Assembly (NCBI GenBank): GCA_965219545.1
Contig: CBDCNX010000023.1
Coordinates: 1 to 64,000, forward strand
Reading direction: 5' to 3'
DNA from: Bdellovibrionales bacterium
GTDB taxonomy: Bacteria; Bdellovibrionota; Bdellovibrionia; Bdellovibrionales; JAGQZY01
Length of the DNA: 64,000 nucleotides
How positions within the stretch are numbered: the stretch's first letter is position 1; every line of letters begins with the position of its first letter. The notes under the pieces were generated by a model. That model did not search any database. It worked only from the letters and a program-made list of their open reading frames with translations, and was not told where the DNA came from. Both the position numbers and the translations under genes were made by a program. This document shows positions 1 through 64,000 of the stretch, one piece after another.

Positions 1-357
1 ACCCTGTTCACAAAAGCCCTACAGGAAGCCGCCTGTATCTTCTGGAACGGCCCCATGGGGGTTTATGAACAAAAACCCTTTGACAAAGGCTCAGTGACTC
101 TGGCCAAAGCCATTGGAAAATCCAAAGCCTTCACTGTTATTGGAGGAGGGGATTCAGCCGCAGTGGCCAGAAGCTCAGGGCTGTCCTCCAGAATAAATCC
201 TGTTCCAACAGAAGAAAAAACAGATATCACCGGGGATCAACCGGAAGACCTCCTTCAGGTGGATCATATTTCAACAGGGGGAGGAGCGGGCCTTGAATTT
301 ATCCAGGGACACAAGTTGTCGGGACTGGAGGTCTTGAAAGTGAGAAAAAATCAATGA
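1..357 (+). CDS. pgk: phosphoglycerate kinase, C-terminal part (5' partial at window edge)
   Basis: Open frame from position 1; translation contains FWNGPMGV...VIGGGDS...HISTGGGAGLEF, matching PGK C-terminal hallmarks; followed by tpiA as in the common pgk-tpiA arrangement. An odd insert-like segment (SSRINPVPTEEKTDITGDQPEDLLQVD) may reflect indel errors. Confidence 0.65.
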   Translation, partial: TLFTKALQEAACIFWNGPMGVYEQKPFDKGSVTLAKAIGKSKAFTVIGGGDSAAVARSSGLSSRINPVPTEEKTDITGDQPEDLLQVDHISTGGGAGLEFIQGHKLSGLEVLKVRKNQ

Positions 358-433
358 GTTTCATAGCCAGCTTAAATCAAATGGTCTTTGTAAATCAAAT
401 GGTCTTTAATTATTTAAAAGTGAGAAAAACACA

Positions 434-1182
434 ATGAGTTTTATTCTGGCTGCCAATTGGAAAATGAACAAATCCCCAAAAGAGACAGAAGTTTTTTTTT
501 CTGACTTTTCCAAATACAATCTTCCCGATTTTTTTAAAATCATTTTCTTTGTCCCTTCAGTCAACGGACCCGCCACGGCCAACGCAAGCAGAGTCTATAA
601 AATAAACTTTTCATGGGGGCCGCAAAACATCCATCACCGGGCCCGTGGGGCTTTTACCGGGAAACCTCACCCCAGGTAATGAGAGACCTGGGGGCTGATT
701 TCGCTTTGATGGGGCACAGCGAAAGGCGACAATTCTTTAATGAAGACGACAAACAAATAAATCTCAAAGTGAAAGCGGCCATTGATTTTGAAATGACCCC
801 CATTCTGTGCGTCGGGGAAAGTCTTGATGAACGTAAAAAGGATTCCACTATGGAGGTCATCAAAGGCCAACTGGAAAGAGGACTGGAAAACATAAAACCC
901 AAAAAAAAAATGCATATTGCCTATGAACCTGTTTGGGCCATCGGGACAGGAGAGACAGCCCGTCCCGATCAGGTGGAGGAGGTTCACGGATTTATCCGCA
1001 GGTTTTTAAAAAATCAATTTGATTCCTGTCATGAAAACATGAAAGTCCTCTATGGAGGCTCTGTTAAGGCGGATAACGCCTTTTCTCTTAAAAATATTCC
1101 TGAAGTGGGCGGCTTTCTGGTAGGAGGGGCTTCTCTGGAACCACAATCTTTTTTCAACATTATCAGAACCCTTGAAAAATAA
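434..1182 (+). CDS. tpiA: triosephosphate isomerase, interrupted by one apparent frameshift near position 655
   Basis: Frame A 434-679 gives ANWKMNK...GPQNIHHRARGAFTG; frame B 613-1182 continues ETSPQVMRDLGADFALMGHSERRQ...AYEPVWAIGTG...GGASL. Both are TIM signatures. The switch lies at a short G/C run. Confidence 0.8.
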
Positions 1183-1201
1183 AAAGAGAGAACCTTAAAG
1201 A

Positions 1202-2529
1202 ATGCCATTTTTGTTTATCTATCTTCTTTTCTACAATCTTTTTTTATGGCTTTTTTATCTCTTCAGGAAATTCCATAAAAAATGGGAACTTTGGTTTAAA
1301 ATCCGTGAAAAAAGACAAGGTGTCAAACCCTGGCTGGCCTTCCCGGAAAAACCCATCCCCTCTGGTTTCACTGTGCTTCCGGAGAGTATGAATACGCAAA
1401 ACCCGTTATCAGGGAAATCAGGGAAAAATATCCCAATGAAAAAATTCTTGTGACTTACTCTTCACCATCCGTGGAAAAAACCCTTTCCGAATCTGAAAAT
1501 ATTGATTTTTACTGTCCAACCCCCTGGGACACTTACAGACAGTGGTATCAATTTATCAACCATCACAGACCAAAAGCCCTTCTTATTGCACGAACAGATC
1601 TATGGCCCATGATGATTGTCTGTACAAAAAAAGCAAAGATCCCCCGCCTGCTCTTCTCAAAAACCATGGAAGGATCAAACAGAAAGTTTAAAAAATGGAT
1701 TGAACGTTTCATTTTAAGACAAATGAATGATATTTTTTGTGTTAGTGAGGATGATCGAAGACCACTGAAAGATCTTCTCCACCCCTTTAACAACATTCAC
1801 GTCACCGGTGACACTCGTTACGATCAATGCTTTTTTCGTTGTAAAAATCCAAAGACCTTAAAACCACTGAATAATTTTAACAGGCCCGTTTTTGTGGCAG
1901 GCTCAACATGGCCCAAAGACGAAGAGGTTCTGCTCCCTTTTTTTAAAAAATTTTCCAAACAGATTTCTTTTATCATTGCCCCCCATGAACCCACTTCCGC
2001 TCATCTGGAAAAACTGACAAAAAATATCGAATCCCAAAACCTGGAGTATCAGTTTTATACACAAACAGAGAACTGGGACCCTCTGGCTGTCCTGGTTATT
2101 GATAAACCGGGAATCCTTGCCGATCTCTATGCCTGGGGACTCTTTGCCTTTGTGGGAGGCTCCATGAATAGAAGTGTTCACAGTGTTATGGAACCTCTGG
2201 CTCAGGGACAACTCACCTTTGTGGGACCAAAACACCTCAATAACAGAGAGGCTCTGACTTTTAAGAAAGTGGACATCCAGGGAATAACCCCCGTACAAAT
2301 CATTAAAAACACAGATAATCTGTCAGAATGCTTTTCTGAACTATGGCCAAAGTGGACAAAAGATAAACAATTTAAACTGAAATTGTCGCTAAAAGAAAAA
2401 ACCGGAGCTTCCAAAGTTGTCATTCACTGGATAAAAAATCAAAAATCCTCCCTTCCAACAGCTTCAGATCAATTTAAAAGGCTTTTCAAAAAAACAGTCT
2501 CATTGACCCCTTATTTTAATTCTTCTTAA
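1202..2529 (+). CDS. waaA: 3-deoxy-D-manno-octulosonic acid (Kdo) transferase, with one apparent frameshift near position 1355
   Basis: N-terminal ORF 1202-1453 switches frame to read ...THPLWFHCASGEYEYAKPVIREIREKYPNEKILVTYSSPS..., the KdtA WxHxxSVGE region. The downstream 359 aa has GT30 Kdo-transferase-like content. Confidence 0.7.
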
Positions 2530-2605
2530 GAAAATTCTTTAAAGTTTTAGGACAAAAGGCCGATTCTTAATTAAGTACAAAAGATACACATTATAAGGAG
2601 TTGTT

Positions 2606-3442
2606 GTGAAAATAATAAAACTTTCTACTTTGATTTTTTGTTTTGTTTTCACTGGCAAAGCAATAGCCCAGGGTTCCAAAGGGAATATGCCAGATTATTT
2701 AAAATCCTCCAAGTCGAAAAAAAATCGCCCTTCTGAATTTGAAAAGGAAGTGGCTGAGGTTGATCCTTTCATAAAAAACAACATTCCACTGGATACAAAA
2801 TCAGGACTTAAAGATTCTTCAGATAATTTTAAAGAATTTCACCCCATGAGCGATAAAGACATGGAGGATATTTTTTCTTCTATAAATGAGAATCCGATTA
2901 AAAATGATAGAAACAATCAAATAAGACCCAGTCTCATTGACCAAATCTCCAGCCAGGACGATGAAATAAGAGTCAGCAAAGGCTCCGGTAAGAGACTCAT
3001 AGTGGGTCAGAGTCACAATAATGAAGGGCAGGAAAGCCCCTCCCCCTCTCTTATCAATGAAGTTTTTCAGGACCCGGACGACGAAAATATTGGCATGGAC
3101 AAAATACCGGAGGAAAGATTTGCCTATGAAGATGAAAAAGGATCTGACATGGGTCATCCCGTAGCTATTACGGAGAAAAGGGAAGAACAGCAACTTGACC
3201 CCGGTTCACAACAACAACGCACACCAAGCAACTATGAGCAGAGAGACACCGTCTTTAAATCCGGAATGCATACTTTTTCAAAAAACTGCATCTTATACTC
3301 CCAACCTGAAACTTCTTCTGAACCGTGGAAAGTTATCAAATTAGGTAAGGAGCTTTGGTTGGATAAATTTAATGATCAATGGTACAAGGCTTACAAAAGC
3401 GATAATGATCCTGTTTTCCTACAGGCTGACTGTCTCAATTAG
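2606..3442 (+). CDS. hypothetical secreted protein (signal peptide, acidic and low-complexity)
   Basis: GTG start after an AAGGAG ribosome-binding site; N-terminal signal peptide KLSTLIFCFVFTGKAIAQ; no recognisable domain. Confidence 0.4.
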   Translation: MKIIKLSTLIFCFVFTGKAIAQGSKGNMPDYLKSSKSKKNRPSEFEKEVAEVDPFIKNNIPLDTKSGLKDSSDNFKEFHPMSDKDMEDIFSSINENPIKNDRNNQIRPSLIDQISSQDDEIRVSKGSGKRLIVGQSHNNEGQESPSPSLINEVFQDPDDENIGMDKIPEERFAYEDEKGSDMGHPVAITEKREEQQLDPGSQQQRTPSNYEQRDTVFKSGMHTFSKNCILYSQPETSSEPWKVIKLGKELWLDKFNDQWYKAYKSDNDPVFLQADCLN

Positions 3443-3730
3443 TCAGTTCTGAAATTTATCGTCAGTCTTAAGAAGAATTTTTTAAAAAACCAAGGAAAAT
3501 AAGATGTCATTCAGGGCTGATGACTTAAGACAAAAGGCTAATTTAAAAGTCAGTTATCACTTGTTCAACAAAATCCTTTTGTATTTTCCAAAATAATTTC
3601 TATACTTATTATGTGTACTGGTTGCAATTTAAATTTCACAGGTTTTTCCTTTTGAAACACCCCAATTTCAAGATCAGTATATGTGTATTAACCTTCAATT
3701 TTCAAAAATAAATAATAAGAGAGGTATTCC

Positions 3731-4510
3731 ATGAAATTTTTAAAAACACTTTTTTTCGTATGTCTTTGTTTTTGTTTTCTATCCCCTGCTCTTGCCAATG
3801 AACAACAGGTTCATGAATCTGACAATTTGTACAGTTACGAAAAAAATCAAAAGAGAAGACGGAAATACAGAAACAGAATGAATAGATATCCAGCCAACAA
3901 AAAATTCCAACGAAAAATTCGGGGGAACAAATCAAATAACAAAAAATTCAAATCAGGTTCCGGAGTTATGTTGAATCTCACCTCAAGATTCGGTGAATCC
4001 ACTTCGGCTTTTGAGGCCCCCTCCCCCCTCGGTGTTGGTTCAATGGAGTTCTCAAGTAAATTAAACATTTTTTCCGCAAATCTGGATATTTTATATGGCT
4101 TTGATTTTGGCCTGGTTTTGGGAGCCACCTATTTTTTATTTTCCTCCAAATCTTTATCAACCAACGATGTTTTAGGAAAAAAAGATCAATACAAAAGTGA
4201 CACCCAACTTTACGGTCCGACCATTGGCTATAATCACATCCACGGAGAAAATGCCACCGGCCTTTTCACTCTCTTTACCTATTTTGCAGGTGGAACATGC
4301 AGCGATACTTTTATAACTGACTGTTCAGTGGACAATGGCTACCAACTCAGTCTTGGCTGGGCCTTCCCTGTGACTTCCAGTGAAGGTTTTACACTGGCTC
4401 TTGGCCCCCAAATCAATTTCATTGAAACAAATTTTAATAATGACAAACTAAAAATAAAAATGAAGAGAAAAGAATTCACTCCACTGATCGCCCTGTGGTT
4501 TATGTGGTAA
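3731..4510 (+). CDS. putative outer-membrane protein (signal peptide, C-terminal aromatic residues)
   Basis: Signal peptide LCFCFLSPALA; basic K/R-rich N-region; beta-strand-like alternating hydrophobics; C-terminal ...LIALWFMW. Confidence 0.35.
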   Translation: MKFLKTLFFVCLCFCFLSPALANEQQVHESDNLYSYEKNQKRRRKYRNRMNRYPANKKFQRKIRGNKSNNKKFKSGSGVMLNLTSRFGESTSAFEAPSPLGVGSMEFSSKLNIFSANLDILYGFDFGLVLGATYFLFSSKSLSTNDVLGKKDQYKSDTQLYGPTIGYNHIHGENATGLFTLFTYFAGGTCSDTFITDCSVDNGYQLSLGWAFPVTSSEGFTLALGPQINFIETNFNNDKLKIKMKRKEFTPLIALWFMW

Positions 4511-4549
4511 TCTTTACCATTTGAAAAATATTGTACTATGCTTTGCCAT

Positions 4550-4885
4550 TTAAAGGCATCTGACATTACTGGTACAGGCTCTTGCAAATCTGATTTGCTC
4601 ATCCTGTGTGGGATGTTTTTTTAGGGATTCCATAAAAAACCATATCTGCCTTTGAAAACAGGACTCAATCACTTTTGAAAAAGCCTCTTCATAAATGCGG
4701 GATATGAACTTTACTTTTCCCGTCTCTTTTGTATTGATAATACAAACACTTTGTGCAGGGTTTGTTTCATTCTGTATTTTTATGAATTCACGATTGACAG
4801 AGTGACTTGCAACCTCTTTGATATCTTTGGCCTGTGTCTGCCACCCGGTAATAAAAAAACTGATTATAAGAATTGCCCGGATCAT
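4550..4885 (-). CDS. small hypothetical secreted protein
   Basis: Internal Met followed by a signal peptide (MIRAILIISFFITGWQTQA); ORF 4550-4939 in the six-frame track. Confidence 0.3.
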   Translation of the reverse strand: MIRAILIISFFITGWQTQAKDIKEVASHSVNREFIKIQNETNPAQSVCIINTKETGKVKFISRIYEEAFSKVIESCFQRQIWFFMESLKKHPTQDEQIRFARACTSNVRCL

Positions 4886-5276
4886 TTTCCACCCCCTGTG
4901 GTAAGATTTCAAACCCTTGTGGAGCAAATACCGGACCAAATTCTTTTTTTAATTTAATTTTCTAAATAACTGTAATTACTTTATTTTTTTGGAATCTCGT
5001 TTTGAAACAGCCTGTTTATATTTTTAAAAAAGAGACCCAAAATGTCGCTTCACCATGATCTTCCCAAAGAAATCTGTGAAAATTCAAAATGCAATCCGGT
5101 ATAGACACCCGAAATGTCAAATGATACCCATACCACACTGAGAGTGTTTGAATTTTTTTGGACCTCCGACAATTTTTATCAATGGGATTCAGATTAAAAC
5201 AAATGGATTCTCAATGAAAAACAGGGTATTTTTGTATATACTGACTTTGGATTTGAACTTTTAACGGTTTTATAAA

Positions 5277-5714
5277 ATGGAACAACAATCAGAAAAACGT
5301 CAACGCAATATTATCAATGAGTTTCAACAGCTTAAAAACTGGGAAGACTCTTATAAATACATTATACGTCTTGGTAAAAACCTGCCAAAACTGGAAGACA
5401 GTCTCTATCAGGAAAAATTTCTGGTAAAAGGCTGCCAATCCCGTGTCTGGCTCTTTGCCCAACTCAATGACAAAGGACAGATGATTTTAAAAGCTGACAG
5501 TGATGCCATGATTGTCAAAGGTCTGGTCAGCCTTCTTTTGAGAGTTTACTCCGACCTGCCCCCTTCCGAAGTTTTAAAAACAAAACCTGTTTTCATTGAG
5601 ACCCTGGGATTTAAGGATCATTTATCCCCAGGCCGAACCAACGGTTTTCTATCCATGATTAAACAAATCCACCTCTACGCCCAGGCTTTTGTTTTAACCC
5701 AAAGTGAAAAGTAA
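5277..5714 (+). CDS. sufE: cysteine desulfuration protein SufE
   Basis: 145 aa with the GCQSRVW motif, the SufE active-site cysteine context. Confidence 0.75.
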   Translation: MEQQSEKRQRNIINEFQQLKNWEDSYKYIIRLGKNLPKLEDSLYQEKFLVKGCQSRVWLFAQLNDKGQMILKADSDAMIVKGLVSLLLRVYSDLPPSEVLKTKPVFIETLGFKDHLSPGRTNGFLSMIKQIHLYAQAFVLTQSEK

Positions 5715-5787
5715 CCCATTTTTTGGAGACGATACGCTTTCCTTTTGGATTACTAACAGATTTATAGGACAAACCACTAGGAATCGG

Positions 5788-6501
5788 TTAAATATTAGAA
5801 TGGATACGGGCACTGTCCTCATTGTCATCCAGGGCATCCAGGAACTCGTAAACTTCCCCAAGCTGTTCTTCACTCAAATCCTCTTTCTTGTTTTTGGCCT
5901 TATAGGATAATTCGCAGGTTTTAATATCCCAGTTTCTTTCTCCAAGAATTTTCTGAACACTGTCCAGGTCATCGGGATCGGTGTAAAAGGAATAAAAGTT
6001 TTCCCGGGAATGATTTTTCTCAACTTCATTGGCTCCCGCCTCAATGGCTTCCTCCTCACAATCAAAGTCTCCGGGGGGAGCCACTCCTTCCACCAGTCCG
6101 ATGCGATCAAACATCCAGAGAACACTTCCCTTCTCTCCCATCTGACCTTTATATTTTTTAAACATAAACCGGATCTCAGAAGCCGTACGGGCCCGATTGT
6201 CTGTCTGGCATTCAACCAACACAACCACCTGATGGGGGCCGTAGCCCTCATACATAATCTCTTCAATGATCTTTCCATCATCAAGGGAGCCTGTCCCTTT
6301 TTGAATGGCTCTGTTGATGGTTTCCTTGGGAACGGATTCCGCCCGGGCCGTATTGACAGCCAGTCTCAACCTGGCATTGGAGTCAGGATCCCCTCCCCCC
6401 AATCGGGCGGCCACTGTGATCTCTTTAGCCATCTTTGAAATCTGTGCCCCCTTTTTGGCGGCATTGGCCTGCTTCAATGGATTTTTCCAACTCTTTCCCA
6501 T
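5788..6501 (-). CDS. yebC: YebC/PmpR family DNA-binding transcriptional regulator
   Basis: 237 aa; N-terminal MGKSWKNPLK...KEITVAARLGGGDPDSNARLRLA matches the YebC family consensus. Confidence 0.85.
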   Translation of the reverse strand: MGKSWKNPLKQANAAKKGAQISKMAKEITVAARLGGGDPDSNARLRLAVNTARAESVPKETINRAIQKGTGSLDDGKIIEEIMYEGYGPHQVVVLVECQTDNRARTASEIRFMFKKYKGQMGEKGSVLWMFDRIGLVEGVAPPGDFDCEEEAIEAGANEVEKNHSRENFYSFYTDPDDLDSVQKILGERNWDIKTCELSYKAKNKKEDLSEEQLGEVYEFLDALDDNEDSARIHSNI

Positions 6502-6533
6502 AACGAAATCCTCCTTTCCAAGACAGATTGAAA

Positions 6534-6590
6534 CTCCACTGAGAGTGTTTGAGTTTCCATGGAATTTTTCTAAAAGATCATTTATAATAA
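6534..6590. repeat. partial copy of the TATACTGA-family intergenic repeat (arm plus truncated tail), upstream of yebC
   Basis: ccactgagagtgtttgagtttccatggaatttttctaaaagatcatttataataa aligns to the arm and start of the full elements at 9325, 20370 and 44155. Confidence 0.55.
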
Positions 6591-6851
6591 CCCATTATCA
6601 GAAATATAACCAAACGACATGAACATCAGAAAAAAGTAAAAGCCGTAATGCGTTATTAGTGTTTTAAATCTTTATCAATACACAATCCAGACTTTCAGCT
6701 TATATACTGATCATATTTGAACTTTTATGGAATTCTTCCAGGTAAAACCATGAAACTTAAAATACGATTTCCATTGATAATCGTCTTTAAACCTCCGCAG
6801 GCTCTTTCCATGTAAATCACACAAAAAAACAATGACCTTTGGATATAAATT

Positions 6852-8684
6852 ATGAAAAAAGTCACTTTCCTCATCATTATCCTGTTTTTTTCCAATTCAT
6901 GGGGAGATATTGAAAAGAAGGCATGGAGAGAAACCGGATACAAACTCCATCATTTTTTCTCCGCACTTTCAGACCGGGGGTTTTCCTGTTATGACTCTGA
7001 AAAACTTTTTGGGGCCTGTCTTATGGCTCTTCAGAGACTGATTCTTTTCACCGGTGATGAGTTTTACCAGTTGCGGGTTTCTGATTCCAACACCCTGGAG
7101 ATTGTTCCCAGTCCTGAAGAATCCAGGCCAAAAACAGAACAAGACATGATTGAATTCTTCAGACAAAACAGGGAGTCCTTTCATCTGCTCTTCCAAAGAT
7201 CTCCTCCAGGTCCTGAAGAACTTAACAAACTTTTCCATGAAATTCGTCTTTTGGCTGAAGAAAAAATCCCTGAAAAGGATCAATCTTTTCACGCAGGCCG
7301 GGCCCATGATTTTTTTCTCAAAGAAACCCACGATTCACACACCTCACTCATACCAAAAGCATTAACAGAAAATACTTTTGAACGCATCGGGTTTGGATTT
7401 GGTATCCTCAATTACCAGACAAATGATGAGACTTTGAACGGTTCTTATGTCATTGAAACTTTTAAAGATCTTCCAGCCTATAATGCAGGCCTCAGAAAAG
7501 GGGACCTCATACTGGCTATTGACGGTATTGATATCAGAGGCCTGCCCTTTGAAGAAGTGGATAAAATAATCAATGTTCCCGCAGGAACCCGGGTAAATTT
7601 CACTGTTCAGAGTTTTTGCGACAATAAAAAAAGAGAAGTCCCGGTGGTTCCCGCTCTCCTGTCTGTTTCCAATGCAACCTTTTTTGAGAAAAAACATCAG
7701 TTTGTTAACATCAACCGGGAAGAAGCCCCGGATTGTCCTTCAATCAAAAAAACAGAGGACAAACCTCCAACCCAACAGGCTTTTTACCTTTCTTTGCACA
7801 CTTTCAGTAACATAACCTGTGAAGAATTTGTTGGTTTACAGACAAAAGACCTGTCCAATCCGTTAAGCCTGGGTATGATTATTGATCTTCGCAATAACAA
7901 GGGAGGGGAACTGCCCCTGGTTATATGTATGCTTGAAAGCCTTATCTATAGTACCGACATTTTATTGAGCCTTATACCGGTTCACAGAGGCGAGGTTTTG
8001 TTAAATGACGATCCCAGAAAAATTCTTTTTCCCGCTCTCAGATATCTGTCAGCCTCACTTGATTTTGATTTTCAACCTGATAAAGACCTTATTCCCCTTC
8101 CCGTTTATAACAAAAATATTGTTGTTCTTGTCAACAAAGACTCGGCCAGTGTCTCTGAATTTTTTGCCGGAACCATTCAGGATATGAAACGGGGCTGGGT
8201 GGTTGGAGAACGCACCACTGGTAAAGGGAGTCTACAGGTTGAGGATTTATTTGACCTTGACCTTGAATCCGATCAAAGCATTTCTTACAAACCCCTTATT
8301 CAAACAACCACTCAATGGATCTACACTCTCAACAGTGGGCGATCACCCCAAATTACAGGAATTATTCCCGACTTTCAGTTCTCAAGAACCGGTGAAGCCA
8401 TTGCCCATGATCCTGATTCCATTTCCAGGAAAGTCTCTCTTTTAAACCCCATTCCATTTGAAAACAAAACCTGGGAGCAAAATCGTCCCATTGAAAAAGC
8501 AGAGTTGGAATCCTGCATCCATCAGGATGGCAAAATGGGGAAAAATCTTAAAAAAAGAATCAGAGAAGAGGAAAAATACAATCGTCCTTTCATCAACGAC
8601 TATCATCTTGAACTGGCAAAGGACATCCTGTCCTGTCTGCCCCCAAGGGAACTGTTCATGAGTATACCAAAGCCAGGTCAATAA
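6852..8684 (+). CDS. C-terminal processing (tail-specific) peptidase, S41 family with PDZ domain
   Basis: 610 aa with signal peptide; PDZ-like GLRKGDLILAIDGIDIRG; S41 core segments (VVLVNKDSASVSEFFAGTIQD, ERTTGKGS). Confidence 0.7.
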   Translation: MKKVTFLIIILFFSNSWGDIEKKAWRETGYKLHHFFSALSDRGFSCYDSEKLFGACLMALQRLILFTGDEFYQLRVSDSNTLEIVPSPEESRPKTEQDMIEFFRQNRESFHLLFQRSPPGPEELNKLFHEIRLLAEEKIPEKDQSFHAGRAHDFFLKETHDSHTSLIPKALTENTFERIGFGFGILNYQTNDETLNGSYVIETFKDLPAYNAGLRKGDLILAIDGIDIRGLPFEEVDKIINVPAGTRVNFTVQSFCDNKKREVPVVPALLSVSNATFFEKKHQFVNINREEAPDCPSIKKTEDKPPTQQAFYLSLHTFSNITCEEFVGLQTKDLSNPLSLGMIIDLRNNKGGELPLVICMLESLIYSTDILLSLIPVHRGEVLLNDDPRKILFPALRYLSASLDFDFQPDKDLIPLPVYNKNIVVLVNKDSASVSEFFAGTIQDMKRGWVVGERTTGKGSLQVEDLFDLDLESDQSISYKPLIQTTTQWIYTLNSGRSPQITGIIPDFQFSRTGEAIAHDPDSISRKVSLLNPIPFENKTWEQNRPIEKAELESCIHQDGKMGKNLKKRIREEEKYNRPFINDYHLELAKDILSCLPPRELFMSIPKPGQ

Positions 8685-8686
8685 AT

Positions 8687-9301
8687 TTATTTTTGACGAA
8701 GTCCGGGTCGCCACAACTCACAACTCAAATCGGCTGAATAAGGTGTTTTAACATCAAGAAGTTTTTCACGAACAAGCTCAATCATTGCCCCTTCCTCCAA
8801 ATCATTATTTAAAAGAAGTTGAACAACCTGATTGTTAACCATATAGTTGAATGTAAGAAGATATCTGTCCTGATCCCTGGCCAGACCCAATCTATAAAAG
8901 TTGTCCGTCTCATCAGATGTTCTCTCGTTGAAATCATAAACTTTTATTTCCTCTCCATCATTCCCTTTTTTTATGAACCAGGCTTTGACAAGCAATCGGT
9001 CCGCCCCCCTTAACCAGTCACTGGCCCCTTCTTCAAATTTCAATTTAAAACGAATCTGAAATCCATCGCCAAGATCAAAAAAACCTTTACCTCTGGAAAT
9101 CTTTTTGGAAGAAGATTCATCCCGAACCAAAGAAATCCATTGGACAAACTCAAAAGGCGAATTAAACGAGGATGGCTCTATGACAGTCTTAACTGTCGCC
9201 AATTCAACAACGCACTTCACCTCGTTTTCCCAAAGACCAGCCCCTCTGGAAACAACAGAAAGGCAACTCAAAAGAAGAATAACAAAAACTCTTATCATCA
9301 T
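8687..9301 (-). CDS. hypothetical secreted protein
   Basis: Signal peptide from the internal Met (MMIRVFVILLLSCLSVVS). The listed ORF start at 9361 is a GTG inside the repeat element. Confidence 0.35.
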   Translation of the reverse strand: MMIRVFVILLLSCLSVVSRGAGLWENEVKCVVELATVKTVIEPSSFNSPFEFVQWISLVRDESSSKKISRGKGFFDLGDGFQIRFKLKFEEGASDWLRGADRLLVKAWFIKKGNDGEEIKVYDFNERTSDETDNFYRLGLARDQDRYLLTFNYMVNNQVVQLLLNNDLEEGAMIELVREKLLDVKTPYSADLSCELWRPGLRQK

Positions 9302-9324
9302 CACCAAAGTCCTTAAGCATTTAA

Positions 9325-9452
9325 ATATACTGAAGACCATTTGTTTTTCATGAGAGACCACTTGTTTTAAGCGGATTTTGGCTAAAGAAATTCAGCATAG
9401 AATAAATGATCTCTCAGGGAAATTCCATGAAAATTCAAACCGGACCAGTATA
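9325..9452. repeat. full-length TATACTGA...TCAGTATA MITE/REP-like element (copy A)
   Basis: atactgaagacca...ttttaagcggattttggctaaagaaattcagcatagaataaatgatctctcagggaaattccatgaaaattcaaaccggaccagtata. Near-identical copies at 20370-20475 and, reverse-complemented, at 44155-44291. Confidence 0.8.
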
Positions 9453-9574
9453 ACACCAGCGAGAAGGTAACACAATATCTTTATTTTTCCGGATTTTTCA
9501 GAAAACTTCAAAGCCAGTGATTCATCCCTATAAAGTTGGAAAAACCTGTCATTCCTTTGGGTTTTCCAAAAAAG

Positions 9575-10213
9575 TTAATATTCACTGACCAGGCTATACT
9601 CCTTAAAAACTCTGTGTGCTGAAGGATAGCTGCATCCTGTTATTTTCATAATTCTATACGGGTTTTCGTACCCAATTTGTATGGCTGTTATGATGTCTGA
9701 ACGCCAATTTGTTCCATACAGAAACCGGTTTCTATACTGAAGATTTTCATCAATAAGTTTTTCAACTGTAGCCACATCAGACCTCCGTGTGCGTATTGAA
9801 TTTTTAGGAATAAGAAAACCATACTTTTTAAATCCAGGCTCCTCTCCCTTGTATGAAATAGCTTGTCTGACAATTTTTACTTTTGAAAGAGCATGAAAGC
9901 CCTTTAATTTTCTAATCAAACGATTCCATTTATGAAGACCCTGTTGAACGGCAAAAATGGCAAGAGCAATCAACCAGATAGCTTCTTTTTGCTTTTGTGA
10001 TTTCATCAGTTTCTCAATAACAACATAATTCCCATGAACTTTTATCCAACTTGCCAGGACCATAAATAATCGGGAATCATTTTCAACGGCAAGGGTGGCT
10101 TCATGGATTGTTTGTTCAATATCAACCCATGTTTTATTGGATATTTTGTATGAAGGTATTGAAAATCTTACTCCAATGAAATCAAGTTTTTGTTCAATAC
10201 TCAGATTATCCAT
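9575..10213 (-). CDS. hypothetical protein, downstream partner of the nucleotidyltransferase-fold gene (overlaps it by 13 nt)
   Basis: 212 aa with no recognisable motif. Translationally coupled to the 10201-10722 gene by start/stop overlap. Confidence 0.35.
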   Translation of the reverse strand: MDNLSIEQKLDFIGVRFSIPSYKISNKTWVDIEQTIHEATLAVENDSRLFMVLASWIKVHGNYVVIEKLMKSQKQKEAIWLIALAIFAVQQGLHKWNRLIRKLKGFHALSKVKIVRQAISYKGEEPGFKKYGFLIPKNSIRTRRSDVATVEKLIDENLQYRNRFLYGTNWRSDIITAIQIGYENPYRIMKITGCSYPSAHRVFKEYSLVSEY

Positions 10214-10722
10214 ATAAAGCCTCTTTTAATTGAATAAACATGGTCAGGCCATGAGGAGTTTTGGTCAAATGTTTTGACCCAGGTCAAGGACTCAAATAAC
10301 TCTTCTTTGGTCGGTTTAAGTTTTAAAAGATCAGCGTAATCAGGATCCGTGCGATCACAGTAAGCATAGAGTTTAGTGATTAAAAGGTCTTGTCTTCCTA
10401 ACGTGTCAAACCAAAGATTTTGACCCTGGTATATTGGTTGGAGTCTATTCCGCCAACCTTTAGGAAGTTGTTTTTTTATGGAAATGGGATCATTGTTAAA
10501 CCAATTTTTCTCAATTTTTAAATCCTTAAATTTATCCGCAAATTCGTTAGCTGCATTGATGATTTCTTCAGCTATTTTGGGATCAATGCAATCGACATCT
10601 TTTGTCTGTCTTGTCGAGATATTGAGTATAAGCAGTGCGGCCCCACCGATAATGGTCCCTCTGAAAGAGAGTTGCTTAGTTCCAAGAAATTCATCAAATT
10701 TAGGTATGACTTTATCAATCAT
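10201..10722 (-). CDS. minimal Pol-beta-superfamily nucleotidyltransferase-fold protein (AbiEii/DUF-type, putative)
   Basis: RGTIIGGAALLILNISTRQTKDVDCI fits the hG[GS]-x(9-14)-DxD nucleotidyltransferase signature; start at MIDKVIPKF after an AT-rich promoter-like stretch. Confidence 0.45.
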   Translation of the reverse strand: MIDKVIPKFDEFLGTKQLSFRGTIIGGAALLILNISTRQTKDVDCIDPKIAEEIINAANEFADKFKDLKIEKNWFNNDPISIKKQLPKGWRNRLQPIYQGQNLWFDTLGRQDLLITKLYAYCDRTDPDYADLLKLKPTKEELFESLTWVKTFDQNSSWPDHVYSIKRGFIWII

Positions 10723-10896
10723 TTCAACTCCATATCTTTTCAAGATATATATTATCATAATATATAATTGTGTTTCAATCAATAAAAATGATCCAAACAT
10801 AAACTTTCTCAAAGCCAATTTAAAACAGCTTTAACCCGTATCTTTTTAGGATTCCGTTGCGAAAGTATCTAAACACTCCAGTATCAGGGTTAAAAA

Positions 10897-11984
10897 CTAA
10901 CGGTAATCATGAAAATAATCCACCTGTTCGGGGATCCAGGGTTCTGTTGCCCCTTCAACACTGAAAACACGTTCCCCTATCTGGGATGTGACCCCACCCG
11001 GGACAACAGAAGGCGTATAATCCAGGGTGATGATCTTTTTTTCCTGCAAACAGGGAAGAATTCTTTCCAGGGTTTCACCGGCCAGAACACGACGGCGAAC
11101 CAGATCATCCACGGAATTCTGTAACTGATCGGTTGTAAACCCGTAATTAACCATAAGGTCACGGGCCACCTTTAAAACATGGGCTTCTTTCAACCGACCG
11201 TCCTGAAAGAGATCAAGACTTGTTTGAAAGGAATTGTAAATGGGAAGAACTCTTCTGCCAAATTTCAAATAGTATTCGGGATCGGTATCAAGGGCGAGAT
11301 TGATATAAACTTTTTCCACAGGATCATGGTTTAAACATTGATCCTGAAGATCAAAAATCATTTCACTCTGCCTTTTATTGATATTAAAATGTCCCAATAA
11401 ATGCAATAGCTCTTCATCCTTCCAACGATGGGAACAAATATCAGAATAAAGAGAATAAATAGTGGCATCCATTTCACTGTCATCCCCCCAGAGAACCTGT
11501 GTGATTTCCTCTTTAAAACAGGCCCGAAGCTGCATAAGGGCCTGAAGTTTATAACCCACCTGTCTATTGAAATATCTCCACCGGTTGGGATAAATATTTT
11601 TCAGATTATCCTTAAAAAAAATCCCCCGTGGAAGAATTTTGTCAATCTTCATTTTCTCCCGAATCTGTTCTTCCATCTGGGGAGGGGACGCTGTGATAAA
11701 AAAAATAGGAAACTCCGTCCCGCTGACATCCGGGTTTTTCCTCCAATTTTCTTTAAGGGAAAAAACCAAGGTGGAAGTGCCCGGAATATTTTTTTTCTGA
11801 AACGATTTTTCAAAAGAGTCCGCCAGATATCTTTTAAAGTATGCCATCGGGTATCCAAATAGGTTTTATCCAGATCCCAGACGTAAACCTCAGAAGGATT
11901 GTCAGAAATTTCCCCGGAATAGGAGAAAAACACCACATCCTCCAAAAAATCAGCTCTATTTTCCCATTGTCCCATAGCTTCCAT
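10897..11984 (-). CDS. App1-like/DUF2183 HAD-type phosphatase, apparent frameshift near position 11680
   Basis: N-terminal ORF (11649-11984) has VWDLDKTYLDT (DxDxT HAD motif); continues in another frame as the 316 aa ORF 10897-11847. The frame switch lies at an A8 run. Confidence 0.45.
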
Positions 11985-11997
11985 AAGTATAAATCCA

Positions 11998-12840
11998 TTG
12001 TCCCCAAAGTTCCACTATGATAGGACTTTGAATATGAAAAGTCCTGTAGAATACAGGAAATCAGTCAAACAAACTGTCCGGGGGATCAAGAATAAAGAAC
12101 CTATGAAAAATCTGAATTTTTCCCCAAAAAACCACTGTTTTTCAAAAGCCCTGATAAAATGGAAAGGGATCGCTCTCAACGGTTTTTCAGCTTCCGGTAA
12201 AATCACCCTTGATCTCAGCGGGGAAAATATCACTGAACTCCTCTTGGACCTCTTTAGCCCCCTGTCTTTTGTTGAAGTCTGCCTTCTCCACCGGGCTTCA
12301 GGACAACACCCCGATTTCTTTAAATCCATTGACTGGAATCTTTTTTTCCAAAAACAGAATCTTCATTTGAATTCAAGAACCCTTGAATTATTTGAAAAGT
12401 TAAAACTCATGCCCAGGGAGTTCCTGACCTGGGCGGAGGAACATCAGATGTCATCCCGGGACCTTATGCCGATAAACTCCCTTGACGATCTGAATTCCCT
12501 GAATATTCTGGTAAAAAACTTCCCGAAATTAAAACTTAACAGAAACGAGGGAAAGAAAATACTGGATTTTCTTGTGGACTTGATCCTTATGGGTCAAAAA
12601 ACAGAAGAACTCACACCTTCTTCGGGAAACTGGTTCCAACAACTCACAAATAAGCGTTATCCAAACACCCTGAACAATGACAAACTTCGTGAAAACAAAA
12701 AATCCTGGCCCGCCTACGTTCAAACAAAAAGCTCAAGACAGGGCGACAGGATGATTCACAAACTCCACATCACCTACAGCAATGAAAAAGATCTCAACTC
12801 CAAATTAAAACGTCTCAGTCAAATGAATAACGATGCTTGA
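11998..12840 (+). CDS. hypothetical protein (overlaps the radical SAM gene by 8 nt)
   Basis: 280 aa ORF with no recognisable motif. Likely co-transcribed with 12833-13948. Confidence 0.35.
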   Translation: MSPKFHYDRTLNMKSPVEYRKSVKQTVRGIKNKEPMKNLNFSPKNHCFSKALIKWKGIALNGFSASGKITLDLSGENITELLLDLFSPLSFVEVCLLHRASGQHPDFFKSIDWNLFFQKQNLHLNSRTLELFEKLKLMPREFLTWAEEHQMSSRDLMPINSLDDLNSLNILVKNFPKLKLNRNEGKKILDFLVDLILMGQKTEELTPSSGNWFQQLTNKRYPNTLNNDKLRENKKSWPAYVQTKSSRQGDRMIHKLHITYSNEKDLNSKLKRLSQMNNDA

Positions 12841-13948
12841 ATTTTTGAAAGAAAAGTTTGACAGAATCCTTATTGATGAAAAGGTGAAAAACTCCACCAC
12901 AGCCCTTCGTTTTTTAAAAATTTTTCCAGATAAAATTCAAATCATTAAAAACGAACCGGAAGATATGAAAAAAGGTCTTCTGACAGCCGGTGAGTTTTCA
13001 CAGAGTAAGAAACAAATCTTTGTCACCCGTTTTAAAGGACGTTTTTTTAAAAAATGCCCCGGATTCCACAAGGGAATGGCCTGCTGTAATTATTTTGTCC
13101 TCAACCTTGGCTTTCAATGTGATATGGATTGCAGCTATTGTTACCTCCAATCCTTTATCAATTCCAATTACCTCACTGTCTACAGCAATATCGAGGAAGC
13201 CCTCCGGGAGCTTGAAAGCATGAATCACCTGAAAGACCAGCCCCTTCGAATCGGTACAGGGGAAGTGATGGACAGTTTGAGTCTGGACCCAATCACCCTT
13301 CACTCAAGACAACTCATTGGGTTTTTCAGAAATTATCCTTCCTGGAAACTTGAATTCAAAACAAAATCCCCCTTTGTGGATCAATTTCTTGACTGCCAAC
13401 ACCGGGGAAACATTATATGCAGTTGGTCCGTCAATCCGGCTCCTGTTATAGACAGTGAGGAAAGCGGAACAGCTTCCCTTGATGAACGTCTGAAAGCCGC
13501 CCAAAAATGTCTTGCCAGAGGTTTCCAGGTGGCCTTTCATATCGATCCCATGATCTGGCATCCTGAATGGAAAAAAAATTACGGGGATCTTATCAGGGAA
13601 ATCTCAAAACGATTTTCTCCCGGGCAAATTCCCTATTTATCCGTGGGAGCCCTTCGTTACCAAACCGATCAAAAAAATATCATGCGGGAACGCTTTAAAA
13701 TGAACAATCTTGTCAACAGAGCCGAAACTTTTTTAAGCCGGGACGGAAAGCTCCGCTATGACTTCAGACTTCGTCAGGAAATGCTTGACTTTGTAATCAG
13801 GACTTTTAAAAATGAAAACAAACACTGGAAAATTTTTATATGTATGGAAACCCCTGAAACCTGGATTCAGACTTTTGGACACAGCCCCCACAGGGAAAAA
13901 CCTCTCAAAGATCTTTTCCAACCCATTGGCTCCGTCAACTCCGTTTAA
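12833..13948 (+). CDS. radical SAM protein, spore photoproduct lyase (SplB)-like DNA repair family
   Basis: CDMDCSYCYLQSF gives a CX3CX2C radical-SAM cluster motif in a context resembling SPL (C..C.YCYLQ); 371 aa. Confidence 0.55.
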   Translation: MLEFLKEKFDRILIDEKVKNSTTALRFLKIFPDKIQIIKNEPEDMKKGLLTAGEFSQSKKQIFVTRFKGRFFKKCPGFHKGMACCNYFVLNLGFQCDMDCSYCYLQSFINSNYLTVYSNIEEALRELESMNHLKDQPLRIGTGEVMDSLSLDPITLHSRQLIGFFRNYPSWKLEFKTKSPFVDQFLDCQHRGNIICSWSVNPAPVIDSEESGTASLDERLKAAQKCLARGFQVAFHIDPMIWHPEWKKNYGDLIREISKRFSPGQIPYLSVGALRYQTDQKNIMRERFKMNNLVNRAETFLSRDGKLRYDFRLRQEMLDFVIRTFKNENKHWKIFICMETPETWIQTFGHSPHREKPLKDLFQPIGSVNSV

Positions 13949-14016
13949 TGTTCATGCTTATGGGTGTAAAGCAAGGATAAAAGATATTTTTTAAACAAAT
14001 AAAAAAGGAGATTTTT

Positions 14017-14868
14017 ATGTCACAACAAATTCTGACTGTTTTTTGTATTATTGTAATGTTAAAAGCAACAGCCAATCCCCCTCCCCCTTATACAGGAAGG
14101 GAATGCAAGGATTTTATTCTTCGTGTTTTTAAACACTACGGACTTCCCACTATACCCGCAAACAGATCCTTTCCTCACTCTCCCAATGGAAAACTTGATT
14201 TGACAAAATTCAATCAGGGAAAACCAGAATTTACCATTGAAACAACCCCTATAAGTATAGATAAAGGGGTGGGAGTTCCTGGTACTGGACATCTTCCTCA
14301 CGCTCTAAGAATGAGTGACCCAAAACTTAATCCGTATCCCTTTAAAAAAAGGGTCCGTTTCAAAGGTCAGATTCTGAAAAACGGAAATTATGAGCTTTTA
14401 ATAACTGAAATGAGTCACCAGAGTGTGTCAGCATCGTCTATATCCAATCGCCTAGAAGAATCTCAACCCATTACCCACAAATTTCGTTTTTCAAATCAAT
14501 GCTCTTTTCAAAAATATCAGGTTCACCAGCCCCGTTCTCCAATGGAATTTGAAGATGACTATGGCGATGGTTACAAAAGAGGGTTCAATCTCTCCTCTGA
14601 CAAAAAATGTGTTTTTGATGAAATTAAAAATGAGAGCAAGAGGAGATCTTACATTCGGGTGATGAGTCAAAATGGACTCCGTTATGATGGAGAAAAAAAT
14701 TTGGAACGAAAAAATGAAAGAGCGGAGATAATGATGAAAGAGGAAAAAAATGTAGCCACTTTTACTTTGCACCCATACTATTACTGGAATGTTTGTGGAT
14801 TGGCTAAATCCACAATGAAAACCTCTCATGATTCTAACCATGATGAAGTTGAAACTGTAGACCAATAA
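14017..14868 (+). CDS. hypothetical secreted protein
   Basis: Signal peptide LTVFCIIVMLKATA; preceded by an AAGGAG ribosome-binding site; no recognisable domain. Confidence 0.35.
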   Translation: MSQQILTVFCIIVMLKATANPPPPYTGRECKDFILRVFKHYGLPTIPANRSFPHSPNGKLDLTKFNQGKPEFTIETTPISIDKGVGVPGTGHLPHALRMSDPKLNPYPFKKRVRFKGQILKNGNYELLITEMSHQSVSASSISNRLEESQPITHKFRFSNQCSFQKYQVHQPRSPMEFEDDYGDGYKRGFNLSSDKKCVFDEIKNESKRRSYIRVMSQNGLRYDGEKNLERKNERAEIMMKEEKNVATFTLHPYYYWNVCGLAKSTMKTSHDSNHDEVETVDQ

Positions 14869-15008
14869 CAAAAAGTAAATCTTCTTTTATACAGACTTTA
14901 TTGATTCTTTCGGAGATAACAAATGATTATAAAATGATTATAATGCGTTGCTTTAAGCCTTTCCCCTGTTTTGCAAGGCATTATTAACGATGGGTCTGGA
15001 CAAGATCC

Positions 15009-15593
15009 CTATCTTTCCTTGAGCCTGAGAGCCGCCCAATTCAACTGAAAATCATTATTTAACAAATCAATGTCCGTTGAAGGTAAACTCAATAATTCAT
15101 CACATCCAAAAACCATGGGATACTGACTGTCAGATTGCGGTACAATCACCTGGATTTCATCTTCACAGGAATCTCCCACAGATCGAAGAGTTTCGGGAAG
15201 ACAGTCAAGGACCACAAGAAAAACATCATCATTGAGAAGATAACCCTGACAAAAATCTGTCAAAACAATATTCTCCACAGGCCCTTGGTCTGTTAAAATT
15301 TCCTTTGTAATGAGATATCCCAAAGAGGGAGAGCAATTCTCACAATTTGTCGTCCCGTTAAAAAGATCTGAAATCTGATCTGAGCTACCAGAACCACCGT
15401 CAGCCCCCTGGGGTATCATTAGAACATACAATTCTTCGTCTTCCCCATTTTCACTCTGACCCCTGCCATCATAACCTCCACTCAAGACACCATCATACAA
15501 CTCACTGGAGGATTTATCTTCAGAACTGCAGGAAACCAGAAAAAACACCAAAACCGGCAAAAAACAAAAAAATCTCATAAAGACACAATACAA
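15009..15593 (-). CDS. hypothetical lipoprotein (acidic)
   Basis: Signal peptide with lipobox LVSCSS; D/E/G-rich mature region. Confidence 0.35.
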   Translation of the reverse strand: MYCVFMRFFCFLPVLVFFLVSCSSEDKSSSELYDGVLSGGYDGRGQSENGEDEELYVLMIPQGADGGSGSSDQISDLFNGTTNCENCSPSLGYLITKEILTDQGPVENIVLTDFCQGYLLNDDVFLVVLDCLPETLRSVGDSCEDEIQVIVPQSDSQYPMVFGCDELLSLPSTDIDLLNNDFQLNWAALRLKER

Positions 15594-15770
15594 ATATCAG
15601 GCTCTTTTTTCAAGAGACATTGTAAAAAATACAGATTTATCGAATATTTAAACAAAATGATAGGATGCGTAACCGCCTGAGTCCCCAGTCTTTTTTTGAG
15701 ACAAACATTGACCAATCAACCAATAAGTATTATTTATAATAATGAAACCTGATGGAAGAGGAACTTATCT

Positions 15771-16049
15771 ATGAAACAGAGCATGGAATCCTATGATGTC
15801 CAGATTGCCGGAATTCCCTTCCACTTAAAATCCAGTCACGATAAAAAGACTGTGGATGAAATTTTAAAAATAGTTGAAGAACAAATGGATAAAGAAAATG
15901 GAAAAAAATCAACCCGCAATTCAGCCCTTGTTGCCTGTTTACGCCTGGCTGAAGAGTTGTTTTTTTTAAAAAAGAAAACCAGAGAGAAACTCGACGGCCT
16001 TGAGGCCCGTGTTCTTGATCATATATCCCAAATCCAACAGGTTTCCTAG
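15771..16049 (+). CDS. zapA: cell division protein ZapA-like
   Basis: 92 aa with the V.I.G..Y......E....L...A..VDE pattern of ZapA; conserved zapA-(ssrS)-5FCL synteny. Confidence 0.55.
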   Translation: MKQSMESYDVQIAGIPFHLKSSHDKKTVDEILKIVEEQMDKENGKKSTRNSALVACLRLAEELFFLKKKTREKLDGLEARVLDHISQIQQVS

Positions 16050-16186
16050 CAGTTTATGCTGACTACATTTTATTTTTCACGGAGTGGATATCCCCTGTTT
16101 TCAGGTGAGATCAACCCTGTATAAAAAAGGTTTTTTACAGAAACCCGTGAAAAACAAAATATTCCCGGTTGTTTACTGCTTAAAAA

Positions 16187-16753
16187 TTGAAAAAGAAAAT
16201 TTGGTTTCACCCTCTACAGGTGGGGATTATTGTGGACAAAAGTCATTGGCGTACAGAATTTAAAAACAAAATAAAGACCTTGGGGAAGGATTCCCGCCAA
16301 TTACAATCCCTGAGTCTTGAAAAAAAAATATCCTCCTGGCTGACCCGCCAAAAGGGACTCTGGACCCTTTTCTTTCCAATGAGTGATGAACCGGATCTAC
16401 TCAACCTGGTCAGACAATGCAACCATCTCCGCTGGGCTTTCCCAAAAGTGGAGTCCGAAAAGATAATGAATTTTTACCATATCCCCTCACTGGACACCTC
16501 CCTTGAACAGGGGCAACCGGTTTCCCGGGAGGAAATCAACGGCTGTGTGATTCCAGGGGTTGCCTATGATGAAAAGGGAACAAGGCTTGGAAGAGGTGGG
16601 GGATATTATGATCGCTTTTTAAAAAATTTTAAAGGTTTCAAACTGGGTGTAACCTTTGACGAGGGATTAACCAACAAGACTCTGCCCAGAGAGTCTCACG
16701 ATCAGACCATGAATATCGTTTCCAGCCCAAAACAATGGATTGAGTTATGCTGA
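16187..16753 (+). CDS. 5-formyltetrahydrofolate cyclo-ligase
   Basis: GVAYDEKGTRLGRGGGYYDRFL is the 5-FCL signature. The true start may be a downstream GTG (about 16220-16235) if a 6S RNA occupies the gap. Confidence 0.75.
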   Translation: MKKKIWFHPLQVGIIVDKSHWRTEFKNKIKTLGKDSRQLQSLSLEKKISSWLTRQKGLWTLFFPMSDEPDLLNLVRQCNHLRWAFPKVESEKIMNFYHIPSLDTSLEQGQPVSREEINGCVIPGVAYDEKGTRLGRGGGYYDRFLKNFKGFKLGVTFDEGLTNKTLPRESHDQTMNIVSSPKQWIELC

Positions 16754-16809
16754 TCGTGCCTGAAATGGTGTGAAAAACAGACAGTTTTTAAAAACAAACG
16801 AGGTTCAAA

Positions 16810-18378
16810 ATGACTTTTAGTTTATTGAGTTTGACAATTGGTCTGCTCTCAGGGAGTGGATTGTTTTTTATCTATAAAAAAATAATGGAATCCTCCAGAA
16901 AAAAGAAAGCCAAAACGGAAGCCGACAGGATCATCAGTCGGTCCAAAAGCGAATCCCAAAAAATAATGAAATCCGCTGAACGCAAAGGACACGATCTGGA
17001 ATTCAAAATCAGAAAAAATGCGGAAAATGAAATCAAAAAGCAAAGGGAGGATCTGAAGCGACAGGAGGAAAAATTTAAAAATCATCAGAAACAATCGGAA
17101 AGGGATATTCTCAGAAAAGAGGAAAGGCTTCAACAATCACAAAGTGAAGTCAAAAAACGTGAAGAAACCCTTAAAGCCCATGAAAGCCGCATGGAGGATT
17201 CAGAAAAAGAGATTAAAAGGAAAATTCTGGATTTAACTGACAAACTAAAAAATATCTCCCGTCTTTCCCCTGACGAAGCCAAAGAGGAAATCAAAAAAAC
17301 CATGGAAGAGGATGCCAAAAATGAAGTGGCCAGACAGATTATCAGTATTGAGGAGGATGCCAAACAAAGGGCTGAACAGAAAGCCAAACGCATTATTGGT
17401 ATGGCCATTGCCCGTTACGCCGGTGAGTTCACTGCGGAAAAAACAGTAACCATCATCCCCTTACCCAATGAGGAACTCAAAGGGAAAATCATTGGACGGG
17501 AAGGTCGAAATATCAGAGCCCTTGAATCCCTCTGTGGAGTGGATCTGATTATTGATGAAATCCCGGAGTCTGTGGTGGTTTCAGGGTTTGATCCGGTGAG
17601 AAAAGAGGTGGCCAAACGCTCCCTTGAAACCCTCATGGAGGATGGTCGAATTCATCCGGGACGTATCGAGGAAGTGGTGGATAAAATTAAAAAAAATCTC
17701 TTTAAACACATCCGATCCGAAGGGGAAAGAGCCTGTCTGGAACTGGGTTTACAGGGAGTTCACAGTGAAATCCACAAAACCCTTGGAAGCCTGAAATTCA
17801 GAACCTCTTACACCCAGAATAACTTTTCCCACTCCCTTGAAGTGGGAATGCTGGCAGGACTCATGGCTGCGGAGTTGGGAGTGAATGTGAAAATAGCAAG
17901 ACGTGCGGGTCTGTTTCACGATCTGGGAAAAGCCATGGACCATAGCATTGAAGGCTCCCATGCTGTTATCGGAGCCGATTTTGCCAAACGTTATGGAGAA
18001 AATGAGGAAATCTGCCATGCCATCCGGGCCCACCACGAAGACGAAAAACCAAGAACCCTTCTCTCCTATCTGGTCATGGCCTCTGATGCCATCAGCAGTG
18101 CCCGTCCGGGGGCCCGTAAGTCCATGGCTGAAAATTATATTCAACGTCTCAAAGATCTTGAATCCGTGGCCAACAGCTTTGACGGTGTGGAAAGAACCTT
18201 TGCCATCCAGGCCGGTCGTGAAATTCGTGTGATTGTGGACAGCTCACGGGTGACTGACGAGCAATCTGTCATGCTCAGTCGGGACATTGCCCGCAAAATA
18301 GAAAAAGAACTGAAATTTCCGGGACAAATCAAAATCTCAGTGGTCAGGGAAACCCGTGCTGTTGAACACGCCCGCTAA
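16810..18378 (+). CDS. rny: ribonuclease Y
   Basis: 522 aa with an N-terminal TM, a K/E-rich coiled coil, a KH domain (GKIIGREGRNIRALE) and an HD domain (GLFHDLGKA...HH). Confidence 0.9.
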   Translation: MTFSLLSLTIGLLSGSGLFFIYKKIMESSRKKKAKTEADRIISRSKSESQKIMKSAERKGHDLEFKIRKNAENEIKKQREDLKRQEEKFKNHQKQSERDILRKEERLQQSQSEVKKREETLKAHESRMEDSEKEIKRKILDLTDKLKNISRLSPDEAKEEIKKTMEEDAKNEVARQIISIEEDAKQRAEQKAKRIIGMAIARYAGEFTAEKTVTIIPLPNEELKGKIIGREGRNIRALESLCGVDLIIDEIPESVVVSGFDPVRKEVAKRSLETLMEDGRIHPGRIEEVVDKIKKNLFKHIRSEGERACLELGLQGVHSEIHKTLGSLKFRTSYTQNNFSHSLEVGMLAGLMAAELGVNVKIARRAGLFHDLGKAMDHSIEGSHAVIGADFAKRYGENEEICHAIRAHHEDEKPRTLLSYLVMASDAISSARPGARKSMAENYIQRLKDLESVANSFDGVERTFAIQAGREIRVIVDSSRVTDEQSVMLSRDIARKIEKELKFPGQIKISVVRETRAVEHAR

Positions 18379-18389
18379 GTGGAGTTGTC

Positions 18390-19016
18390 ATGAAAGTAAA
18401 GTTTTTACCCTCAGGAGAGGAACATGAAATTGAATCCAATGAAACCATCCTGCATTTAGCTCAAAGATGTGGCCTCTATATCCAATCCGTGTGTAAGGGA
18501 ATCCCCTCCTGTGCTGAATGCCGTGTGCAATTGGTGGAAGGGGAGCATCATGTCCTACCCCCCTCAAAAAAAGAATTAAGCCTTATTGGAACAGCCCACT
18601 ATGTGGATCTCTCAAGACTTTCCTGTCAACTCCGCTGTTTTGGGGATGTGATTGTTGATCTTTCCGAACAGGTTGAAAAAGAAAAAAAAGTTCAGGAAAG
18701 ACTGAATGATCCAACAATCCGCAGCGACGGTCAGAAGTCCAAAGCGATCCTAGGCGGTCTTTTTGACAACGTCACTCCGAATGACATTAAAACCCCGGAA
18801 AAAAAATCCGTCAAAAAAGAGAAAGCCAAAACCTCTCCCCTTTCAAAAAAATCCAAACTGGACAAAAAAGACACCTTTTATGGAAATTTCTACACAAGTG
18901 AAAACAAAAACACGAAGAAAAACAAAACAGAAAAAAACAATCACCCGAACCGGAAAAAAAGAAATAAAACCGGGAATAAAAAGAAAACATTCAAGAAAAA
19001 CAGGCAACCAAATTAA
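18390..19016 (+). CDS. 2Fe-2S ferredoxin with long lysine-rich C-terminal tail
   Basis: CKGIPSCAEC...C cysteine pattern (CX5CX2C...C) at the N-terminus; residues about 110-208 are more than one-third Lys (KKEKAKTSPLSKKSKLDKKD...KKNKTEKNN...KKKTFKKNRQPN). Confidence 0.55.
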   Translation: MKVKFLPSGEEHEIESNETILHLAQRCGLYIQSVCKGIPSCAECRVQLVEGEHHVLPPSKKELSLIGTAHYVDLSRLSCQLRCFGDVIVDLSEQVEKEKKVQERLNDPTIRSDGQKSKAILGGLFDNVTPNDIKTPEKKSVKKEKAKTSPLSKKSKLDKKDTFYGNFYTSENKNTKKNKTEKNNHPNRKKRNKTGNKKKTFKKNRQPN

Positions 19017-19039
19017 AGTGGTCCTGAAATGGTGTTCTA

Positions 19040-19501
19040 TTGATGAAATCACCTGTTCTATCCATTAAATTCAAAAATAAAATCATTCTTTTCTTTTGTA
19101 CATTCTATGTAATAACCCACCTTGCAGTGGCTTTCCTTTCAATCCGTTCCTGGCCCTTTACGGATTATCCAATGTTTGCCTACCCGGACTATAAAGAGGC
19201 CAAAATTATAATTTATGAATATTTTGTTCTTTTCACCGATGGGAGAGAAGTTCCTCTGAGAAGAGCCTTTACCCGTGGATTTGGATCCAATGATTGGAAT
19301 ATCAGTGCATTGGTAAAAAACAGAGATTTAATATCTCTAAAAAAAGTGTTCTCATACTGGTTGAAACATAAGGAAAACGGAGATCGAATCAAAGAAATTA
19401 TAATAAAAAAAGTGACTGTAACCAGACCTCTGAGCAGGAAAGACGAATTAAAAATGGATACCAAAACAGTGTTTAAAATCCCAAAAGAAGACTTGATATG
19501 A
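19040..19501 (+). CDS. hypothetical membrane protein, upstream partner of the HTTM gene
   Basis: 153 aa, one N-terminal TM; ATGA start/stop overlap with the next gene. Confidence 0.3.
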   Translation: MMKSPVLSIKFKNKIILFFCTFYVITHLAVAFLSIRSWPFTDYPMFAYPDYKEAKIIIYEYFVLFTDGREVPLRRAFTRGFGSNDWNISALVKNRDLISLKKVFSYWLKHKENGDRIKEIIIKKVTVTRPLSRKDELKMDTKTVFKIPKEDLI

Positions 19502-20367
19502 TCTCCCGCCTCCTGTTTGAAAAAAGACCGAATTGGATTTTACCTTTCTACAGATTTCTTTATCCACTTTTTATTATTAAGGAACTGTTACAGGAAAGGG
19601 ACTCGTTTTTTTACAGAGCTGAGTCAGAGCTTTGTTATCCCATTGAAATATTTTCCACTTTGTCCCTTCCAGTATTAAATGATTCAAATATTCATTTTTA
19701 TTTTAATTTCCTGTTGATTTCACTGCTCTTTTTATCCCTTGGAATCCTTACAAACATATCCGCATTACTTTCAAGTGGATTGTTTTTTTGGATCGTGGGC
19801 TCGACAATCAGTTGCTCCGCTATTGGCAGACCGCCCGTTTATATTCCATGGAATCATGCCATTGTTTTTTTTAATCTGATTGTTCTTTTCGTCTCACCTT
19901 CGGGAACGGGATTTTCAATTGACAGGTTTATTTTTCGCAAAAAAAATATTGAATTAAAAAACTGGCCGATTTTTTTATTAAAATTCAATTTGGTTTATTC
20001 CTATTTTGCCGGTGGAATTGCAAAACTCCAATATGGCCTGGACTGGATGAACGGCTACTCCCTCCAGACCCAACTAATATACAGACATATTGATCTGTAC
20101 ACTCCTTACGCTCTACCCATAATACACTCTCATCTCTTAGCTGTTGTAATTTCAATAATCGTCGTCATCACAGAGGTCCTGTTTCCATTATCCCTTTTTA
20201 ATAAAAAAATCGCATTTGTATGTATCAGTGGAAGTTTGGTATTTCAGGCCCTGTTTGCCTTTATTATTAAACTCAAGTGGATGCATTTTTTTGGATGGTC
20301 TTATTTTATTTATTTTCTGGAAGCAATGGCTTTTATAATAGCTGCAAAAAAATTAAAGAAAACATGA
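19498..20367 (+). CDS. HTTM (vitamin K-dependent gamma-carboxylase-like) domain membrane protein
   Basis: Polytopic membrane protein; YFAGGIAKLQYGLDWMNG matches the HTTM consensus (FFAGLaKLn.DWLnG). Confidence 0.45.
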   Translation: MISRLLFEKRPNWILPFYRFLYPLFIIKELLQERDSFFYRAESELCYPIEIFSTLSLPVLNDSNIHFYFNFLLISLLFLSLGILTNISALLSSGLFFWIVGSTISCSAIGRPPVYIPWNHAIVFFNLIVLFVSPSGTGFSIDRFIFRKKNIELKNWPIFLLKFNLVYSYFAGGIAKLQYGLDWMNGYSLQTQLIYRHIDLYTPYALPIIHSHLLAVVISIIVVITEVLFPLSLFNKKIAFVCISGSLVFQALFAFIIKLKWMHFFGWSYFIYFLEAMAFIIAAKKLKKT

Positions 20368-20369
20368 GG

Positions 20370-20475
20370 TATACTGAAGACCACTTGTTTTAAGCGGATT
20401 TTGACTAAAGAAATTCAGCATAGAATAAATGATCTTTGAGAGAAATTCCATGAAAATTCAAGCCGGACCAGTATA
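20370..20475. repeat. full-length TATACTGA...TCAGTATA MITE/REP-like element (copy B), inserted immediately after the stop codon of the HTTM gene
   Basis: About 95% identical to copy A over about 105 bp. Confidence 0.8.
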
Positions 20476-20549
20476 ACCGGATTCTTTCTTTAATTTGTTG
20501 CCATGTGAGATGAAAATCAAAAAGTTTCCAGTATATACTGATACCAGCA

Positions 20550-21884
20550 ATGCCAGAGAATCAGAAAACATCCCATCAATCACAATTAAGTTTTAAAAAA
20601 GCAATTTTTAATAAACGAATGCTTATTTGTCTTTTCAATGGAGCCAGTGCCGGACTTCCCCTCTTTTATATCTATCAACTGATCCCGGCCTGGTTGAGAT
20701 CAGAGAATGTGGATCTGAAGACCATTGGGCTTTTTGCTCTCGTTGGTATTCCATACAACTGGAAGTTTTTATGGGCTCCTCTTTTTGACCGCTACACCCT
20801 TCCTTTCCTGGGACTCAGACGGGGTTGGATGCTTGTCACCCAATTGGGTTGTCTGCTTTTTATGTTCTCAATGGCTTTTTTGGAACCACAGCAGTCCGTT
20901 TTTCTTATTGCCTGCTCAGCAATGACTCTGGCCTTTTTTTCAGCCAGTCAGGACACTGTCCTTGATGCCTACCGAAGAGAACTTTTACCGGATCGTGAAT
21001 TGGGACTGGGAAATGCCATGTACATGAATGGTTACAGAGTCATGGCCTTTATTCCCGGAGGTCTTGGTCTCATTCTGGCAGACCAACTGCCCTGGTCCCG
21101 GGTTCATTTTATCATTGGGAGTTTCATGCTTATCGGTGTTATTAAAACACTTGCCATCAATGAACTGAATAAAGGAACCAGTCCACCACAAAGCCTGAAA
21201 GAATCCATCGTTCAACCCATTAAAGAATTTTTTCACCGTAAAGGCTGGACAACAGGCTTTTTATTTCTCGCCTTTTTGTTTTTCTACAAACTGGGAGACA
21301 ATATGGCCACTTCCCTGTCCACGCCTTTTTATCTCGATGTGGGTTTTTCAAAAACAGTGATCGGTTCAACTGTAAAGGTTGTCAATTTTTCATCCATGCT
21401 TATTGGTTCCTTTATCGGAGGACTTGCCATTTACCGCTATGGTATCAACAAATGTCTCTGGATCTTTGGTTTTGTGCAAATGACTTCCATTTTTGGTTTT
21501 GCCGTTCTCAATGAAAGTGGTCCTGTCCTATGGATCCTGGCTTCCGTCATCGCCTTTGAATACCTGGGCGTGGGTCTTGGAGCTTCCGCTCTTCTGGCCT
21601 TTATGGCAAAAGCCACCAACATGAACTTCACGGCCACCCAGTTTGCCCTTTTTTCAAGCCTTATCACACTTCCGCGAACATTTGCCAATGCCCTCTGTGG
21701 TTTTATCATTGAAGGCATTGGACCCAATGACGGTCTTTTTTATAAAATTTTCGGCAATTTTCAGGGCCTTGGTTACACCTATTTTTTCATATTTTGCGGC
21801 TTTATGGCTCTCCCCGGAATGTTTCTTCTCTTCCGGGTGGCCCCGTGGAACGAAAATTCAGAAACAGAACCACATAAAAAATGA
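20550..21884 (+). CDS. ampG: AmpG family muropeptide MFS transporter
   Basis: 444 aa, about 12 TMs; N-terminal LFNGASAGLPLFYIYQLIPAWL matches the AmpG signature region. Confidence 0.8.
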   Translation: MPENQKTSHQSQLSFKKAIFNKRMLICLFNGASAGLPLFYIYQLIPAWLRSENVDLKTIGLFALVGIPYNWKFLWAPLFDRYTLPFLGLRRGWMLVTQLGCLLFMFSMAFLEPQQSVFLIACSAMTLAFFSASQDTVLDAYRRELLPDRELGLGNAMYMNGYRVMAFIPGGLGLILADQLPWSRVHFIIGSFMLIGVIKTLAINELNKGTSPPQSLKESIVQPIKEFFHRKGWTTGFLFLAFLFFYKLGDNMATSLSTPFYLDVGFSKTVIGSTVKVVNFSSMLIGSFIGGLAIYRYGINKCLWIFGFVQMTSIFGFAVLNESGPVLWILASVIAFEYLGVGLGASALLAFMAKATNMNFTATQFALFSSLITLPRTFANALCGFIIEGIGPNDGLFYKIFGNFQGLGYTYFFIFCGFMALPGMFLLFRVAPWNENSETEPHKK

Positions 21885-22549
21885 ACGCTTCTGTCCTTAT
21901 CATTTTCGTCTTTTTTTGCTATTTTTTCGGTTATCGTTTTTATTCCAAATATCTGACGGAAAAACTTTTTGAGCTTAAAAACAACAACGGCACCACTCCT
22001 GCCGAGAACCTCAATGACAACAGAGATTATGTTCCCACCAAAAAGACGGTCTTATGGGGGCACCATTTTGCATCCATTGCCGGAGCGGCTCCCATCGTCG
22101 GCCCCGCAGTGGCTATCATCTGGGGCTGGGTCCCCGCCCTGATCTGGATTGTGTTCGGGACTCTCTTTATGGGGGCGGTCCATGATTTTGGAGCCCTGGT
22201 TTTATCAATGAAACAAAATGGAAAATCCCTTGCCACAATTTCCGGGGAACTCATTTCACAAAGAGTGAAAAGACTGTTTCTTGTGGTTGTTCTATTCCTG
22301 GTCTGGATGGTGATTGCTGTCTTTGCTCTTGTCATTGCCAATCTCTTTGTTAGTTTCCCCGGCTCTGTTCTGCCTGTGAATTTCCAAATCCTTGTGGCCC
22401 TTGCAATTGGTTTTTATTTTAATCGTCGGGGTAAAAAGATTCTGATCCCCTCCATTATCGCCCAGATTCTTTTAAGGAAAAAACATAAAAGCCTACTTCA
22501 TTCCCTTTCTATTTATCTTCGTTGTAACTTCCGTTGGTTTGGGTCTTAA
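21881..22549 (+). pseudogene. cstA: carbon starvation protein CstA, N-terminal roughly 190 aa only (truncated/remnant)
   Basis: GHHFASIAGAAPIVGPAVAIIWGWVPALIWIVFGTLFMGAVHDFGALVLSM is the conserved CstA N-terminal core. The frame ends after 222 aa. Short CstA-like pieces follow in other frames (22545-22700). Full CstA is about 500-700 aa. Confidence 0.55.
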
Positions 22550-22835
22550 TGCCATTGAATTTTTCAGGGGAAACAATGAATTTTTGGGAATCATTGCCGG
22601 TATTTTGCTGATTATTGAACTGTGGATTATCCTTGAAGCCTGGACTTCATTGAAGAAAATCCACAATAACCAAAGAAATCTCTTTCAGAAATTGCATTAG
22701 AACTGACAAAAGGCGTTAAGCCCTGATTGCTTTATTCATACCTATGTGCAACAACATCCATTCTTCCCTGGAGCAAAAGTGTTTGAATTGGAAACACATA
22801 TAAGAAAAATAAAAAAGATAAGAAGGAGTGACCCG

Positions 22836-23654
22836 ATGGAAACAATAAAAACACTTCCGATGTTGTTCGTTGTATTCTCAATTTTAATAATCATCAATGC
22901 GACAAAGTGTGTTCCTGTGGGACATTTAGGTGTTATAAAATATTGGGGGGAAGTCAATCATAATATGGTTTTAAAAGAAGGGCTTAATTTTGTCACTCCC
23001 ATAAGAACCACAGTGGAATATATAAACGTAAAGCTATTGAAATTTGACCAACAGGCACAGGCTTCCTCAAAAGACCTGCAAACTGTTTCCACTATTGTAA
23101 CCGTTCAGTATTCCATTGGAAACGTGTCCAATGTGTATCAGAAAATTGGAAGAGAGAATAATGTGACAGAAATCCTTCTAAAACCGGCGGTGGAGGAAAG
23201 TGTAAAAGCGGTGACGGCCAAATACACGGCGGAAGAGTTGATAACAATGAGGCCGGAAGTGAAAAGCCACATAGGCAAAACAATAGTGTCTTTCCTGGAG
23301 GACACTCTCAACGGGAAAGGTCTTGCCGTTGATTCCTTAAAAGTTGCAAACACAGCCATCACGGATTTTGATTTCTCAAATGAATTCAACAAATCCATTG
23401 AATTGAAAGTTCGGGCTGAACAACAGGCTTTGCAGGCTAAAAATGAAAAACTCAAAAAAATCACAGACGCAGAGGCTATTGCGGAAAAAATAAAAATTGA
23501 ATCCATTGCCAGAGCCAATGCCATAAAAAGAGAGGCTCAGGCCCTACGGGAAAACCCCCTGCTCATTGAATATAGAAGAATAGAAAAATGGGACGGAAAA
23601 CTTCCGGAAGTGACCGGAGGAGCCATCCCCATGTTCAATATAAAAAACAAATAG
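22836..23654 (+). CDS. SPFH/band-7 (prohibitin-like) membrane protein
   Basis: N-terminal TM, then LGVIKYWGEVNHNMVLKEGLNFVTPIRTTVEYINVK and an AEA/QQ-rich coiled coil typical of SPFH proteins. Alternative upstream start at 22746. Confidence 0.7.
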   Translation: METIKTLPMLFVVFSILIIINATKCVPVGHLGVIKYWGEVNHNMVLKEGLNFVTPIRTTVEYINVKLLKFDQQAQASSKDLQTVSTIVTVQYSIGNVSNVYQKIGRENNVTEILLKPAVEESVKAVTAKYTAEELITMRPEVKSHIGKTIVSFLEDTLNGKGLAVDSLKVANTAITDFDFSNEFNKSIELKVRAEQQALQAKNEKLKKITDAEAIAEKIKIESIARANAIKREAQALRENPLLIEYRRIEKWDGKLPEVTGGAIPMFNIKNK

Positions 23655-23889
23655 TCGATGTGTTACTGATACCAATGGTACATTCAATATTGCCAACCCT
23701 CCAACCTTACCCGGTGCCATCGTTAATTACTATGTGTGTGCGGTCGGTCCTGGGGGAAAAGACCCGATAACCACAATCACACGAGCTAATCCAGACCCCT
23801 GATAAATACCACTACACCATAAAATTTAAGAATTATGAGAAGAATAAAAAGATGTTTTCCAGACTCGATAGAACCTTTTTCAGAAGTGG

Positions 23890-24402
23890 TTATAAACTCT
23901 CAAAAGTGCGGCGGCGGCGGTTTTTTCTCACATGGGGGACTTTAAAGATCTGATTGTGAAAGGAAACATAAAAACCGGGACTTACAATCTGACAGAGACA
24001 GAGGGCCTCAATAAAGTTCTGGGCGGCATCAGAGTCCTCAAAACCCATGGGCTTCATGGCTCCTGTAAAAACCACGGAAACAGGAGGACTGGAACACTGG
24101 TCATAACAATATCCCGCTGTTTCAACCATGGTGTCCGTTCCATGGAGAACGACAATGGGTTGTTTTTTTTGGAAACAATTAAAAATTCTCTGCCAGATTT
24201 TTTCACGATCCCCGTCTGTCATGTGAAGGGAGTCTTTTGCCATGATTTCCTCCAGATGAACTTTTGTATGGGGCAAACGCAGACGTGACAATAAGCCCTT
24301 TTTCAGACGGGATTGGCGGTTTTTAAGGGAACCATCATACTCACTGTAGCATTTTTCAATGGTCCCCCCTGTTGTTAAAATAATAATTCTTTTCTTATCC
24401 AT
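23890..24402 (-). CDS. L-asparaginase family N-terminal-domain protein (170 aa; possibly truncated)
   Basis: IIILTTGGTIE...HGTDTM...VVFTGAMKP motifs of the asparaginase N-domain; no C-domain is present. Confidence 0.45.
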   Translation of the reverse strand: MDKKRIIILTTGGTIEKCYSEYDGSLKNRQSRLKKGLLSRLRLPHTKVHLEEIMAKDSLHMTDGDREKIWQRIFNCFQKKQPIVVLHGTDTMVETAGYCYDQCSSPPVSVVFTGAMKPMGFEDSDAAQNFIEALCLCQIVSPGFYVSFHNQIFKVPHVRKNRRRRTFESL

Positions 24403-24445
24403 TTTTCACACAAATATTTAAAATTCTTAAAAACCCAACATAATA

Positions 24446-24487
24446 TATACACTGATTGCGTTTGAAATTTCAAACATGATCAGTATA
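24446..24487. repeat. short hairpin member of the TATACTGA family (about 20-bp inverted arms)
   Basis: tatacactgattgcgtttgaaatttcaaacatgatcagtata forms a perfect-stem palindrome with the family termini. Confidence 0.6.
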
Positions 24488-24499
24488 AATGGCCCCTGC

Positions 24500-25504
24500 T
24501 TATTTTGACTTGCCGTAATTTTTAAAAACAGGAACCTGCCGGGGTTGTGACTGATTTTTCCTGTTTTGTTCAAAGCTCTGAAAGGCAAAACCCGTTGCCA
24601 GGACAGAGAGACCGACCCAAAACCATTTTGACTCATAAAATCCTATTTTCTTTTTCCCCTTTGTTTTTTCCGTATCCACACTCACCTGCTGATTTATCTG
24701 ATTTTGACGATGGGAGGGTTTTTGGACCAGAGCCGGTCTCCCCTCATCCCTGCTGTTTGAAACACAGTCATCCAGAAGATAACTCCATTTCCAACCGGGA
24801 TTGATATCCTTATTTAAAACAGGTCGGTGACAGCTTCCCTGGGCCAAAGCAACGGGTTTGATAATCAGTTTTCCCAATTGTTTTGGATGAGTCACATAAT
24901 AAACGGGAAGATAGCGATTGGAGAGAAACTGAATCCGTTGAACCGCTCCCACTGTTTTTATAAAACCCGAATGCCCTTTCTGACTCTTTCCATTCACAAA
25001 AACCCTGTCAAAAAGATCAGCCTGTTTTGGAAGTTGCCAGACATACTGAATCATTTTCTTTCTCAATTTTCCGTAATCCTCAATAAGGGGAGGAGGGAAA
25101 AGTTTGGGGTCAGGCTCTTTGCCATACTCAAAGGCAACAGCCTGTTTCAACCAGGATTGTTTTTGAGCCTTATCTTTTTCCAATTGAGAGAGCCTCATAA
25201 GGGCATAATGAATCCCATCCCTTTCCCTTGAATCCCAATTGGCCTGATGTTGAAGTTCAGCCATTTTTTTAAAATGCTCCAGAGCCTTTTCAAGATTTCC
25301 ATTGAGAAAATGAAACTGTCCCAGTTTTAATTCATTGAGAAGTTCATAGGTCAGGTCCGTTTTTTGGGAGGTATGATACTGAATAAAGGACTGACTTTGG
25401 GGGTTTTCCAACAAGTGTTTCCGGTATCTGATATCTGAGGTCTGTTCAGACTGAATCACCACTTCCCTGGCCCACAGATTCATTATCACAAGCAAGAAAA
25501 TCAT
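24500..25504 (-). CDS. hypothetical membrane-anchored helical/TPR-like protein
   Basis: 334 aa; N-terminal hydrophobic segment and a C-terminal TM (WFWVGLSVLATGFAF); adjacent to pilin-like genes. Confidence 0.3.
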   Translation of the reverse strand: MIFLLVIMNLWAREVVIQSEQTSDIRYRKHLLENPQSQSFIQYHTSQKTDLTYELLNELKLGQFHFLNGNLEKALEHFKKMAELQHQANWDSRERDGIHYALMRLSQLEKDKAQKQSWLKQAVAFEYGKEPDPKLFPPPLIEDYGKLRKKMIQYVWQLPKQADLFDRVFVNGKSQKGHSGFIKTVGAVQRIQFLSNRYLPVYYVTHPKQLGKLIIKPVALAQGSCHRPVLNKDINPGWKWSYLLDDCVSNSRDEGRPALVQKPSHRQNQINQQVSVDTEKTKGKKKIGFYESKWFWVGLSVLATGFAFQSFEQNRKNQSQPRQVPVFKNYGKSK

Positions 25505-25507
25505 GAT

Positions 25508-26032
25508 TTACTCCGATTCAAAAACAACGGCCCTTTTGATCGTTTTGGATCTTTTTTTGACAAACCGGGTTCCCACGGATTTTGGATTTCTCACACTCAC
25601 ATAAAATTCTCCAGGGTATCCGGTAATTCTATGGGCTTCGTCCGCCGGAAGTAATACATTAAAATGACCGGGATTGCCAGGACTTCTGACAAGTTTCACT
25701 TTATAAGCAATACGAAAAGTCTTTTCTCCGGGACTGAGAGGGGTTGAATAAAGGTCAACCACCCCATACTGTCCAATAATCTGATCCAGGGATTCATTAT
25801 TGGCCACCCGAATGGGAACCAAACTCTGGCCTTCAGGAATAAAAATATCAATACTTTCAGTGGTTTGTTTATTCACCTGGGTTTTTTTCACCGGTTTTCC
25901 AAATTGTGTCAAAAAAGCAATAAATCCCAGGACCATGGCCACAACAGCAATGGCATTGACGCTGGTTTTAGAACCTGAAATGATGAGTTTTTCTTTGAAT
26001 CTTGTAACTATTGTAACGGGATTCAATTTCAT
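25508..26032 (-). CDS. hypothetical membrane-anchored protein (possible CpaB/RcpC-like Flp pilus assembly component)
   Basis: 174 aa; one N-terminal TM then a beta-rich domain; gene-order context only. Confidence 0.25.
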   Translation of the reverse strand: MKLNPVTIVTRFKEKLIISGSKTSVNAIAVVAMVLGFIAFLTQFGKPVKKTQVNKQTTESIDIFIPEGQSLVPIRVANNESLDQIIGQYGVVDLYSTPLSPGEKTFRIAYKVKLVRSPGNPGHFNVLLPADEAHRITGYPGEFYVSVRNPKSVGTRFVKKRSKTIKRAVVFESE

Positions 26033-26062
26033 GGCAGGACCCCAAAGTGATGAAAAACAAAC

Positions 26063-26923
26063 TTAAAAAAGCAGCGAGGACAAGGGTTTCAAAGAATGTC
26101 TGCCCTTTCCCATTGCCGAGTACCATTTCAAACCTCCTTTGTGTGGATGACTTTCACAATGCCCCCTCCATCTTTTTCCCATGGGGATTATCCAATCCAT
26201 CCAGTCCGGAAATACAGAGCTTAAAGCCACATTCCATCTGACTTCATGGGTTTGGTTTTTGGAATGATTTTTTTCTCTTTTATAAACCGGAGCTATATCA
26301 TTGACGGTAATTCCAAGCTGGGAATCCTTCCATAGAACTTTAAAGACGGGAATTCTGTAAACAGATCCGGGCCATATCCCCATGATTTTCCTGAAACGCC
26401 TGTTCATTTTTGTCTTTAAACGAAAAAGTTCTGATCGGGACAAAACAGCCCCCCAGTAAAACAAGGATTTTTGTTTGAGTCTTAAAACTTTTTGTTTGGC
26501 AAGCACTCCCTTTCTTTTCAAAAAAGCGGAGGCTTTGACCGATGGAGTCCCCGTTAAAATGAGAAGATCCAAAGCCTTTTTCTTTAAAATCAGAGACTTT
26601 GCCAACCCGTTAAGCCCCAGAAGTTTTTCATTATTATCCACCAGAAATTTCTGAGACCTCAGAACGGATTCATAGCAGAGGTTATCAAGCTGGTGTTTTT
26701 GGTTTATAAACCAAAGAGACCAGAAAACCCCAAAAACAAGAATAAAAATAAAGGGAGTTAAAGAAACCAGGGAAATTGTCACAAAACCCCTGTCCACGGA
26801 CTTTGTGGAAGCGGAGATTCGTCCGGTTTTCAAAACATTATAAAAAAAACCATTATTTTTCATTGAGTGCCTCCAAATCGCTGATCTTAATGGGAAGTCT
26901 GAGTTTCTCAAAAATCTCCCCAT
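26063..26923 (-). CDS. hypothetical membrane protein (possible TadG-like)
   Basis: 286 aa; TM around residues 50-75; overlaps the TadE-like gene by 70 nt; context only. Confidence 0.25.
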   Translation of the reverse strand: MGRFLRNSDFPLRSAIWRHSMKNNGFFYNVLKTGRISASTKSVDRGFVTISLVSLTPFIFILVFGVFWSLWFINQKHQLDNLCYESVLRSQKFLVDNNEKLLGLNGLAKSLILKKKALDLLILTGTPSVKASAFLKRKGVLAKQKVLRLKQKSLFYWGAVLSRSELFRLKTKMNRRFRKIMGIWPGSVYRIPVFKVLWKDSQLGITVNDIAPVYKREKNHSKNQTHEVRWNVALSSVFPDWMDWIIPMGKRWRGHCESHPHKGGLKWYSAMGKGRHSLKPLSSLLF

Positions 26924-27260
26924 CAGATAAAAAGGGAGTGTTTGTTTTTACCCGAACCCGCACCTGCTTTTCATTTTTATGAAATTCAGTGATGGAAAAT
27001 CTGGAAAAAGGAATAAGACCCAGTCTCTTTTTAAGTTGATCCTTACAGAAAAAAAGATCATTTTCCCTGACCAGACAGAGGGCTGACTGATAAGTCCAGT
27101 GATCAAAAAGATAACGGCTTCCAAGATGATGAAAACCAAGCATCAGGGAACAAAACACCATAAGAAGAAAGGGCAACACCAAAATACTTTCCAAAACCGC
27201 CTGTCCCCCGGATTTTACAGGATCAAAAAATTTATGGAAAATACGTTTTAATACAAACAC
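26853..27260 (-). CDS. TadE-like pseudopilin family protein
   Basis: SGGQAVLESILVLPFLLMVFCSLMLGF is a TadE-type N-terminus (G-x4-E plus a hydrophobic, Pro-containing TM). Confidence 0.5.
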   Translation of the reverse strand: MFVLKRIFHKFFDPVKSGGQAVLESILVLPFLLMVFCSLMLGFHHLGSRYLFDHWTYQSALCLVRENDLFFCKDQLKKRLGLIPFSRFSITEFHKNEKQVRVRVKTNTPFLSDGEIFEKLRLPIKISDLEALNEK

Positions 27261-27533
27261 TCACCGACTCCGATGGGAACGGGAACCCCGAAAAAAATTC
27301 CCCATATCCTTTTTTTGAATATCCTCTTTTCCTATCTTTTCAAACTTGACCCGGACATTGGATTTTCCTCCCTGAAGAGACTGGATAATGGTTGCCAGCT
27401 TCCCCCTGGTCGTCTGCGATAAAATCCTCATCACTCCCATGGTGGCCACAGCCATAAGAGCTACAATCACCATATATTCTATTAAACTCTGACCCCTGTT
27501 ATTTTGCTTTAAACCAATAGGTTTCATGTTCAT
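27261..27533 (-). CDS. Flp/Fap family type IVb pilin precursor
   Basis: NNRG|QSLIEYMVIVALMAVATMGV matches the Flp prepilin G/xxxxEY processing motif and hydrophobic stretch; immediately upstream of the TadE-like gene. Confidence 0.5.
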   Translation of the reverse strand: MNMKPIGLKQNNRGQSLIEYMVIVALMAVATMGVMRILSQTTRGKLATIIQSLQGGKSNVRVKFEKIGKEDIQKKDMGNFFRGSRSHRSR

Positions 27534-27544
27534 CTCCTTTTTAA

Positions 27545-27615
27545 GAGACCATTTGTTTTAAGCAGACCCCCTTAAAAAAGGTATCCGGCTTGGAATAAAT
27601 GATCTTTTATCCAGG
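27545..27615. repeat. degenerate partial copy of the TATACTGA-family element (tail region) just upstream of the flp pilin gene
   Basis: agagaccatttgttttaagcag...ggaataaatgatctttt aligns to the tail module of copies A and B. Confidence 0.45.
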
Positions 27616-28060
27616 TTTATGCAAAAACCTGGAACGGCCTTTCCCCCAAAAAAAAGCCCTGGATTAAAATAATTCCAAAAATCGGATCCCAAAGACTGGA
27701 TTCAAAACAGATATATCAATATATATGGGAATATATAGGACATATTTACTGTTCCATATATATTAGGACATTACTCTATCGAAAATCCTTTATCTTCCAT
27801 GCGGCCGTCAGGCAGAGGACCACAAACTTGCCGATGGAATCTCTTTGATCCTCAAAGAATCTTTTTCAGCCAAATTTACCCATAATGGCCTCTCCGTTTG
27901 TCATTTTTATAGACACTTATAGTGACAATTTACTTAAATCTCTGGCACAGCATCCAGAAACCTTCTGCAAAGGACTGAAATTAAAGGATTTCTTATTGTT
28001 CCATTTTGGCACATTCCATGAACATAAGAAGATTAAAAAGAAAAGATAAACATTTATCAA

Positions 28061-28759
28061 GTGAGGTACAAAATGAAACAGAAAATGACTCTAGGACTTC
28101 TGGTTTTTTTCCTGGGAATTCTGATCACCGCCTGCGGTAGCAAGAAAAACAATGGTGGCAATGGTTGGAATCCGGATCGTGACCGTTTTGAAGACATAAG
28201 AATCCCCGAAGATTGTAACGGCCGTTGTGAAAGAACAGTGCATGCGACATTTTACGTCGAAGATAAAAATGAATATGCCGATATGTTTGGCTATCAGCCC
28301 TATGAAGGAAATGACCATATCGGAAATGTTCCTGACTTTGAAAGTTTTAATTGGGAATCATATCTTGCCACTATTTTTATAGGCAATGTGCTTGATCCCC
28401 TTCTTAGATGTGGTTCAACTATAATTACCGCCAAACTTTTAAGAAAGTTACTCCGTAGAGGTGGTAATGCTGAAGTGAGAGCCTTCTGTCGATCTGGTGG
28501 TGGCTACGATGATGATATTGATGACTCCTATGGTGTGGATATTGAATTCAATTTTGACGAAAGAGTCAGTGGTAACGGAATTGATTCCATCGATCTGAAA
28601 GTTAAAAGAGACAGATCAAGGGATCTCATAGAATTTGATCGTCGCCAAAGTGACCATGTTTTTTACGATCACAGTGGAGATTACGAGCTTGAAATTGATG
28701 GAGACAGAATTTATATCACAGGTCCTTCCAACACAGAAGTGGGCTTCATCGAAAAATAA
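28061..28759 (+). CDS. hypothetical acidic lipoprotein
   Basis: Signal peptide with lipobox LITACGS; D/E-rich C-terminal half with repeated D-x-D/G patterns, possibly cation-binding. Confidence 0.4.
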   Translation: MRYKMKQKMTLGLLVFFLGILITACGSKKNNGGNGWNPDRDRFEDIRIPEDCNGRCERTVHATFYVEDKNEYADMFGYQPYEGNDHIGNVPDFESFNWESYLATIFIGNVLDPLLRCGSTIITAKLLRKLLRRGGNAEVRAFCRSGGGYDDDIDDSYGVDIEFNFDERVSGNGIDSIDLKVKRDRSRDLIEFDRRQSDHVFYDHSGDYELEIDGDRIYITGPSNTEVGFIEK

Positions 28760-28784
28760 GACCGGATTCACATAAAGAATTTAA

Positions 28785-28818
28785 AAAACGCAAACCAAAC
28801 ACGGTTTGCGTTTTTTTA
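28785..28818 (+). terminator. Rho-independent terminator downstream of the acidic lipoprotein gene
   Basis: aacgcaaacc-aaacac-ggtttgcgtt stem-loop followed by T7. Confidence 0.65.
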
Positions 28819-28930
28819 TGGACAATCCGCTAGTGGTTTGTCCTAACAGTGAACCCCATAAAAAATCAAATACGATCACTACATCTAACCTCATCACTGA
28901 TTTCATTCCTATATATTTCTCTTTAAAAAA

Positions 28931-29002
28931 ATACTAAAAATCATTTATTTTTCATGCTATTTCCATAGAGAAATTCCATGAAAATTCAAACCGGATCAGT
29001 AT
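28931..29002. repeat. partial TATACTGA-family element (arm plus tail type 2) at the 3' end of the VWA lipoprotein array
   Basis: atactaaaaatcatttatttttcatgctatttccatagagaaattccatgaaaattcaaaccggatcagtata is the reverse complement of the right part of copy C (44155-44291). Confidence 0.65.
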
Positions 29003-29010
29003 AAAATCCC

Positions 29011-30105
29011 TCAAAGACCGACGGGTTCCGGTGTATAAAAAGGTTCATAATCAACAAGAAAATTTCCCCCTGTTTTTTCCAGGCGAATGTTTCTGGACAG
29101 ATGAATGCTGTTCTTGTCCATATCATAACTCCAACCATCAGGACCTTTGTGAATCAATTGACTTTTACCCTTATAACTGTAACGAACCTCCATGGTTTCC
29201 ACATTGGGTAAATCATCAAGGGGAATGGAAAGAACGGAGTCCACAAGATGATTGGCAAATCGAGCGAGATCCTTCCCGTAATCAAACTGACAGAAGTTGA
29301 AATAATAGCCACGCTCATTAAAGAGGTCTGTCATTTCGATAAAATTGGTGGGTGGCTCATCCTCCAGTTTGCAATCATACCGAAGCATTGGAAAAGTAAC
29401 AATCCCGGCGGCATAATGGAGTTTTGTTTCATCACCCTTTTTAAGATCCAACAAAAACCGGTAGGACTGATAAGGAGGAACATCACTCTGGTCAAAACTG
29501 TCTGTTATAACAAAAATGGCAAGATGGGCTTCGGGACGGTAGAAAGCGGAATTCTCCTCAAGTCTTTTTCCCGATAAAGCCAGAGCGGGAATATTAAAAA
29601 ACTCCTCCCGACAGAGGGACCCGATTCCAACCTTCATCATTTCACTCAGACAACCACCCCCCATGGGAGTGTTCCTGTCCACATAATTGGGATAAGGGTA
29701 TTTGTACTTTGTCGCCATATCTGTACATCTCATCAAACGACCTTCATAAGCTTTGGATTCGGAAACCAGGTCAACATCATCGTGCAGGTCCTCTCGTCTT
29801 GAACACCTCAATTCCGGTAATGAAGCGGTCACGGCAATATGATAATCAATGAGTTCCACATCCAGAAACTCATTGATAAACAGACTGGCATTTCTTGCCA
29901 AAAGTTCCTGAATAGGTCTCATGCTGTCTGAATTGTCAATAATAAACAGAATATCAACAGCCGGAGTGTAATTCACAACGGACTTTCTGACAATTTCACT
30001 TTCCAAACGAAGTTGTTTTTTGAAACCGGAATTTTCCCGGCAACCGGGGGAAAAACAAAAAAAAAAGACAACACACCAAAGACTATTTGTTTTATCAAAA
30101 ACCAT
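29011..30105 (-). CDS. VWA-domain lipoprotein, CglB-like adhesin family, paralog 1
   Basis: Signal/lipobox (...FSPGC); VDILFIIDNSDSMRPIQELLARNASLFINEFLDVELIDYHIAVT has the DxSxS MIDAS-like motif; conserved C-terminal block GPDGWSYDMDKNSIHLSRNIRL...VDYE; multiple Cys. Start taken at the internal Met (ORF extends to 30150). Confidence 0.6.
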   Translation of the reverse strand: MVFDKTNSLWCVVFFFCFSPGCRENSGFKKQLRLESEIVRKSVVNYTPAVDILFIIDNSDSMRPIQELLARNASLFINEFLDVELIDYHIAVTASLPELRCSRREDLHDDVDLVSESKAYEGRLMRCTDMATKYKYPYPNYVDRNTPMGGGCLSEMMKVGIGSLCREEFFNIPALALSGKRLEENSAFYRPEAHLAIFVITDSFDQSDVPPYQSYRFLLDLKKGDETKLHYAAGIVTFPMLRYDCKLEDEPPTNFIEMTDLFNERGYYFNFCQFDYGKDLARFANHLVDSVLSIPLDDLPNVETMEVRYSYKGKSQLIHKGPDGWSYDMDKNSIHLSRNIRLEKTGGNFLVDYEPFYTPEPVGL

Positions 30106-30188
30106 TTGTTTATATATTTGTTTATACAAAAGACCCACTCTTTCTTTCAATTTGTTGTCATACTAACCAATGACTCGTAATAAATATA

Positions 30189-31271
30189 TTAAAGCTCAGA
30201 GACATAAAGCCATTCATATTTAACATTAAATTCTCCCCCCACCCGGTCTAAATGAATATTCCTGGATAAACGAATAGCATTATTTTCCATATCATAGGTC
30301 CACCCATCAGGTCCCATTGGAATCACCTGACTTCCCCCTTTGTAATTATAACGAACCTCCAAAGTATCCAGATCAGGTAAATCATCAAGAGGGATCGTCG
30401 ATGCCGAATCAACCAGATGAGCGGCAAATTCAGAAAGACTTTTCCCATAATTAAACCGACAGAGATTAAACCAGTAACCACGGGGGCCGGAGAACTCCAC
30501 CATCTTCATAATTTTAGACGGGAAACGGGGCGGCTCTCTACTGCATTTATATCCCGGGACCTCAAAGGCGATAATCCCCGCAGCATAGTGAATTTTCCTT
30601 TCATCGCCTTTCTTAAGGTTTAATAAAAAATCATAGGCTCTGTACGGACTGGCACCACTGTGATCAAAGGCATCCGTTATAACAAAAACAGCCAAATGAG
30701 CCCAGGAACGGTAGAAAGAGGAATTTTCAGCTTTTGAAAAAACCAGGGATGGAATATCAATAAAGTGTTCCGAATCATCACCTGTAACTCCTACATCCAT
30801 CATTTCACTGAGACACTCCTCTACTCCGGGAGTGTTCCTGTCCACATAATTGGAGTAATTGTATTTTTTTTCTTCAGCCAGACCATCACACCTGACCAAT
30901 TGGCCTCCATAAGAAGTCTCATAAAGTTTTTTTTCGAGTTCCTCTTTATCCATATGACTCCCATCAGAATCTTTGGTTAACGAGGAATTGGTGACAGCAA
31001 TGTGATAATCAACAAATTCCACATCCAGAAACTCATCAATAAACAAACTGGCATTTTTTGCCAAAAGTTTCTGAATGGGTCTCATACTTCCTGTATTGTC
31101 AATAATAAACAGAATATCAACAGCCGGATTGTAATGACTTGTAGCAACTTTGTTGACAACCTTGGGGCCAAAACGGGATTTTTTTGGAATGGATTTCTGA
31201 CAACCTGTCAAATAAAAACAGTAAAGAAAAAGAACAACTATTCTGAGTTTTTTAAAAAAATCTTTTTTCAC
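30189..31271 (-). CDS. VWA-domain lipoprotein, CglB-like adhesin family, paralog 2
   Basis: MKKDFFKKLRIVVLFLYCFYLTGCQ lipoprotein signal; VDILFIIDNTGSMRPIQKLLAKNASLFIDEFLDVEFVDYHIAVT; C-terminal GPDGWTYDMENNAIRLSRNIHL. Confidence 0.6.
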   Translation of the reverse strand: MKKDFFKKLRIVVLFLYCFYLTGCQKSIPKKSRFGPKVVNKVATSHYNPAVDILFIIDNTGSMRPIQKLLAKNASLFIDEFLDVEFVDYHIAVTNSSLTKDSDGSHMDKEELEKKLYETSYGGQLVRCDGLAEEKKYNYSNYVDRNTPGVEECLSEMMDVGVTGDDSEHFIDIPSLVFSKAENSSFYRSWAHLAVFVITDAFDHSGASPYRAYDFLLNLKKGDERKIHYAAGIIAFEVPGYKCSREPPRFPSKIMKMVEFSGPRGYWFNLCRFNYGKSLSEFAAHLVDSASTIPLDDLPDLDTLEVRYNYKGGSQVIPMGPDGWTYDMENNAIRLSRNIHLDRVGGEFNVKYEWLYVSEL

Positions 31272-31324
31272 TGTTTCTCCACTTTTCCAGTCAATTACGA
31301 ACTTTTCACAAAGAACCTGATTGA

Positions 31325-32485
31325 TTAAAAGGCAATTCCCTGATCAGGCTCAAAAGTGTAAATGGATTTATATTTAACATTGAATTTTCCCCCTGCCTGG
31401 CTCAAATGAATATCCCTGGATAAACGAATGGCATTGTTTTCCATATCATAGGTCCAGCCCTCAGAACCCTTTGGAACCACCTGACTTCCCCCTTTGTAAT
31501 TATAACGAATCTCCAGAGTATTCATATCAGGTAAATCATCAAGAGGGATGGTCAATACCGAATCAACCAGACGAGCGGCAAATTCAGCGAGATGTTTTCC
31601 ATAATTAAACCGACAGAGATTAAACCAGTAACCACGGGGACCGGAGAACTCCACCATCTTCATAATTTTGTGAGGGAAATAACGGGAGTCAGGAACACTA
31701 TCTCCATCCCTAACACTCTCTCTATCTCTATCACATTCATATCCCAGAGCTTCAAAGGCGACAATCCCCGCAGCGTAGTGAATTTTTCTTTCATCGCCTC
31801 TTTTAAGATTTGATAAAAAATCATAGGCTCTGTACGAACTGACAGAACTGTGATCAGAGGCATCCGTTATAACAAAGATGGCCAAATGGGCCCCTGGGCG
31901 GTAAAAAGAGGAATTTTCACCCTGAATCATTTCCTTTGAAAAAACCAGGGGTGGAATATTAAGAAAATATTCGGAATCCTGACCTGTAATTCCAACATTT
32001 ATCATTTCACTGAGACACTTCTCTGCTTCAGGAGTGTTCCTGTCCACATAATTGGAATGATTGTATTTCATGTTTTCAGCCAGTTTATCACATCTTTTTA
32101 AACGACCTCCGTAAACAGACCTCTCAAGCTGTTCAAGTGCATCTTCATGTAAATAGCTCCCCTGAACTTTAGGAAAGTAGTCTCTTCTTAATGAAGAACT
32201 GGTGACAGCAATATGGTAATCAACAAATTCCACATCCAGAAACTCATCAATAAACAAACTGGCATTTTTTGCCAAAAGTTTCTGAACAGGTCTCATACTC
32301 GGTGAATTATCAATAATAAACAGAACATCCAAATCGGGATTGTAATGACTTGTAACAAACTCGTTGACAACCTTCTGTTCTAAACGGGGTTTTCTTTTCG
32401 GAATGGACTCCTGACAACCTGTCAAATAAAAACAGTAAAGAAAAAGAACAACTGTTCTGGGTTTTTTAAAAAAATCTTTTTTCAC
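31325..32485 (-). CDS. VWA-domain lipoprotein, CglB-like adhesin family, paralog 3
   Basis: 5' end nearly identical to paralog 2 (MKKDFFKKPRTVVLFLYCFYLTGCQ); LDVLFIIDNSPSMRPVQKLLAKNASLFIDEFLDVEFVDYHIAVT; extra acidic insert (DRDRESVRDGDSVPDSR). Confidence 0.6.
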   Translation of the reverse strand: MKKDFFKKPRTVVLFLYCFYLTGCQESIPKRKPRLEQKVVNEFVTSHYNPDLDVLFIIDNSPSMRPVQKLLAKNASLFIDEFLDVEFVDYHIAVTSSSLRRDYFPKVQGSYLHEDALEQLERSVYGGRLKRCDKLAENMKYNHSNYVDRNTPEAEKCLSEMINVGITGQDSEYFLNIPPLVFSKEMIQGENSSFYRPGAHLAIFVITDASDHSSVSSYRAYDFLSNLKRGDERKIHYAAGIVAFEALGYECDRDRESVRDGDSVPDSRYFPHKIMKMVEFSGPRGYWFNLCRFNYGKHLAEFAARLVDSVLTIPLDDLPDMNTLEIRYNYKGGSQVVPKGSEGWTYDMENNAIRLSRDIHLSQAGGKFNVKYKSIYTFEPDQGIAF

Positions 32486-32517
32486 TGTTTTTCAAACACT
32501 CCTGTCTTTCCAATCAA

Positions 32518-33594
32518 TTAAAAAGCAACTCTCTGATCAGATTCAAAGGTGTAAAAATGTTCATATTTAACATTGAATTTTCCCCCTGCCCGGCTCAAAT
32601 GAATATCCCTGGATAAATGAATAACATTGTTTTCCACATTGTAAGTCCAGCCCTCAGAACCCCTTGGAATCACCTGACTTCCCCCTTTGTACTTATAACG
32701 AACCTCTATGGTGTCCAGATCAGGCCAATAATCAAGGGAAATTGTCGATACTGAATCCACCAGGTGACTGGCAAATTCAGCAAGATTTTTCCCATAATTA
32801 AACTGACAGAGATTAAACAGATAACCACGGGGACCGAGAAGCTCCACCATTCCCATAAGTTTTGGAGGAAACCCATACCCTGGTTCTCTTTCGCAACGAT
32901 ATTGATGCAACTCAATGACAACAGAACCAAGAGCATAATGAAGCTTTTTTTCATCCCCTTTTTTAAGGGCTTTTAAAAAAGTATAGGACTCTTTAGGTGT
33001 AAACTCACTGTTATCATCCGAGTCTGTTATGGCAAAAACAGCCAAATGAGCCTCCGGGCGATAAAATTTTGAATTCTCTTTTCTATACTCCGACTGTAAA
33101 GACAAAGCCATATCAGGAATAACAAGAAACTGTTCTTCCAAATTGCCCCGAACCCCAACCTTCACCATCTCTTTAAAACATTCCACCGCTTCAGGAGTGT
33201 TTCTGTCCACATAATTGGGATAATTATAATTGTTTTTTTCTGCCAGTTTCTCACAGGAATGTAACTCTCCATTATAGGCGACACTATTGCTATTATAATC
33301 CTCCACTGACGAAGTGGTCACAGCAATACGGTAATCAACAAATTTCACACCCAGAAACTGATTAATAAACACTTCAGCATTTTTTGCCAGAAGATCCTGC
33401 TCAGTCTTCATACTGTCTGAGTCATCAATAATAAAAAGAATATCAACAGCCGAATTGTAATTGGTTGTGACAAACCTGTTAACCACCTGTTTTTTCTGAA
33501 GAGTGTATTTTTTCTTTGGAGAACCGGAAGGGCAACCCATTAGGGTAAGAAAACAGAAAAAGACAGCAAAGGCTTTTATACCTGCTTTATCCAT
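32518..33594 (-). CDS. VWA-domain lipoprotein, CglB-like adhesin family, paralog 4
   Basis: Lipobox FLTLMGC; VDILFIIDDSDSMKTEQDLLAKNAEVFINQFLGVKFVDYRIAVT; C-terminal GSEGWTYNVENNVIHLSRDIHL. Confidence 0.6.
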   Translation of the reverse strand: MDKAGIKAFAVFFCFLTLMGCPSGSPKKKYTLQKKQVVNRFVTTNYNSAVDILFIIDDSDSMKTEQDLLAKNAEVFINQFLGVKFVDYRIAVTTSSVEDYNSNSVAYNGELHSCEKLAEKNNYNYPNYVDRNTPEAVECFKEMVKVGVRGNLEEQFLVIPDMALSLQSEYRKENSKFYRPEAHLAVFAITDSDDNSEFTPKESYTFLKALKKGDEKKLHYALGSVVIELHQYRCEREPGYGFPPKLMGMVELLGPRGYLFNLCQFNYGKNLAEFASHLVDSVSTISLDYWPDLDTIEVRYKYKGGSQVIPRGSEGWTYNVENNVIHLSRDIHLSRAGGKFNVKYEHFYTFESDQRVAF

Positions 33595-33743
33595 TGTTTT
33601 CCTGAATCTTTTGTCCTGAAAAACCCATGTTAGTGGTTTGTCCTATAAATTTTTTCACATCTTCGACGCAGGAGTTTTTGACTCTATTCAATGCACAACG
33701 ACAAAGGACTGGCTGGAAGCCAATTCGATGAGGAGCAAGAGGT

Positions 33744-35333
33744 TCACAAGGTTCCTTTTGAACCGCAGCCTCTTTTAACACTGACCTGGTATCTGGACAA
33801 CTCATCATACCATCTTTCCCCTTTGTGAATAAAACTCACTGTGTGTTTCCCCCTGACTCCTGTTGTCCCCTTTTTAACCACAGTTTTTTTGGATTTTTCT
33901 CCGTTATCAGATCTTTTTTCCGCCAAAGAAATCTGTTGAATAAGTTCCGCTTCCACAATTTGCATCCTTTTAAGAGTTTTGGATATCTCCATAATTTCCC
34001 GGCCTGAAAGAGTTTTCACCCGCTCCAGAGCCTCAGAGTAACCCTTACGGTTACGGGCAATGATTTTATTTTTGAATTTCCCCATTTCAGTCTGAAAGCC
34101 TTTTGTCATAACTCCCTGATTCAGAAATTGGGAGTAAAGTTTTTCCGCCACTTCCGCTTCCCGCTCCAACTGATTCTGTCTCTGTAACAAAAAGTAAAGA
34201 CCTTCATCATGGGCAATATGACGTGGAAGTTTTCCGGCAAAAACACCAAGATCAAGATTACTGATTCGCCTTTCAGTCAATTGACTGAAAAGATTTTTAA
34301 CAGCCGGTGTTTCCGGTTGTTTTTTTAAATCCAAAAGCCCTTTGGCTTTAGCCCTAAAACGATTCTTGAATTCCCTGATGGTTTTTAAAACACCCTGATA
34401 GTCACATATTTTAAGGCTGGCAAGACTGGCAAGATAAAAGGCCCCCGGCCCCACATCCGGTCCAAAATCAGGATTTAAAAGAGTCTGTGTATAGGCTAAA
34501 GAATTCTGGGGATGACCCAGTCGCAATTCAGCCCACCCCATCTCCTCAAGAGCTTCAAACCAATAATCCGAACCTTTTTTCACTTTTTTATAATAACGGA
34601 TACTCTCTGTCAGATAAGCATTCTGATAAAGCATTCTGGCCGCTGTCAGATTCATCAGATCCATGGAAACGGGGTTGTTCTCAGTGATCCCCTGCAAATA
34701 TTTTAAAAGTTTTGCCGCCTTGATATCTTCATTGTTCATCAATAGAGTTGCTATATAACGCCACTGACCCCAGTGACGCTCCCAACTGCCGGAAGATGTT
34801 TTTCTCAGCAATTCTTCAAATTCAGTTAAAGTGTATTCCCTGTCGAACTGACGGACCATAATCCTGACTTTAGCTGGTAAACCAAAAATACTGACCCAAT
34901 CATCAGACCATTGAATATTGGTGACCGTCCATATTTTTAAATTAAGTTGCATAAGGGATTGCCAAAGACGAATAAGAAGGGAATCCATTTTTCCGGGATT
35001 TCCGGAGAATAAAATATCAAGACCCGCCAGAGGCAAACCATTTTTAAACAACAGATAACCATAGAGGGCCCGACCGTTATCACTTTCAGAAAATGAAGTT
35101 TTACCAAAAGCCTGAGGCCATTGATAAAAAGCCCTTTTCATTTTACCCTGACCCATGAGCCGAAAAAAATCCTCCTGATGTTTTGTTGGATGTTTTATCA
35201 GTTTCCTCAGAGCCTGGGTTCTTTTTGCAATATTCAGGTCTTTTGAAGTCTCTTTTGAATCCAGAATATTAAACAGGTCATCAGCAAAAACAGGCTGAAC
35301 AAACAAAAAGATTACAAAAAAATAACGGAACAT
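33744..35333 (-). CDS. secreted TPR-like/helical-repeat protein (GltC/GltE-like candidate)
   Basis: Signal peptide at the internal Met (MFRYFFVIFLFVQPVFA) directly after the stop of the beta-barrel gene; all-alpha repeat character; cluster context. Confidence 0.4.
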   Translation of the reverse strand: MFRYFFVIFLFVQPVFADDLFNILDSKETSKDLNIAKRTQALRKLIKHPTKHQEDFFRLMGQGKMKRAFYQWPQAFGKTSFSESDNGRALYGYLLFKNGLPLAGLDILFSGNPGKMDSLLIRLWQSLMQLNLKIWTVTNIQWSDDWVSIFGLPAKVRIMVRQFDREYTLTEFEELLRKTSSGSWERHWGQWRYIATLLMNNEDIKAAKLLKYLQGITENNPVSMDLMNLTAARMLYQNAYLTESIRYYKKVKKGSDYWFEALEEMGWAELRLGHPQNSLAYTQTLLNPDFGPDVGPGAFYLASLASLKICDYQGVLKTIREFKNRFRAKAKGLLDLKKQPETPAVKNLFSQLTERRISNLDLGVFAGKLPRHIAHDEGLYFLLQRQNQLEREAEVAEKLYSQFLNQGVMTKGFQTEMGKFKNKIIARNRKGYSEALERVKTLSGREIMEISKTLKRMQIVEAELIQQISLAEKRSDNGEKSKKTVVKKGTTGVRGKHTVSFIHKGERWYDELSRYQVSVKRGCGSKGTL

Positions 35334-35340
35334 ATCTTCC

Positions 35341-36018
35341 TTAAAATAAATATCCAAAATTAAAACTGGCCAAAGTGGTTTGCATTTCAACGGGACCCGT
35401 AAAACGCTGAGCCTTATAAAAACGTTGACGCACTTCCAGGCGGGCACTCAAATGTTGTGATATCCATAAACCAAGTCCTCCACCTATAATTAACAGGCCC
35501 GTTTCACCGGACGTTAAACCAATGCGTCCATAACCACCAATAAGGTACATATCAAAGTGAACAATCCCCATGTCAAACATATTGATTTTTCCATAAATGG
35601 GAGCAAAATTCCCAATCAGTTCATAACCGGAATCCGGTTGGTCCACATCGGGAACCAGTTCCTCGTTATGAATCAAAAAATAACCTTCCTGGCTGAGCTT
35701 GTTGTAAGCGTTAAAATAACTTAAACCGACAGACCAACGGGGATTAAAATGAAAATAATAATTGAAAAGGAGCATCTGGGTTTGAAGATAGACATCCCCG
35801 CCAATAATGTTCCCATAACCCAGAGAGATTTCACTGCGTTTGTTAAGATCCACAATTCGATCCTGTACAACCTTTATCCGCTTGTCCGGTTGTAACAGCC
35901 TGGCCCGATTAATAAGAACATCATTACCCCCCAGGGAATCAAAATCCTTCATGATCTCAGCGTGAATTAAAGGGGTAAAAAACATCAAAAAAACAAAAAT
36001 AATATTTCTCATAATCAC
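35341..36018 (-). CDS. outer-membrane beta-barrel protein (GltA/GltB/GltH-like candidate)
   Basis: 225 aa; signal peptide; alternating amphipathic strands with many G/Y; C-terminal ...FNFGYLF aromatic beta-signal. Confidence 0.45.
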   Translation of the reverse strand: MIMRNIIFVFLMFFTPLIHAEIMKDFDSLGGNDVLINRARLLQPDKRIKVVQDRIVDLNKRSEISLGYGNIIGGDVYLQTQMLLFNYYFHFNPRWSVGLSYFNAYNKLSQEGYFLIHNEELVPDVDQPDSGYELIGNFAPIYGKINMFDMGIVHFDMYLIGGYGRIGLTSGETGLLIIGGGLGLWISQHLSARLEVRQRFYKAQRFTGPVEMQTTLASFNFGYLF

Positions 36019-36029
36019 CGAAATCCTCC

Positions 36030-37481
36030 TTACTGTATCATGGGTTCTACTACTGTTCCAGTATCCACCGGTTCATTGGGAGTATGTACAGGAGGACCTA
36101 CTGAACCACCTGACTCACCACCTGCTGCCGAAGTCTCTGTTACACCCGAAGGATTATCTCCCCCTGGCTTGCCATCCGGCGAACCTGTCTTATAAGGTAA
36201 AGGCTGAAAGTTTACCCGACCCATACCCATGTCATCCAACTCTTTAGGACATACCGGAGTTTTCGCAGCATCATCATTGTCATCCACGACATGGACTCTG
36301 AAGCTTTCATCAACGCTGGTTTCATGGATCAATTCCCCATTTTCCCCCTCACCAAAAATCCGACCCGTTTTATGGACCTTCACTTCAAATTCCCCTGTCT
36401 CCCCGGGTTTCCATCGAAGGGTGCAACTGGACTGAGAATCATCCCTTTGTTGACAGGGGCAAGTGGATCCCTGTGGAGAAATACAACTGGCTGACACCTT
36501 TGATAACCTGGACCTGTCAATCACAAGAAATGTGTGACTGTTCCATCCTCCCTTGGAAAAATTGACAACAGCTTCACCAACAAATTCAGGCTCCGGGGCC
36601 TCTTTTAAAGAAACAAGGAACTGCTTTGGAAAAGTTGCCGAAGGAATCCCGTATATGGAATAGGCCACAAAACCCGCATCGTACCGGTTGTAAACATTCA
36701 TTATTGAAAGCTTTATTCCCTCCGGCAATGTCAGATTGGCCTCAAATTCCCATATATCCAGGCCATTCTCTGTTGTGTTGTCATAACAGTCACAATTTTT
36801 AAGAATTTCATGATCCTTAAAACCGTTAGTGGGATTCGTGGAATTAGTCACATTAATGTATTTGTTTGCCCCGTCACTACTATAAACCTGAAGACGGGGA
36901 GGCTGCTCAGTGCTTCCATGGACATAAACCTTAAATTCATGTCGTTCTCCGGGGGAGGCCCCTTCCGGAAAGCCGACAACTTTTAACACTTGAGGCAAAA
37001 CACCCCTGCCTACCAGTTTTGGAACGATCATAATATTGATCTTTGCAATGGACTCAAGAATAACCCCCTGATATTCCGCAAACAGAGAAATTTCCAAAAC
37101 CTGCAACTTGTAGCCGTTTGAACTGATATCCACGGTTTCCGCCGGAGGGGTTATGGAAATAATTCCCGCCTCCCTCTCATAAACAAGACCGGGAAAATCA
37201 TTAGCACTCTGAACAACAATCTCCTGAAACTTCACCTCGGGGTGACCAATAGTGTACTTAATGGGTATATTGAGAGTGTCTTCTTCCTGAACACTGTAAA
37301 CCGGCTCAAAATTCATAAAAATAACATCCTTGTCAGGAGGCGGAATTTTCTTCTTTCGTTCGTTAAAGGGAACGGCATTTTTCACGCTTTCACTTTCATC
37401 TTCAAAGGCATCCTTTTTCCAGCCATCAGAACAGGAGGACAGACCCAGTAGAAGAAGAAACAACAACAAACCCTTTCCCAT
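36030..37481 (-). CDS. secreted lipoprotein with predicted beta-sandwich (Ig-like) repeats and G/P-rich C-terminus
   Basis: Lipobox LGLSSCSDG; beta-rich; Cys pairs; C-terminal proline/glycine-rich tail. Start at the internal Met (ORF extends to 37526). Confidence 0.4.
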   Translation of the reverse strand: MGKGLLLFLLLLGLSSCSDGWKKDAFEDESESVKNAVPFNERKKKIPPPDKDVIFMNFEPVYSVQEEDTLNIPIKYTIGHPEVKFQEIVVQSANDFPGLVYEREAGIISITPPAETVDISSNGYKLQVLEISLFAEYQGVILESIAKINIMIVPKLVGRGVLPQVLKVVGFPEGASPGERHEFKVYVHGSTEQPPRLQVYSSDGANKYINVTNSTNPTNGFKDHEILKNCDCYDNTTENGLDIWEFEANLTLPEGIKLSIMNVYNRYDAGFVAYSIYGIPSATFPKQFLVSLKEAPEPEFVGEAVVNFSKGGWNSHTFLVIDRSRLSKVSASCISPQGSTCPCQQRDDSQSSCTLRWKPGETGEFEVKVHKTGRIFGEGENGELIHETSVDESFRVHVVDDNDDAAKTPVCPKELDDMGMGRVNFQPLPYKTGSPDGKPGGDNPSGVTETSAAGGESGGSVGPPVHTPNEPVDTGTVVEPMIQ

Positions 37482-37661
37482 AAAAACTCCTTTGAAAATA
37501 CAGACCGATTCCGTTTTGAATTTCATATTGATTTCCCCGGAAAATTCACGGAATTCAAAATGGAATGAATCCTACACAATGTTACCAATGAACCCCCCCA
37601 TGAAGTGAAACTCTAGTACAGAATTACTATATCTTTAAACACTTTTCAATCATCCCTTTTT

Positions 37662-38822
37662 TCATTTTTTTAATGAAGCACTCAGCCTTTTTAAATGAAA
37701 AGGGTAAGAAACTTTTACTTCCCGACTGTTTCTTGGAATTGGAAACTTCCAGGTACGCAATTTCCTTAACATACAATTCTCCACAAACTTATTATTAAGA
37801 GAGGTCTTCCTTATTTTGGCAATCGGTACACGACCGTTAGCGTCAATAATCCAGAAAATGGACACCCGACCGGAGAGAGACGCATTGAGTTGCAGGCCCT
37901 GTTCATAACAAAAACGAATTTGCCCAAGATTACGATGAACCACTTTGGCAATAAGACGGCTATCAAGACCACCACCGACAGAAGACTCATGAACTATGGG
38001 AGTCAGGGAGGCCCCTGAAGATCCCACCAGAGAAAGAGAACCAAAACCCGCTTTACCTCCTCCTTTGCCTTTGGTTCCATAACCTCCACCTCCTTTAATA
38101 TGACCTCCGGAACCAAGAGGGGCCGCCACCAAACCCTTTCCATAAAGACTGGTTTGAACACCGCCACTTCCCTGGTGACCGCCAAAACCGGGACCTTCTG
38201 TCACTTTGACAGCTCCCAGGTCCAAACCTCCCCGCTGCCGACCTTTTTTCAACTGTCCCAGGGCGGCCAACAAGGCCCCTCTCCTCTTTGAAGAAGCTGA
38301 CTTTAAACGGGACTGGGACTGTTCCTGTGAGGAGTTTTGACCGAGAACCAAAGTCTGACGGGAACTGGATCGGGGGAGGACCAGCTTTTTACGCACAATT
38401 TTAACAATTTCCTGCTTTTTTTCCTCTTTGATTTCTTTTGGAATTTCATCAGGAACCAAAACATGACTCAATAAAAACCCAATAAAAAGATAAGCAAAAA
38501 TTGAAAAAAGAATGGTCTTTCGGCCCCTGAAAGATTCAGAAATTGGTTTTCTTTGAATAACAGGGGAAATCTCCTCACTTTTAACAAGTTCGAGATGACC
38601 AAAATCCCCCACTTGCAAGGGCCTGTTTAAAAGTTGATCCCCCGAAGCCCGGGCCAGTATTTCAAAAGGTACTTTTTCTTTCCTCAAACGATCCAGGGAG
38701 ATCATAACTTCAAGTCTTTTTGTATCCTTACGGAACAGGACCCACAGGGTTTCAGGCTTCCGCCAGGGATAAACCCTGAGAACATTGCCTTTTTTGTTAT
38801 GTAAAACCAGATGTTTTATCAT
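37662..38822 (-). CDS. AgmX/PglI (GltG)-type protein with a TonB-C-like C-terminal domain
   Basis: Cytoplasmic N-domain, single TM (ILFSIFAYLFIGFLL), K/E-rich linker, Gly-rich segment, then VVHRNLGQIRFCYEQGLQLNASLSGRVSIFWIIDANGRV...FVENCMLRKLRTWKFPIPRNSREVKVSYPF. This closely matches the AgmX/PglI C-terminal domain. Confidence 0.7.
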   Translation of the reverse strand: MIKHLVLHNKKGNVLRVYPWRKPETLWVLFRKDTKRLEVMISLDRLRKEKVPFEILARASGDQLLNRPLQVGDFGHLELVKSEEISPVIQRKPISESFRGRKTILFSIFAYLFIGFLLSHVLVPDEIPKEIKEEKKQEIVKIVRKKLVLPRSSSRQTLVLGQNSSQEQSQSRLKSASSKRRGALLAALGQLKKGRQRGGLDLGAVKVTEGPGFGGHQGSGGVQTSLYGKGLVAAPLGSGGHIKGGGGYGTKGKGGGKAGFGSLSLVGSSGASLTPIVHESSVGGGLDSRLIAKVVHRNLGQIRFCYEQGLQLNASLSGRVSIFWIIDANGRVPIAKIRKTSLNNKFVENCMLRKLRTWKFPIPRNSREVKVSYPFHLKRLSASLKK

Positions 38823-38834
38823 AATAACAGGTTT

Positions 38835-39098
38835 TTAATTCCTCACTGACGACATTTTTATACGATCCTTAAAGTCCTTGGGAATTTCCAGAAGAGTATC
38901 AAGGACCCTGTCCTGTTTAACTGTCTCCACAGGCTCCTCAGAAAAATGATGTTTTCCCTGAACAAGAATCTCATCAAAAGAAATTTCCTGTTCATTTTTT
39001 ATGACATTTTTCTCAGGCTCCTCTTTAGGAGACGAAAAAACAGACAGACTCCCGATAGTAACAGCCAAAAATAATACGATTCGATAATTCATAATCAC
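38835..39098 (-). CDS. small secreted protein (GltF-like candidate)
   Basis: 87 aa with signal peptide; position between the TPR and AgmX-like genes mirrors gltF. Confidence 0.35.
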   Translation of the reverse strand: MIMNYRIVLFLAVTIGSLSVFSSPKEEPEKNVIKNEQEISFDEILVQGKHHFSEEPVETVKQDRVLDTLLEIPKDFKDRIKMSSVRN

Positions 39099-39158
39099 CC
39101 CTTTTTATACGTTCAGGTTTTTACAAAGTCACAAAAACAAATGGTCTTCATTATAAAT

Positions 39159-42100
39159 TTAATCCATTTTTTCCAAACGATTACTTAAATAAATAATCAT
39201 GGGTTGATATCCCCGAATGGTTTCCAATTCAACAAGTTTTTTAAGAGCTTTCTTATCCATGGGGGTCTTTCTGACCTGCTCTCTGGCCGCTTCCAGTGAG
39301 GAGACAGAAGACAATTGGCGTTTCCCGTTCTGACGATAAACCAGGTTTAAAAGACCCGATGATGATTTCACAGAACCTAATTTTTCAATCTGGGGGCCTA
39401 AAAGAGCCTGAACCCCCAGGCTGCTTTTATGAAAATCAGCATAAAGACGATCCTGGGAGTTCTGATCTTTCCAGAGTTCATCAATCTTTAACTGAATCCG
39501 ATCCGCTTTCAGTTTATAAGGAGTCACCTGTTCGCTGAGTAACGTCATAAACTCCTGTTTTTCTTTTTCACCTAAATCCCCGGAAACAGGCAAAGCCATC
39601 AGGTCTTCATAAAAACGAGTGTATTGGGTTTTCAGATGATCCAAAAAAACAACCTGAACAAGCCAGTCCTCGGTTTTGGTGGCATCACCGATAACCCTTT
39701 CAAAACGATTTATGAGATTCAACCTCTGCTGAATGGAGCGGGCCAAACGACCAATCCCAAGTTTATGTCTTTCAAGTTTTTTAAGCCATGTTTCACCCCG
39801 CTTAAGCAGGAGACCACGGGAAACAACTGAAGCCAGCCATGTTTTTTCAAGCCCGTGGGTTTTAAGTCGATTGAAAAGAGGGGACAGGGGTCCCTTCCCG
39901 CCATAAGTGTCAATAATGAGACTTGCAAAAACCTCCCTGTCTTTTTTTAAGTGAGAAACACAGGACTGATACGGTCCTTTTAAAGTCCCGCTCTTTTCAA
40001 CCAGCTTAAAACAAATGGAAAAGGCCAGTTTTGGATCCTGTGTCGTCTTCAAATACTTAAAATAATACTTCTCTGAGGGTTTCTCAGCCAGATCCGCAAG
40101 ATGAGCCAGCCTGAGCCAATCATCCATCTCTAACTTTTTATAGGAAAGATAGGCATCATTGAAATCCAACTGTGTCTCATCAAGCCAGACTTTATTCTCC
40201 AGAGCAAAACGACGCTCCTTATCTGTAATGTTATCGAGAGCAAGAAAAGCCTGAAGGGATTCCTCCATTTCACGAAACTTATTCAACTGACGGGATAAAA
40301 TAATTTTGTTTTCATAGTAGGTTTTTACTTTCCCGGGATCAGCGTAAGACACATCAAAACGGCTGAGAACAGTCCAGGCCTTTTCATGATCTGAAGACAA
40401 TCGGGCCGCCTGGGACAGAACGGCCTGACCCACCAGTCCCAGAAAATGTTTTTTTTGATCGGGAAAACTTTTGGCAAACTCCCTGCCCCAGGTTTCAATG
40501 GTTGAATCATCTTTTGTAAACACCAGGCAGTCCAGGGCCATTTCAGCAGACTGAAGTTTCAGTTTGGATGAAGCCGATGGATATTTTGCCAATTTTTGAA
40601 ATTTACCGGCAGCCACTTCGTAATTTTTGTTTTCATAGTGAACCTGAGCTATTTGATAGCGAACTTCCGATAATTTGGATCTTTCCACACTTTTTTCCAG
40701 ATAAAGATTTTGGGAAGCTGTCAACCATTGGGGATTTTTGGCTTTTTCGGCAATTTCAATTCCCCGAAGCAAAAGAGATTCAAGGACTTTATTATCCCGT
40801 GTTAAAGACATCGCTTTCCCATTCCAATGATAAGCCCTTGAAAAATCCTCCGCCAGAAGGGCCGTCTGCGAGGCCAGTTTAAAAGCTTCAGCATCTTTGG
40901 AATCCACTTCAAAATAAGCTTCATAAGCCATGATTAACTCTTTGGAAGGGGTTTTCTTCTCATCGCGATTCCAGTCAAAAACAATATTCCGCAATCGCAT
41001 TTTCAGTTCCCCGGACTGAACCTGTTCAGTGGATTGGATCCCCTGGAGTTTGCCTGATTGGAACTTCTTTAAACTTTTTTCAGTTTTTGACTCAGCCAGA
41101 AGCAGAGATTTCCATTGACTCAAAGCTCTTTGAAAGTAAGAAAAAAGTTTCTCTTTCCCACCTGTCCTGAAACTGAGACTGGCCAGGTTTATTAAAGCAT
41201 CAATACGAACCTGAAGCTGATCCGCTTTTTCCACAACCAGTTTCCAGGCCTGTTCAGATTGTTGAATTTGCCCCAAACGCTCCAACTCCCTTGCCAGAAA
41301 TGAAACATTCAAAATCTGATTTTCCCCGTCGGGGCTCAGTTCAAAGACCTTCCCGATGGCCTGAAGATCCACCTGCTGATTATGGGCCATAAAAACCGTA
41401 TAATCCCTGGCAATTTCAGCCTTGAAATCCTCATCCACACCGGAAAGGATTTCCCTGTTACGGGTGAGGAGTTCCGGAGTTTTTAACATTTTCTCAAGAC
41501 CGGAAACAGCCCCCAAAACATCCCCCGTATTATAAAGACACCAGGCCAGACGAAAACCGGCCAGTCCCCTTCTTTTAAAAGAATCTTCAGCAAGGGTCCT
41601 CTGATAATGGCTTCCGGCCTTCCGAAAATCCCTCTGTTTAAAGTAAATTTCAGCCAAAGAGAATTCAGCTTCCGCTTTCAGAAGACCCCGACTTCCATCC
41701 ACAACCTTTCTGTAAAGGTCAATGGCTTTGGAGTTTTGACCCACCAACTCATGAAGATGACCCACCTGTATTAAAACAATCTGAAGCTGATTCGAGTCCA
41801 AATGGGGCAGAACATAATGATAATACATGAGAGCTTGTTTCCTATCCTCCTGTCCACCGGTGCATTCAATACAACCTTTTTCCAACTCTTTTTTAGCCTG
41901 TAAACGACCTCTCTCAGCATGGAGATCGGCAAGCCTCAAACCCACTTTCACCCTGTCCGGACTGTTTTCAGGCAAACCTGAAAAAATCCCTTTTAATTTA
42001 CCAATCAACAGATCCTGTGTCTGGATACGGGTCTGGTTTCCGGGCACAGCCCTTGCCCGTTGGGAAAACACAATAAGAACCAACACAATCAGCAATCCGG

Positions 42101-42167
42101 AAAAAAAGATCAATTTTCCCAGGCGGGAGATAAAAAACAAATTCAAACAATTTCCAGTATTTTTCAT
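39159..42167 (-). CDS. large secreted TPR-repeat protein (GltD/AgmU-like candidate)
   Basis: 1002 aa; signal/TM at N-terminus; many TPR-like helical pairs (AxxxYxxA/LxxxG patterns) throughout. Confidence 0.55.
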   Translation of the reverse strand: MKNTGNCLNLFFISRLGKLIFFSGLLIVLVLIVFSQRARAVPGNQTRIQTQDLLIGKLKGIFSGLPENSPDRVKVGLRLADLHAERGRLQAKKELEKGCIECTGGQEDRKQALMYYHYVLPHLDSNQLQIVLIQVGHLHELVGQNSKAIDLYRKVVDGSRGLLKAEAEFSLAEIYFKQRDFRKAGSHYQRTLAEDSFKRRGLAGFRLAWCLYNTGDVLGAVSGLEKMLKTPELLTRNREILSGVDEDFKAEIARDYTVFMAHNQQVDLQAIGKVFELSPDGENQILNVSFLARELERLGQIQQSEQAWKLVVEKADQLQVRIDALINLASLSFRTGGKEKLFSYFQRALSQWKSLLLAESKTEKSLKKFQSGKLQGIQSTEQVQSGELKMRLRNIVFDWNRDEKKTPSKELIMAYEAYFEVDSKDAEAFKLASQTALLAEDFSRAYHWNGKAMSLTRDNKVLESLLLRGIEIAEKAKNPQWLTASQNLYLEKSVERSKLSEVRYQIAQVHYENKNYEVAAGKFQKLAKYPSASSKLKLQSAEMALDCLVFTKDDSTIETWGREFAKSFPDQKKHFLGLVGQAVLSQAARLSSDHEKAWTVLSRFDVSYADPGKVKTYYENKIILSRQLNKFREMEESLQAFLALDNITDKERRFALENKVWLDETQLDFNDAYLSYKKLEMDDWLRLAHLADLAEKPSEKYYFKYLKTTQDPKLAFSICFKLVEKSGTLKGPYQSCVSHLKKDREVFASLIIDTYGGKGPLSPLFNRLKTHGLEKTWLASVVSRGLLLKRGETWLKKLERHKLGIGRLARSIQQRLNLINRFERVIGDATKTEDWLVQVVFLDHLKTQYTRFYEDLMALPVSGDLGEKEKQEFMTLLSEQVTPYKLKADRIQLKIDELWKDQNSQDRLYADFHKSSLGVQALLGPQIEKLGSVKSSSGLLNLVYRQNGKRQLSSVSSLEAAREQVRKTPMDKKALKKLVELETIRGYQPMIIYLSNRLEKMD

Positions 42168-42178
42168 AAAAATCCTTC

Positions 42179-42649
42179 TTACTTTCTAACCACCGCAAAA
42201 TTGATATCACTGTAACCGGCATGGCTTCCCGCCTGAATCACATGACTGAGAAGATCATAGGTCTGACGACGATCAGCCTGAATGGTCATGGCTCCACTGA
42301 ATTCCGTTCCCGGATAATATTTTTCCCAATTTTTTTTTAACTTTACAAGTTTTTCAACAAGACTGTTGACAGACACTTCCTCTTCTTCAATGTACAACTT
42401 TTCTTTTTCAACTTTCACCACCACATTGCGTTCAAGACCCACGACCTCACTGGCTGATGGCAGTTCCATACCTTTACCAACATAAAGAAGTTCGCCTGTG
42501 GTTGAAAAAGTCACCAAAAGATAAATCACAAGAACAGAAAAGTATCCACAAGAGATGTCAGCATAATTGTGGCCACAAGATTTTTTCTGACTTTGGCTCT
42601 GGATATGGATTTTAAATATCTCTGTGAAACCTGATAAAACACAATCCAA
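42179..42649 (-). CDS. ExbD/TolR family protein (second copy; AglS-like)
   Basis: 156 aa; single TM (YFSVLVIYLLVTF) then a periplasmic domain ending ...TYDLLSHVIQAGSHAGYSDINFAV, resembling the ExbD C-terminus. Confidence 0.5.
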   Translation of the reverse strand: MDCVLSGFTEIFKIHIQSQSQKKSCGHNYADISCGYFSVLVIYLLVTFSTTGELLYVGKGMELPSASEVVGLERNVVVKVEKEKLYIEEEEVSVNSLVEKLVKLKKNWEKYYPGTEFSGAMTIQADRRQTYDLLSHVIQAGSHAGYSDINFAVVRK

Positions 42650-42667
42650 ACTCCTTTTACGTTATGA

Positions 42668-43135
42668 TTAAATAGGTGTCACTCCCAGATCTTCGATCCC
42701 ACTCTGCCTGAAAACATCCATCAACCTGATAATGTCCTCAAACCTGGTTACTTTTGAAGGGCGAATAAGAGCCATGGACAACTGATCAAAATCCCCGGTG
42801 AGCTTTGTCAGATAATCACTCAACCTTTCATAATCAGGTCGCCCTTCCCTCCCCTTAATTTCCCGGTTTTTATAAACACTCAGAATCTTTTTTGGACTGT
42901 TACGCAACTGAATCTTCAAACCTCCTTCAGGTTCAAACAAAACCCACATTTCCGGTTTTGGTTTCAAACCTTCCGCAGCCTGACCGCCAATGGCCTGCTT
43001 GACATTCATTGAGGCAATCTGAACCCACACAGTGGTTAACAGCAAAAAACAAATACAAACAGACAAAAGAGAGATAAAAGCCACCAGATCAATTTCCGTA
43101 TTCATGGACTTTTTTGTTTTCCTCTCTCCAAACAT
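42668..43135 (-). CDS. ExbD/TolR family protein (AglQ-like)
   Basis: 155 aa; N-terminal EIDLVAFISLLSVCICFLLL (TolR/ExbD TM motif) plus a periplasmic domain. Confidence 0.65.
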   Translation of the reverse strand: MFGERKTKKSMNTEIDLVAFISLLSVCICFLLLTTVWVQIASMNVKQAIGGQAAEGLKPKPEMWVLFEPEGGLKIQLRNSPKKILSVYKNREIKGREGRPDYERLSDYLTKLTGDFDQLSMALIRPSKVTRFEDIIRLMDVFRQSGIEDLGVTPI

Positions 43136-43152
43136 ATTTTTCCTCTTTCCCC

Positions 43153-43830
43153 CTAAAACTCTGAAGAGGGACGGTTGTGAAACTCAAGGGGATTGAATGA
43201 ATGACTCAACCAATTGTAAACCTTAAGAGCCGCCTGATTCAGATCGTCAGTAAGGGCCTGAGAGCGGTTGGTCAGAATAGCGTAAACAAGAAGCGTGGGA
43301 ATAGCCACAATCAAACCAAAAGCCGTTGTATTCATGGCCTCGGAAACACCATTGGAAAGAAGAGTGGCTTTTTCCACAGGGCTGGCATTACTGACAGCGG
43401 CAAAGGCCTTGATCATTCCCGTAATGGTTCCCAAGAGTCCCGCCAGAGTGGCCACGTTGGCAATCATGGCGAGAAAGGCTGTTCTCTTTTCAATTTCCTC
43501 TGTTTCCTCCAGGATAACCTCCTCCATGCGACCGTGGATTTCATCTTTGCCGCCCATGTTCATGGCCACTTCGGTGCCTGCTGCCACCGTCCTGTAAATA
43601 GACAGACTCTCATTTTCCTGACTGGCTTTCAATACAGAATCCAGTTTTCCCTGACGAATTCCCTTTTCAAAAACAAGAACTTTGATTTTTTGCTCCGGCT
43701 TTCTTTTAATATAAAGGGCAATAATCCTTTCAATGGTGATAACAACCCCAAGGACAAACAAACCCAGTATGAACCACATACAGATTCCACCACTGTTAAA
43801 CTTTTCCGACAGTGAACCCAAAAAATCCAT
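43153..43830 (-). CDS. MotA/TolQ/ExbB proton-channel protein (AglR-like)
   Basis: 225 aa, three TMs; LAGLLGTITGMIKAF and AFGLIVAIPTLLVY motifs typical of TolQ/ExbB. Confidence 0.8.
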   Translation of the reverse strand: MDFLGSLSEKFNSGGICMWFILGLFVLGVVITIERIIALYIKRKPEQKIKVLVFEKGIRQGKLDSVLKASQENESLSIYRTVAAGTEVAMNMGGKDEIHGRMEEVILEETEEIEKRTAFLAMIANVATLAGLLGTITGMIKAFAAVSNASPVEKATLLSNGVSEAMNTTAFGLIVAIPTLLVYAILTNRSQALTDDLNQAALKVYNWLSHSFNPLEFHNRPSSEF

Positions 43831-44154
43831 GGCACTCCTCTTTTTTAAAATTCACACCTTCAAAAAATCCAGATGAGAATTACAAGGCAATATTATGAAC
43901 CCATTCTTTAATGATAACAGAAACAACAGGAAAAGCGTAAAAATTTCTTTTCTTAATTGCAAGAAAAAGATTGGAAAATATTTTAAATCATAAAATCTTT
44001 GTCATTGGATAAAATAATGTAATGAATAATGTACTAAATAATGATAAAAACACTTTTTGAAAACCGTAATTCTTCATCTGTTTTGATAAAAATTTGGAAG
44101 ACCGCAGGAAAATCTGAAAAAAATTTGCTTTAAAAAAAAACTTGTGAAAAAAAT

Positions 44155-44291
44155 TATACTGATCGTGTTTGAGTTTTCATGGAATTTCCCTGAGAGATCA
44201 TTTATTCTATGCTGAATTTCTTTAGCCAAAATCCGCTTAAAACAAGTGGTCTCTATGAAAATAGCATGAAAAATAAATGATCTTTAGTATA
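44155..44291. repeat. full-length TATACTGA...TCAGTATA element (copy C, inverted orientation, carries both tail modules)
   Basis: tatactgatcgtgtttgagttttcatggaatttccctgagagatcatttattctatgctgaatttctttagccaaaatccgcttaaaacaagtggtctctatgaaaatagcatgaaaaataaatgatctttagtata. Confidence 0.8.
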
Positions 44292-44296
44292 AGTTA

Positions 44297-44482
44297 ATGA
44301 AATGCGGAAATGACATTCGTACATCACATAACATAATTTGTCACATAATTTTTTCCTTAAATGTAGCAAACAGTCACAACCCGTCCGTCGATATCCTTTT
44401 TGTTATTGACAATTCAGGGAGTATAAAAGATATCCAAAACATAAAAGTTTTTTGTGTCTCTGATGTTATTTGCTTTTACTGA
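44297..44482 (+). pseudogene. relic 5' fragment of a VWA lipoprotein of the same family as the 29-33.6 kb array
   Basis: Translation ...NPSVDILFVIDNSGSIKDIQNIK... reproduces the family's MIDAS-containing block (VDILFIIDNSxSM), but the ORF is only 61 aa and lacks the rest of the gene. Confidence 0.5.
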
Positions 44483-44515
44483 AAAATTTTTCTGCCAATT
44501 TTATAGGCATAAACC

Positions 44516-46057
44516 ATGAAAAATATTCATTCCTATAAATGGCCCCTGTTGTCAGGTTTTTTGATCGGTACAAGTTATATCCCCTTTTTCCCCTGGGCCC
44601 TGTTTTTTTGCCTCATACCTCTCTGGTTTTTCTGGCTTAAAGAAGTCTCTTTAAAAAAAATCTTTCTGGGGGGCTGGATCACCCAGTTTGTCCTCAATCT
44701 CATTGGTTTTTACTGGATTACCCACACCGTTGTGGAATTCGGTCATCTGCCTTTTTTTGTGGGCGTGGGAGTTCTTCTCCTCTTTTGTGCTTTTAGTCAT
44801 CTCTATTATCCACTGGCTGGAGTTTTTTGGAAATGGCTCTCCGGCAAACTCAATCTGAGCCAAACAGCCTCTCTTATTCTCCTGCCTTTCATTTTCGTAC
44901 TTTGCGAAAGACTCTATCCTTTTATTTTTTACTGGCATCTGGGTTATCCCTGGTTGTTTGCAAAGTTTCCGGGTTTTCACACAGCCCAGTGGATCGGTTT
45001 TTTTGGACTCAATATTATAACACTTTTAATCAACAGCTTTTTATGCCTGGCATTGATCTCCAGAAAAAAAAGGAACAGAAGTCTGGGCTTTGGAGTCCTG
45101 GCTCTGGGTGTCCTGATCCTAATCAACGGAATTGGATTTATAATTTCCAAAAATATTAAAAAGCCCGATCAGTCTTTTCGGGTGCTGGCTGTCCAGGGAA
45201 ATATCGGAAATTTTGAAAAAGTTCAGGCGAAAGTGGGGTGGCGTTATGTGGACAGTATCACCCAAACCCATATCCATCTGACTCTCCGGGGATTTGAGCA
45301 ATCAGAAAACAAGGACATAGACCTTGTCATCTGGCCTGAAACCGCCATTCCCGCAACCATCACAGAGGATTCCACAGATCCCCACTACGAAAAAGTGGCC
45401 GGATTATCCATGAAACTGAACACACCTTTTCTCATTGGAGCCTTTGAGGAAAAAAATAAAAAAATCTTCAACTCACTGATTCTTACAGATGGAATGAACA
45501 CTTTGGGTTCCTATCAAAAAACCAGACTTCTCGCCTTTGGGGAATACCTGCCTTTTAGTAAATACTTTCCCAAATTAAAAGATCTGCTCCCCATGGTTTC
45601 TGACCTCACCCACGGAACAGGTCCCTCCGTCCTGAAACATCCAAAAGCACTTATTGGAACCCAGATCTGTTATGAGGGTCTTTTTGACGAATTTTCAACC
45701 CAACTTCAAAAAAAGAAGGCCCTGATTTTTATCAATGTCACCAACGATTCCTGGTTCGGGCAAACCTCTGAACCTTATCAGCATATGTATATGACAATGG
45801 CCCGGGCCATTGAAAACAGAAGACCTCTGATACGGGTGACAAACACCGGCATATCCACTGTGATCCTCAGTGACGGTAAAATACTGGAACAATCACCACT
45901 CAATGAGGAATGGGTTAAAGTTTTTGATGTTCCCTATCATTCCACACCCCCCTTCACCTTTTACATGAAACTTTCCGAAAACTGGATATGGATTCTTCTT
46001 TTGCTCATTGGATCCATAATTCTTGGAGATCGACTTGCGGGAACCAATAAACATTGA
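44516..46057 (+). CDS. lnt: apolipoprotein N-acyltransferase
   Basis: 513 aa; N-terminal polytopic membrane domain plus a C-terminal nitrilase-like domain (LVIWPETA..., ICYEGLF..., NDSWFG). Confidence 0.8.
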   Translation: MKNIHSYKWPLLSGFLIGTSYIPFFPWALFFCLIPLWFFWLKEVSLKKIFLGGWITQFVLNLIGFYWITHTVVEFGHLPFFVGVGVLLLFCAFSHLYYPLAGVFWKWLSGKLNLSQTASLILLPFIFVLCERLYPFIFYWHLGYPWLFAKFPGFHTAQWIGFFGLNIITLLINSFLCLALISRKKRNRSLGFGVLALGVLILINGIGFIISKNIKKPDQSFRVLAVQGNIGNFEKVQAKVGWRYVDSITQTHIHLTLRGFEQSENKDIDLVIWPETAIPATITEDSTDPHYEKVAGLSMKLNTPFLIGAFEEKNKKIFNSLILTDGMNTLGSYQKTRLLAFGEYLPFSKYFPKLKDLLPMVSDLTHGTGPSVLKHPKALIGTQICYEGLFDEFSTQLQKKKALIFINVTNDSWFGQTSEPYQHMYMTMARAIENRRPLIRVTNTGISTVILSDGKILEQSPLNEEWVKVFDVPYHSTPPFTFYMKLSENWIWILLLLIGSIILGDRLAGTNKH

Positions 46058-48340
46058 CTGGGACAAAGCCCTTCAGTCCCTGATGAAATTCGCCACTTCC
46101 TCTGAAGCAAGGCAGAAACTTCAAGCCACCCGTCCCCTCAGGAATCCCGAAGAAGCACAAAAAAGTTTTCTCATCATCACTGAAGCCCAAAGCCTTTTAA
46201 AAACCGGGGAACGCCCCCCCATGGAAAGTCTTGATTTTTTCCACTCCTGGGCCCTGCGACTTAAAAAAAACGCCATTCTTAAAACCATTGAACTCAAAGA
46301 CATCCGCTTCTTTCTTTTGGAAGTGGACTGTCTCAATAAAGTGCTGGTGCCCTTTCAAGACTCCTGGTCTGAATCCATCAAATCAAAAATCATGGAGGCC
46401 GGTGAACCTCTCTCAGCCATTGATCAGCTTATGACCCCCCAGGGGGATATCCGCAGTGATGCCTCTGAAAATCTTTACAAACTCACCAGGGAAAAAAAAC
46501 AATTGGTAACCAAAATTCAAAAGATTCTCGATGAACTCGTTAAGGGACATCATTATGATCCCGTCCTCCAGGAAAAATATGTCACCAATCGGGAAGGCCG
46601 GTGGGTGATCCCCATAAAAAGTGGAATGCGACACGAACTGGATGGCATTATCCACGATACAAGTTCCTCAAAGCAAACCGTGTTTATGGAACCGAAAATT
46701 ATCATTCCGCTGAACAACCGCATCAAAGAGGCTGAAATTGACATACAAAAGGAAATTGAAAAACTTTTAAAGGAAATCTCCGATTATCTTTTCCGTCATC
46801 TCCAGAACTTTTATGAAACCAAAGAAATCATGCTTACAGTGGATTGTTTTTTATCAAAAGCCCAGTTTGCCAGTCTCATTGAAGCCCATCCGGTGGAGTT
46901 CAGCAGGAACTCCATTAAAATTAAAGACATGAAACACCCGCTTATGGTCATTCACGGAGAAAAAGTGATCCCAAACAGTCTCTATTTCAATAAAAAGGAA
47001 AGAGTTCTTATTCTCTCCGGTCCCAATGCCGGGGGAAAAACTGTTCTACTTAAATCTTTTGGTCTGGCCTGCCATATGGCCCGCTGTGGGCTTCCCGTAA
47101 GTACCAGTCCCCACCCCGTTCTTCCTTTTTTTGAAAAATTTTTGTGGCTGTGGGGGATAACCAAAGTGTTGACCAGAATTTAAGCACCTTTGTCGGCCAT
47201 CTTCATATTCTCAACGAGGCCTGCAAAGCCCGGGGTCTTGACTCCCTCATATTGATTGATGAAATCTGCGGTTCCACGGATCCCGATGAAGGAGCCGCCC
47301 TGGCCCGGGGGTTTATCGAACACTATGCCGAACAGAATGTTTTTGGGCTGATCACCTCCCACCTGGGGCCTTTAAAAACGGGATGGAAAAAAGACTCCGG
47401 CATTATCAACGGTTCCATGAACTATGACACCCAGTCAGGATCTGTCACCTATCAGTTCATAAGGGGGCTGCCCGGCCAATCCTTTGCCTTCGCCATGGCC
47501 CAAAAAACAGGCATCCTGGAAAGTGTTTATAACAGGGCCAAAGCCTTTCTGAGTCCCTCCGGACAAAAACGTCTGCAATTTATAGAGGAAATGGAAAAAG
47601 TGAAAGAGGATGTGGTGAAACTCAAAATCGAACTTGAAGATCAGATCAGAAAAGCGAAAAAAGACCAATCGGAATACAAAAAGAAAACAGATCAATTTGA
47701 ATATGAGAAAAAAGAACGCATGAATAAGGAAATCTCACAATGGATGGAAAAAGTAAAAAAAGAACTCAAAGAAAAAGAAATAAAAAACATTTTTGAAGCC
47801 CACCAAAAAAGAGAGGAAATAAACATGAGTTTTCCGGAATTGATCAAATCCAATTCCAAAGGAAAAGAACCGGAAAACCTTGAAAACTTTGTCCAAAAAT
47901 TTCCACCGGGAAGCCCTGTTTTTATTTCAAGTCTCAAAAGGGATGGAATTATCCAGGGGGAACCCAACACCAAAGGGGAAATCCCCGTCCTCTCAGGATT
48001 CATGAGACTTTTTATTCATTGGAGCTTTTTGGGGCCATCTCAAAAAAGATCCAACCCCTTAAAGAAAAAAAACAGGGGTCAGGGGTTAAACCCTATCAGC
48101 CAAAAAGATCAAATTGATTTAAGGGGGTTAAAACCCTCTGAAGCCATCGGGAAACTGGAAGTGACCCTCGATAAAGCCCAACTCAGTAATCTGGATCGGC
48201 TTAAAATTATCCACGGACAGGGGGTTTTAAAAAAAACAGTTCTCAACCATCTCTCCCGAAGTGTTTATGTCACCCGCTGGCAGTCTTTTCCCTCTGAAGA
48301 GGGCATCACCCTGGCTTACATTGGAGGAAATGATGATTAA
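46023..48340 (+). CDS. mutS2: endonuclease MutS2 (with C-terminal Smr domain), one apparent frameshift near position 47150
   Basis: ORF 46023-47183 has the Walker A (LSGPNAGGKT); ORF 47144-48340 continues ...DNQSVDQNLSTF...LIDEICGSTDP... and ends with Smr (LDRLKIIHGQGVLKKTV). Total about 780 aa. The frame switch lies at a T/A homopolymer. Confidence 0.75.
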
Positions 48341-48563
48341 AATCCCAAACCCATGGGATGTGTGGGTCCCTATGCAAGCTGAACAGGATCTATGGGAAGC
48401 CCGTCAAAAAGCGGCTTAGTCATGGCAAAAAAACTATTTTCAAAAATATTGACGCAGTGCAGTTTTCTCAAGTTATTATATTAAAATAATGTTTATCGTT
48501 CAGGCATGAAACATTCCCTGATAAATACTTGAAATATTAAAAGTATGATGTACATGGAATATC

Positions 48564-49541
48564 ATGTTTTCCCAGGCTTCTTTAGATAAAAACAGATCCG
48601 TTGCCCCTGGCACAAAAGATAAAAAAGTGGCCATCCTCTTAGCCTGTTTTAACGGGGAAAAGTACCTTGAAGAACAACTCCTTTCAATCAGCAGTCAGAC
48701 TTACAAAAACTGGTATCTGTACGCCTCTGATGACAATTCCAGTGACAACACCTATGCCATCCTTGAAAAGTTTGCCGCAAAACACCCCTCCCGTGTGAAC
48801 CTGACACGTCACTCATCCACACAAGGTGTCAGTAAAAACTTTTTATCCCTTGTTCTCAACAATGAAATAGATGCGGATTTTTTTGCCTTTGCCGATCAGG
48901 ATGATTATTGGTATCACGACAAGCTTGAAAGAAGTATTGAGTGTCTGTCAAAATTTTCCGAAGAAAAACCGGTTGTCTACGGCTCCCGAACGGAAATCGT
49001 GGATAAACAAAAAAACAACATAGGATTCTCCACTCTTTTTAAAAAGAAACCCTGTTTTAAAAACGCATTGGTTCAGAGTATTATAGGGGGAAACACCATG
49101 CTTTTTAACAAAAAAGCCAGGCAGGTTATTCAAAAAGCCAGTGAAAACGTGAATGTTGAGGGACACCACGACTGGTGGATACAAATTGTTATTTCAGGAT
49201 GTGGGGGGCATATTTTCTATGACCCCCGTGCCAACCTCAAATACCGTCAGCATGAGGAAAACATAACAGGGACCAACCTTACCTGGTCAGGACGTTTTTT
49301 ACGGATTGTTAAACTCTTCCATGGAAAGTTTAAATTTTTAAACGACATAAACATAAAATTCCTTCAAAAATCCCAGTATCTTCTCACCCCTGAAAACAAA
49401 ATGATTTTCAACCAGTTTGCCTCAGCCAGAACAGCCTCCCTACCCAAACGATGCCTTGGAGTCTGGAAATCGGGGGTTTTTCGCCAGACCTTTATGGGAA
49501 ACCTGGGGCTTTCCGTGGCAACATTCCTTGGGAAAATATAA
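48564..49541 (+). CDS. family 2 glycosyltransferase (rhamnosyltransferase-like)
   Basis: VAILLACFNGEKYLEEQLLSISSQTYKNWYLYASDDNSSDNT is a GT2 signature with a DD motif. Confidence 0.7.
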   Translation: MFSQASLDKNRSVAPGTKDKKVAILLACFNGEKYLEEQLLSISSQTYKNWYLYASDDNSSDNTYAILEKFAAKHPSRVNLTRHSSTQGVSKNFLSLVLNNEIDADFFAFADQDDYWYHDKLERSIECLSKFSEEKPVVYGSRTEIVDKQKNNIGFSTLFKKKPCFKNALVQSIIGGNTMLFNKKARQVIQKASENVNVEGHHDWWIQIVISGCGGHIFYDPRANLKYRQHEENITGTNLTWSGRFLRIVKLFHGKFKFLNDINIKFLQKSQYLLTPENKMIFNQFASARTASLPKRCLGVWKSGVFRQTFMGNLGLSVATFLGKI

Positions 49542-49543
49542 AT

Positions 49544-50645
49544 ATGAGCCTTCTCATCACAGGGGGGGCTGGATTTATAGGTTCCAACTTCATTCATCAC
49601 TGGCTAAAAAATAATGACGAACAGATTATCAATCTGGATAAACTCACCTACGCCGGAAATTTGGGAAATCTTTCCACATTAAAAAATGATCCCCGTCATA
49701 TTTTTGTTCAAGGGGATATCAACGACTTCCCACTGGTTGCCAATTTACTGGAAAAACACAAACCCCGAATCATTATCAACTTTGCTGCGGAGTCCCATGT
49801 AGACCGCTCCATTCAGGGTCCCGATGCCTTTATCCAGACCAATATTATGGGAACCTTTCAGCTTCTAAAAGCCGCTCTGGCTTACTGGCAAAATCTTCCA
49901 AAACCTTCTGAAAAAAAACGGCGGAGATCATCCCCTGGGTCAAAACACTTTTTGTTTCATCCACGTTTCAACCGATGAGGTTTATGGTTCCCTGAAGCCT
50001 GATGACCCGGCCTTTACAGAGGAAAATAACTACAAACCCAACAGTCCCTACAGTGCCAGTAAAGCCTCTTCGGATCACCTGGTCCGCTCCTATTATCACA
50101 CCTATGGACTTCCAACCGTTATCACCAACTGTTCCAACAATTACGGCCCCTACCAGTTTCCTGAAAAACTCATTCCCCTGATAATTCAAAACGCACTGAA
50201 TGGAAAAAATCTTCCCATTTACGGGGATGGACAGCAGATCAGGGACTGGCTCTATGTGATTGACCACTGCAAGGCTCTGTGCCGTGTCCTTGAAGCAGGA
50301 AAACCCGGTGAAGTCTACAACATAGGGGGATTTAACGAAAAAACCAACCTTGAAATCGTTCACACTCTCTGTGAGCTTCTTGATGAAAAACATCCCCTGT
50401 CCCAGGGACAGTCCTACAAAAATCAGATCAGCTTTGTTAAAGACCGCCCCGGACACGACCGGCGATACGCCATTGACAGCCATAAAATAAAAAGGGAACT
50501 TTACTGGATGCCCGAAGAAACCCTTGAAACCGGTCTTGAAAAAACCCTTGAATGGTATCTGGATAACCAAAACTGGGCCAAACAGACCATGACCCGTGAA
50601 TCCTACCAAAGCTGGATAAATACCCAATACGCTGATCCTGTTTGA
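49544..50645 (+). CDS. rfbB: dTDP-glucose 4,6-dehydratase, one apparent frameshift near position 49920
   Basis: [16 protein letters not shown]...; after an A8 run the frame switches to STDEVYGSL...[15 protein letters not shown]...[17 protein letters not shown]..., the RfbB catalytic YxxxK region. Confidence 0.8.
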
Positions 50646-50725
50646 ATTCCAGGAAAAGATCATTTATTCTGAGCCGGATTTTTTATAATAAGAAGATTTG
50701 TTTAAAATAAATAATCTGACAACGC

Positions 50726-51661
50726 ATGAAGATATTACTTTTTGGAAAAAACGGACAAATTGGCCGTGAATTACAGAAATCTCTGACTCCTCTTGGAGAA
50801 ATTAAAACCCATGACAGTCAGACAGCAAATTTTGAAGACAGTCAAAATCTTCGAAACATTATTACCAACTATGTTCCCAATATCATTATCAATGCGGCAG
50901 CCTACACGGCTGTGGATAAGGCCGAATCCGAATTTGACAAGGCCAAACAGATCAATGGAGTTGCTGTCAGAATTTTGGCGGAAGAGGCTAAAAAACTCAA
51001 AGCCTGGTTGATTCACTATTCCACTGACTATGTTTTTGACGGAGAAAAAACAGAACCTTATCTGGAAACAGATCTTCCCAACCCACTGAACGCTTATGGA
51101 AAAACAAAACTTCTGGGGGAACAGGCTGTACAAGAGATCAATGGTCATTTTCTGATTTTTCGCATCAGTGGGGTTTATTCCTCCCATGGATCCAATTTCC
51201 TAAAAACCATTCTTCACCTTGCCAAAAAAAAGAATGAAATCAACGTGGTCTCAGATCAGTTCAGCACCCCCACCAGTGCCAAATTCATTGCTGATACAAC
51301 AGCTTTGATTGTTGATCGTATCTGGAATGTATCCTTTCAGGATAGGGGAAAGAATAAAAACAGAGATTCAAAACAAATCTGCGGAATTTATCACTTAACG
51401 CCCCCTGGAAAAGTGAGTTGGTATGATTTTGCAAGCTACATTATTAACCAGGCCGTGGAAAACAAAATGACTTTACAGCTAAAACCCAATGGTATAAATC
51501 CCATTCCTGCCACCAGCTATCCATCGCCAACAAAACGACCAAGGGACTCGCGACTTGATTCCACAAAGATATCAAAAATCTTTGGAATCAGGCTCCCTGA
51601 ATGGCAAACCCATATTCAGGAATTTATCAAAAAATGGGCTTTGGAAGAGGAAAAGACATGA
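50726..51661 (+). CDS. rfbD: dTDP-4-dehydrorhamnose reductase
   Basis: [17 protein letters not shown]... 311 aa, RmlD-like. Confidence 0.8.
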
Positions 51662-52527
51662 AACGAAAGGGCATCATACTGGCCGGGGGACATGGAACCA
51701 GGCTCTACCCTGTAACGCAGGTAGTCTCAAAGCAACTGCTACCCATTTTTGACAAACCCATGATCTATTACCCCCTATCCATACTGATGCTCACAGGAAT
51801 CAGGGAAATCCTTGTGATCTCAACCCCCCAGGATTTTCCAAGTTTCAAAAGGCTCTTAGGTGACGGCTCCCAATGGGGGTTAAGTATTGAACATCGCATA
51901 CAAAATGCCCCTGAAGGACTGGCCCAGGCTTTTATTATCGGAGAATCCTTTATCGGTGAAAATCCCTCAGCCCTCATCCTTGGAGATAATATCTTTTATA
52001 GTCATTCCATCAATCAAATCCTGGATTCAGCCAATAACCGCCAGGAGGGAGCCACAATCTTTGGATATCATGTGAGAGACCCGGAACGCTACGGTATTGT
52101 GGAGTTTAACAAAGAGGGAAAAGTTTTTGGAATTGAAGAAAAACCAAAACAACCCAAATCCAACTATGCTATCACCGGTCTTTATTTTTATGACTCAAAG
52201 GTTGTGGAATATGCCAAAGGACTCAAACCCTCAAAACGAGGAGAATATGAAATCACTGATTTAAACAAATGCTATTTGAAGGAAAAAAATCTTTTTCTTG
52301 AAGTTATGGGACGAGGTTATACCTGGCTGGATACAGGGACCCATGAGAGTTTGCTTGAAGCCAATCAGTTTGTTCAGGCCATCGAACACCGTCAGGGGCT
52401 GAAAATTGCCTGTCTGGAGGAAATTGCCCTAAAAAAAGGCTGGATCAGTGCTGATGAAGTAAAAAAACTGGCCTTTCAGAAAAAAGCGAGCCACTATGGG
52501 CAGTATTTAATGGGGCTGGTGGAATAG
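51659..52527 (+). CDS. rfbA: glucose-1-phosphate thymidylyltransferase
   Basis: [20 protein letters not shown]...LGDNIFY...YGIVEF... RmlA signature; start overlaps the rfbD stop. Confidence 0.85.
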
Positions 52528-52608
52528 AAAAATCAGTTATTTTTGATTCAATTTTATGAAATAATGTGAAAAATAAATATTTTTTAATTCAAAAAGGAGC
52601 ATTTATCC

Positions 52609-53160
52609 GTGACTTTTAAATCACTTTCCATTCCTGATATTATCCTGTTTGAACCGGGAGTCTTCAAAGACCATCGGGGATTTTTTTTTGAAAGTTACAA
52701 TCAAAAAATTTTCCATAAAGCCACTGGATTTTCTCCCACATTTGTGCAGGACAATCATTCCCAATCCACCAAGGGTGTTTTGCGTGGATTGCACTATCAG
52801 ATCAACCCCCAGGCCCAGGGAAAACTGGTCCGGGTGATCCAGGGGGAGGTTCTTGATGTGGCTGTGGATCTTCAAAAAAGCTCCCCCTCTTTTGGAAAAT
52901 GGGTGGGGGAAATCCTTTCAGGGGAAAACAAAAAACAACTCTGGATCCCCAAAGGCTTTGCCCACGGTTTTGTCACACTTTCCGAAAAAGCGGAACTTCT
53001 TTACAAGGTTACTGATTATTATAGCAAAGACCTTGAACGTTGTATCCACTGGAAAGACCCACAATTGAACATCGACTGGAAAATGAAAGAAAAGGATATC
53101 TTCCTTTCTGAAAAGGACTCCCAGGGAACAAACCTGTCCAAAGCGGAAGTATTTTCCTGA
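52609..53160 (+). CDS. rfbC: dTDP-4-dehydrorhamnose 3,5-epimerase
   Basis: 183 aa; FFESYNQ...RGLHYQ...QGKLVRV..G.VLDVAVDLQK... RmlC motifs. Confidence 0.85.
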   Translation: MTFKSLSIPDIILFEPGVFKDHRGFFFESYNQKIFHKATGFSPTFVQDNHSQSTKGVLRGLHYQINPQAQGKLVRVIQGEVLDVAVDLQKSSPSFGKWVGEILSGENKKQLWIPKGFAHGFVTLSEKAELLYKVTDYYSKDLERCIHWKDPQLNIDWKMKEKDIFLSEKDSQGTNLSKAEVFS

Positions 53161-53236
53161 CAAATTATTGATAATATTCCTTTAATCAGGAATTGACCAG
53201 GTCAATCTCTTCATCTATATAGAAACTGGTTTGAAT

Positions 53237-53310
53237 TATACTGATTCCATTTGAATTTTCGGTTGTTTTCAGGAGAGAAAAACTCCGAAAATTCAGACGG
53301 GATCAGCATA
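53237..53310. repeat. short hairpin member of the TATACTGA family
   Basis: tatactgattccatttgaattttcgg...ccgaaaattcagacgggatcagcata; about 26-bp inverted arms with family termini. Confidence 0.6.
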
Positions 53311-53351
53311 AGGTGATCTGAGGTAAAATCAATCCGGGAGAAAGTTTCCAA

Positions 53352-54170
53352 ATGCAGTTTATCAATAAATCCGCCCTGGATATAAAATCCACCGACTTTA
53401 TAAATAACAAACCTTATTCACACATAGTCATCGATCATTTTTTTCATCTGGATACTGCAAAAAAACTTTCAAAGAGTTTTCCGGACTATAATAATAAATG
53501 CTGGCATATCTATAAAAACGCCATAGAGGACAAAAAGACTCTCAATACCTGGAATCACTTTGATTCTCTCCAGTACAAAGTGTTTTCAGAATTAAATTCT
53601 CCTGAGTTCATCCATTTTCTGAAAAAAATCAGTGACAGTCAGCTGTATCCAGATCACGGTCTTCACGGGGGGGGTCTTCATATCCACTCAGATGAGGGAA
53701 ACCTAAATCCCCACCTTGATTATTCCATACACCCCAAAACAGGACTGCAACGAAAAATCAATGTCATTGTCTACCTTGAAACTGATTTCAGGGAAGAATA
53801 CGGTGGAGCTTTTGGCTTATGGTCCCCATCCAGTCAACCTGACAAGCCTGGAGAGTTAGTGAAAAAAGTGATTCCATTTTTTAACCGGGCCGTTATTATT
53901 GATACCACCCAAAACTCATGGCACGGAATGTGTCAAAAACTCACCCTCCCCAAAGGAAAGTACAGAAAAAGTTTTGCATCCTATTACCTGCAGGTCCCAA
54001 AAATGAATGCGGAATCAAGAACAAGAGCCCTTTTTGCCCCAAGAAAAGATCAAATGGATAATAAGGATGTTCTGGAGTTGATAAGATTGAGATCAAAAGA
54101 AGGAGTCCATTCAAAAGCTTATGTATCCAGTTTGGGATTAAAATCAAATGAAAAGGAGAACTCTGCTTAA
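53352..54170 (+). CDS. putative 2OG-Fe(II) oxygenase superfamily protein in the glycan locus
   Basis: HIHSDEGNLNPHLDYSIHP...INVIVYLETDF...GGAFGLW suggests an HxD...H facial triad/jelly-roll; weak. Confidence 0.35.
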   Translation: MQFINKSALDIKSTDFINNKPYSHIVIDHFFHLDTAKKLSKSFPDYNNKCWHIYKNAIEDKKTLNTWNHFDSLQYKVFSELNSPEFIHFLKKISDSQLYPDHGLHGGGLHIHSDEGNLNPHLDYSIHPKTGLQRKINVIVYLETDFREEYGGAFGLWSPSSQPDKPGELVKKVIPFFNRAVIIDTTQNSWHGMCQKLTLPKGKYRKSFASYYLQVPKMNAESRTRALFAPRKDQMDNKDVLELIRLRSKEGVHSKAYVSSLGLKSNEKENSA

Positions 54171-54276
54171 ATTTCTGCTTATAGAAGAAACCATGAAATT
54201 TTTAAAACAAATTGTAAAACAGATTTCCAACAGTTAAAAATATGAAAAAATCAAACATTACCAAAAAGCGAGTGTC

Positions 54277-55089
54277 ATGAAAGAAACTGTCATTTCCCCT
54301 GAAAACTTTAAAAAAATGGCCATGAGTGATTTGTGGGAGGGACTTATATCTCCATCCTTGTGGTGGAACTTTTCAGTTCACGATATCAAACAAAGATTCA
54401 GGCGTTCCGTTCTTGGTCCTTTCTGGTTAACGCTGAGTCTTGGAATAATGATTGGAACTCTGGGGTTTATTAACTCCAGACTTTTCAATCAGGACATCAT
54501 GAAAGCTCTTCCAACCATTGCCATTGGTATTATATTTTGGAATCTTTTTACCTGCATTTTGATAGAAGGAGCCAGCACCTTTGTGGAAGCCCAAAGTTAT
54601 ATTTGCAATGTTCCTACTCCCCTCAGTGTTCATTTTTATCGCACAGTTTCAAGAAATCTTATTATCTGGGGACATAATATGATTATCTACCTTTTTATAT
54701 TTGTTTTTTTGGATAAAAATTTTTTCTTAAATTATCTTCTCTTCATCCCTGGTTTTTTTCTGTTCCTTTTGACCTGCTGCTGGCTTGGACTGTTTATAGG
54801 AATCATCTCAACCAGATTCAGGGATATTCCACAAATTGTTATTAACTTATTGCAGGTTTTGTTCTTTATAACACCTGTTTTCTGGACGGTGAGTTCCTTT
54901 AAGGTTCGTCCTGTTTTTGTGACATGGAATCCCCTTCATCACCTTTTAGATATTGTACGTTCTCCTCTTCTGGGAAAAACTCCTGAAAACATCTCCTGGA
55001 TGATAATATTTATTTCTGCAATTATAGGTGCCATTTTAACTTTGGCACTTTATAAACGAACTTACTCACGCATCCCTTATTGGGTCTAG
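54277..55089 (+). CDS. wzm: ABC-2 type polysaccharide export permease
   Basis: 270 aa; 6 TMs; ABC-2 permease architecture; paired with the downstream ATPase. Confidence 0.7.
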   Translation: MKETVISPENFKKMAMSDLWEGLISPSLWWNFSVHDIKQRFRRSVLGPFWLTLSLGIMIGTLGFINSRLFNQDIMKALPTIAIGIIFWNLFTCILIEGASTFVEAQSYICNVPTPLSVHFYRTVSRNLIIWGHNMIIYLFIFVFLDKNFFLNYLLFIPGFFLFLLTCCWLGLFIGIISTRFRDIPQIVINLLQVLFFITPVFWTVSSFKVRPVFVTWNPLHHLLDIVRSPLLGKTPENISWMIIFISAIIGAILTLALYKRTYSRIPYWV

Positions 55090-55099
55090 GTGATAAAAC

Positions 55100-55807
55100 A
55101 TGGTTCAGGTATCCATTAAAAACATTTCTGTGGAATTCAAAATTTACGGCCAAAGCTCAAGGTCCCTGAAGAAAAAATTATTGAATCAGGTAACAGGGGG
55201 AGTCATAGATTATGATAAGGATGCCATCACTGTTAAAGCCATTGACTCCTTTTCCCTTGAACTCAAAGAAGGCGACAGGGTGGGTCTTACAGGACATAAT
55301 GGGGCTGGCAAAAGCACTCTTTTAAGAGTTATAGCGGGTATTTATAAACCCACGTCGGGAACTATTATTATAAGGGGGACTGTCGGAACACTGATTGATA
55401 TGACAGCGGGAATGGACCCGGAAGCCACAGGAGTGGAAAACATTTATTTAAGAGGTTACATCCTTGGTATGAGTAAAAAGAAAATCCAGAGTCTTATTGA
55501 CGAAATTAGGGATTTTACAGGCCTTGGAAATTTTATCAGCCTTCCTGTTAAAACCTATTCTGCGGGAATGACCTCCAGGCTCAGTTTAGCCATTTCCACT
55601 TCCATTTCTCCTGACATTTTAGTTGTGGACGAAGCCATTGGGGCCGGAGATGGAGAGTTTCAGGAACGAGCTCTAGCCCGCATCAATGAGTTTAAAAGCA
55701 AAGTTAAAATACTTATCATGGCACATCATGATGAAAATTTCTTAAAACCTTATTGTAACAGGATTATTCAACTTAAAAGTGGAAAAATTAATCCTCCACT
55801 AATTTAG
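55100..55807 (+). CDS. wzt: polysaccharide export ABC transporter ATP-binding protein
   Basis: Walker A GHNGAGKST, ABC signature LSAGMTSRLSLA, Walker B ILVVDEA; 235 aa (no C-terminal carbohydrate-binding domain). Confidence 0.8.
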   Translation: MVQVSIKNISVEFKIYGQSSRSLKKKLLNQVTGGVIDYDKDAITVKAIDSFSLELKEGDRVGLTGHNGAGKSTLLRVIAGIYKPTSGTIIIRGTVGTLIDMTAGMDPEATGVENIYLRGYILGMSKKKIQSLIDEIRDFTGLGNFISLPVKTYSAGMTSRLSLAISTSISPDILVVDEAIGAGDGEFQERALARINEFKSKVKILIMAHHDENFLKPYCNRIIQLKSGKINPPLI

Positions 55808-55898
55808 TGGACACAAGATTTGGTGTTAAAGTCTTCGTGAAAGATGATATTAAAGGCCATGGCAACAAAACAATTGCAGCAAGAGGATTTTAAATAAT

Positions 55899-56897
55899 AT
55901 GGATATTCTTGTCACAGGAGGTGCCGGTTTTATTGGTTCAAATATCGCTGCTCAACTTCTCCAAGCGGGTTATAAGCCTATCATTATTGATGATCTTTCA
56001 AACGGTCACAAAAAAACTGTTCCTCAGGGAGTTCCTTTGTATGTAGCCAGTATAGGTGATTCCCGGTTTTTGGAAAAATTTTTCAAAAAACATAGAATCA
56101 AAACAGTGATCCACTGTGCAGCCTTTATCAGTGTTGAAGAATCAATGAATAACCCTTCCCGATACTATCAGAACAACCTGGCTTGCTCCATTACCTTGCT
56201 AAGAGCCTGTGAAGCCGCAGGTGTTAAGTTTTTTGTGTTTTCATCTTCTGCTGCTGTTTACGGACAACCCGATGAGATTCCCGTGAAGGAAACAGCCCTG
56301 ACTTCACCTGTTAATCCCTATGGTGAAACCAAGCTTATGTTTGAAAAGATTTTGCATGATTCATGTACTTTGTCTTCATCAAAAATGAATTATGTCATTT
56401 GCAGATATTTCAATGTAGCCGGAGCAGATTTGAAAAGTCTCAGGGGTCAATTCACAAAAAAGGCTTTTCATCTTATCAAAATCGCTTGCCAGGCGGCTTC
56501 CGGTCACAGGGATCATGTCAAAATATATGGTGTTAATTATCCAACCCGTGATGGGACCTGTATCAGGGACTTTATACATATTGAGGATCTGGCAGAGGCC
56601 CATGTCCGGATGGTTGAGTATCTCCAAAATGGTGGAACTCCTGAAATATTCAACTGTGGATATGGCCGAGGTTTTTCAGTTAGAGAGGTTTTGGAAACAA
56701 TGAGAAGGGTCAGCGACGTTGACTTTAAAATCGTGGAATCGGAACGTCGATCCGGAGATCCTGCCCAACTTGTGGCCGAAACAGAAAAAATCCGGAAAAT
56801 TTTGGGTTGGTCGCCAAAATTTAATGATTTGTCTTTTATTTGCAAAACGGCTCTGAAGTGGGAACACAGACTTCAAAATGAATTTTGTAAGAAATAA
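55899..56897 (+). CDS. galE: UDP-glucose 4-epimerase
   Basis: [15 protein letters not shown]...; YxxxK region; 332 aa SDR extended family. Confidence 0.8.
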   Translation: MDILVTGGAGFIGSNIAAQLLQAGYKPIIIDDLSNGHKKTVPQGVPLYVASIGDSRFLEKFFKKHRIKTVIHCAAFISVEESMNNPSRYYQNNLACSITLLRACEAAGVKFFVFSSSAAVYGQPDEIPVKETALTSPVNPYGETKLMFEKILHDSCTLSSSKMNYVICRYFNVAGADLKSLRGQFTKKAFHLIKIACQAASGHRDHVKIYGVNYPTRDGTCIRDFIHIEDLAEAHVRMVEYLQNGGTPEIFNCGYGRGFSVREVLETMRRVSDVDFKIVESERRSGDPAQLVAETEKIRKILGWSPKFNDLSFICKTALKWEHRLQNEFCKK

Positions 56898-57005
56898 TAG
56901 TTGACATCTTTTAGAAAAAACCAAATAAGTTCCATTACAACTAACCGACTAAAAACAGTCAGATCAATTTGGAAATAACAATGCTAACATTCAATCAAAA
57001 ATAAA

Positions 57006-57914
57006 ATGGATAAAATGACCTGTCGAGTTTGCTCGAATCATGAATTAATTTCCACTGAATTGGGAGGTAATAAACTCCACTATTGTCATAATTGTGGCAT
57101 TGTAAACAACTTTAGCTTTGAACCGAGTAAAGAAGAGCTATCAAAACAGATTGATGCCAATGACAACTTCTGGAACAACCATTCTCACAGTGAATTACTA
57201 AAGATACGTAGCGGATTAGATGGAGTAACCAAAAATATCCTGACTTGGTCAAAAGATATTAGTTCACATGAAAAAAACTCCATTGACTTTGTTGACATAG
57301 GAGCCGGGCCTGGATCATTAACCTCCAGCTTATTAAATTCAGGGCAAATTGGCTATGCAGTTGAACCCTCTCGTTTCCTTTGTGGAATTGCAGAAAATAC
57401 TTTTAAAATAGATCGCAGCAATCTGATTAACAAACCTGCACAAGAAGCACTCCAAAATCTAAAACAATCAGGAGTCAAAGTTCGGTATTTGATATTTTGG
57501 CACTCACTTGAGCATATTTCGGGCTTCAAAGACATTCTAAAAATATGTAAAGAAATCTTAGTAGATGACGGTCGGATCATTGTGCAATTGCCAGGACTTT
57601 TGAAAGATCATATTTTCCCCGAACATCTGTTTTTTGTCGATGATTTCTCAATAGCTAATTTTGGAACAGCAAATGGCTTCTCTTTAGTAAAGCAGGAAAT
57701 TGACTATTCAAATTTTTTCTTTACAGGCATATTTGAAATACAAAAAACATTATCTGTACCTCTTTCTACCCGCAGCTATTCCGCTTTTTTGGAAAAGTTC
57801 ACATCTTTGTTAAGTGAGACAGTAGATCTTTTAAAGTCTGAACGTGACCACATAAAAAACCGCCCGATAAAAAATCTACTTTTACATATGAAACGCAAGA
57901 TAAAAATATTATAG
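57006..57914 (+). CDS. Zn-ribbon plus class I SAM-dependent methyltransferase (copy 1)
   Basis: CRVCSNHEL...HYCHNCG (CxxC...CxxC) N-terminus; VDIGAGPGSLTS methyltransferase motif I. Confidence 0.65.
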   Translation: MDKMTCRVCSNHELISTELGGNKLHYCHNCGIVNNFSFEPSKEELSKQIDANDNFWNNHSHSELLKIRSGLDGVTKNILTWSKDISSHEKNSIDFVDIGAGPGSLTSSLLNSGQIGYAVEPSRFLCGIAENTFKIDRSNLINKPAQEALQNLKQSGVKVRYLIFWHSLEHISGFKDILKICKEILVDDGRIIVQLPGLLKDHIFPEHLFFVDDFSIANFGTANGFSLVKQEIDYSNFFFTGIFEIQKTLSVPLSTRSYSAFLEKFTSLLSETVDLLKSERDHIKNRPIKNLLLHMKRKIKIL

Positions 57915-58019
57915 TTGACATCTTTTAGAAAAAACCAAATAAGTTCCATTACAACTAACCGACTAAAAACAGTCAGATCAATTTGGAAATAACAATGCTA
58001 ACATTCAATCAAAAATAAA

Positions 58020-59036
58020 ATGGATAAAATGACCTGTCGAGTTTGCTCGAATCATGAATTAATTTCCACTGAATTGGGAGGTAATAAACTCCACTATTGT
58101 CATAATTGTGGCATTGTAAACAACTTTAGCTTTGAACCGAGTAAAGAAGAGCTATCAAAACAGATTGATCTCCATGACAACTTTTGGGGCAACCATTCCC
58201 AAAGTGAATTACTAAAGATACGCAGTGAATCAGATGGAGTGGCCAAAAATATCCTGACTTGGTCAAAAGATATTAGTTCACATGAAAAAAACTCCATTGA
58301 CTTTGTTGATATAGGAGCCGGGCATGGATCATTAACCTCCAGCTTATTAAATTCAGGGCAAATTGGCTATGCAGTTGAACCCTCTCATTTCCTTTGTGGA
58401 ATTGCAGAAAATACTTTTAAAATAGATCGCAGCAATCTGATTAACGAACCTGCACAAGAAGCACTCCAAAATCTAAAACAATCAGGAGTCAAAGTTCGGT
58501 ATTTGATATTTTGGCACTCACTTGAGCATATTTCGGGCTTCAAAGATGTTTTAAAAATATGCAAAGAAATCTTAGTAGATGACGGTCGGATCATTGTGCA
58601 ATTGCCAGGACTTTTGAAAGATCATATTTTCCCCGAACATCTGTTTTTTGTCGATGATTTCTCAATAGCTAATTTTGGAACGGCAAATGGCTTCTCTTTA
58701 GTAAAGCAGGAATTTGACTATTCAAATTTTTTCTTTACAGGTATATTTGAACTACAAAAAATGTTATCTGTACCTCTTTCTACCCGCAGCTATTCCGCTT
58801 TTTTGGAAAAGTTCACGTCTTTGTTAAGTGAGACAGTAGATCTTTTAAAGTCCGAGCGTGATCATGCGTGCCACTTGGCTTTGGAACGATTCGATGCCAT
58901 GAAACAAATGACATCAGATTTTGAAGTCTTAAAGTCTGAATCTGAAGTTTTAAAGTCTGAATGTGACCACATAAAAAACCACCCGATAAAAAATCTAATT
59001 TGGTATATGAAATGCAAGATAAAAACATTACGGTAG
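58020..59036 (+). CDS. Zn-ribbon plus class I SAM-dependent methyltransferase (copy 2, with C-terminal coiled-coil insertion)
   Basis: Same as copy 1 with about 20 substitutions, plus the extra segment HACHLALERFDAMKQMTSDFEVLKSESEVLKSECDH. Confidence 0.65.
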   Translation: MDKMTCRVCSNHELISTELGGNKLHYCHNCGIVNNFSFEPSKEELSKQIDLHDNFWGNHSQSELLKIRSESDGVAKNILTWSKDISSHEKNSIDFVDIGAGHGSLTSSLLNSGQIGYAVEPSHFLCGIAENTFKIDRSNLINEPAQEALQNLKQSGVKVRYLIFWHSLEHISGFKDVLKICKEILVDDGRIIVQLPGLLKDHIFPEHLFFVDDFSIANFGTANGFSLVKQEFDYSNFFFTGIFELQKMLSVPLSTRSYSAFLEKFTSLLSETVDLLKSERDHACHLALERFDAMKQMTSDFEVLKSESEVLKSECDHIKNHPIKNLIWYMKCKIKTLR

Positions 59037-60253
59037 GATGGTATGTACCAAAATTAATTGACGGTTCCGGCGGACTAAGAACTGTTTTTGCAATGGCTGA
59101 TGCATTGCAAAACTGCATAAAGACTGTGATCTTTCTCGAAGACAGTCTCAAGAACCCTTCTAAAGAGATATTTTCCAAATATGGCTTTACCTTTGACGAA
59201 GTCTATTCCTCATGGCGGGATAATATAAAAATTGATATTGCCATTGCCACAATTTGGTATTCAGCCCCTTTCGTTGCTCATTTAAACTGCAAGCACAAAT
59301 TTTATTTTGTCCAAGACTATGAATCTTACTTTTACAATGTTAGTGATGCCTATCTTATGGCAGAAAATACTTATAAGTTGGATTTGAAAATCATAACGAT
59401 GGGAAAATGGTTGTCACATAAGCTTTACGGAACAAGTAAAACCCCATGTATTCCTGTCGAATTCGGTGTTGATAAAAGTATCTATTTCAACTCCAAAGAA
59501 GACTCCACAAATAAGCCTCGCCCTTCTGTATGTTTCATCAATCAACCCGACAAACCCCGTAGATGTAGTAGATTGGGCATTGAAGCTCTTGGTATTTTAA
59601 AACATAATAATCCTGAAGTTGATATTTATCTTTACGGCTCTCATCCCTCTCTATCAAAACATGTTTGGTTTAAACACAAAAATCTTGGATTGATCGATGT
59701 CCATGAATGTGCAAAACTTTATAACCAAACCACTCTTGGATTGTGTATCAGCTCTACAAACCCATCCCGTATACCCTTTGAGATGATGTCAACAGGCCTT
59801 CCCACCGTGGACATTTACAGGGAAAACAATCTTTTCGATTACCCTGATGATACAATCACTTTGGCACATCAAACTCCTGAATCCATCGCTGAGGCCCTTC
59901 AGACACTTATTCATTCCCAAGAGCTTCGTGAAATTCGTTCACGGAAATCCGAAATGTTCATGGCAAAAAAAACCCAAAATTCTGAGGGTAAACAATTTGC
60001 AGATGCTGTTATGAATGAACTCAATGGCAAGACTATTGAAACACAAAAGGTTGCAAGAACATATTTTCAACCCCCTATTAAGGCAAAAGTATCCACACCA
60101 TTATATGGTGGCACCTATCAAAAACAAGGTTCATTAAAAACTATCAAGTCGCTGTATTCATTTTTTATTCGATTGCTTCCCAATGCTATTTCACAACCTA
60201 TCGATCGATATATGCGACTGGCCTGGACATGGTACAGGGAGTATAAGAAGTAA
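59000..60253 (+). CDS. glycosyltransferase (WsaF-like rhamnosyltransferase family, putative)
   Basis: 417 aa with no signal peptide; two-lobe GT-B-like organisation; lies in the glycan locus. Weak motif support. Confidence 0.4.
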   Translation: MVYEMQDKNITVGWYVPKLIDGSGGLRTVFAMADALQNCIKTVIFLEDSLKNPSKEIFSKYGFTFDEVYSSWRDNIKIDIAIATIWYSAPFVAHLNCKHKFYFVQDYESYFYNVSDAYLMAENTYKLDLKIITMGKWLSHKLYGTSKTPCIPVEFGVDKSIYFNSKEDSTNKPRPSVCFINQPDKPRRCSRLGIEALGILKHNNPEVDIYLYGSHPSLSKHVWFKHKNLGLIDVHECAKLYNQTTLGLCISSTNPSRIPFEMMSTGLPTVDIYRENNLFDYPDDTITLAHQTPESIAEALQTLIHSQELREIRSRKSEMFMAKKTQNSEGKQFADAVMNELNGKTIETQKVARTYFQPPIKAKVSTPLYGGTYQKQGSLKTIKSLYSFFIRLLPNAISQPIDRYMRLAWTWYREYKK

Positions 60254-60285
60254 AAAAGTAGTCGAAGGACTGGGGGTTACGAATT

Positions 60286-61386
60286 ATGGACAAAATCAAG
60301 ATAGCCTTTGTCGGGCAACCAGAATACTTTAGAATGCATTATGAAAATGATCTTTCAACAGAATATGAAGTAAAAGAATTTCCATTTATGTTTTGTCACT
60401 CTGATTTGTTCCCCATTAAGAGATTATCAGAATTTGCAGCGGATATTACTTTTTTTTTCAGAGGGGAACATTTCCCAGATAAATTTATTGATCGGATTAG
60501 TGGAATCAAGGTGGCATTATCGAGTGAACAATTTCCAAATATTATCGACTCCAAGTTAAACTATACTATTGGTTCACTTAAACAATATTTTGATTTCAGA
60601 AAACAAATGCGACATAAAGATTTTGATTATATTTTTCACTATGATGAATCATCTATAGATTTTTTTAAAAAAGATGGCATGGTAATTTCTGGAGCCTTTC
60701 CACTTCCTATTGCCACGGACACCTATGCTCCTCAACATGGTCATAAAAAAATTTGGGATATCTTCTTTATAGGTAGAAGTACCCCTTATAGGGAATACTT
60801 TTTTGGTCGATTGAAGCACAGATATAAGTTTCTGCATATTTGCCATGGGATTTATGGTCCTCCACTGGTAGACTATATTTGCAAGTCTAAAATATCTGTT
60901 AATGTTCATGTAGAAAATAAAATTTCATGGGAACCGAGGGTGCAAATGTTATTATCATGTGCCGCTTTTGTGGTTAGTGAACCAATTTCACTAAACAAAA
61001 TACTGAGACCGGGAATTGACTATGTCGAAGCTAAAAATGAGAAAGAAATGTTTGAAATTATTGAACATTATTTAAATAATGATGATAAGAGAGACAGCGT
61101 AGCTATGTCTGGATATGCCAGAATAAACGATCTGCTATCATCCAAGAGAGCGTTTTCATCTCTTATTAAAGGAATTCTTGATGGAAAGTTTGAAAATTCC
61201 ACGCAAAAAAAGGGAGAATGTGCTTTGATATTGCATCAAAAATACTTTGAACCCTCTTTATTACTGACCTCTCTTAAGATGTATCATCATAAACAAAGTT
61301 CTATAATTGATTTCCAGGATCCCTTCCTGACCACATTCAATTGGAAGAATAAATTGTTAAAGGGTAATCATTCCTTTCAGCTTTAG
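60286..61386 (+). CDS. hypothetical glycosyltransferase-like protein (CgeB/GT1-like C-terminal region)
   Basis: 366 aa; context in the glycan locus; weak similarity only. Confidence 0.3.
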
Positions 61387-63514
61387 GAAAACCCATGTTA
61401 CTGAGAATATGATTCAACTTCTCCCAGGCTGGCTCGACTCCCCAGGCGGATATGGCAAACTCCAGACCGGCCTGAGACAACTTTGTCCAAAGCACTTCAT
61501 CCCTGTACAACTTCACTACAGCCTCAGCAAAGGCCTTGGGTTTATCAGCAACCAAAATATGTTCTCCGTCAACAAGTTCCATTCCTTCCGTCCCCATGGA
61601 AGTTGATACAACTGGCAGTCCCACACTCATAGCCATACCAATTTTACCCTTGATCCCGGCCCCATATCGCAAGGGGGCAACAAAAACACGCATCTGATCC
61701 AGGCAGGATGGAAGATTTTTAACAAACCCTGTAACAATAACATCCTTGTCAGCCAGTTTTTGAAGTTCCTCCGGAAGATTGCTTCCAACAACATGAAAAC
61801 ACACACCAGGCAGAAGTTGCCGGATTTCTGACATAATTTCACTGACAAAATAAACAACAGCATCAACATTGGGAGGGTGTTGGTATCCTCCAACAAAAAC
61901 AATATCACGCCTGGACTTGAATGTCTTTTTTGTGCCTATCATATCGAGAACAAGTGGGAAAATATGAACATTTGCCTCCGGAACTTCCTGCTTGATAATA
62001 TCCAACTCGACAGTGCTGTGTACTACTGAAGTATCAGCAGCCCGAATCATTGCCAATTCAACTTTCTTTATGTCATCAGCCATTTTCTTTTTCAACACAC
62101 TCCTGAGTACCTCTGATTCACGATGCAGTCTCAGATAATGAAGGTCAGTCGTTTTAAAAAGCAATTTTGCCTGGGAACAATATCTACGAATCACCTGAAG
62201 ATGCTGACTTATGACTCCCACACGAAACACCAACACAAGATCATAACGATGTCCTGATTCCTTTATATGCTGATCAACGGATGTGCAGTAGGGCTGGTAC
62301 AGCACTTCAATACCGGCCCGTTGTAGATCAGAGGTGTATTTTGATAGGTAAAGATAATCGCCTTGAGGAATGAATGTCACCTGAAAACCCATATCACGCA
62401 AAAGGAGCATCATGTTGATCGTTGTTACGGAACCGGCATCCCTGTCAGGAACTGGTGTGTAGCGATCCAAAATCAAAACCCGGCGTACAGCCCTACGGTC
62501 TTTGGCCCTATCCACATCCCTGCCTGACATCTGGTGGTGGAGAAGACGGCCATGCCACCGATTGTATAGCTTTTTGGTGTTTTCAATCTGATAAGATTTC
62601 ACGCCTTTTGTGACATCAGTCCCTGAGGTGACTCCCTCATAGTGTATCACCACTGAAAGTGGTTGGTAAACGACACGATACCCTCGTTCAGAAATTTTCA
62701 GAGCCATATCTGAGTCTTCACAATAAGACGGCAAATAGTGTTTGTCAAAACCACCCAACTTCTCAAATAGCTGTTTTGGAATCATTATCGAAGCCCCTGA
62801 GCAATAATCCACCTCCCGTGCATAGTTATAAACAGGTAAAAGTGCATTTTGATAGCGACCAAAGTTCCATGCACTTCCGTCCCGCCAAAGAATCCCACCT
62901 GCTTCCTGTAATCTTCCATCGGGATACACGAGTTTTGAACCCACAAGCCCCGTACCGGGAAAAACGGAAAAAGTTTGAATAAGTTCGTCAAGCCAACCTG
63001 CCGTAACCTCTGTGTCATTGTTGAGAAAGTATAAATATTCGCCTCTGGCCACTTTGGCTCCTTCATTGCAGGCACAAATAAAACCTTCATTTTCTGATTT
63101 GGAAATCAAATGAACACCTCTCACAGATTTGAGGGTTTCTATTGAATTATCAGGTGAAGCGTCATCAACAACAATGACTTCAAACTCAATGAAGGGCAGA
63201 TTCCTCGCAATTGAAAGCAAACAACGAAGTGTGTAATCACAATGCCCATACACTGGAATAATCACAGATACCATGGGTTTCAAACTGACAGGAATAACAA
63301 TTTCCTCAAGAGCTGATTTGATATCCACCGAAGACAGTACAGCCTTATGGCCTGACAATGAATGGGTCATGGGAAGATTATTAGCCGCCCGCAATACCCA
63401 GGGAACATACTTGGTCAAAAATGATCTCAAAATAATTTTGGATTTGAAATTCAGAGGTAAATATCCAAACACTTTTTTGCAAAAAACAGCCATTTTCCTT
63501 AAATAATATCCCAT
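61337..63514 (-). CDS. two-domain glycosyltransferase (N-terminal GT2 plus C-terminal GT4/GT1)
   Basis: [22 protein letters not shown]...[10 protein letters not shown] (GT2) near residues 80-130; C-terminal half has a GT-B fold with ...GFVKN...[28 protein letters not shown] (EX7E-like region). Confidence 0.7.
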
Positions 63515-63565
63515 TTACCCGAAACACCCCTTTTTCATCTATAAAACCCATAAACCCCAAAGAAT

Positions 63566-63638
63566 TATACTGATCCGGTTTGAATTTTCAGGTGTTTTAT
63601 AAGGGAAAAATCGTGAAAACTCAAACACGACCAGTATA
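63566..63638. repeat. short hairpin member of the TATACTGA family
   Basis: tatactgatccggtttgaattttcagg...cgtgaaaactcaaacacgaccagtata; about 25-bp inverted arms. Confidence 0.65.
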
Positions 63639-63806
63639 TCTCAAAAGAATAACCCATTTTCCCTTGCCATTAACGGATGTTAAAGGTAACTGTAGGAACC
63701 ATTCTTAGAAAAGCACTCAAGATTTTTCATGAAGGAACTCCAAACAGTGATTATACTCTTTCTTATAGAAAGTTCTCACAGAAATATTTAGCTTACTGAG
63801 GAAATT

Positions 63807-64000
63807 ATGGCAACTCCTGTAGAACCCATTCAACATCATTCTCATAACCTTACAACCCGTCTTTTAGAGAAGTCCGGTATCATTCGTGCCCGTGCCCCTT
63901 TACGCCTGGGTTTGGCTGGCGGTGGCACAGATATCATCCCTTATTGTGACACTTATGGAGGACAAGTTCTTAATGCTACCATAGACCGTTATGCCTATAC
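63807..64000 (+). CDS. GHMP-family sugar kinase, 5' part (runs off the window end)
   Basis: MATPVEPIQ...[26 protein letters not shown] is the GHMP kinase N-terminal motif (PLRxxxxGGGTD). Confidence 0.5.

What the first reader, a model, noticed from the sequence alone, without database searches (positions are those of the whole stretch)
9325..9452. Novel MITE/REP-like intergenic element family with TATACTGA...TCAGTATA termini
Seen in sequence: roughly 105-137 bp elements at 9325-9452, 20370-20475 and, reverse-complemented, 44155-44291. They share about 95% identity.

They have a modular structure:
- a 35-bp arm, tatactgRTCNNgtttgaRttttcatggaatttcc
- a 65-bp tail module, ctgagagatcatttattctatgctgaatttctttagccaaaatccgcttaaaacaagtggtcttcagtat
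- optionally a second 40-bp tail module, ctctatgRaaatagcatgaaaaataaatgatctttagtata, seen in copy C and alone at 28931-29002

All copies are bounded by short terminal inverted repeats (TATACTGA / TCAGTATA). Partial or degenerate copies occur at 5135-5165, 6534-6590, 6703-6770 and 27545-27615.

All copies sit in promoter or terminator-proximal intergenic DNA. Copy B is inserted exactly after a stop codon, copy A lies in a 5' region, and the 6534 copy lies just upstream of yebC.

No transposase is present, so these are non-autonomous. They could act as mobile promoters or terminators, or encode a small-RNA family.
Basis: seen in the sequence. Interest (0 to 1): 0.62.

Follow-up and report, generated by a model that had tools for sequence, protein, structure and literature searches.

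The report
IS630-derived miniature transposons (MITEs)
The repeats are real: they are small, gene-less transposon relics (MITEs) that carry the end sequences of an IS630/Tc1-mariner-type insertion sequence and sit between genes of an uncultured Bdellovibrio-like bacterium. This is an ordinary, well-known kind of element in a new host.

Summary
Copies A (9326-9452), B (20370-20475) and C (44155-44291) are 91-96% identical. The arm motif occurs 11 times in the window against 0 expected, and I count about 19 complete, short or decayed elements, all intergenic.

That TIR matches at 24 of 27 positions the ends of full-length IS630-family insertion sequences in related Bdellovibrionota genomes. Their transposases hit NCBIfam NF033545 and Pfam DDE_3 plus HTH domains. 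For one such IS, removing the element and one TA restores an interrupted gene, which shows TA target duplication.

The "modules" are the two TIRs plus an optional internal palindrome of about 62 bp. The 74-bp element at 28930-29003 is a complete core element, not a stray module.

The same element families lie at other loci in a related MAG, so these are not local duplications. They are not REP/BIME, not an Rfam family and not terminators. No transposase lies in the window. I could not retrieve an empty site for any window copy, or a cognate transposase from this genome.

Verdict: a new member of a known kind, closest to RUP/IS630-Spn1 and Correia elements. Low to moderate interest.

The parts
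9326..9452 (-). Copy A. Long-variant MITE, 127 bp including the flanking TA at each end (9326-9327 and 9451-9452). The diverged TIR (TACTGAAGACCATTTGTTTTTCATG) is on the left and the IS-like TIR (reverse complement TACTGGTCCGGTTTGAATTTTCATG) is on the right. An internal palindrome of about 62 bp lies between them.
   Evidence: It lies about 26 nt upstream of the likely start (9299) of the minus-strand gene 8687-9299.
20370..20475 (-). Copy B. 106-bp deletion variant of the long MITE, lacking about 21 bp of the diverged TIR region. It is flanked by TA on both sides. Its left TA starts 2 nt after the stop codon of gene 19498-20367.
   Evidence: The orthologous intergenic region in a distant relative (L072) is 53 bp and has no element.
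44155..44291 (+). Copy C. 137-bp long-variant MITE with the IS-like TIR at 44155 and the diverged TIR at 44291, flanked by TA on both sides. It sits between the divergent exbB-like (43153-43830, minus) and lnt (44516-46057, plus) genes.
28930..29003 (-). Complete 74-bp core MITE: both TIRs and no internal palindrome. The left flanking TA has mutated to AA. It lies 7 nt from the 3' end of gene 29011-30150 (minus).
   Evidence: The same core type occurs in the related MAG (L053, L057, L033).
63566..63638 (.). 73-bp symmetric hairpin MITE with two IS-like TIRs, flanked by TA on both sides. It lies 51 nt upstream of the glycosyltransferase gene 61337-63514 (minus).
   Evidence: Its left TIR matches the P0133 IS630 TIR at 24 of 27 positions.
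53237..53310 (.). 74-bp symmetric hairpin MITE between rmlC (52609-53160) and a 2OG-Fe(II) oxygenase gene (53352-54170). The right tip has mutated from CAGTATA to CAGCATA.
24448..24487 (.). 40-bp mini-hairpin made of two abutting TIRs with no internal sequence.
   Evidence: The same 40-bp form occurs in L006 and L050.
3613..3682 (.). Degenerate hairpin MITE of about 70 bp, of the same subfamily as 63566-63638.
   Evidence: Its internal AGGTTTTTCCTTTTGAAA matches the L068 2657-2729 element.
5055..5268 (.). Cluster of decayed elements upstream of sufE: a TIR relic at 5055-5103, a decayed core element at 5136-5229 and an arm relic at 5236-5268.
6537..6590 (+). Partial element, consisting of a decayed IS-like TIR plus adjoining sequence. 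It lies 35 nt upstream of the yebC start at 6501 (minus strand).
6703..6770 (.). Degenerate hairpin element upstream of the S41 peptidase gene 6852-8684.
20508..20543 (+). Solo TIR relic (ATGAAAATCAAAAAGTTTCCAGTA), then TA, then 7-10 nt of an opposing TIR tip. Together these form the 12-nt palindrome CAGTATATACTG. It lies 6 nt upstream of the MFS gene ATG at 20550.
27544..27612 (+). Fragment of the internal palindrome module without TIRs.
28860..28885 (+). Decayed TIR relic.
   Evidence: This is a weak match.
37503..37570 (.). Degenerate hairpin element with eroded tips.
   Evidence: This is a weak match.
39133..39155 (-). Solo fragment of the diverged TIR (AAAAACAAATGGTCTTCATTATA), 3 nt beyond the stop codon of gene 39159-42167.
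50632..50690 (+). Degenerate partial element consisting of a TIR without its tip plus the start of the internal module.

Best explanation
These are MITEs: non-autonomous deletion derivatives of an IS630/Tc1-mariner-family insertion sequence. Each element is a pair of imperfect terminal inverted repeats of about 24-27 bp (TACTGRTCNNGTTTGARTTTTC...). Between the repeats there is either almost nothing (40-bp and 73-74-bp forms) or an extra palindrome of about 62 bp (106-137-bp forms). Each element is flanked by the duplicated TA target.

Proposed mechanism:
1. An IS630-family DDE transposase, encoded elsewhere in the genome now or in the past, binds the repeats through its N-terminal helix-turn-helix domains.
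2. It cuts the element out.
3. It re-inserts the element at a TA dinucleotide and duplicates that TA.

Copies persist where they do no harm, meaning in intergenic DNA close to gene starts and ends. Older copies decay into the many partial relics.

Shown here:
- The TIR matches those of IS630-family ISs.
- One full-length IS with this TIR duplicates a TA target.
- Both ends of the window copies carry TA.
- Copies are dispersed at non-homologous sites in at least two species.

Inferred:
- Mobilisation in trans.
- Whether the family is still active.

Any promoter or RNA effect would be a by-product of insertion.
For: 1. The repeat family is real and far above chance. All of the roughly 19 copies and relics are intergenic.

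2. In Bdellovibrionales MAG OZ241877 (L045) the same terminal sequence bounds a 1135-bp IS.
- Its 338-aa ORF hits Pfam DDE_3 plus HTH_33, HTH_29 and HTH_23.
- It hits NCBIfam NF033545 'IS630 family transposase' at 211.7 bits against a cut-off of 100.
- Four identical copies exist (L012, L038, L042, L045).

3. Deleting that IS plus one TA fuses two ORF fragments into one uninterrupted ORF. This shows insertion at TA with TA duplication.

4. Independent ISs whose transposases are 61-94% identical to the L045 transposase carry related ends.
- These include one named 'IS630 family transposase [Pseudobacteriovorax sp.]' by NCBI (P0133), plus P0055 and P0016.
- P0133 and P0055 carry TATACCGATCCGGTTT(G/A)A(G/A)(T/A)TTTCC at both ends, and P0016 carries the L045-type ends. 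Flanks differ between the P0133 and P0055 copies.

5. Window TIRs match these IS TIRs at 24 of 27 positions.

6. Every complete window copy ends in TA-TAC...GTA-TA, apart from point mutations at 28930 and at the tips of 24448-24487 and 53237-53310.

7. In the loci, the far end of each element was not constrained by the search pattern, yet it also ends ...GTA-TA.

8. Adjacent elements share a single TA (window 20529; L049).

9. The same long (136-138 bp) and core (73-74 bp) forms occur at 85-93% identity at unrelated loci of the nearest available genome, CBDCLX. Their flanks are entirely different.

10. Published biochemistry shows that the 24-bp TIRs alone suffice for IS630-family (ISY100) transposition into TA (PMC2170065). 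RUP and Correia are established IS630-type bacterial MITEs (PMC2229807, PMC2817692).
Against: - No transposase lies in the 64-kb window. The rest of this genome could not be searched, so a cognate transposase in the same genome is not shown.
- No clean filled-versus-empty comparison was obtained for any window copy. The only syntenic stretch of the nearest genome breaks at the relevant point. The one orthologous intergenic region retrieved comes from a distant relative with 57% amino-acid identity. Two metagenome scans found nothing.
- Because the target is always TA, the flanking TA of the MITEs cannot be told apart from a conserved TATA tip by sequence alone.
- The second TIR of the long and core forms is markedly diverged from the IS TIR, at 19-22 identities over 27-33 aligned positions. 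Its competence for transposase binding is uncertain.
Confidence: 0.9

Rival explanations
1. REP/BIME-type repeats. These would be short extragenic palindromes multiplied by a RAYT (IS200/IS605-like tyrosine transposase) and acting as binding sites or mRNA stabilisers.
For: The elements are intergenic, palindromic and abundant, and some occur in clusters such as 5055-5268.
Against: - REPs are 20-40-nt, usually GC-rich palindromes with a conserved GT(A/G)G head, and they flank a rayt gene (PMC2817692).
- These elements are 40-137 bp, AT-rich and start with TA-TACTG.
- They share their ends with DDE (IS630) transposase genes, not with Y1 transposase genes.
Confidence: 0.02
2. A structured small-RNA family or a cis-regulatory hairpin (terminator, attenuator or RNase III target) that is maintained by selection and merely looks transposon-like.
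For: - Each copy folds into a long stem more stable than its shuffles, with z-scores from -2.1 to -7.8.
- Copies sit next to gene starts and stops.
- Correia MITE transcripts are known RNase III substrates (reference list of PMC2229807).
Against: - No Rfam family reaches its gathering score.
- No terminator-like hairpin followed by a T-run was found.
- Copies occur in both orientations, and both 5' and 3' of genes.
- In 28 elements, the arms are barely more alike at the variable positions within an element than between elements (0.65 vs 0.59; 3% of partner shuffles reach the observed value). The 73-74-bp subfamily keeps a fixed arm asymmetry (CGTG vs CCGG) that creates mismatches.
- The palindromy is fully explained by the TIRs.
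Confidence: 0.04
3. Local segmental duplication or gene conversion of a single intergenic sequence within this contig, with no transposition.
For: The three long copies are 91-96% identical and lie within 35 kb of each other.
Against: - The flanks are unrelated right up to the TATAC...GTATA boundaries.
- The same forms occur at other loci in another species' genome.
- The same termini occur in many Bdellovibrionota MAGs with different internal sequences.
Confidence: 0.01
4. MITEs as above, but secondarily co-opted. The TIR tip plus the flank would form an outward-reading promoter (ATGAAA-N16-TATA plus 2 flanking nt) that drives the neighbouring gene.
For: - Promoter-like hexamer pairs read out of TIRs toward downstream genes at three places: 9351->9324 (toward gene 8687-9299), 44180->44153 (TATAAT, 10 of 12 matches, toward the exbB-like gene) and 20510->20539 (toward the MFS gene).
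- By eye, the reverse-complemented left tip of 63566-63638 also reads TGAAAA-N17-TATAAT toward gene 61337-63514.
Against: - The number of promoter-like sites does not exceed that in shuffles of the same regions.
- The -35-like hexamer is weak.
- Several TIR tips point at convergent genes or at nothing.
- There are no expression data, and the promoter consensus of this lineage is unknown.
Confidence: 0.15

Closest known systems
RUP (repeat unit of pneumococcus) and IS630-Spn1, Streptococcus pneumoniae
   Same: - A gene-less intergenic repeat of about 107 bp whose TIRs resemble those of a resident IS630-family IS.
- It inserts at TA, and trans-mobilisation is proposed (PMC2229807).
- The logic is the same here: the TIRs match IS630-family ISs at 24 of 27 positions, and TA flanks each copy.
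   Different: - Unrelated sequence and host (Bdellovibrionota MAG).
- The TIRs here are longer, at 24-27 bp.
- Several size classes coexist (40, 73-74 and 106-137 bp).
- The cognate IS was found only in related genomes, not yet in this one.
Correia / NEMIS elements, Neisseria
   Same: - MITEs with 24-bp TIRs (Table 1 of PMC2229807) and TA at the termini.
- Two main size classes, about 107 and 155 bp, that differ by a 50-bp internal segment (PMC2229807). This parallels the 74-bp core here versus the long form with an internal palindrome of about 62 bp.
- They are classed as IS630-derived MITEs in PMC2817692.
   Different: - By my own recollection the TIR sequences are not similar. This was not tested here.
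- Correia elements carry IHF sites and documented promoters and RNase III processing. None of that is shown here.
ISY100 (ISTcSa) of Synechocystis and its mini-transposons
   Same: - An IS630-family element with 24-bp imperfect TIRs.
- The transposase binds the TIRs through two N-terminal HTH motifs.
- Thirty bp from each end are sufficient for transposition, and insertion is at TA with TA duplication (PMC2170065).
- This is the biochemical model for how the window elements would move.
   Different: - ISY100 is autonomous and experimentally characterised.
- The window elements are natural, gene-less derivatives of a different IS630 clade, whose transposases are 336-338 aa against 282 aa for ISY100.
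Stowaway MITEs of plants (Tc1/mariner-mobilised)
   Same: Non-autonomous, with a TA target and TIRs borrowed from mariner-superfamily transposons (PMC6881990 abstract).
   Different: These are eukaryotic and have no sequence relationship to the window elements.
REP/BIME elements with RAYT transposases
   Same: Abundant intergenic palindromic repeats that sometimes occur in clusters.
   Different: - REPs have a GT(A/G)G head and a 20-40-nt palindrome, and they depend on a tyrosine transposase (PMC2817692).
- The elements here have DDE-type TIRs and TA flanks.

Membership tests
IS630/Tc1-mariner-derived MITE | Terminal inverted repeats homologous to those of an autonomous IS630-family insertion sequence | tested here: met
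   - Window TIRs match the TIRs of ISs that encode NF033545/DDE_3 transposases at 24 of 27 positions.
- The association of this TIR with such a transposase was seen in four IS lineages: L045, P0016, P0055 and P0133.
IS630/Tc1-mariner-derived MITE | The autonomous relative inserts at TA and duplicates it | tested here: met
   In L045, removing the 1135-bp IS and one TA restores an uninterrupted ORF across the insertion site.
IS630/Tc1-mariner-derived MITE | The MITE copies themselves are flanked by a duplicated TA, shown by comparing filled and empty sites | tested here: inconclusive
   - All complete window copies are flanked by TA on both sides. The one exception is the AA at 28930.
- No empty site could be retrieved.
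- Because the target is invariant, a TA duplication cannot be told apart from a conserved tip by sequence alone.
IS630/Tc1-mariner-derived MITE | Small size and no coding capacity | tested here: met
   - The elements are 40-137 bp.
- None lies inside an ORF, apart from overlaps with probably over-extended ORF starts.
IS630/Tc1-mariner-derived MITE | Multiple dispersed copies at non-homologous sites with sharp boundaries | tested here: met
   - About 19 copies or relics in 64 kb, and 11 motif matches against 0 expected.
- The alignment shows unrelated flanks outside TATAC...GTATA.
- Copies occur at other loci in MAG CBDCLX.
IS630/Tc1-mariner-derived MITE | A cognate transposase is present in the same genome | not testable with these tools
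   - None in the window (tblastn).
- The rest of the source genome could not be retrieved.
REP/BIME | A 20-40-nt palindrome with a conserved GT(A/G)G head (PMC2817692) | tested here: not met
   The termini read TATACTG... There is no GTAG head, and the units are 40-137 bp and AT-rich.
REP/BIME | Association with a RAYT (Y1 transposase) gene flanked by the repeats | not tested
   - No dedicated search for Y1 transposases was run.
- The repeats flank DDE (IS630) transposase genes in related genomes.
Known RNA families (Rfam 15) | A match at or above a family's gathering score | tested here: not met
   There were 0 matches over the whole window on both strands.
Intrinsic terminator | A GC-rich hairpin followed by a T-run | tested here: not met
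   There were 0 terminator-like sites in the three regions holding copies A, B and C.

The most novel reading that the evidence does not exclude
The family may be more than junk in two untested ways.

(a) The long variants could have an 'IR-DR'-like layout. Each half has an outer TIR and also an inner copy of the sub-terminal repeat (GAGAGAYCAYTTRTTYTA...) that lacks the cleavage tip. This resembles Sleeping Beauty and Tc3, where two transposase-binding sites per end regulate transposition. That architecture is not, to my knowledge, described for prokaryotic IS630 MITEs.

(b) The TIR tips could have been co-opted as portable outward promoters for neighbouring housekeeping genes.

In addition, the same 24-nt end occurs in Planctomycetota and Verrucomicrobia MAGs joined to a different opposite end. 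This could indicate a cross-phylum IS630 clade that spawns asymmetric MITEs.
Probability: 0.12. Interest if true: 0.45.

Novelty: new member of a known kind. Interest (0 to 1): 0.25.

Why it matters
The value is mainly practical.
- The family explains about 19 odd intergenic repeats in 64 kb, roughly one per 3-4 kb. That is a very high MITE load for a bacterium.
- The repeats can break metagenome assemblies and can mislead small-RNA or promoter predictions in Bdellovibrionota MAGs.
- It gives a clear pairing of TIR and transposase for a poorly studied IS630 clade.
- It supplies markers (filled versus empty sites) for strain typing of these uncultured predators.
- It does not reveal a new mechanism.

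Tried and rejected
1. Rfam scan of the whole window: no hits. tRNA scan: none.
2. Exact look-ups of the window protein beside copy B and of its closest homologues: P0001 and P0002 were not on record. Only a relative with 57% amino-acid identity could be fetched. It has a 53-bp intergenic region without an element, which is suggestive but too distant to count as an empty site.
3. Synteny with the nearest genome, CBDCLX: only window 8350-9299 aligns (L057). Synteny breaks exactly upstream of the gene next to copy A, at what I read as an IS91-like fragment (not checked against a family library), so no empty site was obtained.
4. Metagenome scans, one for a 22-mer spanning the left junction of copy B and one for the internal module: both returned 0 hits, so this lineage appears to be absent from that collection.
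5. Viral-contig scan for the TIR: three hits that look like chance matches inside coding sequence.
6. Cluster look-up to identify the source record: no accessions or names were returned.
7. ISAzo13 as the parent IS: rejected. The PF07592 fragment next to a TIR in L061 is a truncated, unrelated IS abutting a solo TIR. Intact transposases bounded by the TIR on both sides are IS630-family.
8. IS66 as the parent: rejected. The ORF next to the TIR in L046 looks to me like an IS66-type C-terminal fragment (not checked against a family library), and the TIR is on one side only.
9. Terminator and promoter scans: no enrichment.
10. Arm covariation test: only marginal.

Full report
**Observation**

Reading the three stated intervals shows the repeats directly.
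- Copy A is TATACTG...CAGTATA at 9326-9452.
- Copy B is 20370-20475.
- Copy C is 44155-44291, in the opposite orientation.

Identities:
- A vs C: 96% over 101 nt.
- A vs B: 95% over 100 nt.
- B vs C: 91-94%.

The most conserved arm, written as TATACTGRTNNNNNTTGARTTTTC, matches 11 times with up to 2 mismatches in the window. None of 100 dinucleotide-preserving shuffles gave any match.

A profile of the arm (nhmmer) and manual reading added further copies.
- Decayed relics: 5055-5268, 6537-6590, 6703-6770, 20508-20543, 27544-27612, 28860-28885, 37503-37570, 39133-39155 and 50632-50690.

That makes about 19 elements or relics in 64 kb. All lie in the roughly 14% of the window not covered by long ORFs. 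The only overlaps are with ORF starts that are probably over-extended. The flanking genes are ordinary housekeeping genes, including sufE, yebC, an S41 peptidase, an MFS transporter, exbB, lnt and rmlC/rmlD.

**Anatomy**

I aligned the window copies with copies from a related genome. The flanks are unrelated right up to TATAC...GTATA. There are two nested size classes.
- A core of 73-74 bp, seen at window 28930-29003 and in L053, L057 and L033. It consists of two imperfect inverted ends and about 16 bp between them.
- A long form of 127-138 bp, seen in A, C, L043 and L001. It is the same core with an internal palindrome of about 62 bp inserted.
- B is the long form with a deletion of about 21 bp between two similar sub-repeats.

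- The '35-bp arm' is one TIR.
- The '40-bp second tail module' is the other TIR, which is more diverged. It is also present in A.
- The '65-bp tail module' is the optional internal palindrome.

A second subfamily (53237-53310, 63566-63638, 3613-3682) has the first TIR type at both ends, and 24448-24487 is just two abutting TIRs. All fold as long imperfect hairpins, with z-scores from -2.1 to -7.8 against shuffles. That is what any TIR-bounded mini-element would do.

**What the ends are**

- Most multi-hit genomes are Bdellovibrionales or Oligoflexia MAGs.
- Single hits in Vibrio, Shewanella, Flavobacterium and others are in the range expected by chance for 17 specified bases in 596 Gb. This is my own estimate.
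- The window's nearest relative in that set is MAG CBDCLX. It is 81-88% identical in nucleotides over window 8350-9299. It carries the same long and core elements, 85-93% identical to the window's, at unrelated loci.

In the other Bdellovibrionota MAGs the same 24-nt end bounds elements with quite different interiors. Each closes with the inverted end ...GTA-TA, which the search pattern did not constrain.

In MAG OZ241877 the motif bounds four identical copies of a 1135-bp element (L012, L038, L042, L045).
- Its 338-aa ORF matches Pfam DDE_3, HTH_33, HTH_29 and HTH_23.
- It matches NCBIfam NF033545 'IS630 family transposase' at 211.7 bits against a cut-off of 100.
- In L045 the element interrupts a gene. 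Deleting the element plus one TA joins the two fragments into one uninterrupted ORF. This demonstrates TA target duplication for this IS.

A protein search with that transposase found 2472 relatives at E <= 1e-30. I fetched the DNA around three of them.
- P0133 is 61% identical and NCBI names it as an IS630 family transposase of Pseudobacteriovorax.
- P0055 is 67% identical.
- P0016 is 94% identical.
- P0133 and P0055 carry TATACCGATCCGGTTT(G/A)A(G/A)(T/A)TTTCC at both ends, and P0016 carries the L045-type ends. Flanks differ between the P0133 and P0055 copies.

Window TIRs match these IS ends at 24 of 27 positions.

**Mechanism**

IS630/Tc1-mariner transposases bind their TIRs through N-terminal HTH domains. 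They excise the element by double-strand breaks and insert it at TA, which they duplicate. For ISY100, 30 bp from each end are sufficient (PMC2170065). The window elements have what that reaction needs in cis and nothing else, so the best explanation is trans-mobilisation by a transposase of this clade.

Consistent details:
- Every complete copy is flanked by TA on both sides. The exception is AA at 28930, and the tips of 24448-24487 and 53237-53310 each carry one point mutation.
- Neighbouring elements share a single TA. At window 20529 the sequence CAGTA-TA-TACTG shows this, and L049 shows it too.
- The two arms of an element are barely more alike at variable positions than arms of different elements (0.65 vs 0.59; 3% of partner shuffles reach the observed value). 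The 73-74-bp subfamily keeps a fixed asymmetry.
- Both points suggest each arm is read by a protein, not kept paired as RNA.

**What is not shown**
- The window has no IS630 transposase, and I could not search the rest of the genome.
- No empty site was found for any window copy.
  - The syntenic stretch of CBDCLX ends just at copy A, at what I read as an IS91-like fragment; I did not check that reading against a family library.
  - The orthologous B locus was found only in a relative with 57% amino-acid identity. There the intergenic region is 53 bp without an element, against 182 bp in the window, of which 106 bp is copy B.
  - Two metagenome scans returned nothing.
- The diverged TIR of the core and long forms matches the IS-like TIRs at only 19-22 identities over 27-33 aligned positions.

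**Rivals**
- REP/BIME is excluded by the termini. There is no GT(A/G)G head, the units are 40-137 bp and AT-rich, and the associated genes are DDE transposases, not tyrosine transposases (PMC2817692).
- A selected RNA or terminator is unsupported. There is no Rfam match and no hairpin followed by a T-run. Copies occur in both orientations, and both 5' and 3' of genes.
- Local duplication is excluded by the sharp boundaries and by the copies in other genomes.
- A by-product role as outward promoters is possible. ATGAAA-N16-TATA plus two flanking nt reads out of TIR tips toward the genes at 9299, 43830 and 20550. These sites are no more frequent than in shuffles, and nothing is known about expression.

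**Comparison with known families and novelty**

The closest analogues are:
- RUP with IS630-Spn1, which has the same TIR logic and TA target.
- Correia/NEMIS, which has 24-bp TIRs, TA termini and two size classes differing by an internal segment (PMC2229807, PMC2817692).

I found no paper on IS630 MITEs in Bdellovibrionota in the library searched. This particular family is therefore probably undescribed, but it is a new member of a well-known kind.

The density, about one element per 3-4 kb, is high. The long variant's inner sub-terminal repeats recall the IR-DR ends of some eukaryotic Tc1 elements, and that is the most novel reading left open. Interest is low to moderate.

Noticed in passing
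window 29011-33594 (minus strand): Four tandem paralogous ORFs of about 360-386 aa, 60-86% identical in nucleotides, repeating every 1.15-1.2 kb. The first has no Pfam match at 1e-5. This is a locally expanded family of unknown function.
   Followed up: partly
window 55899-59036 (plus strand): Three tandem paralogous ORFs of about 302-338 aa. One 300-nt stretch is 96% identical between neighbours (56889-57188 vs 57903-58202), which suggests recent tandem duplication.
   Followed up: no
window 20508-20543: A solo TIR relic followed by TA and the first 7-10 nt of an opposing TIR, forming the perfect 12-nt palindrome CAGTATATACTG at 20529. It lies 6 nt before the ATG of the MFS transporter gene. 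It could be a remnant of an internally deleted or excised element, and it overlaps a promoter-like ATGAAA-N18-TATACT.
   Followed up: partly
L008, L023, L037, L048 (Thermoguttaceae); L009, L014, L052, L054, L058, L062 (Phycisphaerae and related); L025, L044, L069 (Verrucomicrobia): MAGs of other phyla carry the same 24-nt left end. In the Planctomycetota loci it belongs to 100-175-bp elements with a different, or only weakly inverted, right end such as ...ACCCTTAAGGGTATA. In the Verrucomicrobia loci no opposite end was recognisable. These may be asymmetric MITEs of a related IS630 clade, or the result of horizontal spread.
   Followed up: partly
L061 5854-6184; L046 4919-5608; L057 about 6200-6450 (MAG CBDCLX): In the nearest relative, TIR copies abut fragments of other insertion sequences. 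One is a truncated ISAzo13 transposase (PF07592). I read two others, without a family search, as an IS66-like C-terminal fragment and an IS91-like fragment at the synteny break with the window. This recalls RUP's tendency to land in IS elements.
   Followed up: partly
window 28786-28820: A hairpin that reads like a classical intrinsic terminator (AAAAAACGCAAACC...GGTTTGCGTTTTTTT) lies downstream of gene 28061-28759 and upstream of the MITE at 28930-29003. I noted it by eye and did not run the terminator scan on this stretch. If it is real, termination there does not depend on the MITE.
   Followed up: no
L045 1678-1735: The left end of the full-length IS630 element itself contains a sub-terminal inverted partial copy of its own TIR (CATGAAAATTATCAGTA). 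It therefore has a hairpin-like end that could be a seed for mini-hairpin MITEs.
   Followed up: no

What the first reader, a model, noticed from the sequence alone, without database searches (positions are those of the whole stretch)
29011..33594. Four tandem CglB-like VWA lipoprotein paralogs
Seen in sequence: four consecutive minus-strand genes of 358-386 aa, each with a lipoprotein signal peptide and lipobox Cys (for example FYLTGCQ).

- All share an N-proximal block, N(P/S)xVDILFIIDNSxSM(R/K)xxQxLLAKNAxxFIxEFLDVEFVDYHIAVT, carrying a DxSxS MIDAS-type motif diagnostic of von Willebrand A domains.
- All share the blocks YRxxAHLAxFVITD and FNLCxFNYGKxLxEFAxxLVDS.
- All share a C-terminal block, GxxGWTYDMENNAIRLSRNIHL...VKYE.
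- Paralogs 2 and 3 have nucleotide-identical 5' ends (MKKDFFKK.R.VVLFLYCFYLTGCQ), indicating recent duplication or gene conversion. The central regions diverge, with insertions or deletions of acidic loops.

Established knowledge: the Myxococcus gliding adhesin CglB is an outer-membrane VWA lipoprotein that is loaded onto the Agl-Glt machinery.

Inference: this is an expanded, diversifying set of alternative surface adhesins coupled to the adjacent Agl/Glt-like motor. Uses could include different substrates or prey surfaces, or phase or antigenic variation. A tandem adhesin array of this kind has not been described for these machines to my knowledge.
Basis: partly seen in the sequence, partly recalled or inferred. 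Interest (0 to 1): 0.82.

Follow-up and report, generated by a model that had tools for sequence, protein, structure and literature searches.

The report
Four tandem gliding-machine adhesin genes
Four diverged copies of a metal-dependent sticky surface-protein gene sit at the end of a gliding-motor operon in an uncultured predatory-type (Bdellovibrionota) bacterium, probably giving one motor several alternative "feet"; this is a new twist on a known design, not a new kind of system.

Summary
Four intact minus-strand paralogs (358-386 aa; 53-73% aa identity) lie at 29011-33594.

The genes end a 13-gene operon: MotA/ExbB, two ExbD, a TPR protein, a small protein, a GltG-like protein, a lipoprotein, a GltA/B-type barrel, a GltC-like protein, then the four VWA genes and a strong terminator. 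That order, ending in this family, recurs in 27 other Bdellovibrionota loci with 1, 2 or 3 copies.

"CglB-like" holds only for architecture and context. NCBI's CglB model does not match. Weak sub-threshold matches go to the Bdellovibrio Bd0875-type MIDAS adhesin model and the CglD VWA region.

Duplications are old and recurrent. All pairs are under purifying selection (dN/dS 0.29-0.45). Insertions fall in two low-confidence loops after strands βB and βE, inferred to lie on the MIDAS face. I found no evidence for phase variation.

VWA lipoprotein genes in Bdellovibrio gliding clusters (Bd1483, bd3099) are already published. The array is the new detail. Novelty: new variant of a known kind. Interest 0.48.

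The parts
32518..33594 (-). P4, VWA/MIDAS lipoprotein (358 aa). Operon-proximal copy. Lipobox LMGC (C21). MIDAS D57 S59 S61 T133 D191; the DxSxS motif is encoded at 33412-33426.
31325..32485 (-). P3, VWA/MIDAS lipoprotein (386 aa). Lipobox LTGC (C24). DNSPS at residues 59-63 (nt 32297-32311). Carries the largest loop insertions.
   Evidence: ORF. AlphaFold pLDDT 84.3, pTM 0.82, with confidence low only in the 10-residue blocks 101-120 and 241-270, which contain the insertions. Sister of P2, bootstrap 100.
30189..31271 (-). P2, VWA/MIDAS lipoprotein (360 aa). Lipobox LTGC (C24). Variant motif DNTGS at residues 58-62 (nt 31086-31100).
   Evidence: ORF and alignment. 84% nt identity to P3, dS 0.33.
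29011..30150 (-). P1, VWA/MIDAS lipoprotein, the last gene of the operon (379 aa from TTG 30150; alternative starts at 30129 or 30105). Atypical lipobox SPGC. DNSDS encoded at nt 29923-29937.
   Evidence: ORF. Start context. Groups with the distal array copy of MAG CBDCLX and with P0017/P0029, bootstrap 78.
28783..28816 (.). Strong bidirectional intrinsic terminator hairpin (14-15 bp stem flanked by A and T runs). It closes the operon after P1.
   Evidence: Terminator scan. Inverted repeat I2, 100% complementary.
33631..33645 (-). 15-nt motif TAGGACAAACCACTA in the 149-nt gap between the GltC-like gene and P4. An identical copy lies after P1.
   Evidence: Three exact copies in the window against 0.07 expected. 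Direct repeat D7 with 4800 nt spacing. Function unknown.
28831..28845 (-). Second copy of TAGGACAAACCACTA, between the P1 stop and the terminator.
33744..35447 (-). GltC-like periplasmic protein. The true start is probably downstream of 35447, because the ORF overlaps the barrel gene.
   Evidence: NCBIfam gliding_GltC E 5.8e-14, below cut-off. Conserved position in 27 loci.
35341..36018 (-). Outer-membrane beta-barrel of the GltA/GltB type.
   Evidence: TIGR04565 OMP_myx_plus, 82.2 bits against a cut-off of 60.
36030..37526 (-). 498-aa lipoprotein (lipobox LSSC) of unknown family, at the position gltK occupies in the M. xanthus G2 cluster.
   Evidence: Translation. No family hit apart from a weak Filamin match. 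G2 gene order from PMC3169522.
37662..38822 (-). GltG-like protein with an AgmX/PglI (TonB-like) C-terminal domain.
   Evidence: NF033768, 97.8 bits against a cut-off of 40. gliding_GltG E 3.4e-34.
38835..39098 (-). 87-aa secreted protein at the GltF-like position.
   Evidence: ORF. An 83-87 aa gene is called at the same place in L001, L002 and L076.
39159..42167 (-). 1002-aa TPR protein at the GltD/E-like position.
   Evidence: Pfam TPR_2 and TPR_1. Conserved in the loci.
42179..43135 (-). Two ExbD/TolR-family genes (42179-42649 and 42668-43135), AglQ/AglS-like.
   Evidence: Pfam PF02472.
43153..43830 (-). MotA/TolQ/ExbB proton-channel gene, AglR-like. First gene of the operon.
   Evidence: Pfam PF01618, E 4.5e-26.

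Best explanation
P1-P4 are four paralogous outer-membrane lipoproteins. [quoted passage not shown] They are the last genes of an Agl/Glt-type operon in an uncultured Bdellovibrionota bacterium. That operon encodes a proton-driven MotA/ExbB-ExbD motor, periplasmic TPR and GltG-like transducers, and an outer-membrane platform of a lipoprotein, a beta-barrel and a GltC-like protein.

Proposed mechanism:
1. Sec export, lipidation at the lipobox Cys and Lol sorting to the outer membrane.
2. Docking on the barrel/lipoprotein/GltC-like platform, which presents the VWA head at the cell surface.
3. MIDAS-dependent binding to a substratum or prey-surface ligand, so that motor force moves the cell (gliding or scouting), as shown for CglB in Myxococcus.
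4. The four copies share the platform-docking core and the MIDAS. They differ mainly in the loops after strands betaB and betaE, on the MIDAS face, so they probably offer alternative ligand specificities on one motor.

Shown here: the genes, the fold, MIDAS conservation, lipoprotein signals, conserved synteny, copy-number variation, purifying selection, and the position of the variable loops in the secondary structure.

For: - Four intact paralogs.
- Confident models with the same fold: pLDDT 88.5 for P4 and 84.3 for P3.
- Foldseek's best hits are integrin beta I/hybrid headpieces and the pilus adhesin SpaC.
- C21, D57, S59, S61, T133 and D191 are at least 90% conserved in 144 relatives that are 26-50% identical to P4.
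- 141 of the 146 new representatives among the 150 best profile hits have DxSxS, and most have a lipobox.
- The order MotA-ExbD-ExbD-TPR-GltG-like-lipoprotein-barrel-GltC-like-VWA recurs in 27 further loci. In most single-copy loci the VWA ORF overlaps the end of the GltC-like ORF by a few bases.
- Copy number at that position is 1, 2, 3 or 4.
- dN/dS is 0.29-0.45 for all pairs.
- Variable and insertion-rich blocks lie at P4 residues 95-115 and 221-245. These are the only low-confidence internal loops in P3.
- There is no terminator inside the array and a strong one after P1.
- Literature: CglB is the VWA lipoprotein adhesin of Agl-Glt (PMC9946355). Bd1483 is a MIDAS lipoprotein that ends the Bd1473-1483 gliding operon, and its transposon mutant is impaired in biofilm predation (PMC11003981, PMC2797640, PMC2277423). 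The VWA gene bd3099, in a gliding cluster, is induced on surfaces (PMC9140294).
Against: - There is no experimental data for this family. Surface exposure is not shown.
- The operon has only one barrel and no recognisable GltH or GltK, so the CglB presentation mechanism cannot simply be transferred.
- There is no match to the curated CglB model.
- P2 has Thr in place of the first MIDAS Ser.
- The P1 lipobox is atypical.
- Family members also occur away from such clusters, for example L005, L012 and L029-L043, so the family is not used exclusively with this machine.
- I did not test whether variation in the loops is adaptive, and overall selection is purifying.
- Model coordinates could not be inspected, so MIDAS geometry rests on topology and conservation.
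Confidence: 0.62

Rival explanations
1. The paralogs are periplasm-facing lipoproteins that act as structural, assembly or force-transmitting parts of the machine. Their MIDAS would bind a partner protein or the cell wall, not an external surface. This would resemble the motor-linked vWA 'force transducers' proposed next to tolQ/tolR/TPR genes.
For: - By default, bacterial lipoproteins face the periplasm.
- vWA proteins encoded next to tolQ-like, paired tolR-like and TPR genes have been proposed as PMF-driven transducers (PMC12204202).
- Synteny with the motor genes is tight.
- The operon lacks GltH and GltK homologues, which in Myxococcus help expose CglB (PMC11761067).
Against: - The proposed transducers are anchored by a transmembrane helix with an SHLS motor-binding motif. 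These proteins instead have classical lipoprotein signal peptides.
- A fixed structural part would not be expected to vary from 1 to 4 copies between close relatives, or to carry hypervariable loops next to the binding site.
- The nearest characterised relatives by sequence and architecture (Bd0875, CglD) and by context (CglB) are surface adhesins.
Confidence: 0.2
2. They are prey-attachment or prey-invasion adhesins of the Bd0875 type. They would work independently of the Agl/Glt-like motor and be merely co-located or co-regulated with it.
For: - The best curated-model hit is the Bdellovibrio MIDAS family adhesin model built around Bd0875-type proteins.
- Bd0875 acts at the predator-prey junction (PMC11003981).
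- Many family members lie outside Glt-like clusters.
Against: - The scores (25-42 bits) are far below the model's 700-bit cut-off.
- The cluster-terminal position is conserved across deep divergence (30% identity, L002), with start/stop overlap to the GltC-like gene.
- The two roles are not mutually exclusive, since gliding clusters in B. bacteriovorus are themselves used during entry and exit (PMC12546842).
Confidence: 0.12
3. The array is an assembly artefact, or a set of decaying duplicates of one functional gene.
For: The source is a metagenome-type contig. Each protein was seen on a single 65.5-kb contig, and no reads were available.
Against: - The copies are 67-84% identical at nucleotide level, too different to be mis-assembled repeats.
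- All four ORFs are intact and show dN/dS of 0.29-0.45.
- P4, P2/3 and P1 each have closer relatives in other genomes than in their own array.
- Independent assemblies show 2- and 3-copy arrays.
Confidence: 0.03

Closest known systems
Myxococcus xanthus CglB (VWA outer-membrane lipoprotein adhesin of the Agl-Glt gliding machine)
   Same: - Lipoprotein signal, then a VWA domain with a MIDAS that starts 34-36 residues after the lipobox Cys (CglB C20/D56; P4 C21/D57), plus a small beta-rich second domain.
- Associated with an Agl/Glt-type machine (PMC9946355).
   Different: - No match to NCBI's CglB model NF033757.
- 4-6 mature cysteines instead of 16.
- About 340 mature residues against about 396.
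- Encoded inside the motor operon and in multiple copies, whereas Luciano 2011 lists cglB in none of the M1, G1 or G2 clusters.
- Luciano 2011 found CglB only in Myxococcales.
Bdellovibrio bacteriovorus MIDAS adhesins Bd0875 and Bd1483 (NCBIfam NF052240)
   Same: - Same phylum.
[quoted passage not shown]
- This is the best curated-model hit.
- Bd1483 is the end gene of a gliding operon.
   Different: - Only 25-42 bits against a 700-bit cut-off, with similarity confined to the N-terminal half.
- Bd0875's role is in prey invasion, and it has a unique cap.
- Both are described as single genes, with no tandem array reported in the papers read.
Myxococcus xanthus CglD (integrin-like VWA gliding lipoprotein)
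   Same: The VWA region (model positions ~636-840) aligns to P1-P4 at E 3e-3 to 9e-9 and to 132 of 144 relatives. It is a gliding-associated adhesin.
   Different: CglD is about 1100 aa with additional domains. The window proteins contain only the VWA domain plus the small beta domain. Scores are far below the cut-off of 400 bits.
Integrin beta-subunit I domain inserted in the hybrid domain
   Same: - Best Foldseek hits.
- A VWA domain inserted into a beta-sandwich-type domain.
- A MIDAS.
- A variable insertion after strand betaB, at the position of the integrin specificity-determining loop (my own knowledge of integrin structure).
   Different: 9-14% sequence identity and low global TM-scores (0.33-0.40). 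There is no alpha-subunit partner. It is a bacterial lipoprotein.
Multiple interchangeable adhesins on one gliding motor in Flavobacterium johnsoniae (SprB, RemA and paralogs)
   Same: The concept: one motor with several semi-redundant surface adhesins, thought to suit different surfaces (my own knowledge, not tested here).
   Different: Unrelated proteins and an unrelated machine (T9SS/Gld). Those adhesins are huge repeat proteins and are not arranged as a tandem array in the motor operon.

Membership tests
VWA / MIDAS domain superfamily | Rossmann-like alpha/beta VWA fold | tested here: met
VWA / MIDAS domain superfamily | MIDAS residues DxSxS...T...D at the C-terminal ends of strands betaA and betaD and in the intervening loop | tested here: met
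   D57, S59 and S61 directly follow strand 49-56. D191 directly follows strand 183-190. T133 lies in a loop. All are at least 90% conserved in 144 relatives. hhalign pairs ITD191 with integrin alphaM ITD242, although weakly (E 0.003, probability 11%). P2 has DxTxS. 3-D geometry was not inspected because no coordinates were available.
VWA / MIDAS domain superfamily | Match to Pfam VWA models (PF00092, PF13519) above the gathering score | tested here: not met
   No Pfam hit at E<=0.1 for any of the four. A few relatives of the wider family carry a precomputed PF00092 hit.
CglB (NCBIfam NF033757, adventurous gliding motility lipoprotein CglB) | Match to the curated CglB equivalog model (cut-off 200 bits) | tested here: not met
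   No hit for P3 or P4 at E<=10, for any of P1-P4 at E<=0.1, or for 144 relatives at E<=0.001. The model is present in the library, because it hit L047 weakly.
CglB (NCBIfam NF033757, adventurous gliding motility lipoprotein CglB) | Outer-membrane lipoprotein with a VWA domain and functional MIDAS close to the N terminus, plus a small beta domain | tested here: met
   Lipobox Cys and MIDAS Asp are 34-36 residues apart, against C20/D56 published for CglB (PMC9946355). N- and C-terminal beta strands flank the VWA domain. I could not compare directly with a CglB sequence or model, because none could be obtained.
CglB (NCBIfam NF033757, adventurous gliding motility lipoprotein CglB) | Cysteine-rich (16 Cys in the mature protein, disulfide-stabilised) | tested here: not met
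   Four Cys are conserved in the mature part of all four paralogs (P4 C114, C139, C234, C263). Only C234 and C263 are conserved family-wide.
CglB (NCBIfam NF033757, adventurous gliding motility lipoprotein CglB) | Required for gliding; exposed at the surface by the Glt outer-membrane platform | not testable with these tools
   This needs genetics and biochemistry. Only conserved synteny with the barrel and GltC-like genes is available.
Bdellovibrio MIDAS family adhesin (NCBIfam NF052240, Bd0875 type) | Match above the equivalog cut-off (700 bits) | tested here: not met
   25.4-42.2 bits, E 7e-6 to 6e-11, aligned only to model positions ~46-240 of 378. 137 of 144 relatives hit it weakly, and none comes near the cut-off.
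Bdellovibrio MIDAS family adhesin (NCBIfam NF052240, Bd0875 type) | [quoted passage not shown] | tested here: met
   Secondary-structure order in both models: N-terminal strands, then the VWA domain, then six or seven C-terminal strands. This matches the description in PMC11003981.
Agl/Glt-type gliding machinery operon | MotA/TolQ/ExbB channel plus two ExbD/TolR genes (AglRQS-like) | tested here: met
   PF01618 at E 4.5e-26. PF02472 twice.
Agl/Glt-type gliding machinery operon | GltG-type transducer, GltA/B-type barrel and GltC | tested here: inconclusive
   The domain-level models pass: NF033768 at 97.8 bits (cut-off 40) and TIGR04565 at 82.2 bits (cut-off 60). The equivalog models for GltG (118 of 650 bits) and GltC (52 of 450 bits) are far below their cut-offs. 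There is one barrel, not two, and no GltH, I, J or K homologue was detected.

The most novel reading that the evidence does not exclude
The array is a copy-number-variable 'adhesin cassette' that sets which substrata or prey envelopes a predatory bacterium can grip with a single gliding motor. In this reading, tandem duplication and loss, possibly at the 15-nt direct repeats that bracket the array exactly, create lineage-specific repertoires. The loops on the MIDAS face act as specificity-determining loops. Paralog content would then be a genomic predictor of prey or surface range in Bdellovibrionota.
Probability: 0.18. Interest if true: 0.7.

Novelty: new variant of a known kind. Interest (0 to 1): 0.48.

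Why it matters
[quoted passage not shown] This locus and its 27 syntenic relatives point to a specific lipoprotein family as the cognate adhesin of one Agl/Glt-type cluster across Bdellovibrionota. The family has no Pfam hit in the window copies and reaches no NCBIfam cut-off.

The 1-4 copy variation, with differences inferred to concentrate beside the binding site, gives a natural experiment for what determines surface or prey specificity. It also suggests that the adhesin, which Luciano 2011 does not list in the M. xanthus M1, G1 or G2 clusters, can be an integral operon member elsewhere. That would help define the minimal outer-membrane module.

The idea itself is already established in Myxococcus and has been noted in pieces for B. 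bacteriovorus. The advance is therefore incremental.

Tried and rejected
- Pfam scan of the four proteins: no hits.
- HMMER profile search against PDB sequences: none at E<=1.
- Foldseek against AFDB50, which would hold the CglB, Bd0875 and Bd1483 models: the library was not installed. No direct structural comparison was therefore possible.
- I could not obtain a CglB sequence. The supplements of the two CglB papers are not held. The Myxococcota relatives I scanned are not CglB. The membership test therefore rests on NCBI's CglB HMM.
It gives weak support only.
- Exact-protein contig look-ups failed for P0001, P0002, P0009, P0012, P0035 and P0037. The 3- and 4-copy contigs of 353 kb and 131 kb are therefore known only from shared contig length, and the source record of the window was not identified.
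- The 15-nt bracket motif is absent from all 76 related loci, and its flanks do not align. I rejected it as a conserved regulatory site, and it remains unexplained.
- No Rfam family (in particular no cyclic-dinucleotide riboswitch) and no unusually stable RNA fold occurs in the 149-nt gap before P4.
- Promoter-like matches are no more frequent than in shuffled sequence.
- The 'terminator-like' hairpins inside P1-P3 (TTGGCAA[A/G]AAATGCCAG) are the coding sequence of the conserved LAKNAS / LARNAS motif. I did not count them as terminators.
- Gene conversion at the P2/P3 5' end: there are zero synonymous changes in only 16 codons, against dS 0.33 gene-wide. That is suggestive at best, and I did not claim it.
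- The search from the Bdellovibrio sp. homologue did not bring up B. bacteriovorus proteins among the best 120. I did not establish which HD100 cluster corresponds to this one.

Full report
**1. What is in the sequence**

Four consecutive minus-strand ORFs occupy exactly the stated coordinates:
- P1: 29011-30150, 379 aa
- P2: 30189-31271, 360 aa
- P3: 31325-32485, 386 aa
- P4: 32518-33594, 358 aa

They align over their full length with 68% mean column identity. P3 is 73% identical to P2, 56% to P4 and 53% to P1. At nucleotide level P2/P3 are 84% identical, and all other pairs are 67-72% identical.

- P2 has DNTGS where the other copies have DxSxS.
- P4 has FAITD.
- The P2/P3 5' ends match at 73 of 75 nt and are not identical.
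- P2, P3 and P4 have good lipoboxes (LTGC, LTGC, LMGC). P1 has an atypical one (SPGC) and an ambiguous start.

The copies are too different to be an assembly artefact of one gene. All four are intact, with pairwise dN/dS of 0.29-0.45.

**2. Fold and binding site**

Pfam finds nothing in the four proteins, and a profile search of PDB sequences finds nothing. Structure prediction settles the fold:
- The P4 model has pLDDT 88.5 and pTM 0.84.
- The P3 model has pLDDT 84.3 and pTM 0.82.
- Both have the same order of elements: signal peptide, linker, N-terminal strands, an alpha/beta domain, then six or seven C-terminal strands.
- Foldseek's best matches are integrin beta-subunit headpieces (an I domain inserted in the hybrid domain), the pilus adhesin SpaC and a bacterial VWA protein.

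In an alignment of P4 with 143 of the 150 best hits of an exhaustive profile search (26-50% identical to P4), the near-invariant residues are:
- the lipobox Cys (C21)
- D57, S59 and S61, directly after the first VWA strand
- T133
- D191, directly after strand 183-190
- two further cysteines, C234 and C263

That is a complete MIDAS with integrin-like spacing. A weak hhalign match pairs ITD191 with the MIDAS Asp (ITD242) of integrin alphaM. I could not inspect coordinates, so the MIDAS call rests on topology and conservation.

**3. Genomic context**

The array is the 3' end of a 13-gene minus-strand operon:

| Window position | Gene | Evidence |
|---|---|---|
| 43153-43830 | MotA/ExbB | |
| 42668-43135 and 42179-42649 | two ExbD | |
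| 39159-42167 | 1002-aa TPR protein | |
| 38835-39098 | 87-aa secreted protein | |
| 37662-38822 | GltG-like protein with the AgmX/PglI C-terminal domain | above cut-off, |
| 36030-37526 | 498-aa lipoprotein | |
| 35341-36018 | OMP_myx_plus beta-barrel | above cut-off, |
| 33744-35447 | GltC-like protein | |
| 29011-33594 | P4, P3, P2, P1 | |
| 28783-28816 | strong bidirectional terminator | |

The distal half (lipoprotein, barrel, GltC-like) mirrors the M. xanthus G2 cluster gltK-gltB-gltA-gltC (PMC3169522), with the adhesin genes appended.

**4. Relatives**

The close family is small. It has 44 clusters at 90% identity among 5.8 billion proteins, all unnamed. An exhaustive profile search shows the wider family of ~330-aa lipoproteins is large: 439 clusters at E<=1e-30 and 4,782 at E<=1e-10. 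Of the 146 new representatives among the 150 best hits, 141 carry DxSxS, and most have a lipobox.

Loci recovered from species-representative genomes are almost all Bdellovibrionota MAGs, with a weak tail into Myxococcota.

I mapped iterated profiles of the eight upstream operon proteins and of the VWA family onto six-frame ORFs of all fetched loci. The order MotA-ExbD-ExbD-TPR-GltG-like-lipoprotein-barrel-GltC-like-VWA appears in 27 loci besides the window. It extends down to 30% identity, and the VWA ORF often overlaps the end of the GltC-like ORF by a few bases. Copy number at that position:
- 1 copy in most loci
- 2 copies in L001, L022, L026 and L027
- 3 copies in L076
- 4 copies in the window

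By shared contig length, two further contigs hold 3 and 4 copies.

Other arrangements also exist. In L032 the VWA gene lies directly upstream of MotA. In L004 a solo copy lies beside a second motor set. Many family members have no detectable cluster nearby.

**5. History of the array**

A bootstrapped neighbour-joining tree gives:

| Grouping | Bootstrap | Meaning |
|---|---|---|
| P2 + P3 | 100 | recent duplication (dS 0.33) |
| P4 + proteins from two other contigs | 100 | shared with other genomes |
| P2/3 + P0006 and P0016 | 88 | P0016 shares a contig with a P4-type gene |
| P1 + distal array copy of MAG CBDCLX, and others | 78 | shared with other genomes |
| four copies on the 131-kb contig | 100 | independent expansion |
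| three copies in L076 | 92 | independent expansion |

So at least three lineages predate the divergence of these genomes. Tandem duplication has recurred, and copies have been kept for a long time.

Variation among paralogs is concentrated in four places (P4 numbering):
- the linker after the lipobox
- residues 95-115, the main insertion site
- residues 161-170
- residues 221-245

In the P3 model the only low-confidence internal stretches are the 10-residue blocks 101-120 and 241-270. These contain the loops that follow the parallel strands betaB and betaE. By standard VWA topology those loops lie on the MIDAS face. The first corresponds in position to the specificity-determining loop of integrin beta subunits (my own knowledge), and to the region where Bd0875 carries its cap (PMC11003981).

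**6. Comparison with known proteins**

NCBIfam contains a CglB equivalog model (NF033757). It matches none of the window paralogs searched: P3 and P4 at E<=10, all four at E<=0.1. It also matches none of 144 relatives.

The detectable similarities are sub-threshold:
- The Bdellovibrio 'MIDAS family adhesin' model NF052240: 25-42 bits against a cut-off of 700.
- The VWA region of CglD: E down to 9e-9.
- Both are shared by about 135 of 144 relatives.

The family therefore belongs to no curated family. It shares with CglB the lipoprotein-VWA-beta-domain architecture and the spacing between the lipobox Cys and the MIDAS (34-36 residues, against 36 in CglB; PMC9946355). It does not share the cysteine richness.

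The literature already contains the pieces for B. bacteriovorus:
- Bd1473-Bd1483 is an agl/gliding operon (PMC2797640).
- A transposon insertion in Bd1483, 'a putative protein in the gliding motility cluster', impairs biofilm predation (PMC2277423).
- Bd1483 is a lipobox MIDAS protein like Bd0875 (PMC11003981).
- bd3099 is a VWA gene from a gliding cluster and is induced on surfaces (PMC9140294).

I found no description of tandem arrays in four literature searches.

**7. Interpretation**

The best-supported reading (0.62) is that P1-P4 are outer-membrane lipoprotein MIDAS adhesins. They would dock on the operon's barrel/lipoprotein/GltC-like platform and couple the proton-driven motor to a substratum or prey surface. 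The paralogs would offer alternative specificities.

Rivals:
- Periplasm-facing structural or force-transducing VWA parts (0.20). Compare the motor-linked vWA transducers of PMC12204202.
- Motor-independent, Bd0875-like prey adhesins (0.12).
- Artefact or decaying duplicates (0.03).

Nothing supports phase or antigenic variation. No known RNA family or stable RNA structure lies in the 149-nt gap before P4.

**8. Verdict**

This is a new variant of a known kind: a previously uncurated family of VWA lipoproteins, integral to an Agl/Glt-type operon and tandemly amplified. Its value is mainly as a concrete candidate for the unidentified gliding adhesin of Bdellovibrionota (PMC13104615), and as a natural series for studying adhesin specificity.

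Noticed in passing
window 33631-33645 (-), 28831-28845 (-), 5765-5779 (+): The exact 15-mer TAGGACAAACCACTA occurs three times, against 0.07 expected by chance. Two direct copies bracket the four-gene array exactly, 4800 nt apart. The third lies in another convergent intergenic region. The flanks do not align, and the motif is absent from all 76 related loci.
   Followed up: partly
window 33595-33743: A 149-nt non-coding gap separates the GltC-like gene from P4. In most single-copy relatives the VWA ORF overlaps the end of the GltC-like ORF by a few bases. No Rfam family and no unusually stable RNA fold was found in the gap, so an internal promoter is possible but was not shown.
   Followed up: partly
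window 36030-37526 (-): The conserved 498-aa operon gene between the GltG-like and barrel genes is itself a lipoprotein (MGKGLLLFLLLLGLSSC). It is Cys-containing, has a weak Filamin-repeat match, and reaches no curated family cut-off. It sits where gltK sits in the M. xanthus G2 cluster and may be the partner that presents the adhesins.
   Followed up: partly
window 24500-27533 (-): Just beyond the operon terminator lies a minus-strand gene run. It starts with a weak, sub-threshold Flp/Fap-type pilin match (27261-27533). A small hydrophobic-N-terminus protein (26853-27260) and several genes without family hits follow. It could be a Tad-type pilus locus next to the gliding operon.
   Followed up: no
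window 44516-46057 (+): Apolipoprotein N-acyltransferase (Lnt; CN_hydrolase plus LNT_N domains) is transcribed divergently from the operon, which encodes at least five lipoproteins. The adjacency may be coincidental.
   Followed up: no
window 28061-28759 (+): A 232-aa Cys-containing, acidic lipoprotein (LITAC lipobox) with no family hit converges on the array and shares its bidirectional terminator.
   Followed up: no
window 32259-32275, 31048-31064, 29885-29901 (-): A small hairpin followed by a T-rich tail, flagged as terminator-like, is conserved in P3, P2 and P1. It encodes the conserved LAKNAS (P2, P3) or LARNAS (P1) peptide. It is probably a by-product of coding conservation and not a terminator.
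   Followed up: no
L048 9932-16212 (Kofleriaceae MAG): Five consecutive same-strand VWA ORFs, distantly related to this family (E 4e-21 to 3e-7), form a tandem array in a Myxococcota MAG; four of them show a lipoprotein-type signal. No Agl/Glt-like genes were detected nearby. Tandem amplification of such adhesin-like genes is therefore not confined to Bdellovibrionota.
   Followed up: partly
L001/L003, L004, L005, L012 (MAG CBDCLX010000002.1, 3.04 Mb): One genome carries five family members. Two are in tandem at the operon end and three are solo copies elsewhere. One solo copy (L004) lies beside a second, divergent MotA/ExbD/GltG-like/TPR gene set on the opposite strand.
   Followed up: partly
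L032 9968-18404 (Bacteriovoracaceae MAG): A different cluster layout, with the VWA lipoprotein gene immediately upstream of MotA-ExbD-ExbD-TPR...GltG-like. It may correspond to the position of Bd1483 near aglR (Bd1481) in B. bacteriovorus.
   Followed up: no

Follow-up and report, generated by a model that had tools for sequence, protein, structure and literature searches.

The best explanation of the region is a roughly 15-kb operon of 13 genes, all on the minus strand, in the genome of an uncultured Bdellovibrionales bacterium (GC about 40%); it lies within an analysed stretch of 64,000 nucleotides, hereafter the window. Judged from its sequence, this operon very probably codes for an Agl/Glt-type envelope-spanning machine, the counterpart of the operon bd2368-bd2377 of Bdellovibrio bacteriovorus HD100. 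An Agl/Glt reading had been put forward in the earlier note, and it is supported by passes of the AgmX/PglI and OMP_myx_plus models and by GltC- and CglF-like partners in the same operon. An ORF check located all nine minus-strand genes named in that note at the coordinates given there, and the features claimed for them were recovered: a MotA/TolQ/ExbB homolog, two ExbD/TolR homologs, a 1002-aa secreted TPR protein, an 87-aa secreted protein, an AgmX/PglI TonB-C-like protein with cytoplasmic N-domain, TM and Gly-rich linker, a large lipoprotein, an outer-membrane barrel with a C-terminal FNFGYLF signal, and a second secreted TPR-like protein. The genes are real, but several of their starts were over-extended (GltC-like protein, lipoprotein, small protein and barrel), and the TTG start listed for the second ExbD homolog (42649) is an artefact. 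Four VWA/MIDAS lipoprotein paralogues follow directly downstream of the nine genes (29011-33594, minus strand).

Intergenic gaps within the operon are short; a single long intergenic region lies upstream, and the last VWA gene is followed by a single strong terminator. The upstream region (43831..44515, minus strand; 685 bp, AT-rich), a putative promoter and 5' leader, is divergent from lnt. The first gene has a good RBS, GAGGAG, ahead of its ATG at 43830, and sigma-70-like matches lie at 44180-44153 and 44005-43977; such matches are no commoner in this region than in shuffled sequence, and an Rfam search of it matched zero families. The strong intrinsic-terminator-like hairpin (28783..28816, minus strand; 15-bp stem followed by a T run) lies ~195 nt past the last VWA gene, is the top-ranked site of its kind within 28000-44600, and is the probable end of the operon.

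About 80 Bdellovibrionales genomes share the order AglR, two ExbD, ~1000-aa TPR protein, GltF, GltG, lipoprotein, barrel, GltC and VWA, and this ten-gene order is kept in essentially all of the 80 loci with enough flank. The corresponding HD100 genes were named as an operon (PMC2797640), catalogued in 2010-2011 under cluster labels such as 'tonB-like/agl' or 'expanded core complex' (Lambert 2010; Luciano 2011), and appear in three publications (PMC2797640; PMC3169522, Table S3; PMC12546842). Because the layout is standard in Bdellovibrionales and was published as bd2368-bd2377, its compactness, to which the earlier note had drawn attention, is not new, and the window holds a further copy of the system described in B. 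bacteriovorus. HD100 encodes four 'expanded core complex' Agl/Glt clusters (PMC3169522), and orthology to the HD100 genes was assigned from gene order and protein lengths via the B. bacteriovorus Bd16 locus L067. The lengths at L067 (246/152/155/992/82/376/384/235/534/339) fit those of bd2368-bd2377 (244/151/175/996/376/235/531 for Bd2377, 2376, 2375, 2374, 2372, 2370 and 2369), not those of the other three clusters.

The window shares this gene order, and its protein lengths match closely for 8 of the 10 genes, including the ~1000-aa GltD-like, ~376-386-aa GltG-like, ~225-235-aa GltB-like and ~530-aa GltC-like proteins; the PGAP names also agree (AgmX/PglI C-terminal domain protein, vWA domain protein, hypothetical). 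In contrast, the window proteins are just 30-52% identical to copies from Bdellovibrio sensu stricto. The window operon also ends in four VWA genes where the known operon has a single one, and its larger lipoprotein, of 483 rather than ~384 aa, can scarcely be aligned. In addition, Ser occupies the canonical Asp position of the AglQ-like subunit, with an Asp six residues upstream, and the AglS-like gene is frameshifted in the present assembly.

The first gene (43153..43830, minus strand) encodes an AglR-like inner-membrane channel subunit of the TolQ/ExbB/MotA family, with 225 aa and three TM-like segments. It scores 91.5 bits against Pfam MotA_ExbB (cutoff 22.9), stays below the tolQ (73 vs 221) and exbB (59.5 vs 206) equivalog cutoffs, is equidistant from the solved structures of ExbB (42 bits) and TolQ (39 bits), and is 48-91% identical to the first gene across about 65 syntenic loci. 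Both ExbD/TolR homologues pass Pfam ExbD (cutoff 25.4), at 37.4 bits for the AglQ-like protein (42668..43135, minus strand; 155 aa) and 46.9 bits for the AglS-like ORF as listed (42179-42649, minus strand), and the tolR and exbD equivalog cutoffs were also not reached. The AglQ-like protein has Ser22 in the column of the canonical TM Asp and Asp16 six residues upstream, the profile alignment pairing its 'feinlipfiDll' with TolR 'SEINIVPLLDVL'. Of 67 orthologues, 51 have the residue pattern N/P/D and 12, the window protein included, have D/A/S; on these alignments the Ser is a clade trait. D28 of M. xanthus AglQ is, in contrast, essential, as aglQ D28N abolished proton conductance and motility (PMC3858216). 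The AglS-like subunit (42179..42642, minus strand; 154 aa after frameshift repair) carries the canonical TM Asp (LVD), which is invariant in 68 of 68 orthologues and aligns with D25 of E. coli ExbD. The earlier note had asked for this Asp in the second ExbD; it is present, but in another frame, starting from GTG 42642.

The predicted periplasmic 1002-aa protein with an N-terminal signal/anchor (39159..42167, minus strand) matches TPR_2 at 34.7 bits, as well as Pfam TPR_1, and is kept over its full length in 75 loci. None of 26 orthologues matched the GltD-specific model, only generic TPR models, and its best specific matches are to YbgF/CpoB-type repeats of Tol-Pal; its assignment to the GltD/AgmU position is made because Bd2374 (996 aa) has been mapped to MXAN_4870 in the literature. 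The small secreted protein (38835..39092, minus strand; 85-87 aa, signal peptide), listed as 38835-39098 with a start probably at 39092, is strongly conserved over its C-terminal ~50 aa and is GltF/CglF-like: 25 of 26 orthologues matched NCBIfam NF033764 gliding_CglF (CglF being GltF; best E 2e-6), although the window's own protein did not. The GltG-like candidate force transducer (37662..38822, minus strand; 386 aa) consists of a cytoplasmic N-domain of ~100 aa, a TM at 104-122, a Gly-rich linker and an AgmX/PglI TonB-C-like domain at 286-378. It passes the AgmX/PglI C-terminal model NF033768 (97.8 bits, cutoff 40), matches gliding_GltG in its C-terminal part only (E 3.4e-34, under the equivalog cutoff), fails tonB_Cterm (17.2 bits < 27.1), and is below threshold for Pfam TonB_C. 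The family counts over 900 homologues, among them full-length Bdellovibrionales matches, and no FHA domain was matched in 20 members. The predicted periplasmic GltC-like helical/TPR-like protein (33744..35333, minus strand; 529 aa, signal peptide), listed as 33744-35447 with a start probably at 35333, matches NF033756 gliding_GltC at E 5.8e-14 (residues 263-562 vs profile 325-620/622; under the equivalog cutoff), and Bd2369 (531 aa) has been mapped to GltC in the literature.

At the outer membrane, the operon encodes a GltA/GltB-type beta-barrel (35341..36012, minus strand; 223 aa), listed as 35341-36018 with a start probably at 36012, which ends in SFNFGYLF and passes TIGR04565 OMP_myx_plus (82.2 bits, cutoff 60); its counterpart Bd2370 (235 aa) has been mapped to GltB (MXAN_2539). 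Upstream of the barrel gene, the gltK position is taken by a fast-evolving lipoprotein (36030..37481, minus strand; lipobox LSSC), listed as 36030-37526 with a start probably at 37481 (483 aa, as in public record P0121); it is composed of a linker, three Ig/cadherin-like beta-sandwich domains and a disordered Gly/Pro-rich tail.

The four VWA/MIDAS lipoproteins, all on the minus strand, are located at 32518..33594 (paralogue 1; 358 aa, lipobox LMGC), 31325..32485 (paralogue 2; 386 aa), 30189..31271 (paralogue 3; 360 aa, MIDAS variant D-N-T-G-S) and 29011..30150 (paralogue 4; 379 aa as listed, atypical lipobox SPGC, the start probably lying internal to the listed ORF). Paralogue 2 shares 57% identity with paralogue 1 and 74% with paralogue 3. 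Paralogue 1 conserves the MIDAS D57-x-S59-x-S61 and T190/D191, and its AF2 model (mean pLDDT 87) retrieved the VWA of the tip adhesin SpaC as well as integrin beta I-like domains in Foldseek (E ~1e-8); paralogue 1 also weakly matches the models for the Bdellovibrio MIDAS adhesin and the CglD VWA. The array had been called CglB-like, and its members are indeed VWA/MIDAS outer-membrane lipoproteins, but no match to a CglB model was obtained, and their predicted VWA plus C-terminal beta domain differs from the published CglB architecture, with its beta-propeller-like N-domain, so the resemblance is an analogy. They share a lipobox, VWA/MIDAS and weak NCBIfam NF052240 matches with the Bdellovibrio MIDAS adhesins Bd0875 and Bd1483 (Caulton et al. 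2024), the latter encoded where another agl/glt operon, Bd1473-1483, ends. Unlike those, they score 25-42 bits, far under the 700-bit equivalog cutoff, and their four genes lie in tandem, downstream of the one for the GltC-like protein. Most relatives have one such gene, and four diverged adhesin paralogues suggest a wider range of substrata or ligands.

In common with M. xanthus Agl-Glt (aglRQS; gltD-J; gltK-B-A-C; cglB), the operon encodes one TolQ-like protein accompanied by two distinct TolR-like subunits, a transducer that crosses the membrane once and bears an AgmX/PglI TonB-C-like domain, and, in the periplasm, a large TPR protein. A small protein of GltF/CglF type, a GltC-like protein, a barrel of the OMP_myx_plus family and an adhesin of the VWA lipoprotein class are likewise shared, and the operon's lipoprotein-barrel-GltC order mirrors gltK-gltB-gltA-gltC. 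In contrast, its genes are gathered in a single operon, where M. xanthus has them at three or more loci, there is one barrel instead of three (GltA/B/H), and the GltG-like protein has 386 aa, a TM at 104-122 and no detectable FHA domain, whereas the TM of M. xanthus GltG is at 330-348. Profile searches of the cluster and window found no homologue of GltE, H, I, J, K or AglZ; to describe the set as near-complete, as the earlier note did, was thus an overstatement.

By homology with the M. xanthus Agl-Glt model, whose structural version assigns roles to GltG, D, F, C, A/B, K and CglB (PMC11761067), the AglR-like protein would form an inner-membrane proton channel, and the two ExbD/TolR-like proteins would pair as a heterodimer to plug it. 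Proton flow via the conserved membrane Asp, in this clade at the canonical position of the AglS-like subunit only, would be converted into conformational work and handed to the single-pass GltG-like protein, whose Gly-rich linker would cross the peptidoglycan so that its TonB-C-like domain docks on the ~1000-aa GltD-like TPR pillar. GltF- and GltC-like proteins may bridge this pillar to the GltA/B-type barrel, which with the Ig-domain lipoprotein would display the VWA/MIDAS adhesins at the surface, where they may grip the substratum or the prey envelope. The output of such a machine would most likely be slow surface gliding. In the 2025 proteome of B. bacteriovorus, the bd2368-bd2377 proteins increase more than 4-fold in the exit phase and are at their highest as the predator leaves the prey remnant (PMC12546842). 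Even for B. bacteriovorus, however, a 2026 review calls the gliding machinery 'unidentified' (PMC13104615).

A less probable alternative, though one to be taken seriously, is that the machine is of the Agl/Glt type and does not serve locomotion, acting as a proton-driven surface conveyor that handles, for example, a surface polymer, in the manner of Agl-Nfs on Myxococcus spores, or the prey envelope during entry or exit, with the VWA proteins as prey-binding rather than traction adhesins. The Glt paralogues Nfs of M. xanthus draw on the same motor to assemble the spore coat (PMC3858216), and the four paralogous HD100 clusters differ in expression programme, one peaking inside the bdelloplast and bd2368-2377 at exit (PMC12546842; PMC2797640). 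In addition, the MIDAS lipoprotein Bd0875 has a role in prey invasion (PMC11003981) and its model weakly matches the window VWA proteins, and a cluster of polysaccharide/O-antigen genes is found close by (48.5-63.5 kb). However, prey exit of B. bacteriovorus has been tied experimentally to gliding (PMC9140294), the cluster has no polysaccharide export genes of its own, and the Bd0875-type score is far below cutoff (42 vs 700 bits).

Frame analysis of the AglS-like gene revealed a -1 frameshift, with a run of four T at 42538-42541 where relatives have five, just after the codon of the conserved membrane Asp. If real, this deletion in the sole canonical-Asp subunit, whose AglQ-like partner has Ser there, would mean a dead motor in a decaying operon, and the fragmentary state of mutS2, rmlB, tpiA, waaA, cstA and an asparaginase gene could in principle point to genome decay. 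We consider this improbable. Since at least these six other window genes are also broken, the frameshift is probably an assembly error; both indels checked at sequence level removed one base from a homopolymer (T5 to T4 in one case, an A run in the other), as errors in long-read assemblies typically do, and truncation of the essential tpiA and waaA is implausible for a living cell. Moreover, the remaining 12 operon genes are intact and well conserved, and the relatives L021 and L082 have TTTTT at this site and intact AglS-like proteins of 154-155 aa.

The Agl/Glt reading was also set against grouping with TonB, Tol-Pal or ExbBD, and the outcome favoured Agl/Glt. With Tol-Pal (TolQRA-TolB-Pal-CpoB) and ExbB-ExbD-TonB the operon shares a MotA_ExbB proton channel, an ExbD/TolR plug and a TonB-C-like domain on a single-pass protein. 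That it serves TonB/Tol-like energy transduction for outer-membrane transport or envelope integrity is nevertheless very unlikely, for although this architecture is generic, part of the large protein's repeats look like YbgF/CpoB-type TPRs, 17 of 20 GltG-like orthologues weakly match TonB_C with the TonB CTD as the only relevant PDB match, and 'discretely different TonB systems' were still considered possible in early literature, the window proteins fail all the tolQ, exbB, tolR, exbD and tonB_Cterm cutoffs, profile searches found no TonB-dependent receptor, TolA, TolB or Pal in the operon, and two distinct ExbD-like subunits, as in AglQ/AglS, stand beside the Glt-specific GltC- and GltF/CglF-like partners.

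The minus-strand genes at 33744-43830 belong to the known Bdellovibrio-type compact Agl/Glt system. All nine minus-strand open reading frames (ORFs) claimed for this interval in the earlier note were found, and family scans agree with them; the unit itself is larger than had been proposed, because four genes encoding VWA lipoproteins (29011-33594) and a terminator have to be added. Intergenic gaps within the cluster are mostly 8-60 nt, the widest being ~180 nt 5' of the lipoprotein gene and 149 nt 5' of the first VWA gene. The first cluster gene is separated from the divergent lnt by a 685-bp AT-rich stretch, and the top terminator-like hairpin of the region (28816-28783; 15-bp stem and T run) lies directly after the fourth VWA gene. 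Based on the short gaps, the 685-bp leader and the position of this hairpin, we delimit a 13-gene unit of ~15 kb. A sigma-70 promoter scan gave matches no better than those in shuffled sequence. The Rfam search of the window and the 685-bp leader returned neither a riboswitch nor any other RNA family, which rules out a cyclic-dinucleotide riboswitch in the leader, for described families at least. Plus-strand ORFs antisense to the cluster, e.g., 43201-43815, were taken as shadow ORFs.

The first gene (AglR-like, 43153-43830) encodes a protein that matches Pfam MotA_ExbB at 91.5 bits (cutoff 22.9) while remaining under the equivalog cutoffs of both tolQ (73 vs 221 bits) and exbB (59.5 vs 206 bits). 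It is followed by the AglQ-like ExbD1 (42668-43135) and the AglS-like ExbD2 (42179-42642 after frame repair), with Pfam ExbD scores of 37.4 and 46.9 bits, respectively. These constitute two distinct families adjoining the channel gene, each conserved in 67-68 loci, so that the proposed trio of one MotA/TolQ/ExbB and two consecutive ExbD/TolR homologs stands, with a 1-nt repair needed in the second ExbD gene. In the GltG-like protein (386 aa, 37662-38822), a ~100-aa cytoplasmic domain precedes a transmembrane (TM) segment at 104-122, and a Gly-rich linker leads on to the C-terminal domain. The latter scores 97.8 bits with NCBIfam NF033768, 'AgmX/PglI C-terminal domain' (cutoff 40). The TonB models fail on this protein (tonB_Cterm 17.2 vs 27.1 bits; Pfam TonB_C 12.9 vs 24.6 bits), which identifies the TonB-C-like protein as the AgmX/PglI type and not TonB. 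The gliding_GltG model was matched over the C-terminal third (E 3.4e-34), at 118 bits against an equivalog cutoff of 650 that was not reached. M. xanthus GltG has FHA domains and a TM segment at residues 330-348 (PMC11761067); the GltG-like protein of the cluster differs in the position of its TM segment and has no detectable FHA domain, nor was one found in any of 20 GltG-like members, N-terminus included.

The Agl/Glt reading was upheld against both related energy-transducing systems. In contrast to Tol-Pal, the cluster misses the tolQ cutoff as well as that of tolR (14-24 vs 127 bits), and TolA, TolB and Pal are not in the operon. In contrast to ExbB-ExbD-TonB, the exbB and tonB_Cterm cutoffs are missed and there is no receptor gene. 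By these model scores, the trio and its TonB-C-like protein do not group with Tol-Pal or TonB-dependent transport, and partners of Glt type were matched beside them.

The outer-membrane barrel (~225 aa, 35341-36012), predicted earlier from its FNFGYLF end, passes TIGR04565 OMP_myx_plus (82.2 bits, cutoff 60) and ends in SFNFGYLF; the cluster contains one barrel gene, whereas M. xanthus has three. The GltC-like protein (33744-35333) matches NF033756 across its C-terminal 300 aa with an E value of 5.8e-14, scoring 51.7 bits against the 450-bit equivalog cutoff. For the small secreted GltF/CglF-like protein, no model matched the window copy, yet 25 of 26 orthologs match NF033764 gliding_CglF (= GltF), with a best E of 2e-6, counted without a curated cutoff. 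These orthologs share 32-64% identity with the window copy, with strong conservation over the C-terminal ~50 residues. A secreted 1002-aa TPR-repeat protein with a hydrophobic segment at its N-terminus occupies the GltD position. The GltD-specific model found no match in this protein and 25 orthologs, which hit generic TPR models only (YbgF, Tgl, BamD); its designation as GltD follows the literature, where Bd2374 is mapped to MXAN_4870. Models for GltE, GltH, GltI, GltJ, GltK and AglZ had no match of their own among ORFs of the cluster or the 64-kb window, the sole GltJ model match being the TonB-C-like tail shared with the GltG-like protein. Consistently, GltH, I, J and K have been reported to be missing from Bdellovibrio (PMC3169522). 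No other Glt, MglA or AglZ-type genes were seen elsewhere in the 64-kb window. The Glt set, described earlier as near-complete, thus holds for the AglR/AglQ/AglS-, GltG- and barrel-type genes, but lacks GltE, H, I, J, K and AglZ within the window. Such a natural 'minimal' set, which has a single barrel and a short GltG and from which GltE, H, I, J and K are missing, could ease structural or reconstitution work.

More than 900 homologs of the GltG-like protein were found; the best 120 of these are full-length with 42-75% identity, except for one database twin at 100%, and come from genomes and MAGs of Bdellovibrionales, Bdellovibrionaceae and Pseudobdellovibrionaceae. When the 13 window proteins were mapped onto 80 species-level loci, the order AglR, ExbD1, ExbD2, ~1000-aa TPR protein, small protein, GltG, barrel, GltC and VWA was seen in essentially every locus with enough flank. 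The lipoprotein (36030-37481) is fast-evolving, with only six homologs recovered by word search; an ORF scan of 69 loci nevertheless located a lipoprotein in 68 of them, encoded between GltG and the barrel and 378-493 aa long, with a conserved N-terminal 'C..GW.QDP'. Conservation of this ten-gene order in ~80 Bdellovibrionales species supports counting both the lipoprotein and the VWA protein among the integral components of the Bdellovibrio gliding machine. One locus with a complete Bdellovibrio-type cluster, L025 (CALQIT020000024.1), carries the public label 'MAG: Streptomyces griseus', presumably a binning or labelling error.

The compact arrangement is already published, down to its VWA gene, its lipoprotein (Bd2371) and its small protein (Bd2373). 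Lambert et al. (2010) described Bd2368-Bd2377 as one of four 'tonB-like/agl' operons (PMC2797640), and Luciano et al. listed Bd2369 (531 aa, GltC), Bd2370 (235 aa, GltB), Bd2372 (376 aa, GltG) and Bd2374 (996 aa, GltD) together with the motor proteins Bd2375 (175 aa, AglS), Bd2376 (151 aa, AglQ) and Bd2377 (244 aa, AglR) (PMC3169522). The protein lengths at the B. bacteriovorus Bd16 locus L067 (246/152/155/992/82/376/384/235/534/339) fit Bd2369-2377, but not Bd0413-0420, Bd0828-0838 or Bd1474-1481. For the Bd16 proteins, a look-up of their database clusters gave names from B. reynosensis and no HD100 locus tags. Judged from gene order and protein length, the cluster is the counterpart of the HD100 operon bd2368-bd2377. 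The condensed minus-strand set noticed earlier is confirmed as such; its layout is Bdellovibrionales-wide and, given these earlier operon papers, not new. In a 2025 quantitative proteome, Bd2368-2375 and Bd2377 rose >4-fold at the exit phase, and its authors proposed that the Bd2368-2377 cluster powers escape from the prey remnant (PMC12546842); a 2026 review still calls the Bdellovibrio gliding machine unidentified (PMC13104615).

The rise of the presumed HD100 orthologs at the exit phase is indirect evidence that the cluster may drive proton-motive-force-dependent gliding at focal adhesions. In the mechanism that we propose, solely on the basis of homology with the M. xanthus model and the HD100 operon expression data, a TolQ-like channel plugged by a TolR-like heteromer would drive GltG, which would in turn act on the GltD-, GltF- and GltC-like periplasmic proteins and through them on the GltA/B-type barrel; the barrel would present the VWA adhesins. 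The cluster does not add a new kind of system, and its interest is modest and clade-specific, lying in the missing canonical Asp of the AglQ-like subunit, in an enlarged and diverged VWA array and in a hypervariable Ig-domain lipoprotein.

In ExbD2, the site at 42538-42541 (-) reads TTTT in place of the TTTTT of the relative L021, a one-base deletion directly 3' of the conserved Asp codon that leaves the gene in two frames. The frame with the Asp encodes ...NLVATIMLTSLVDTF followed by a stop, while the listed ORF frame goes on as FSVLVIYLL... The TM Asp that the earlier note had asked about is thus present, but lies outside the frame of the listed ORF. In the relative L082 the same site reads CCTTTT with the frame likewise kept, and ExbD2 is intact, at 154-155 aa, in both relatives. 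The split frames would also fit a real frameshift in a true pseudogene, an explanation to which we give little credence, as damage is found in many other places: at least six other genes are broken within the 64 kb, essential ones included, and both inspected indels fall in homopolymers. The second inspected indel is in the MutS2 gene (46023-48340, +), present as two overlapping ORFs because an A run at 47124-47147, within a T7-A5-T5 stretch, has lost one base. The ExbD2 frameshift is therefore probably an assembly error and not biology. Programmed frameshifting or phase variation was rejected, given a run of just 4-5 T and the breakage of many unrelated window genes.

The rmlB gene (dTDP-glucose 4,6-dehydratase; 49451-50645, +) is spread over at least three frames, with a 175-aa N-terminal, a middle and a 129-aa C-terminal piece; the 231-aa minus-strand ORF that overlies it (49968-50663) is probably a shadow ORF. 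The genes for triose-phosphate isomerase (tpiA, 613-1182), Kdo transferase (waaA, 1450-2529), cstA (21881-22549) and asparaginase (23890-24402) are present as fragments only, each matching part of its family profile. These partial ORFs point to many assembly indels, or to gene decay.

For the proton-binding site, PDB searches by single sequence with ExbD1 or ExbD2 gave no match; the TM helices were aligned to the solved E. coli TolR and ExbD using orthologue profiles of the two subunits. In ExbD2, the canonical Asp ('LVD') is kept by all 68 orthologs. The window copy of ExbD1 lacks the protonatable TM Asp at the canonical AglQ position: Ser22 aligns with TolR D23, Asp16 lies six positions further upstream, and the usual Pro is replaced by Ala. 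Ser at the TolR-D23/ExbD-D25 position occurs in 16 of 67 ExbD1 orthologs (the window, L002-L009, L021, L077, L080, L043, L046, L073 and L033), with Asp or Glu at -6 in 15 and Pro replaced by Ala in 13 of these. The pattern D/A/S is found in 12/67 (the window, its close relatives, L077 and L080); a further three combine Ser with an acidic residue at -6, and one has Ser with no acid there. The other 51 orthologs show the canonical N/P/D. Since ExbD1 has Ser at this position and ExbD2 keeps Asp, the canonical proton site appears, from these alignments, to be confined to the AglS-like subunit in this clade. In M. xanthus, the AglQ substitution D28N eliminates both proton conductance and motility (PMC3858216). 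The Asp or Glu at -6 in ExbD1 may be a relocated proton-binding residue, and this variation bears on how Asp is used in TolQR-like 5:2 motors.

The four VWA lipoproteins are paralogs with 53-74% identity and a DxSxS MIDAS motif. Their matches are weak and only to the VWA part of CglD and Bdellovibrio MIDAS-adhesin models, and none of the four had a sequence match to CglB. The predicted structure of paralogue 1 (mean pLDDT 87) comprises a VWA domain and a small beta domain at the C-terminus. Searched by sequence against the PDB, this paralogue gave a chance match only; its top structural matches are the pilus-tip adhesin SpaC and the integrin beta I-like domains (E ~1e-8), which supports the term MIDAS adhesin but not CglB orthology. 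Of the adjoining CglB-like array proposed earlier, the four VWA/MIDAS lipoproteins stand, and their likeness to CglB is an analogy. A single VWA gene is the rule among the loci, two being found in a handful, compared with four in the window; among the nearest relatives, L082 has three and L021 two or more, and contigs with up to four paralogs were seen. The AlphaFold model of the lipoprotein between GltG and the barrel (mean pLDDT 70, cores >80) shows a disordered linker, beta-sandwich domains at ~52-155, 160-290 and 295-400, and a disordered Gly/Pro-rich tail.

These features could be read together as functional divergence of the minimal Agl/Glt machine within the clade, through an asymmetric stator plug and a cassette of interchangeable adhesins and lipoprotein, a proposal that we consider rather improbable. 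For the plug, loss of the AglQ-like Asp and gain of an acid at -6 may mean that protons pass canonically via the AglS-like subunit only. For the cassette, two to four diverged VWA/MIDAS adhesins and the hypervariable three-Ig lipoprotein may serve as interchangeable 'tyres' on one motor for different substrata or prey. The relocated ExbD1 acid and the copy expansion of the adhesin gene (2-4) are possible natural experiments, the latter bearing on the link between adhesin repertoire and substratum or prey range.

The VWA paralogs differ most in an insertion-rich loop that follows the 'IAVTxSS' strand, and paralogue 3 (30189-31271, -) has the MIDAS variant D-N-T-G-S in place of D-x-S-x-S. A short hairpin, TTGGCAA[A/G]AAATGCCAG, with a T-rich tail recurs within paralogs 2, 3 and 4 (32259-32275, 31048-31064 and 29885-29901, -); most simply, it is conserved coding sequence of duplicated genes and not a terminator.

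Past the operon terminator lie three consecutive minus-strand ORFs at 24500-26923, encoding 334 aa (weak TPR match), 174 aa and 286 aa, and a plus-strand ORF of 232 aa at 28061-28759, all with no family match. Housekeeping genes in the window include lnt, mutS2, RNase Y, ampG, yebC and a tail-specific protease. A polysaccharide/O-antigen cluster at 48564-63514 encodes glycosyltransferases, rmlB/D/A/C, a Wzm/Wzt ABC exporter and galE, along with a 2OG-Fe(II) oxygenase, two paralogous methyltransferases, a WsaF-like rhamnosyltransferase and a 725-aa two-domain glycosyltransferase.
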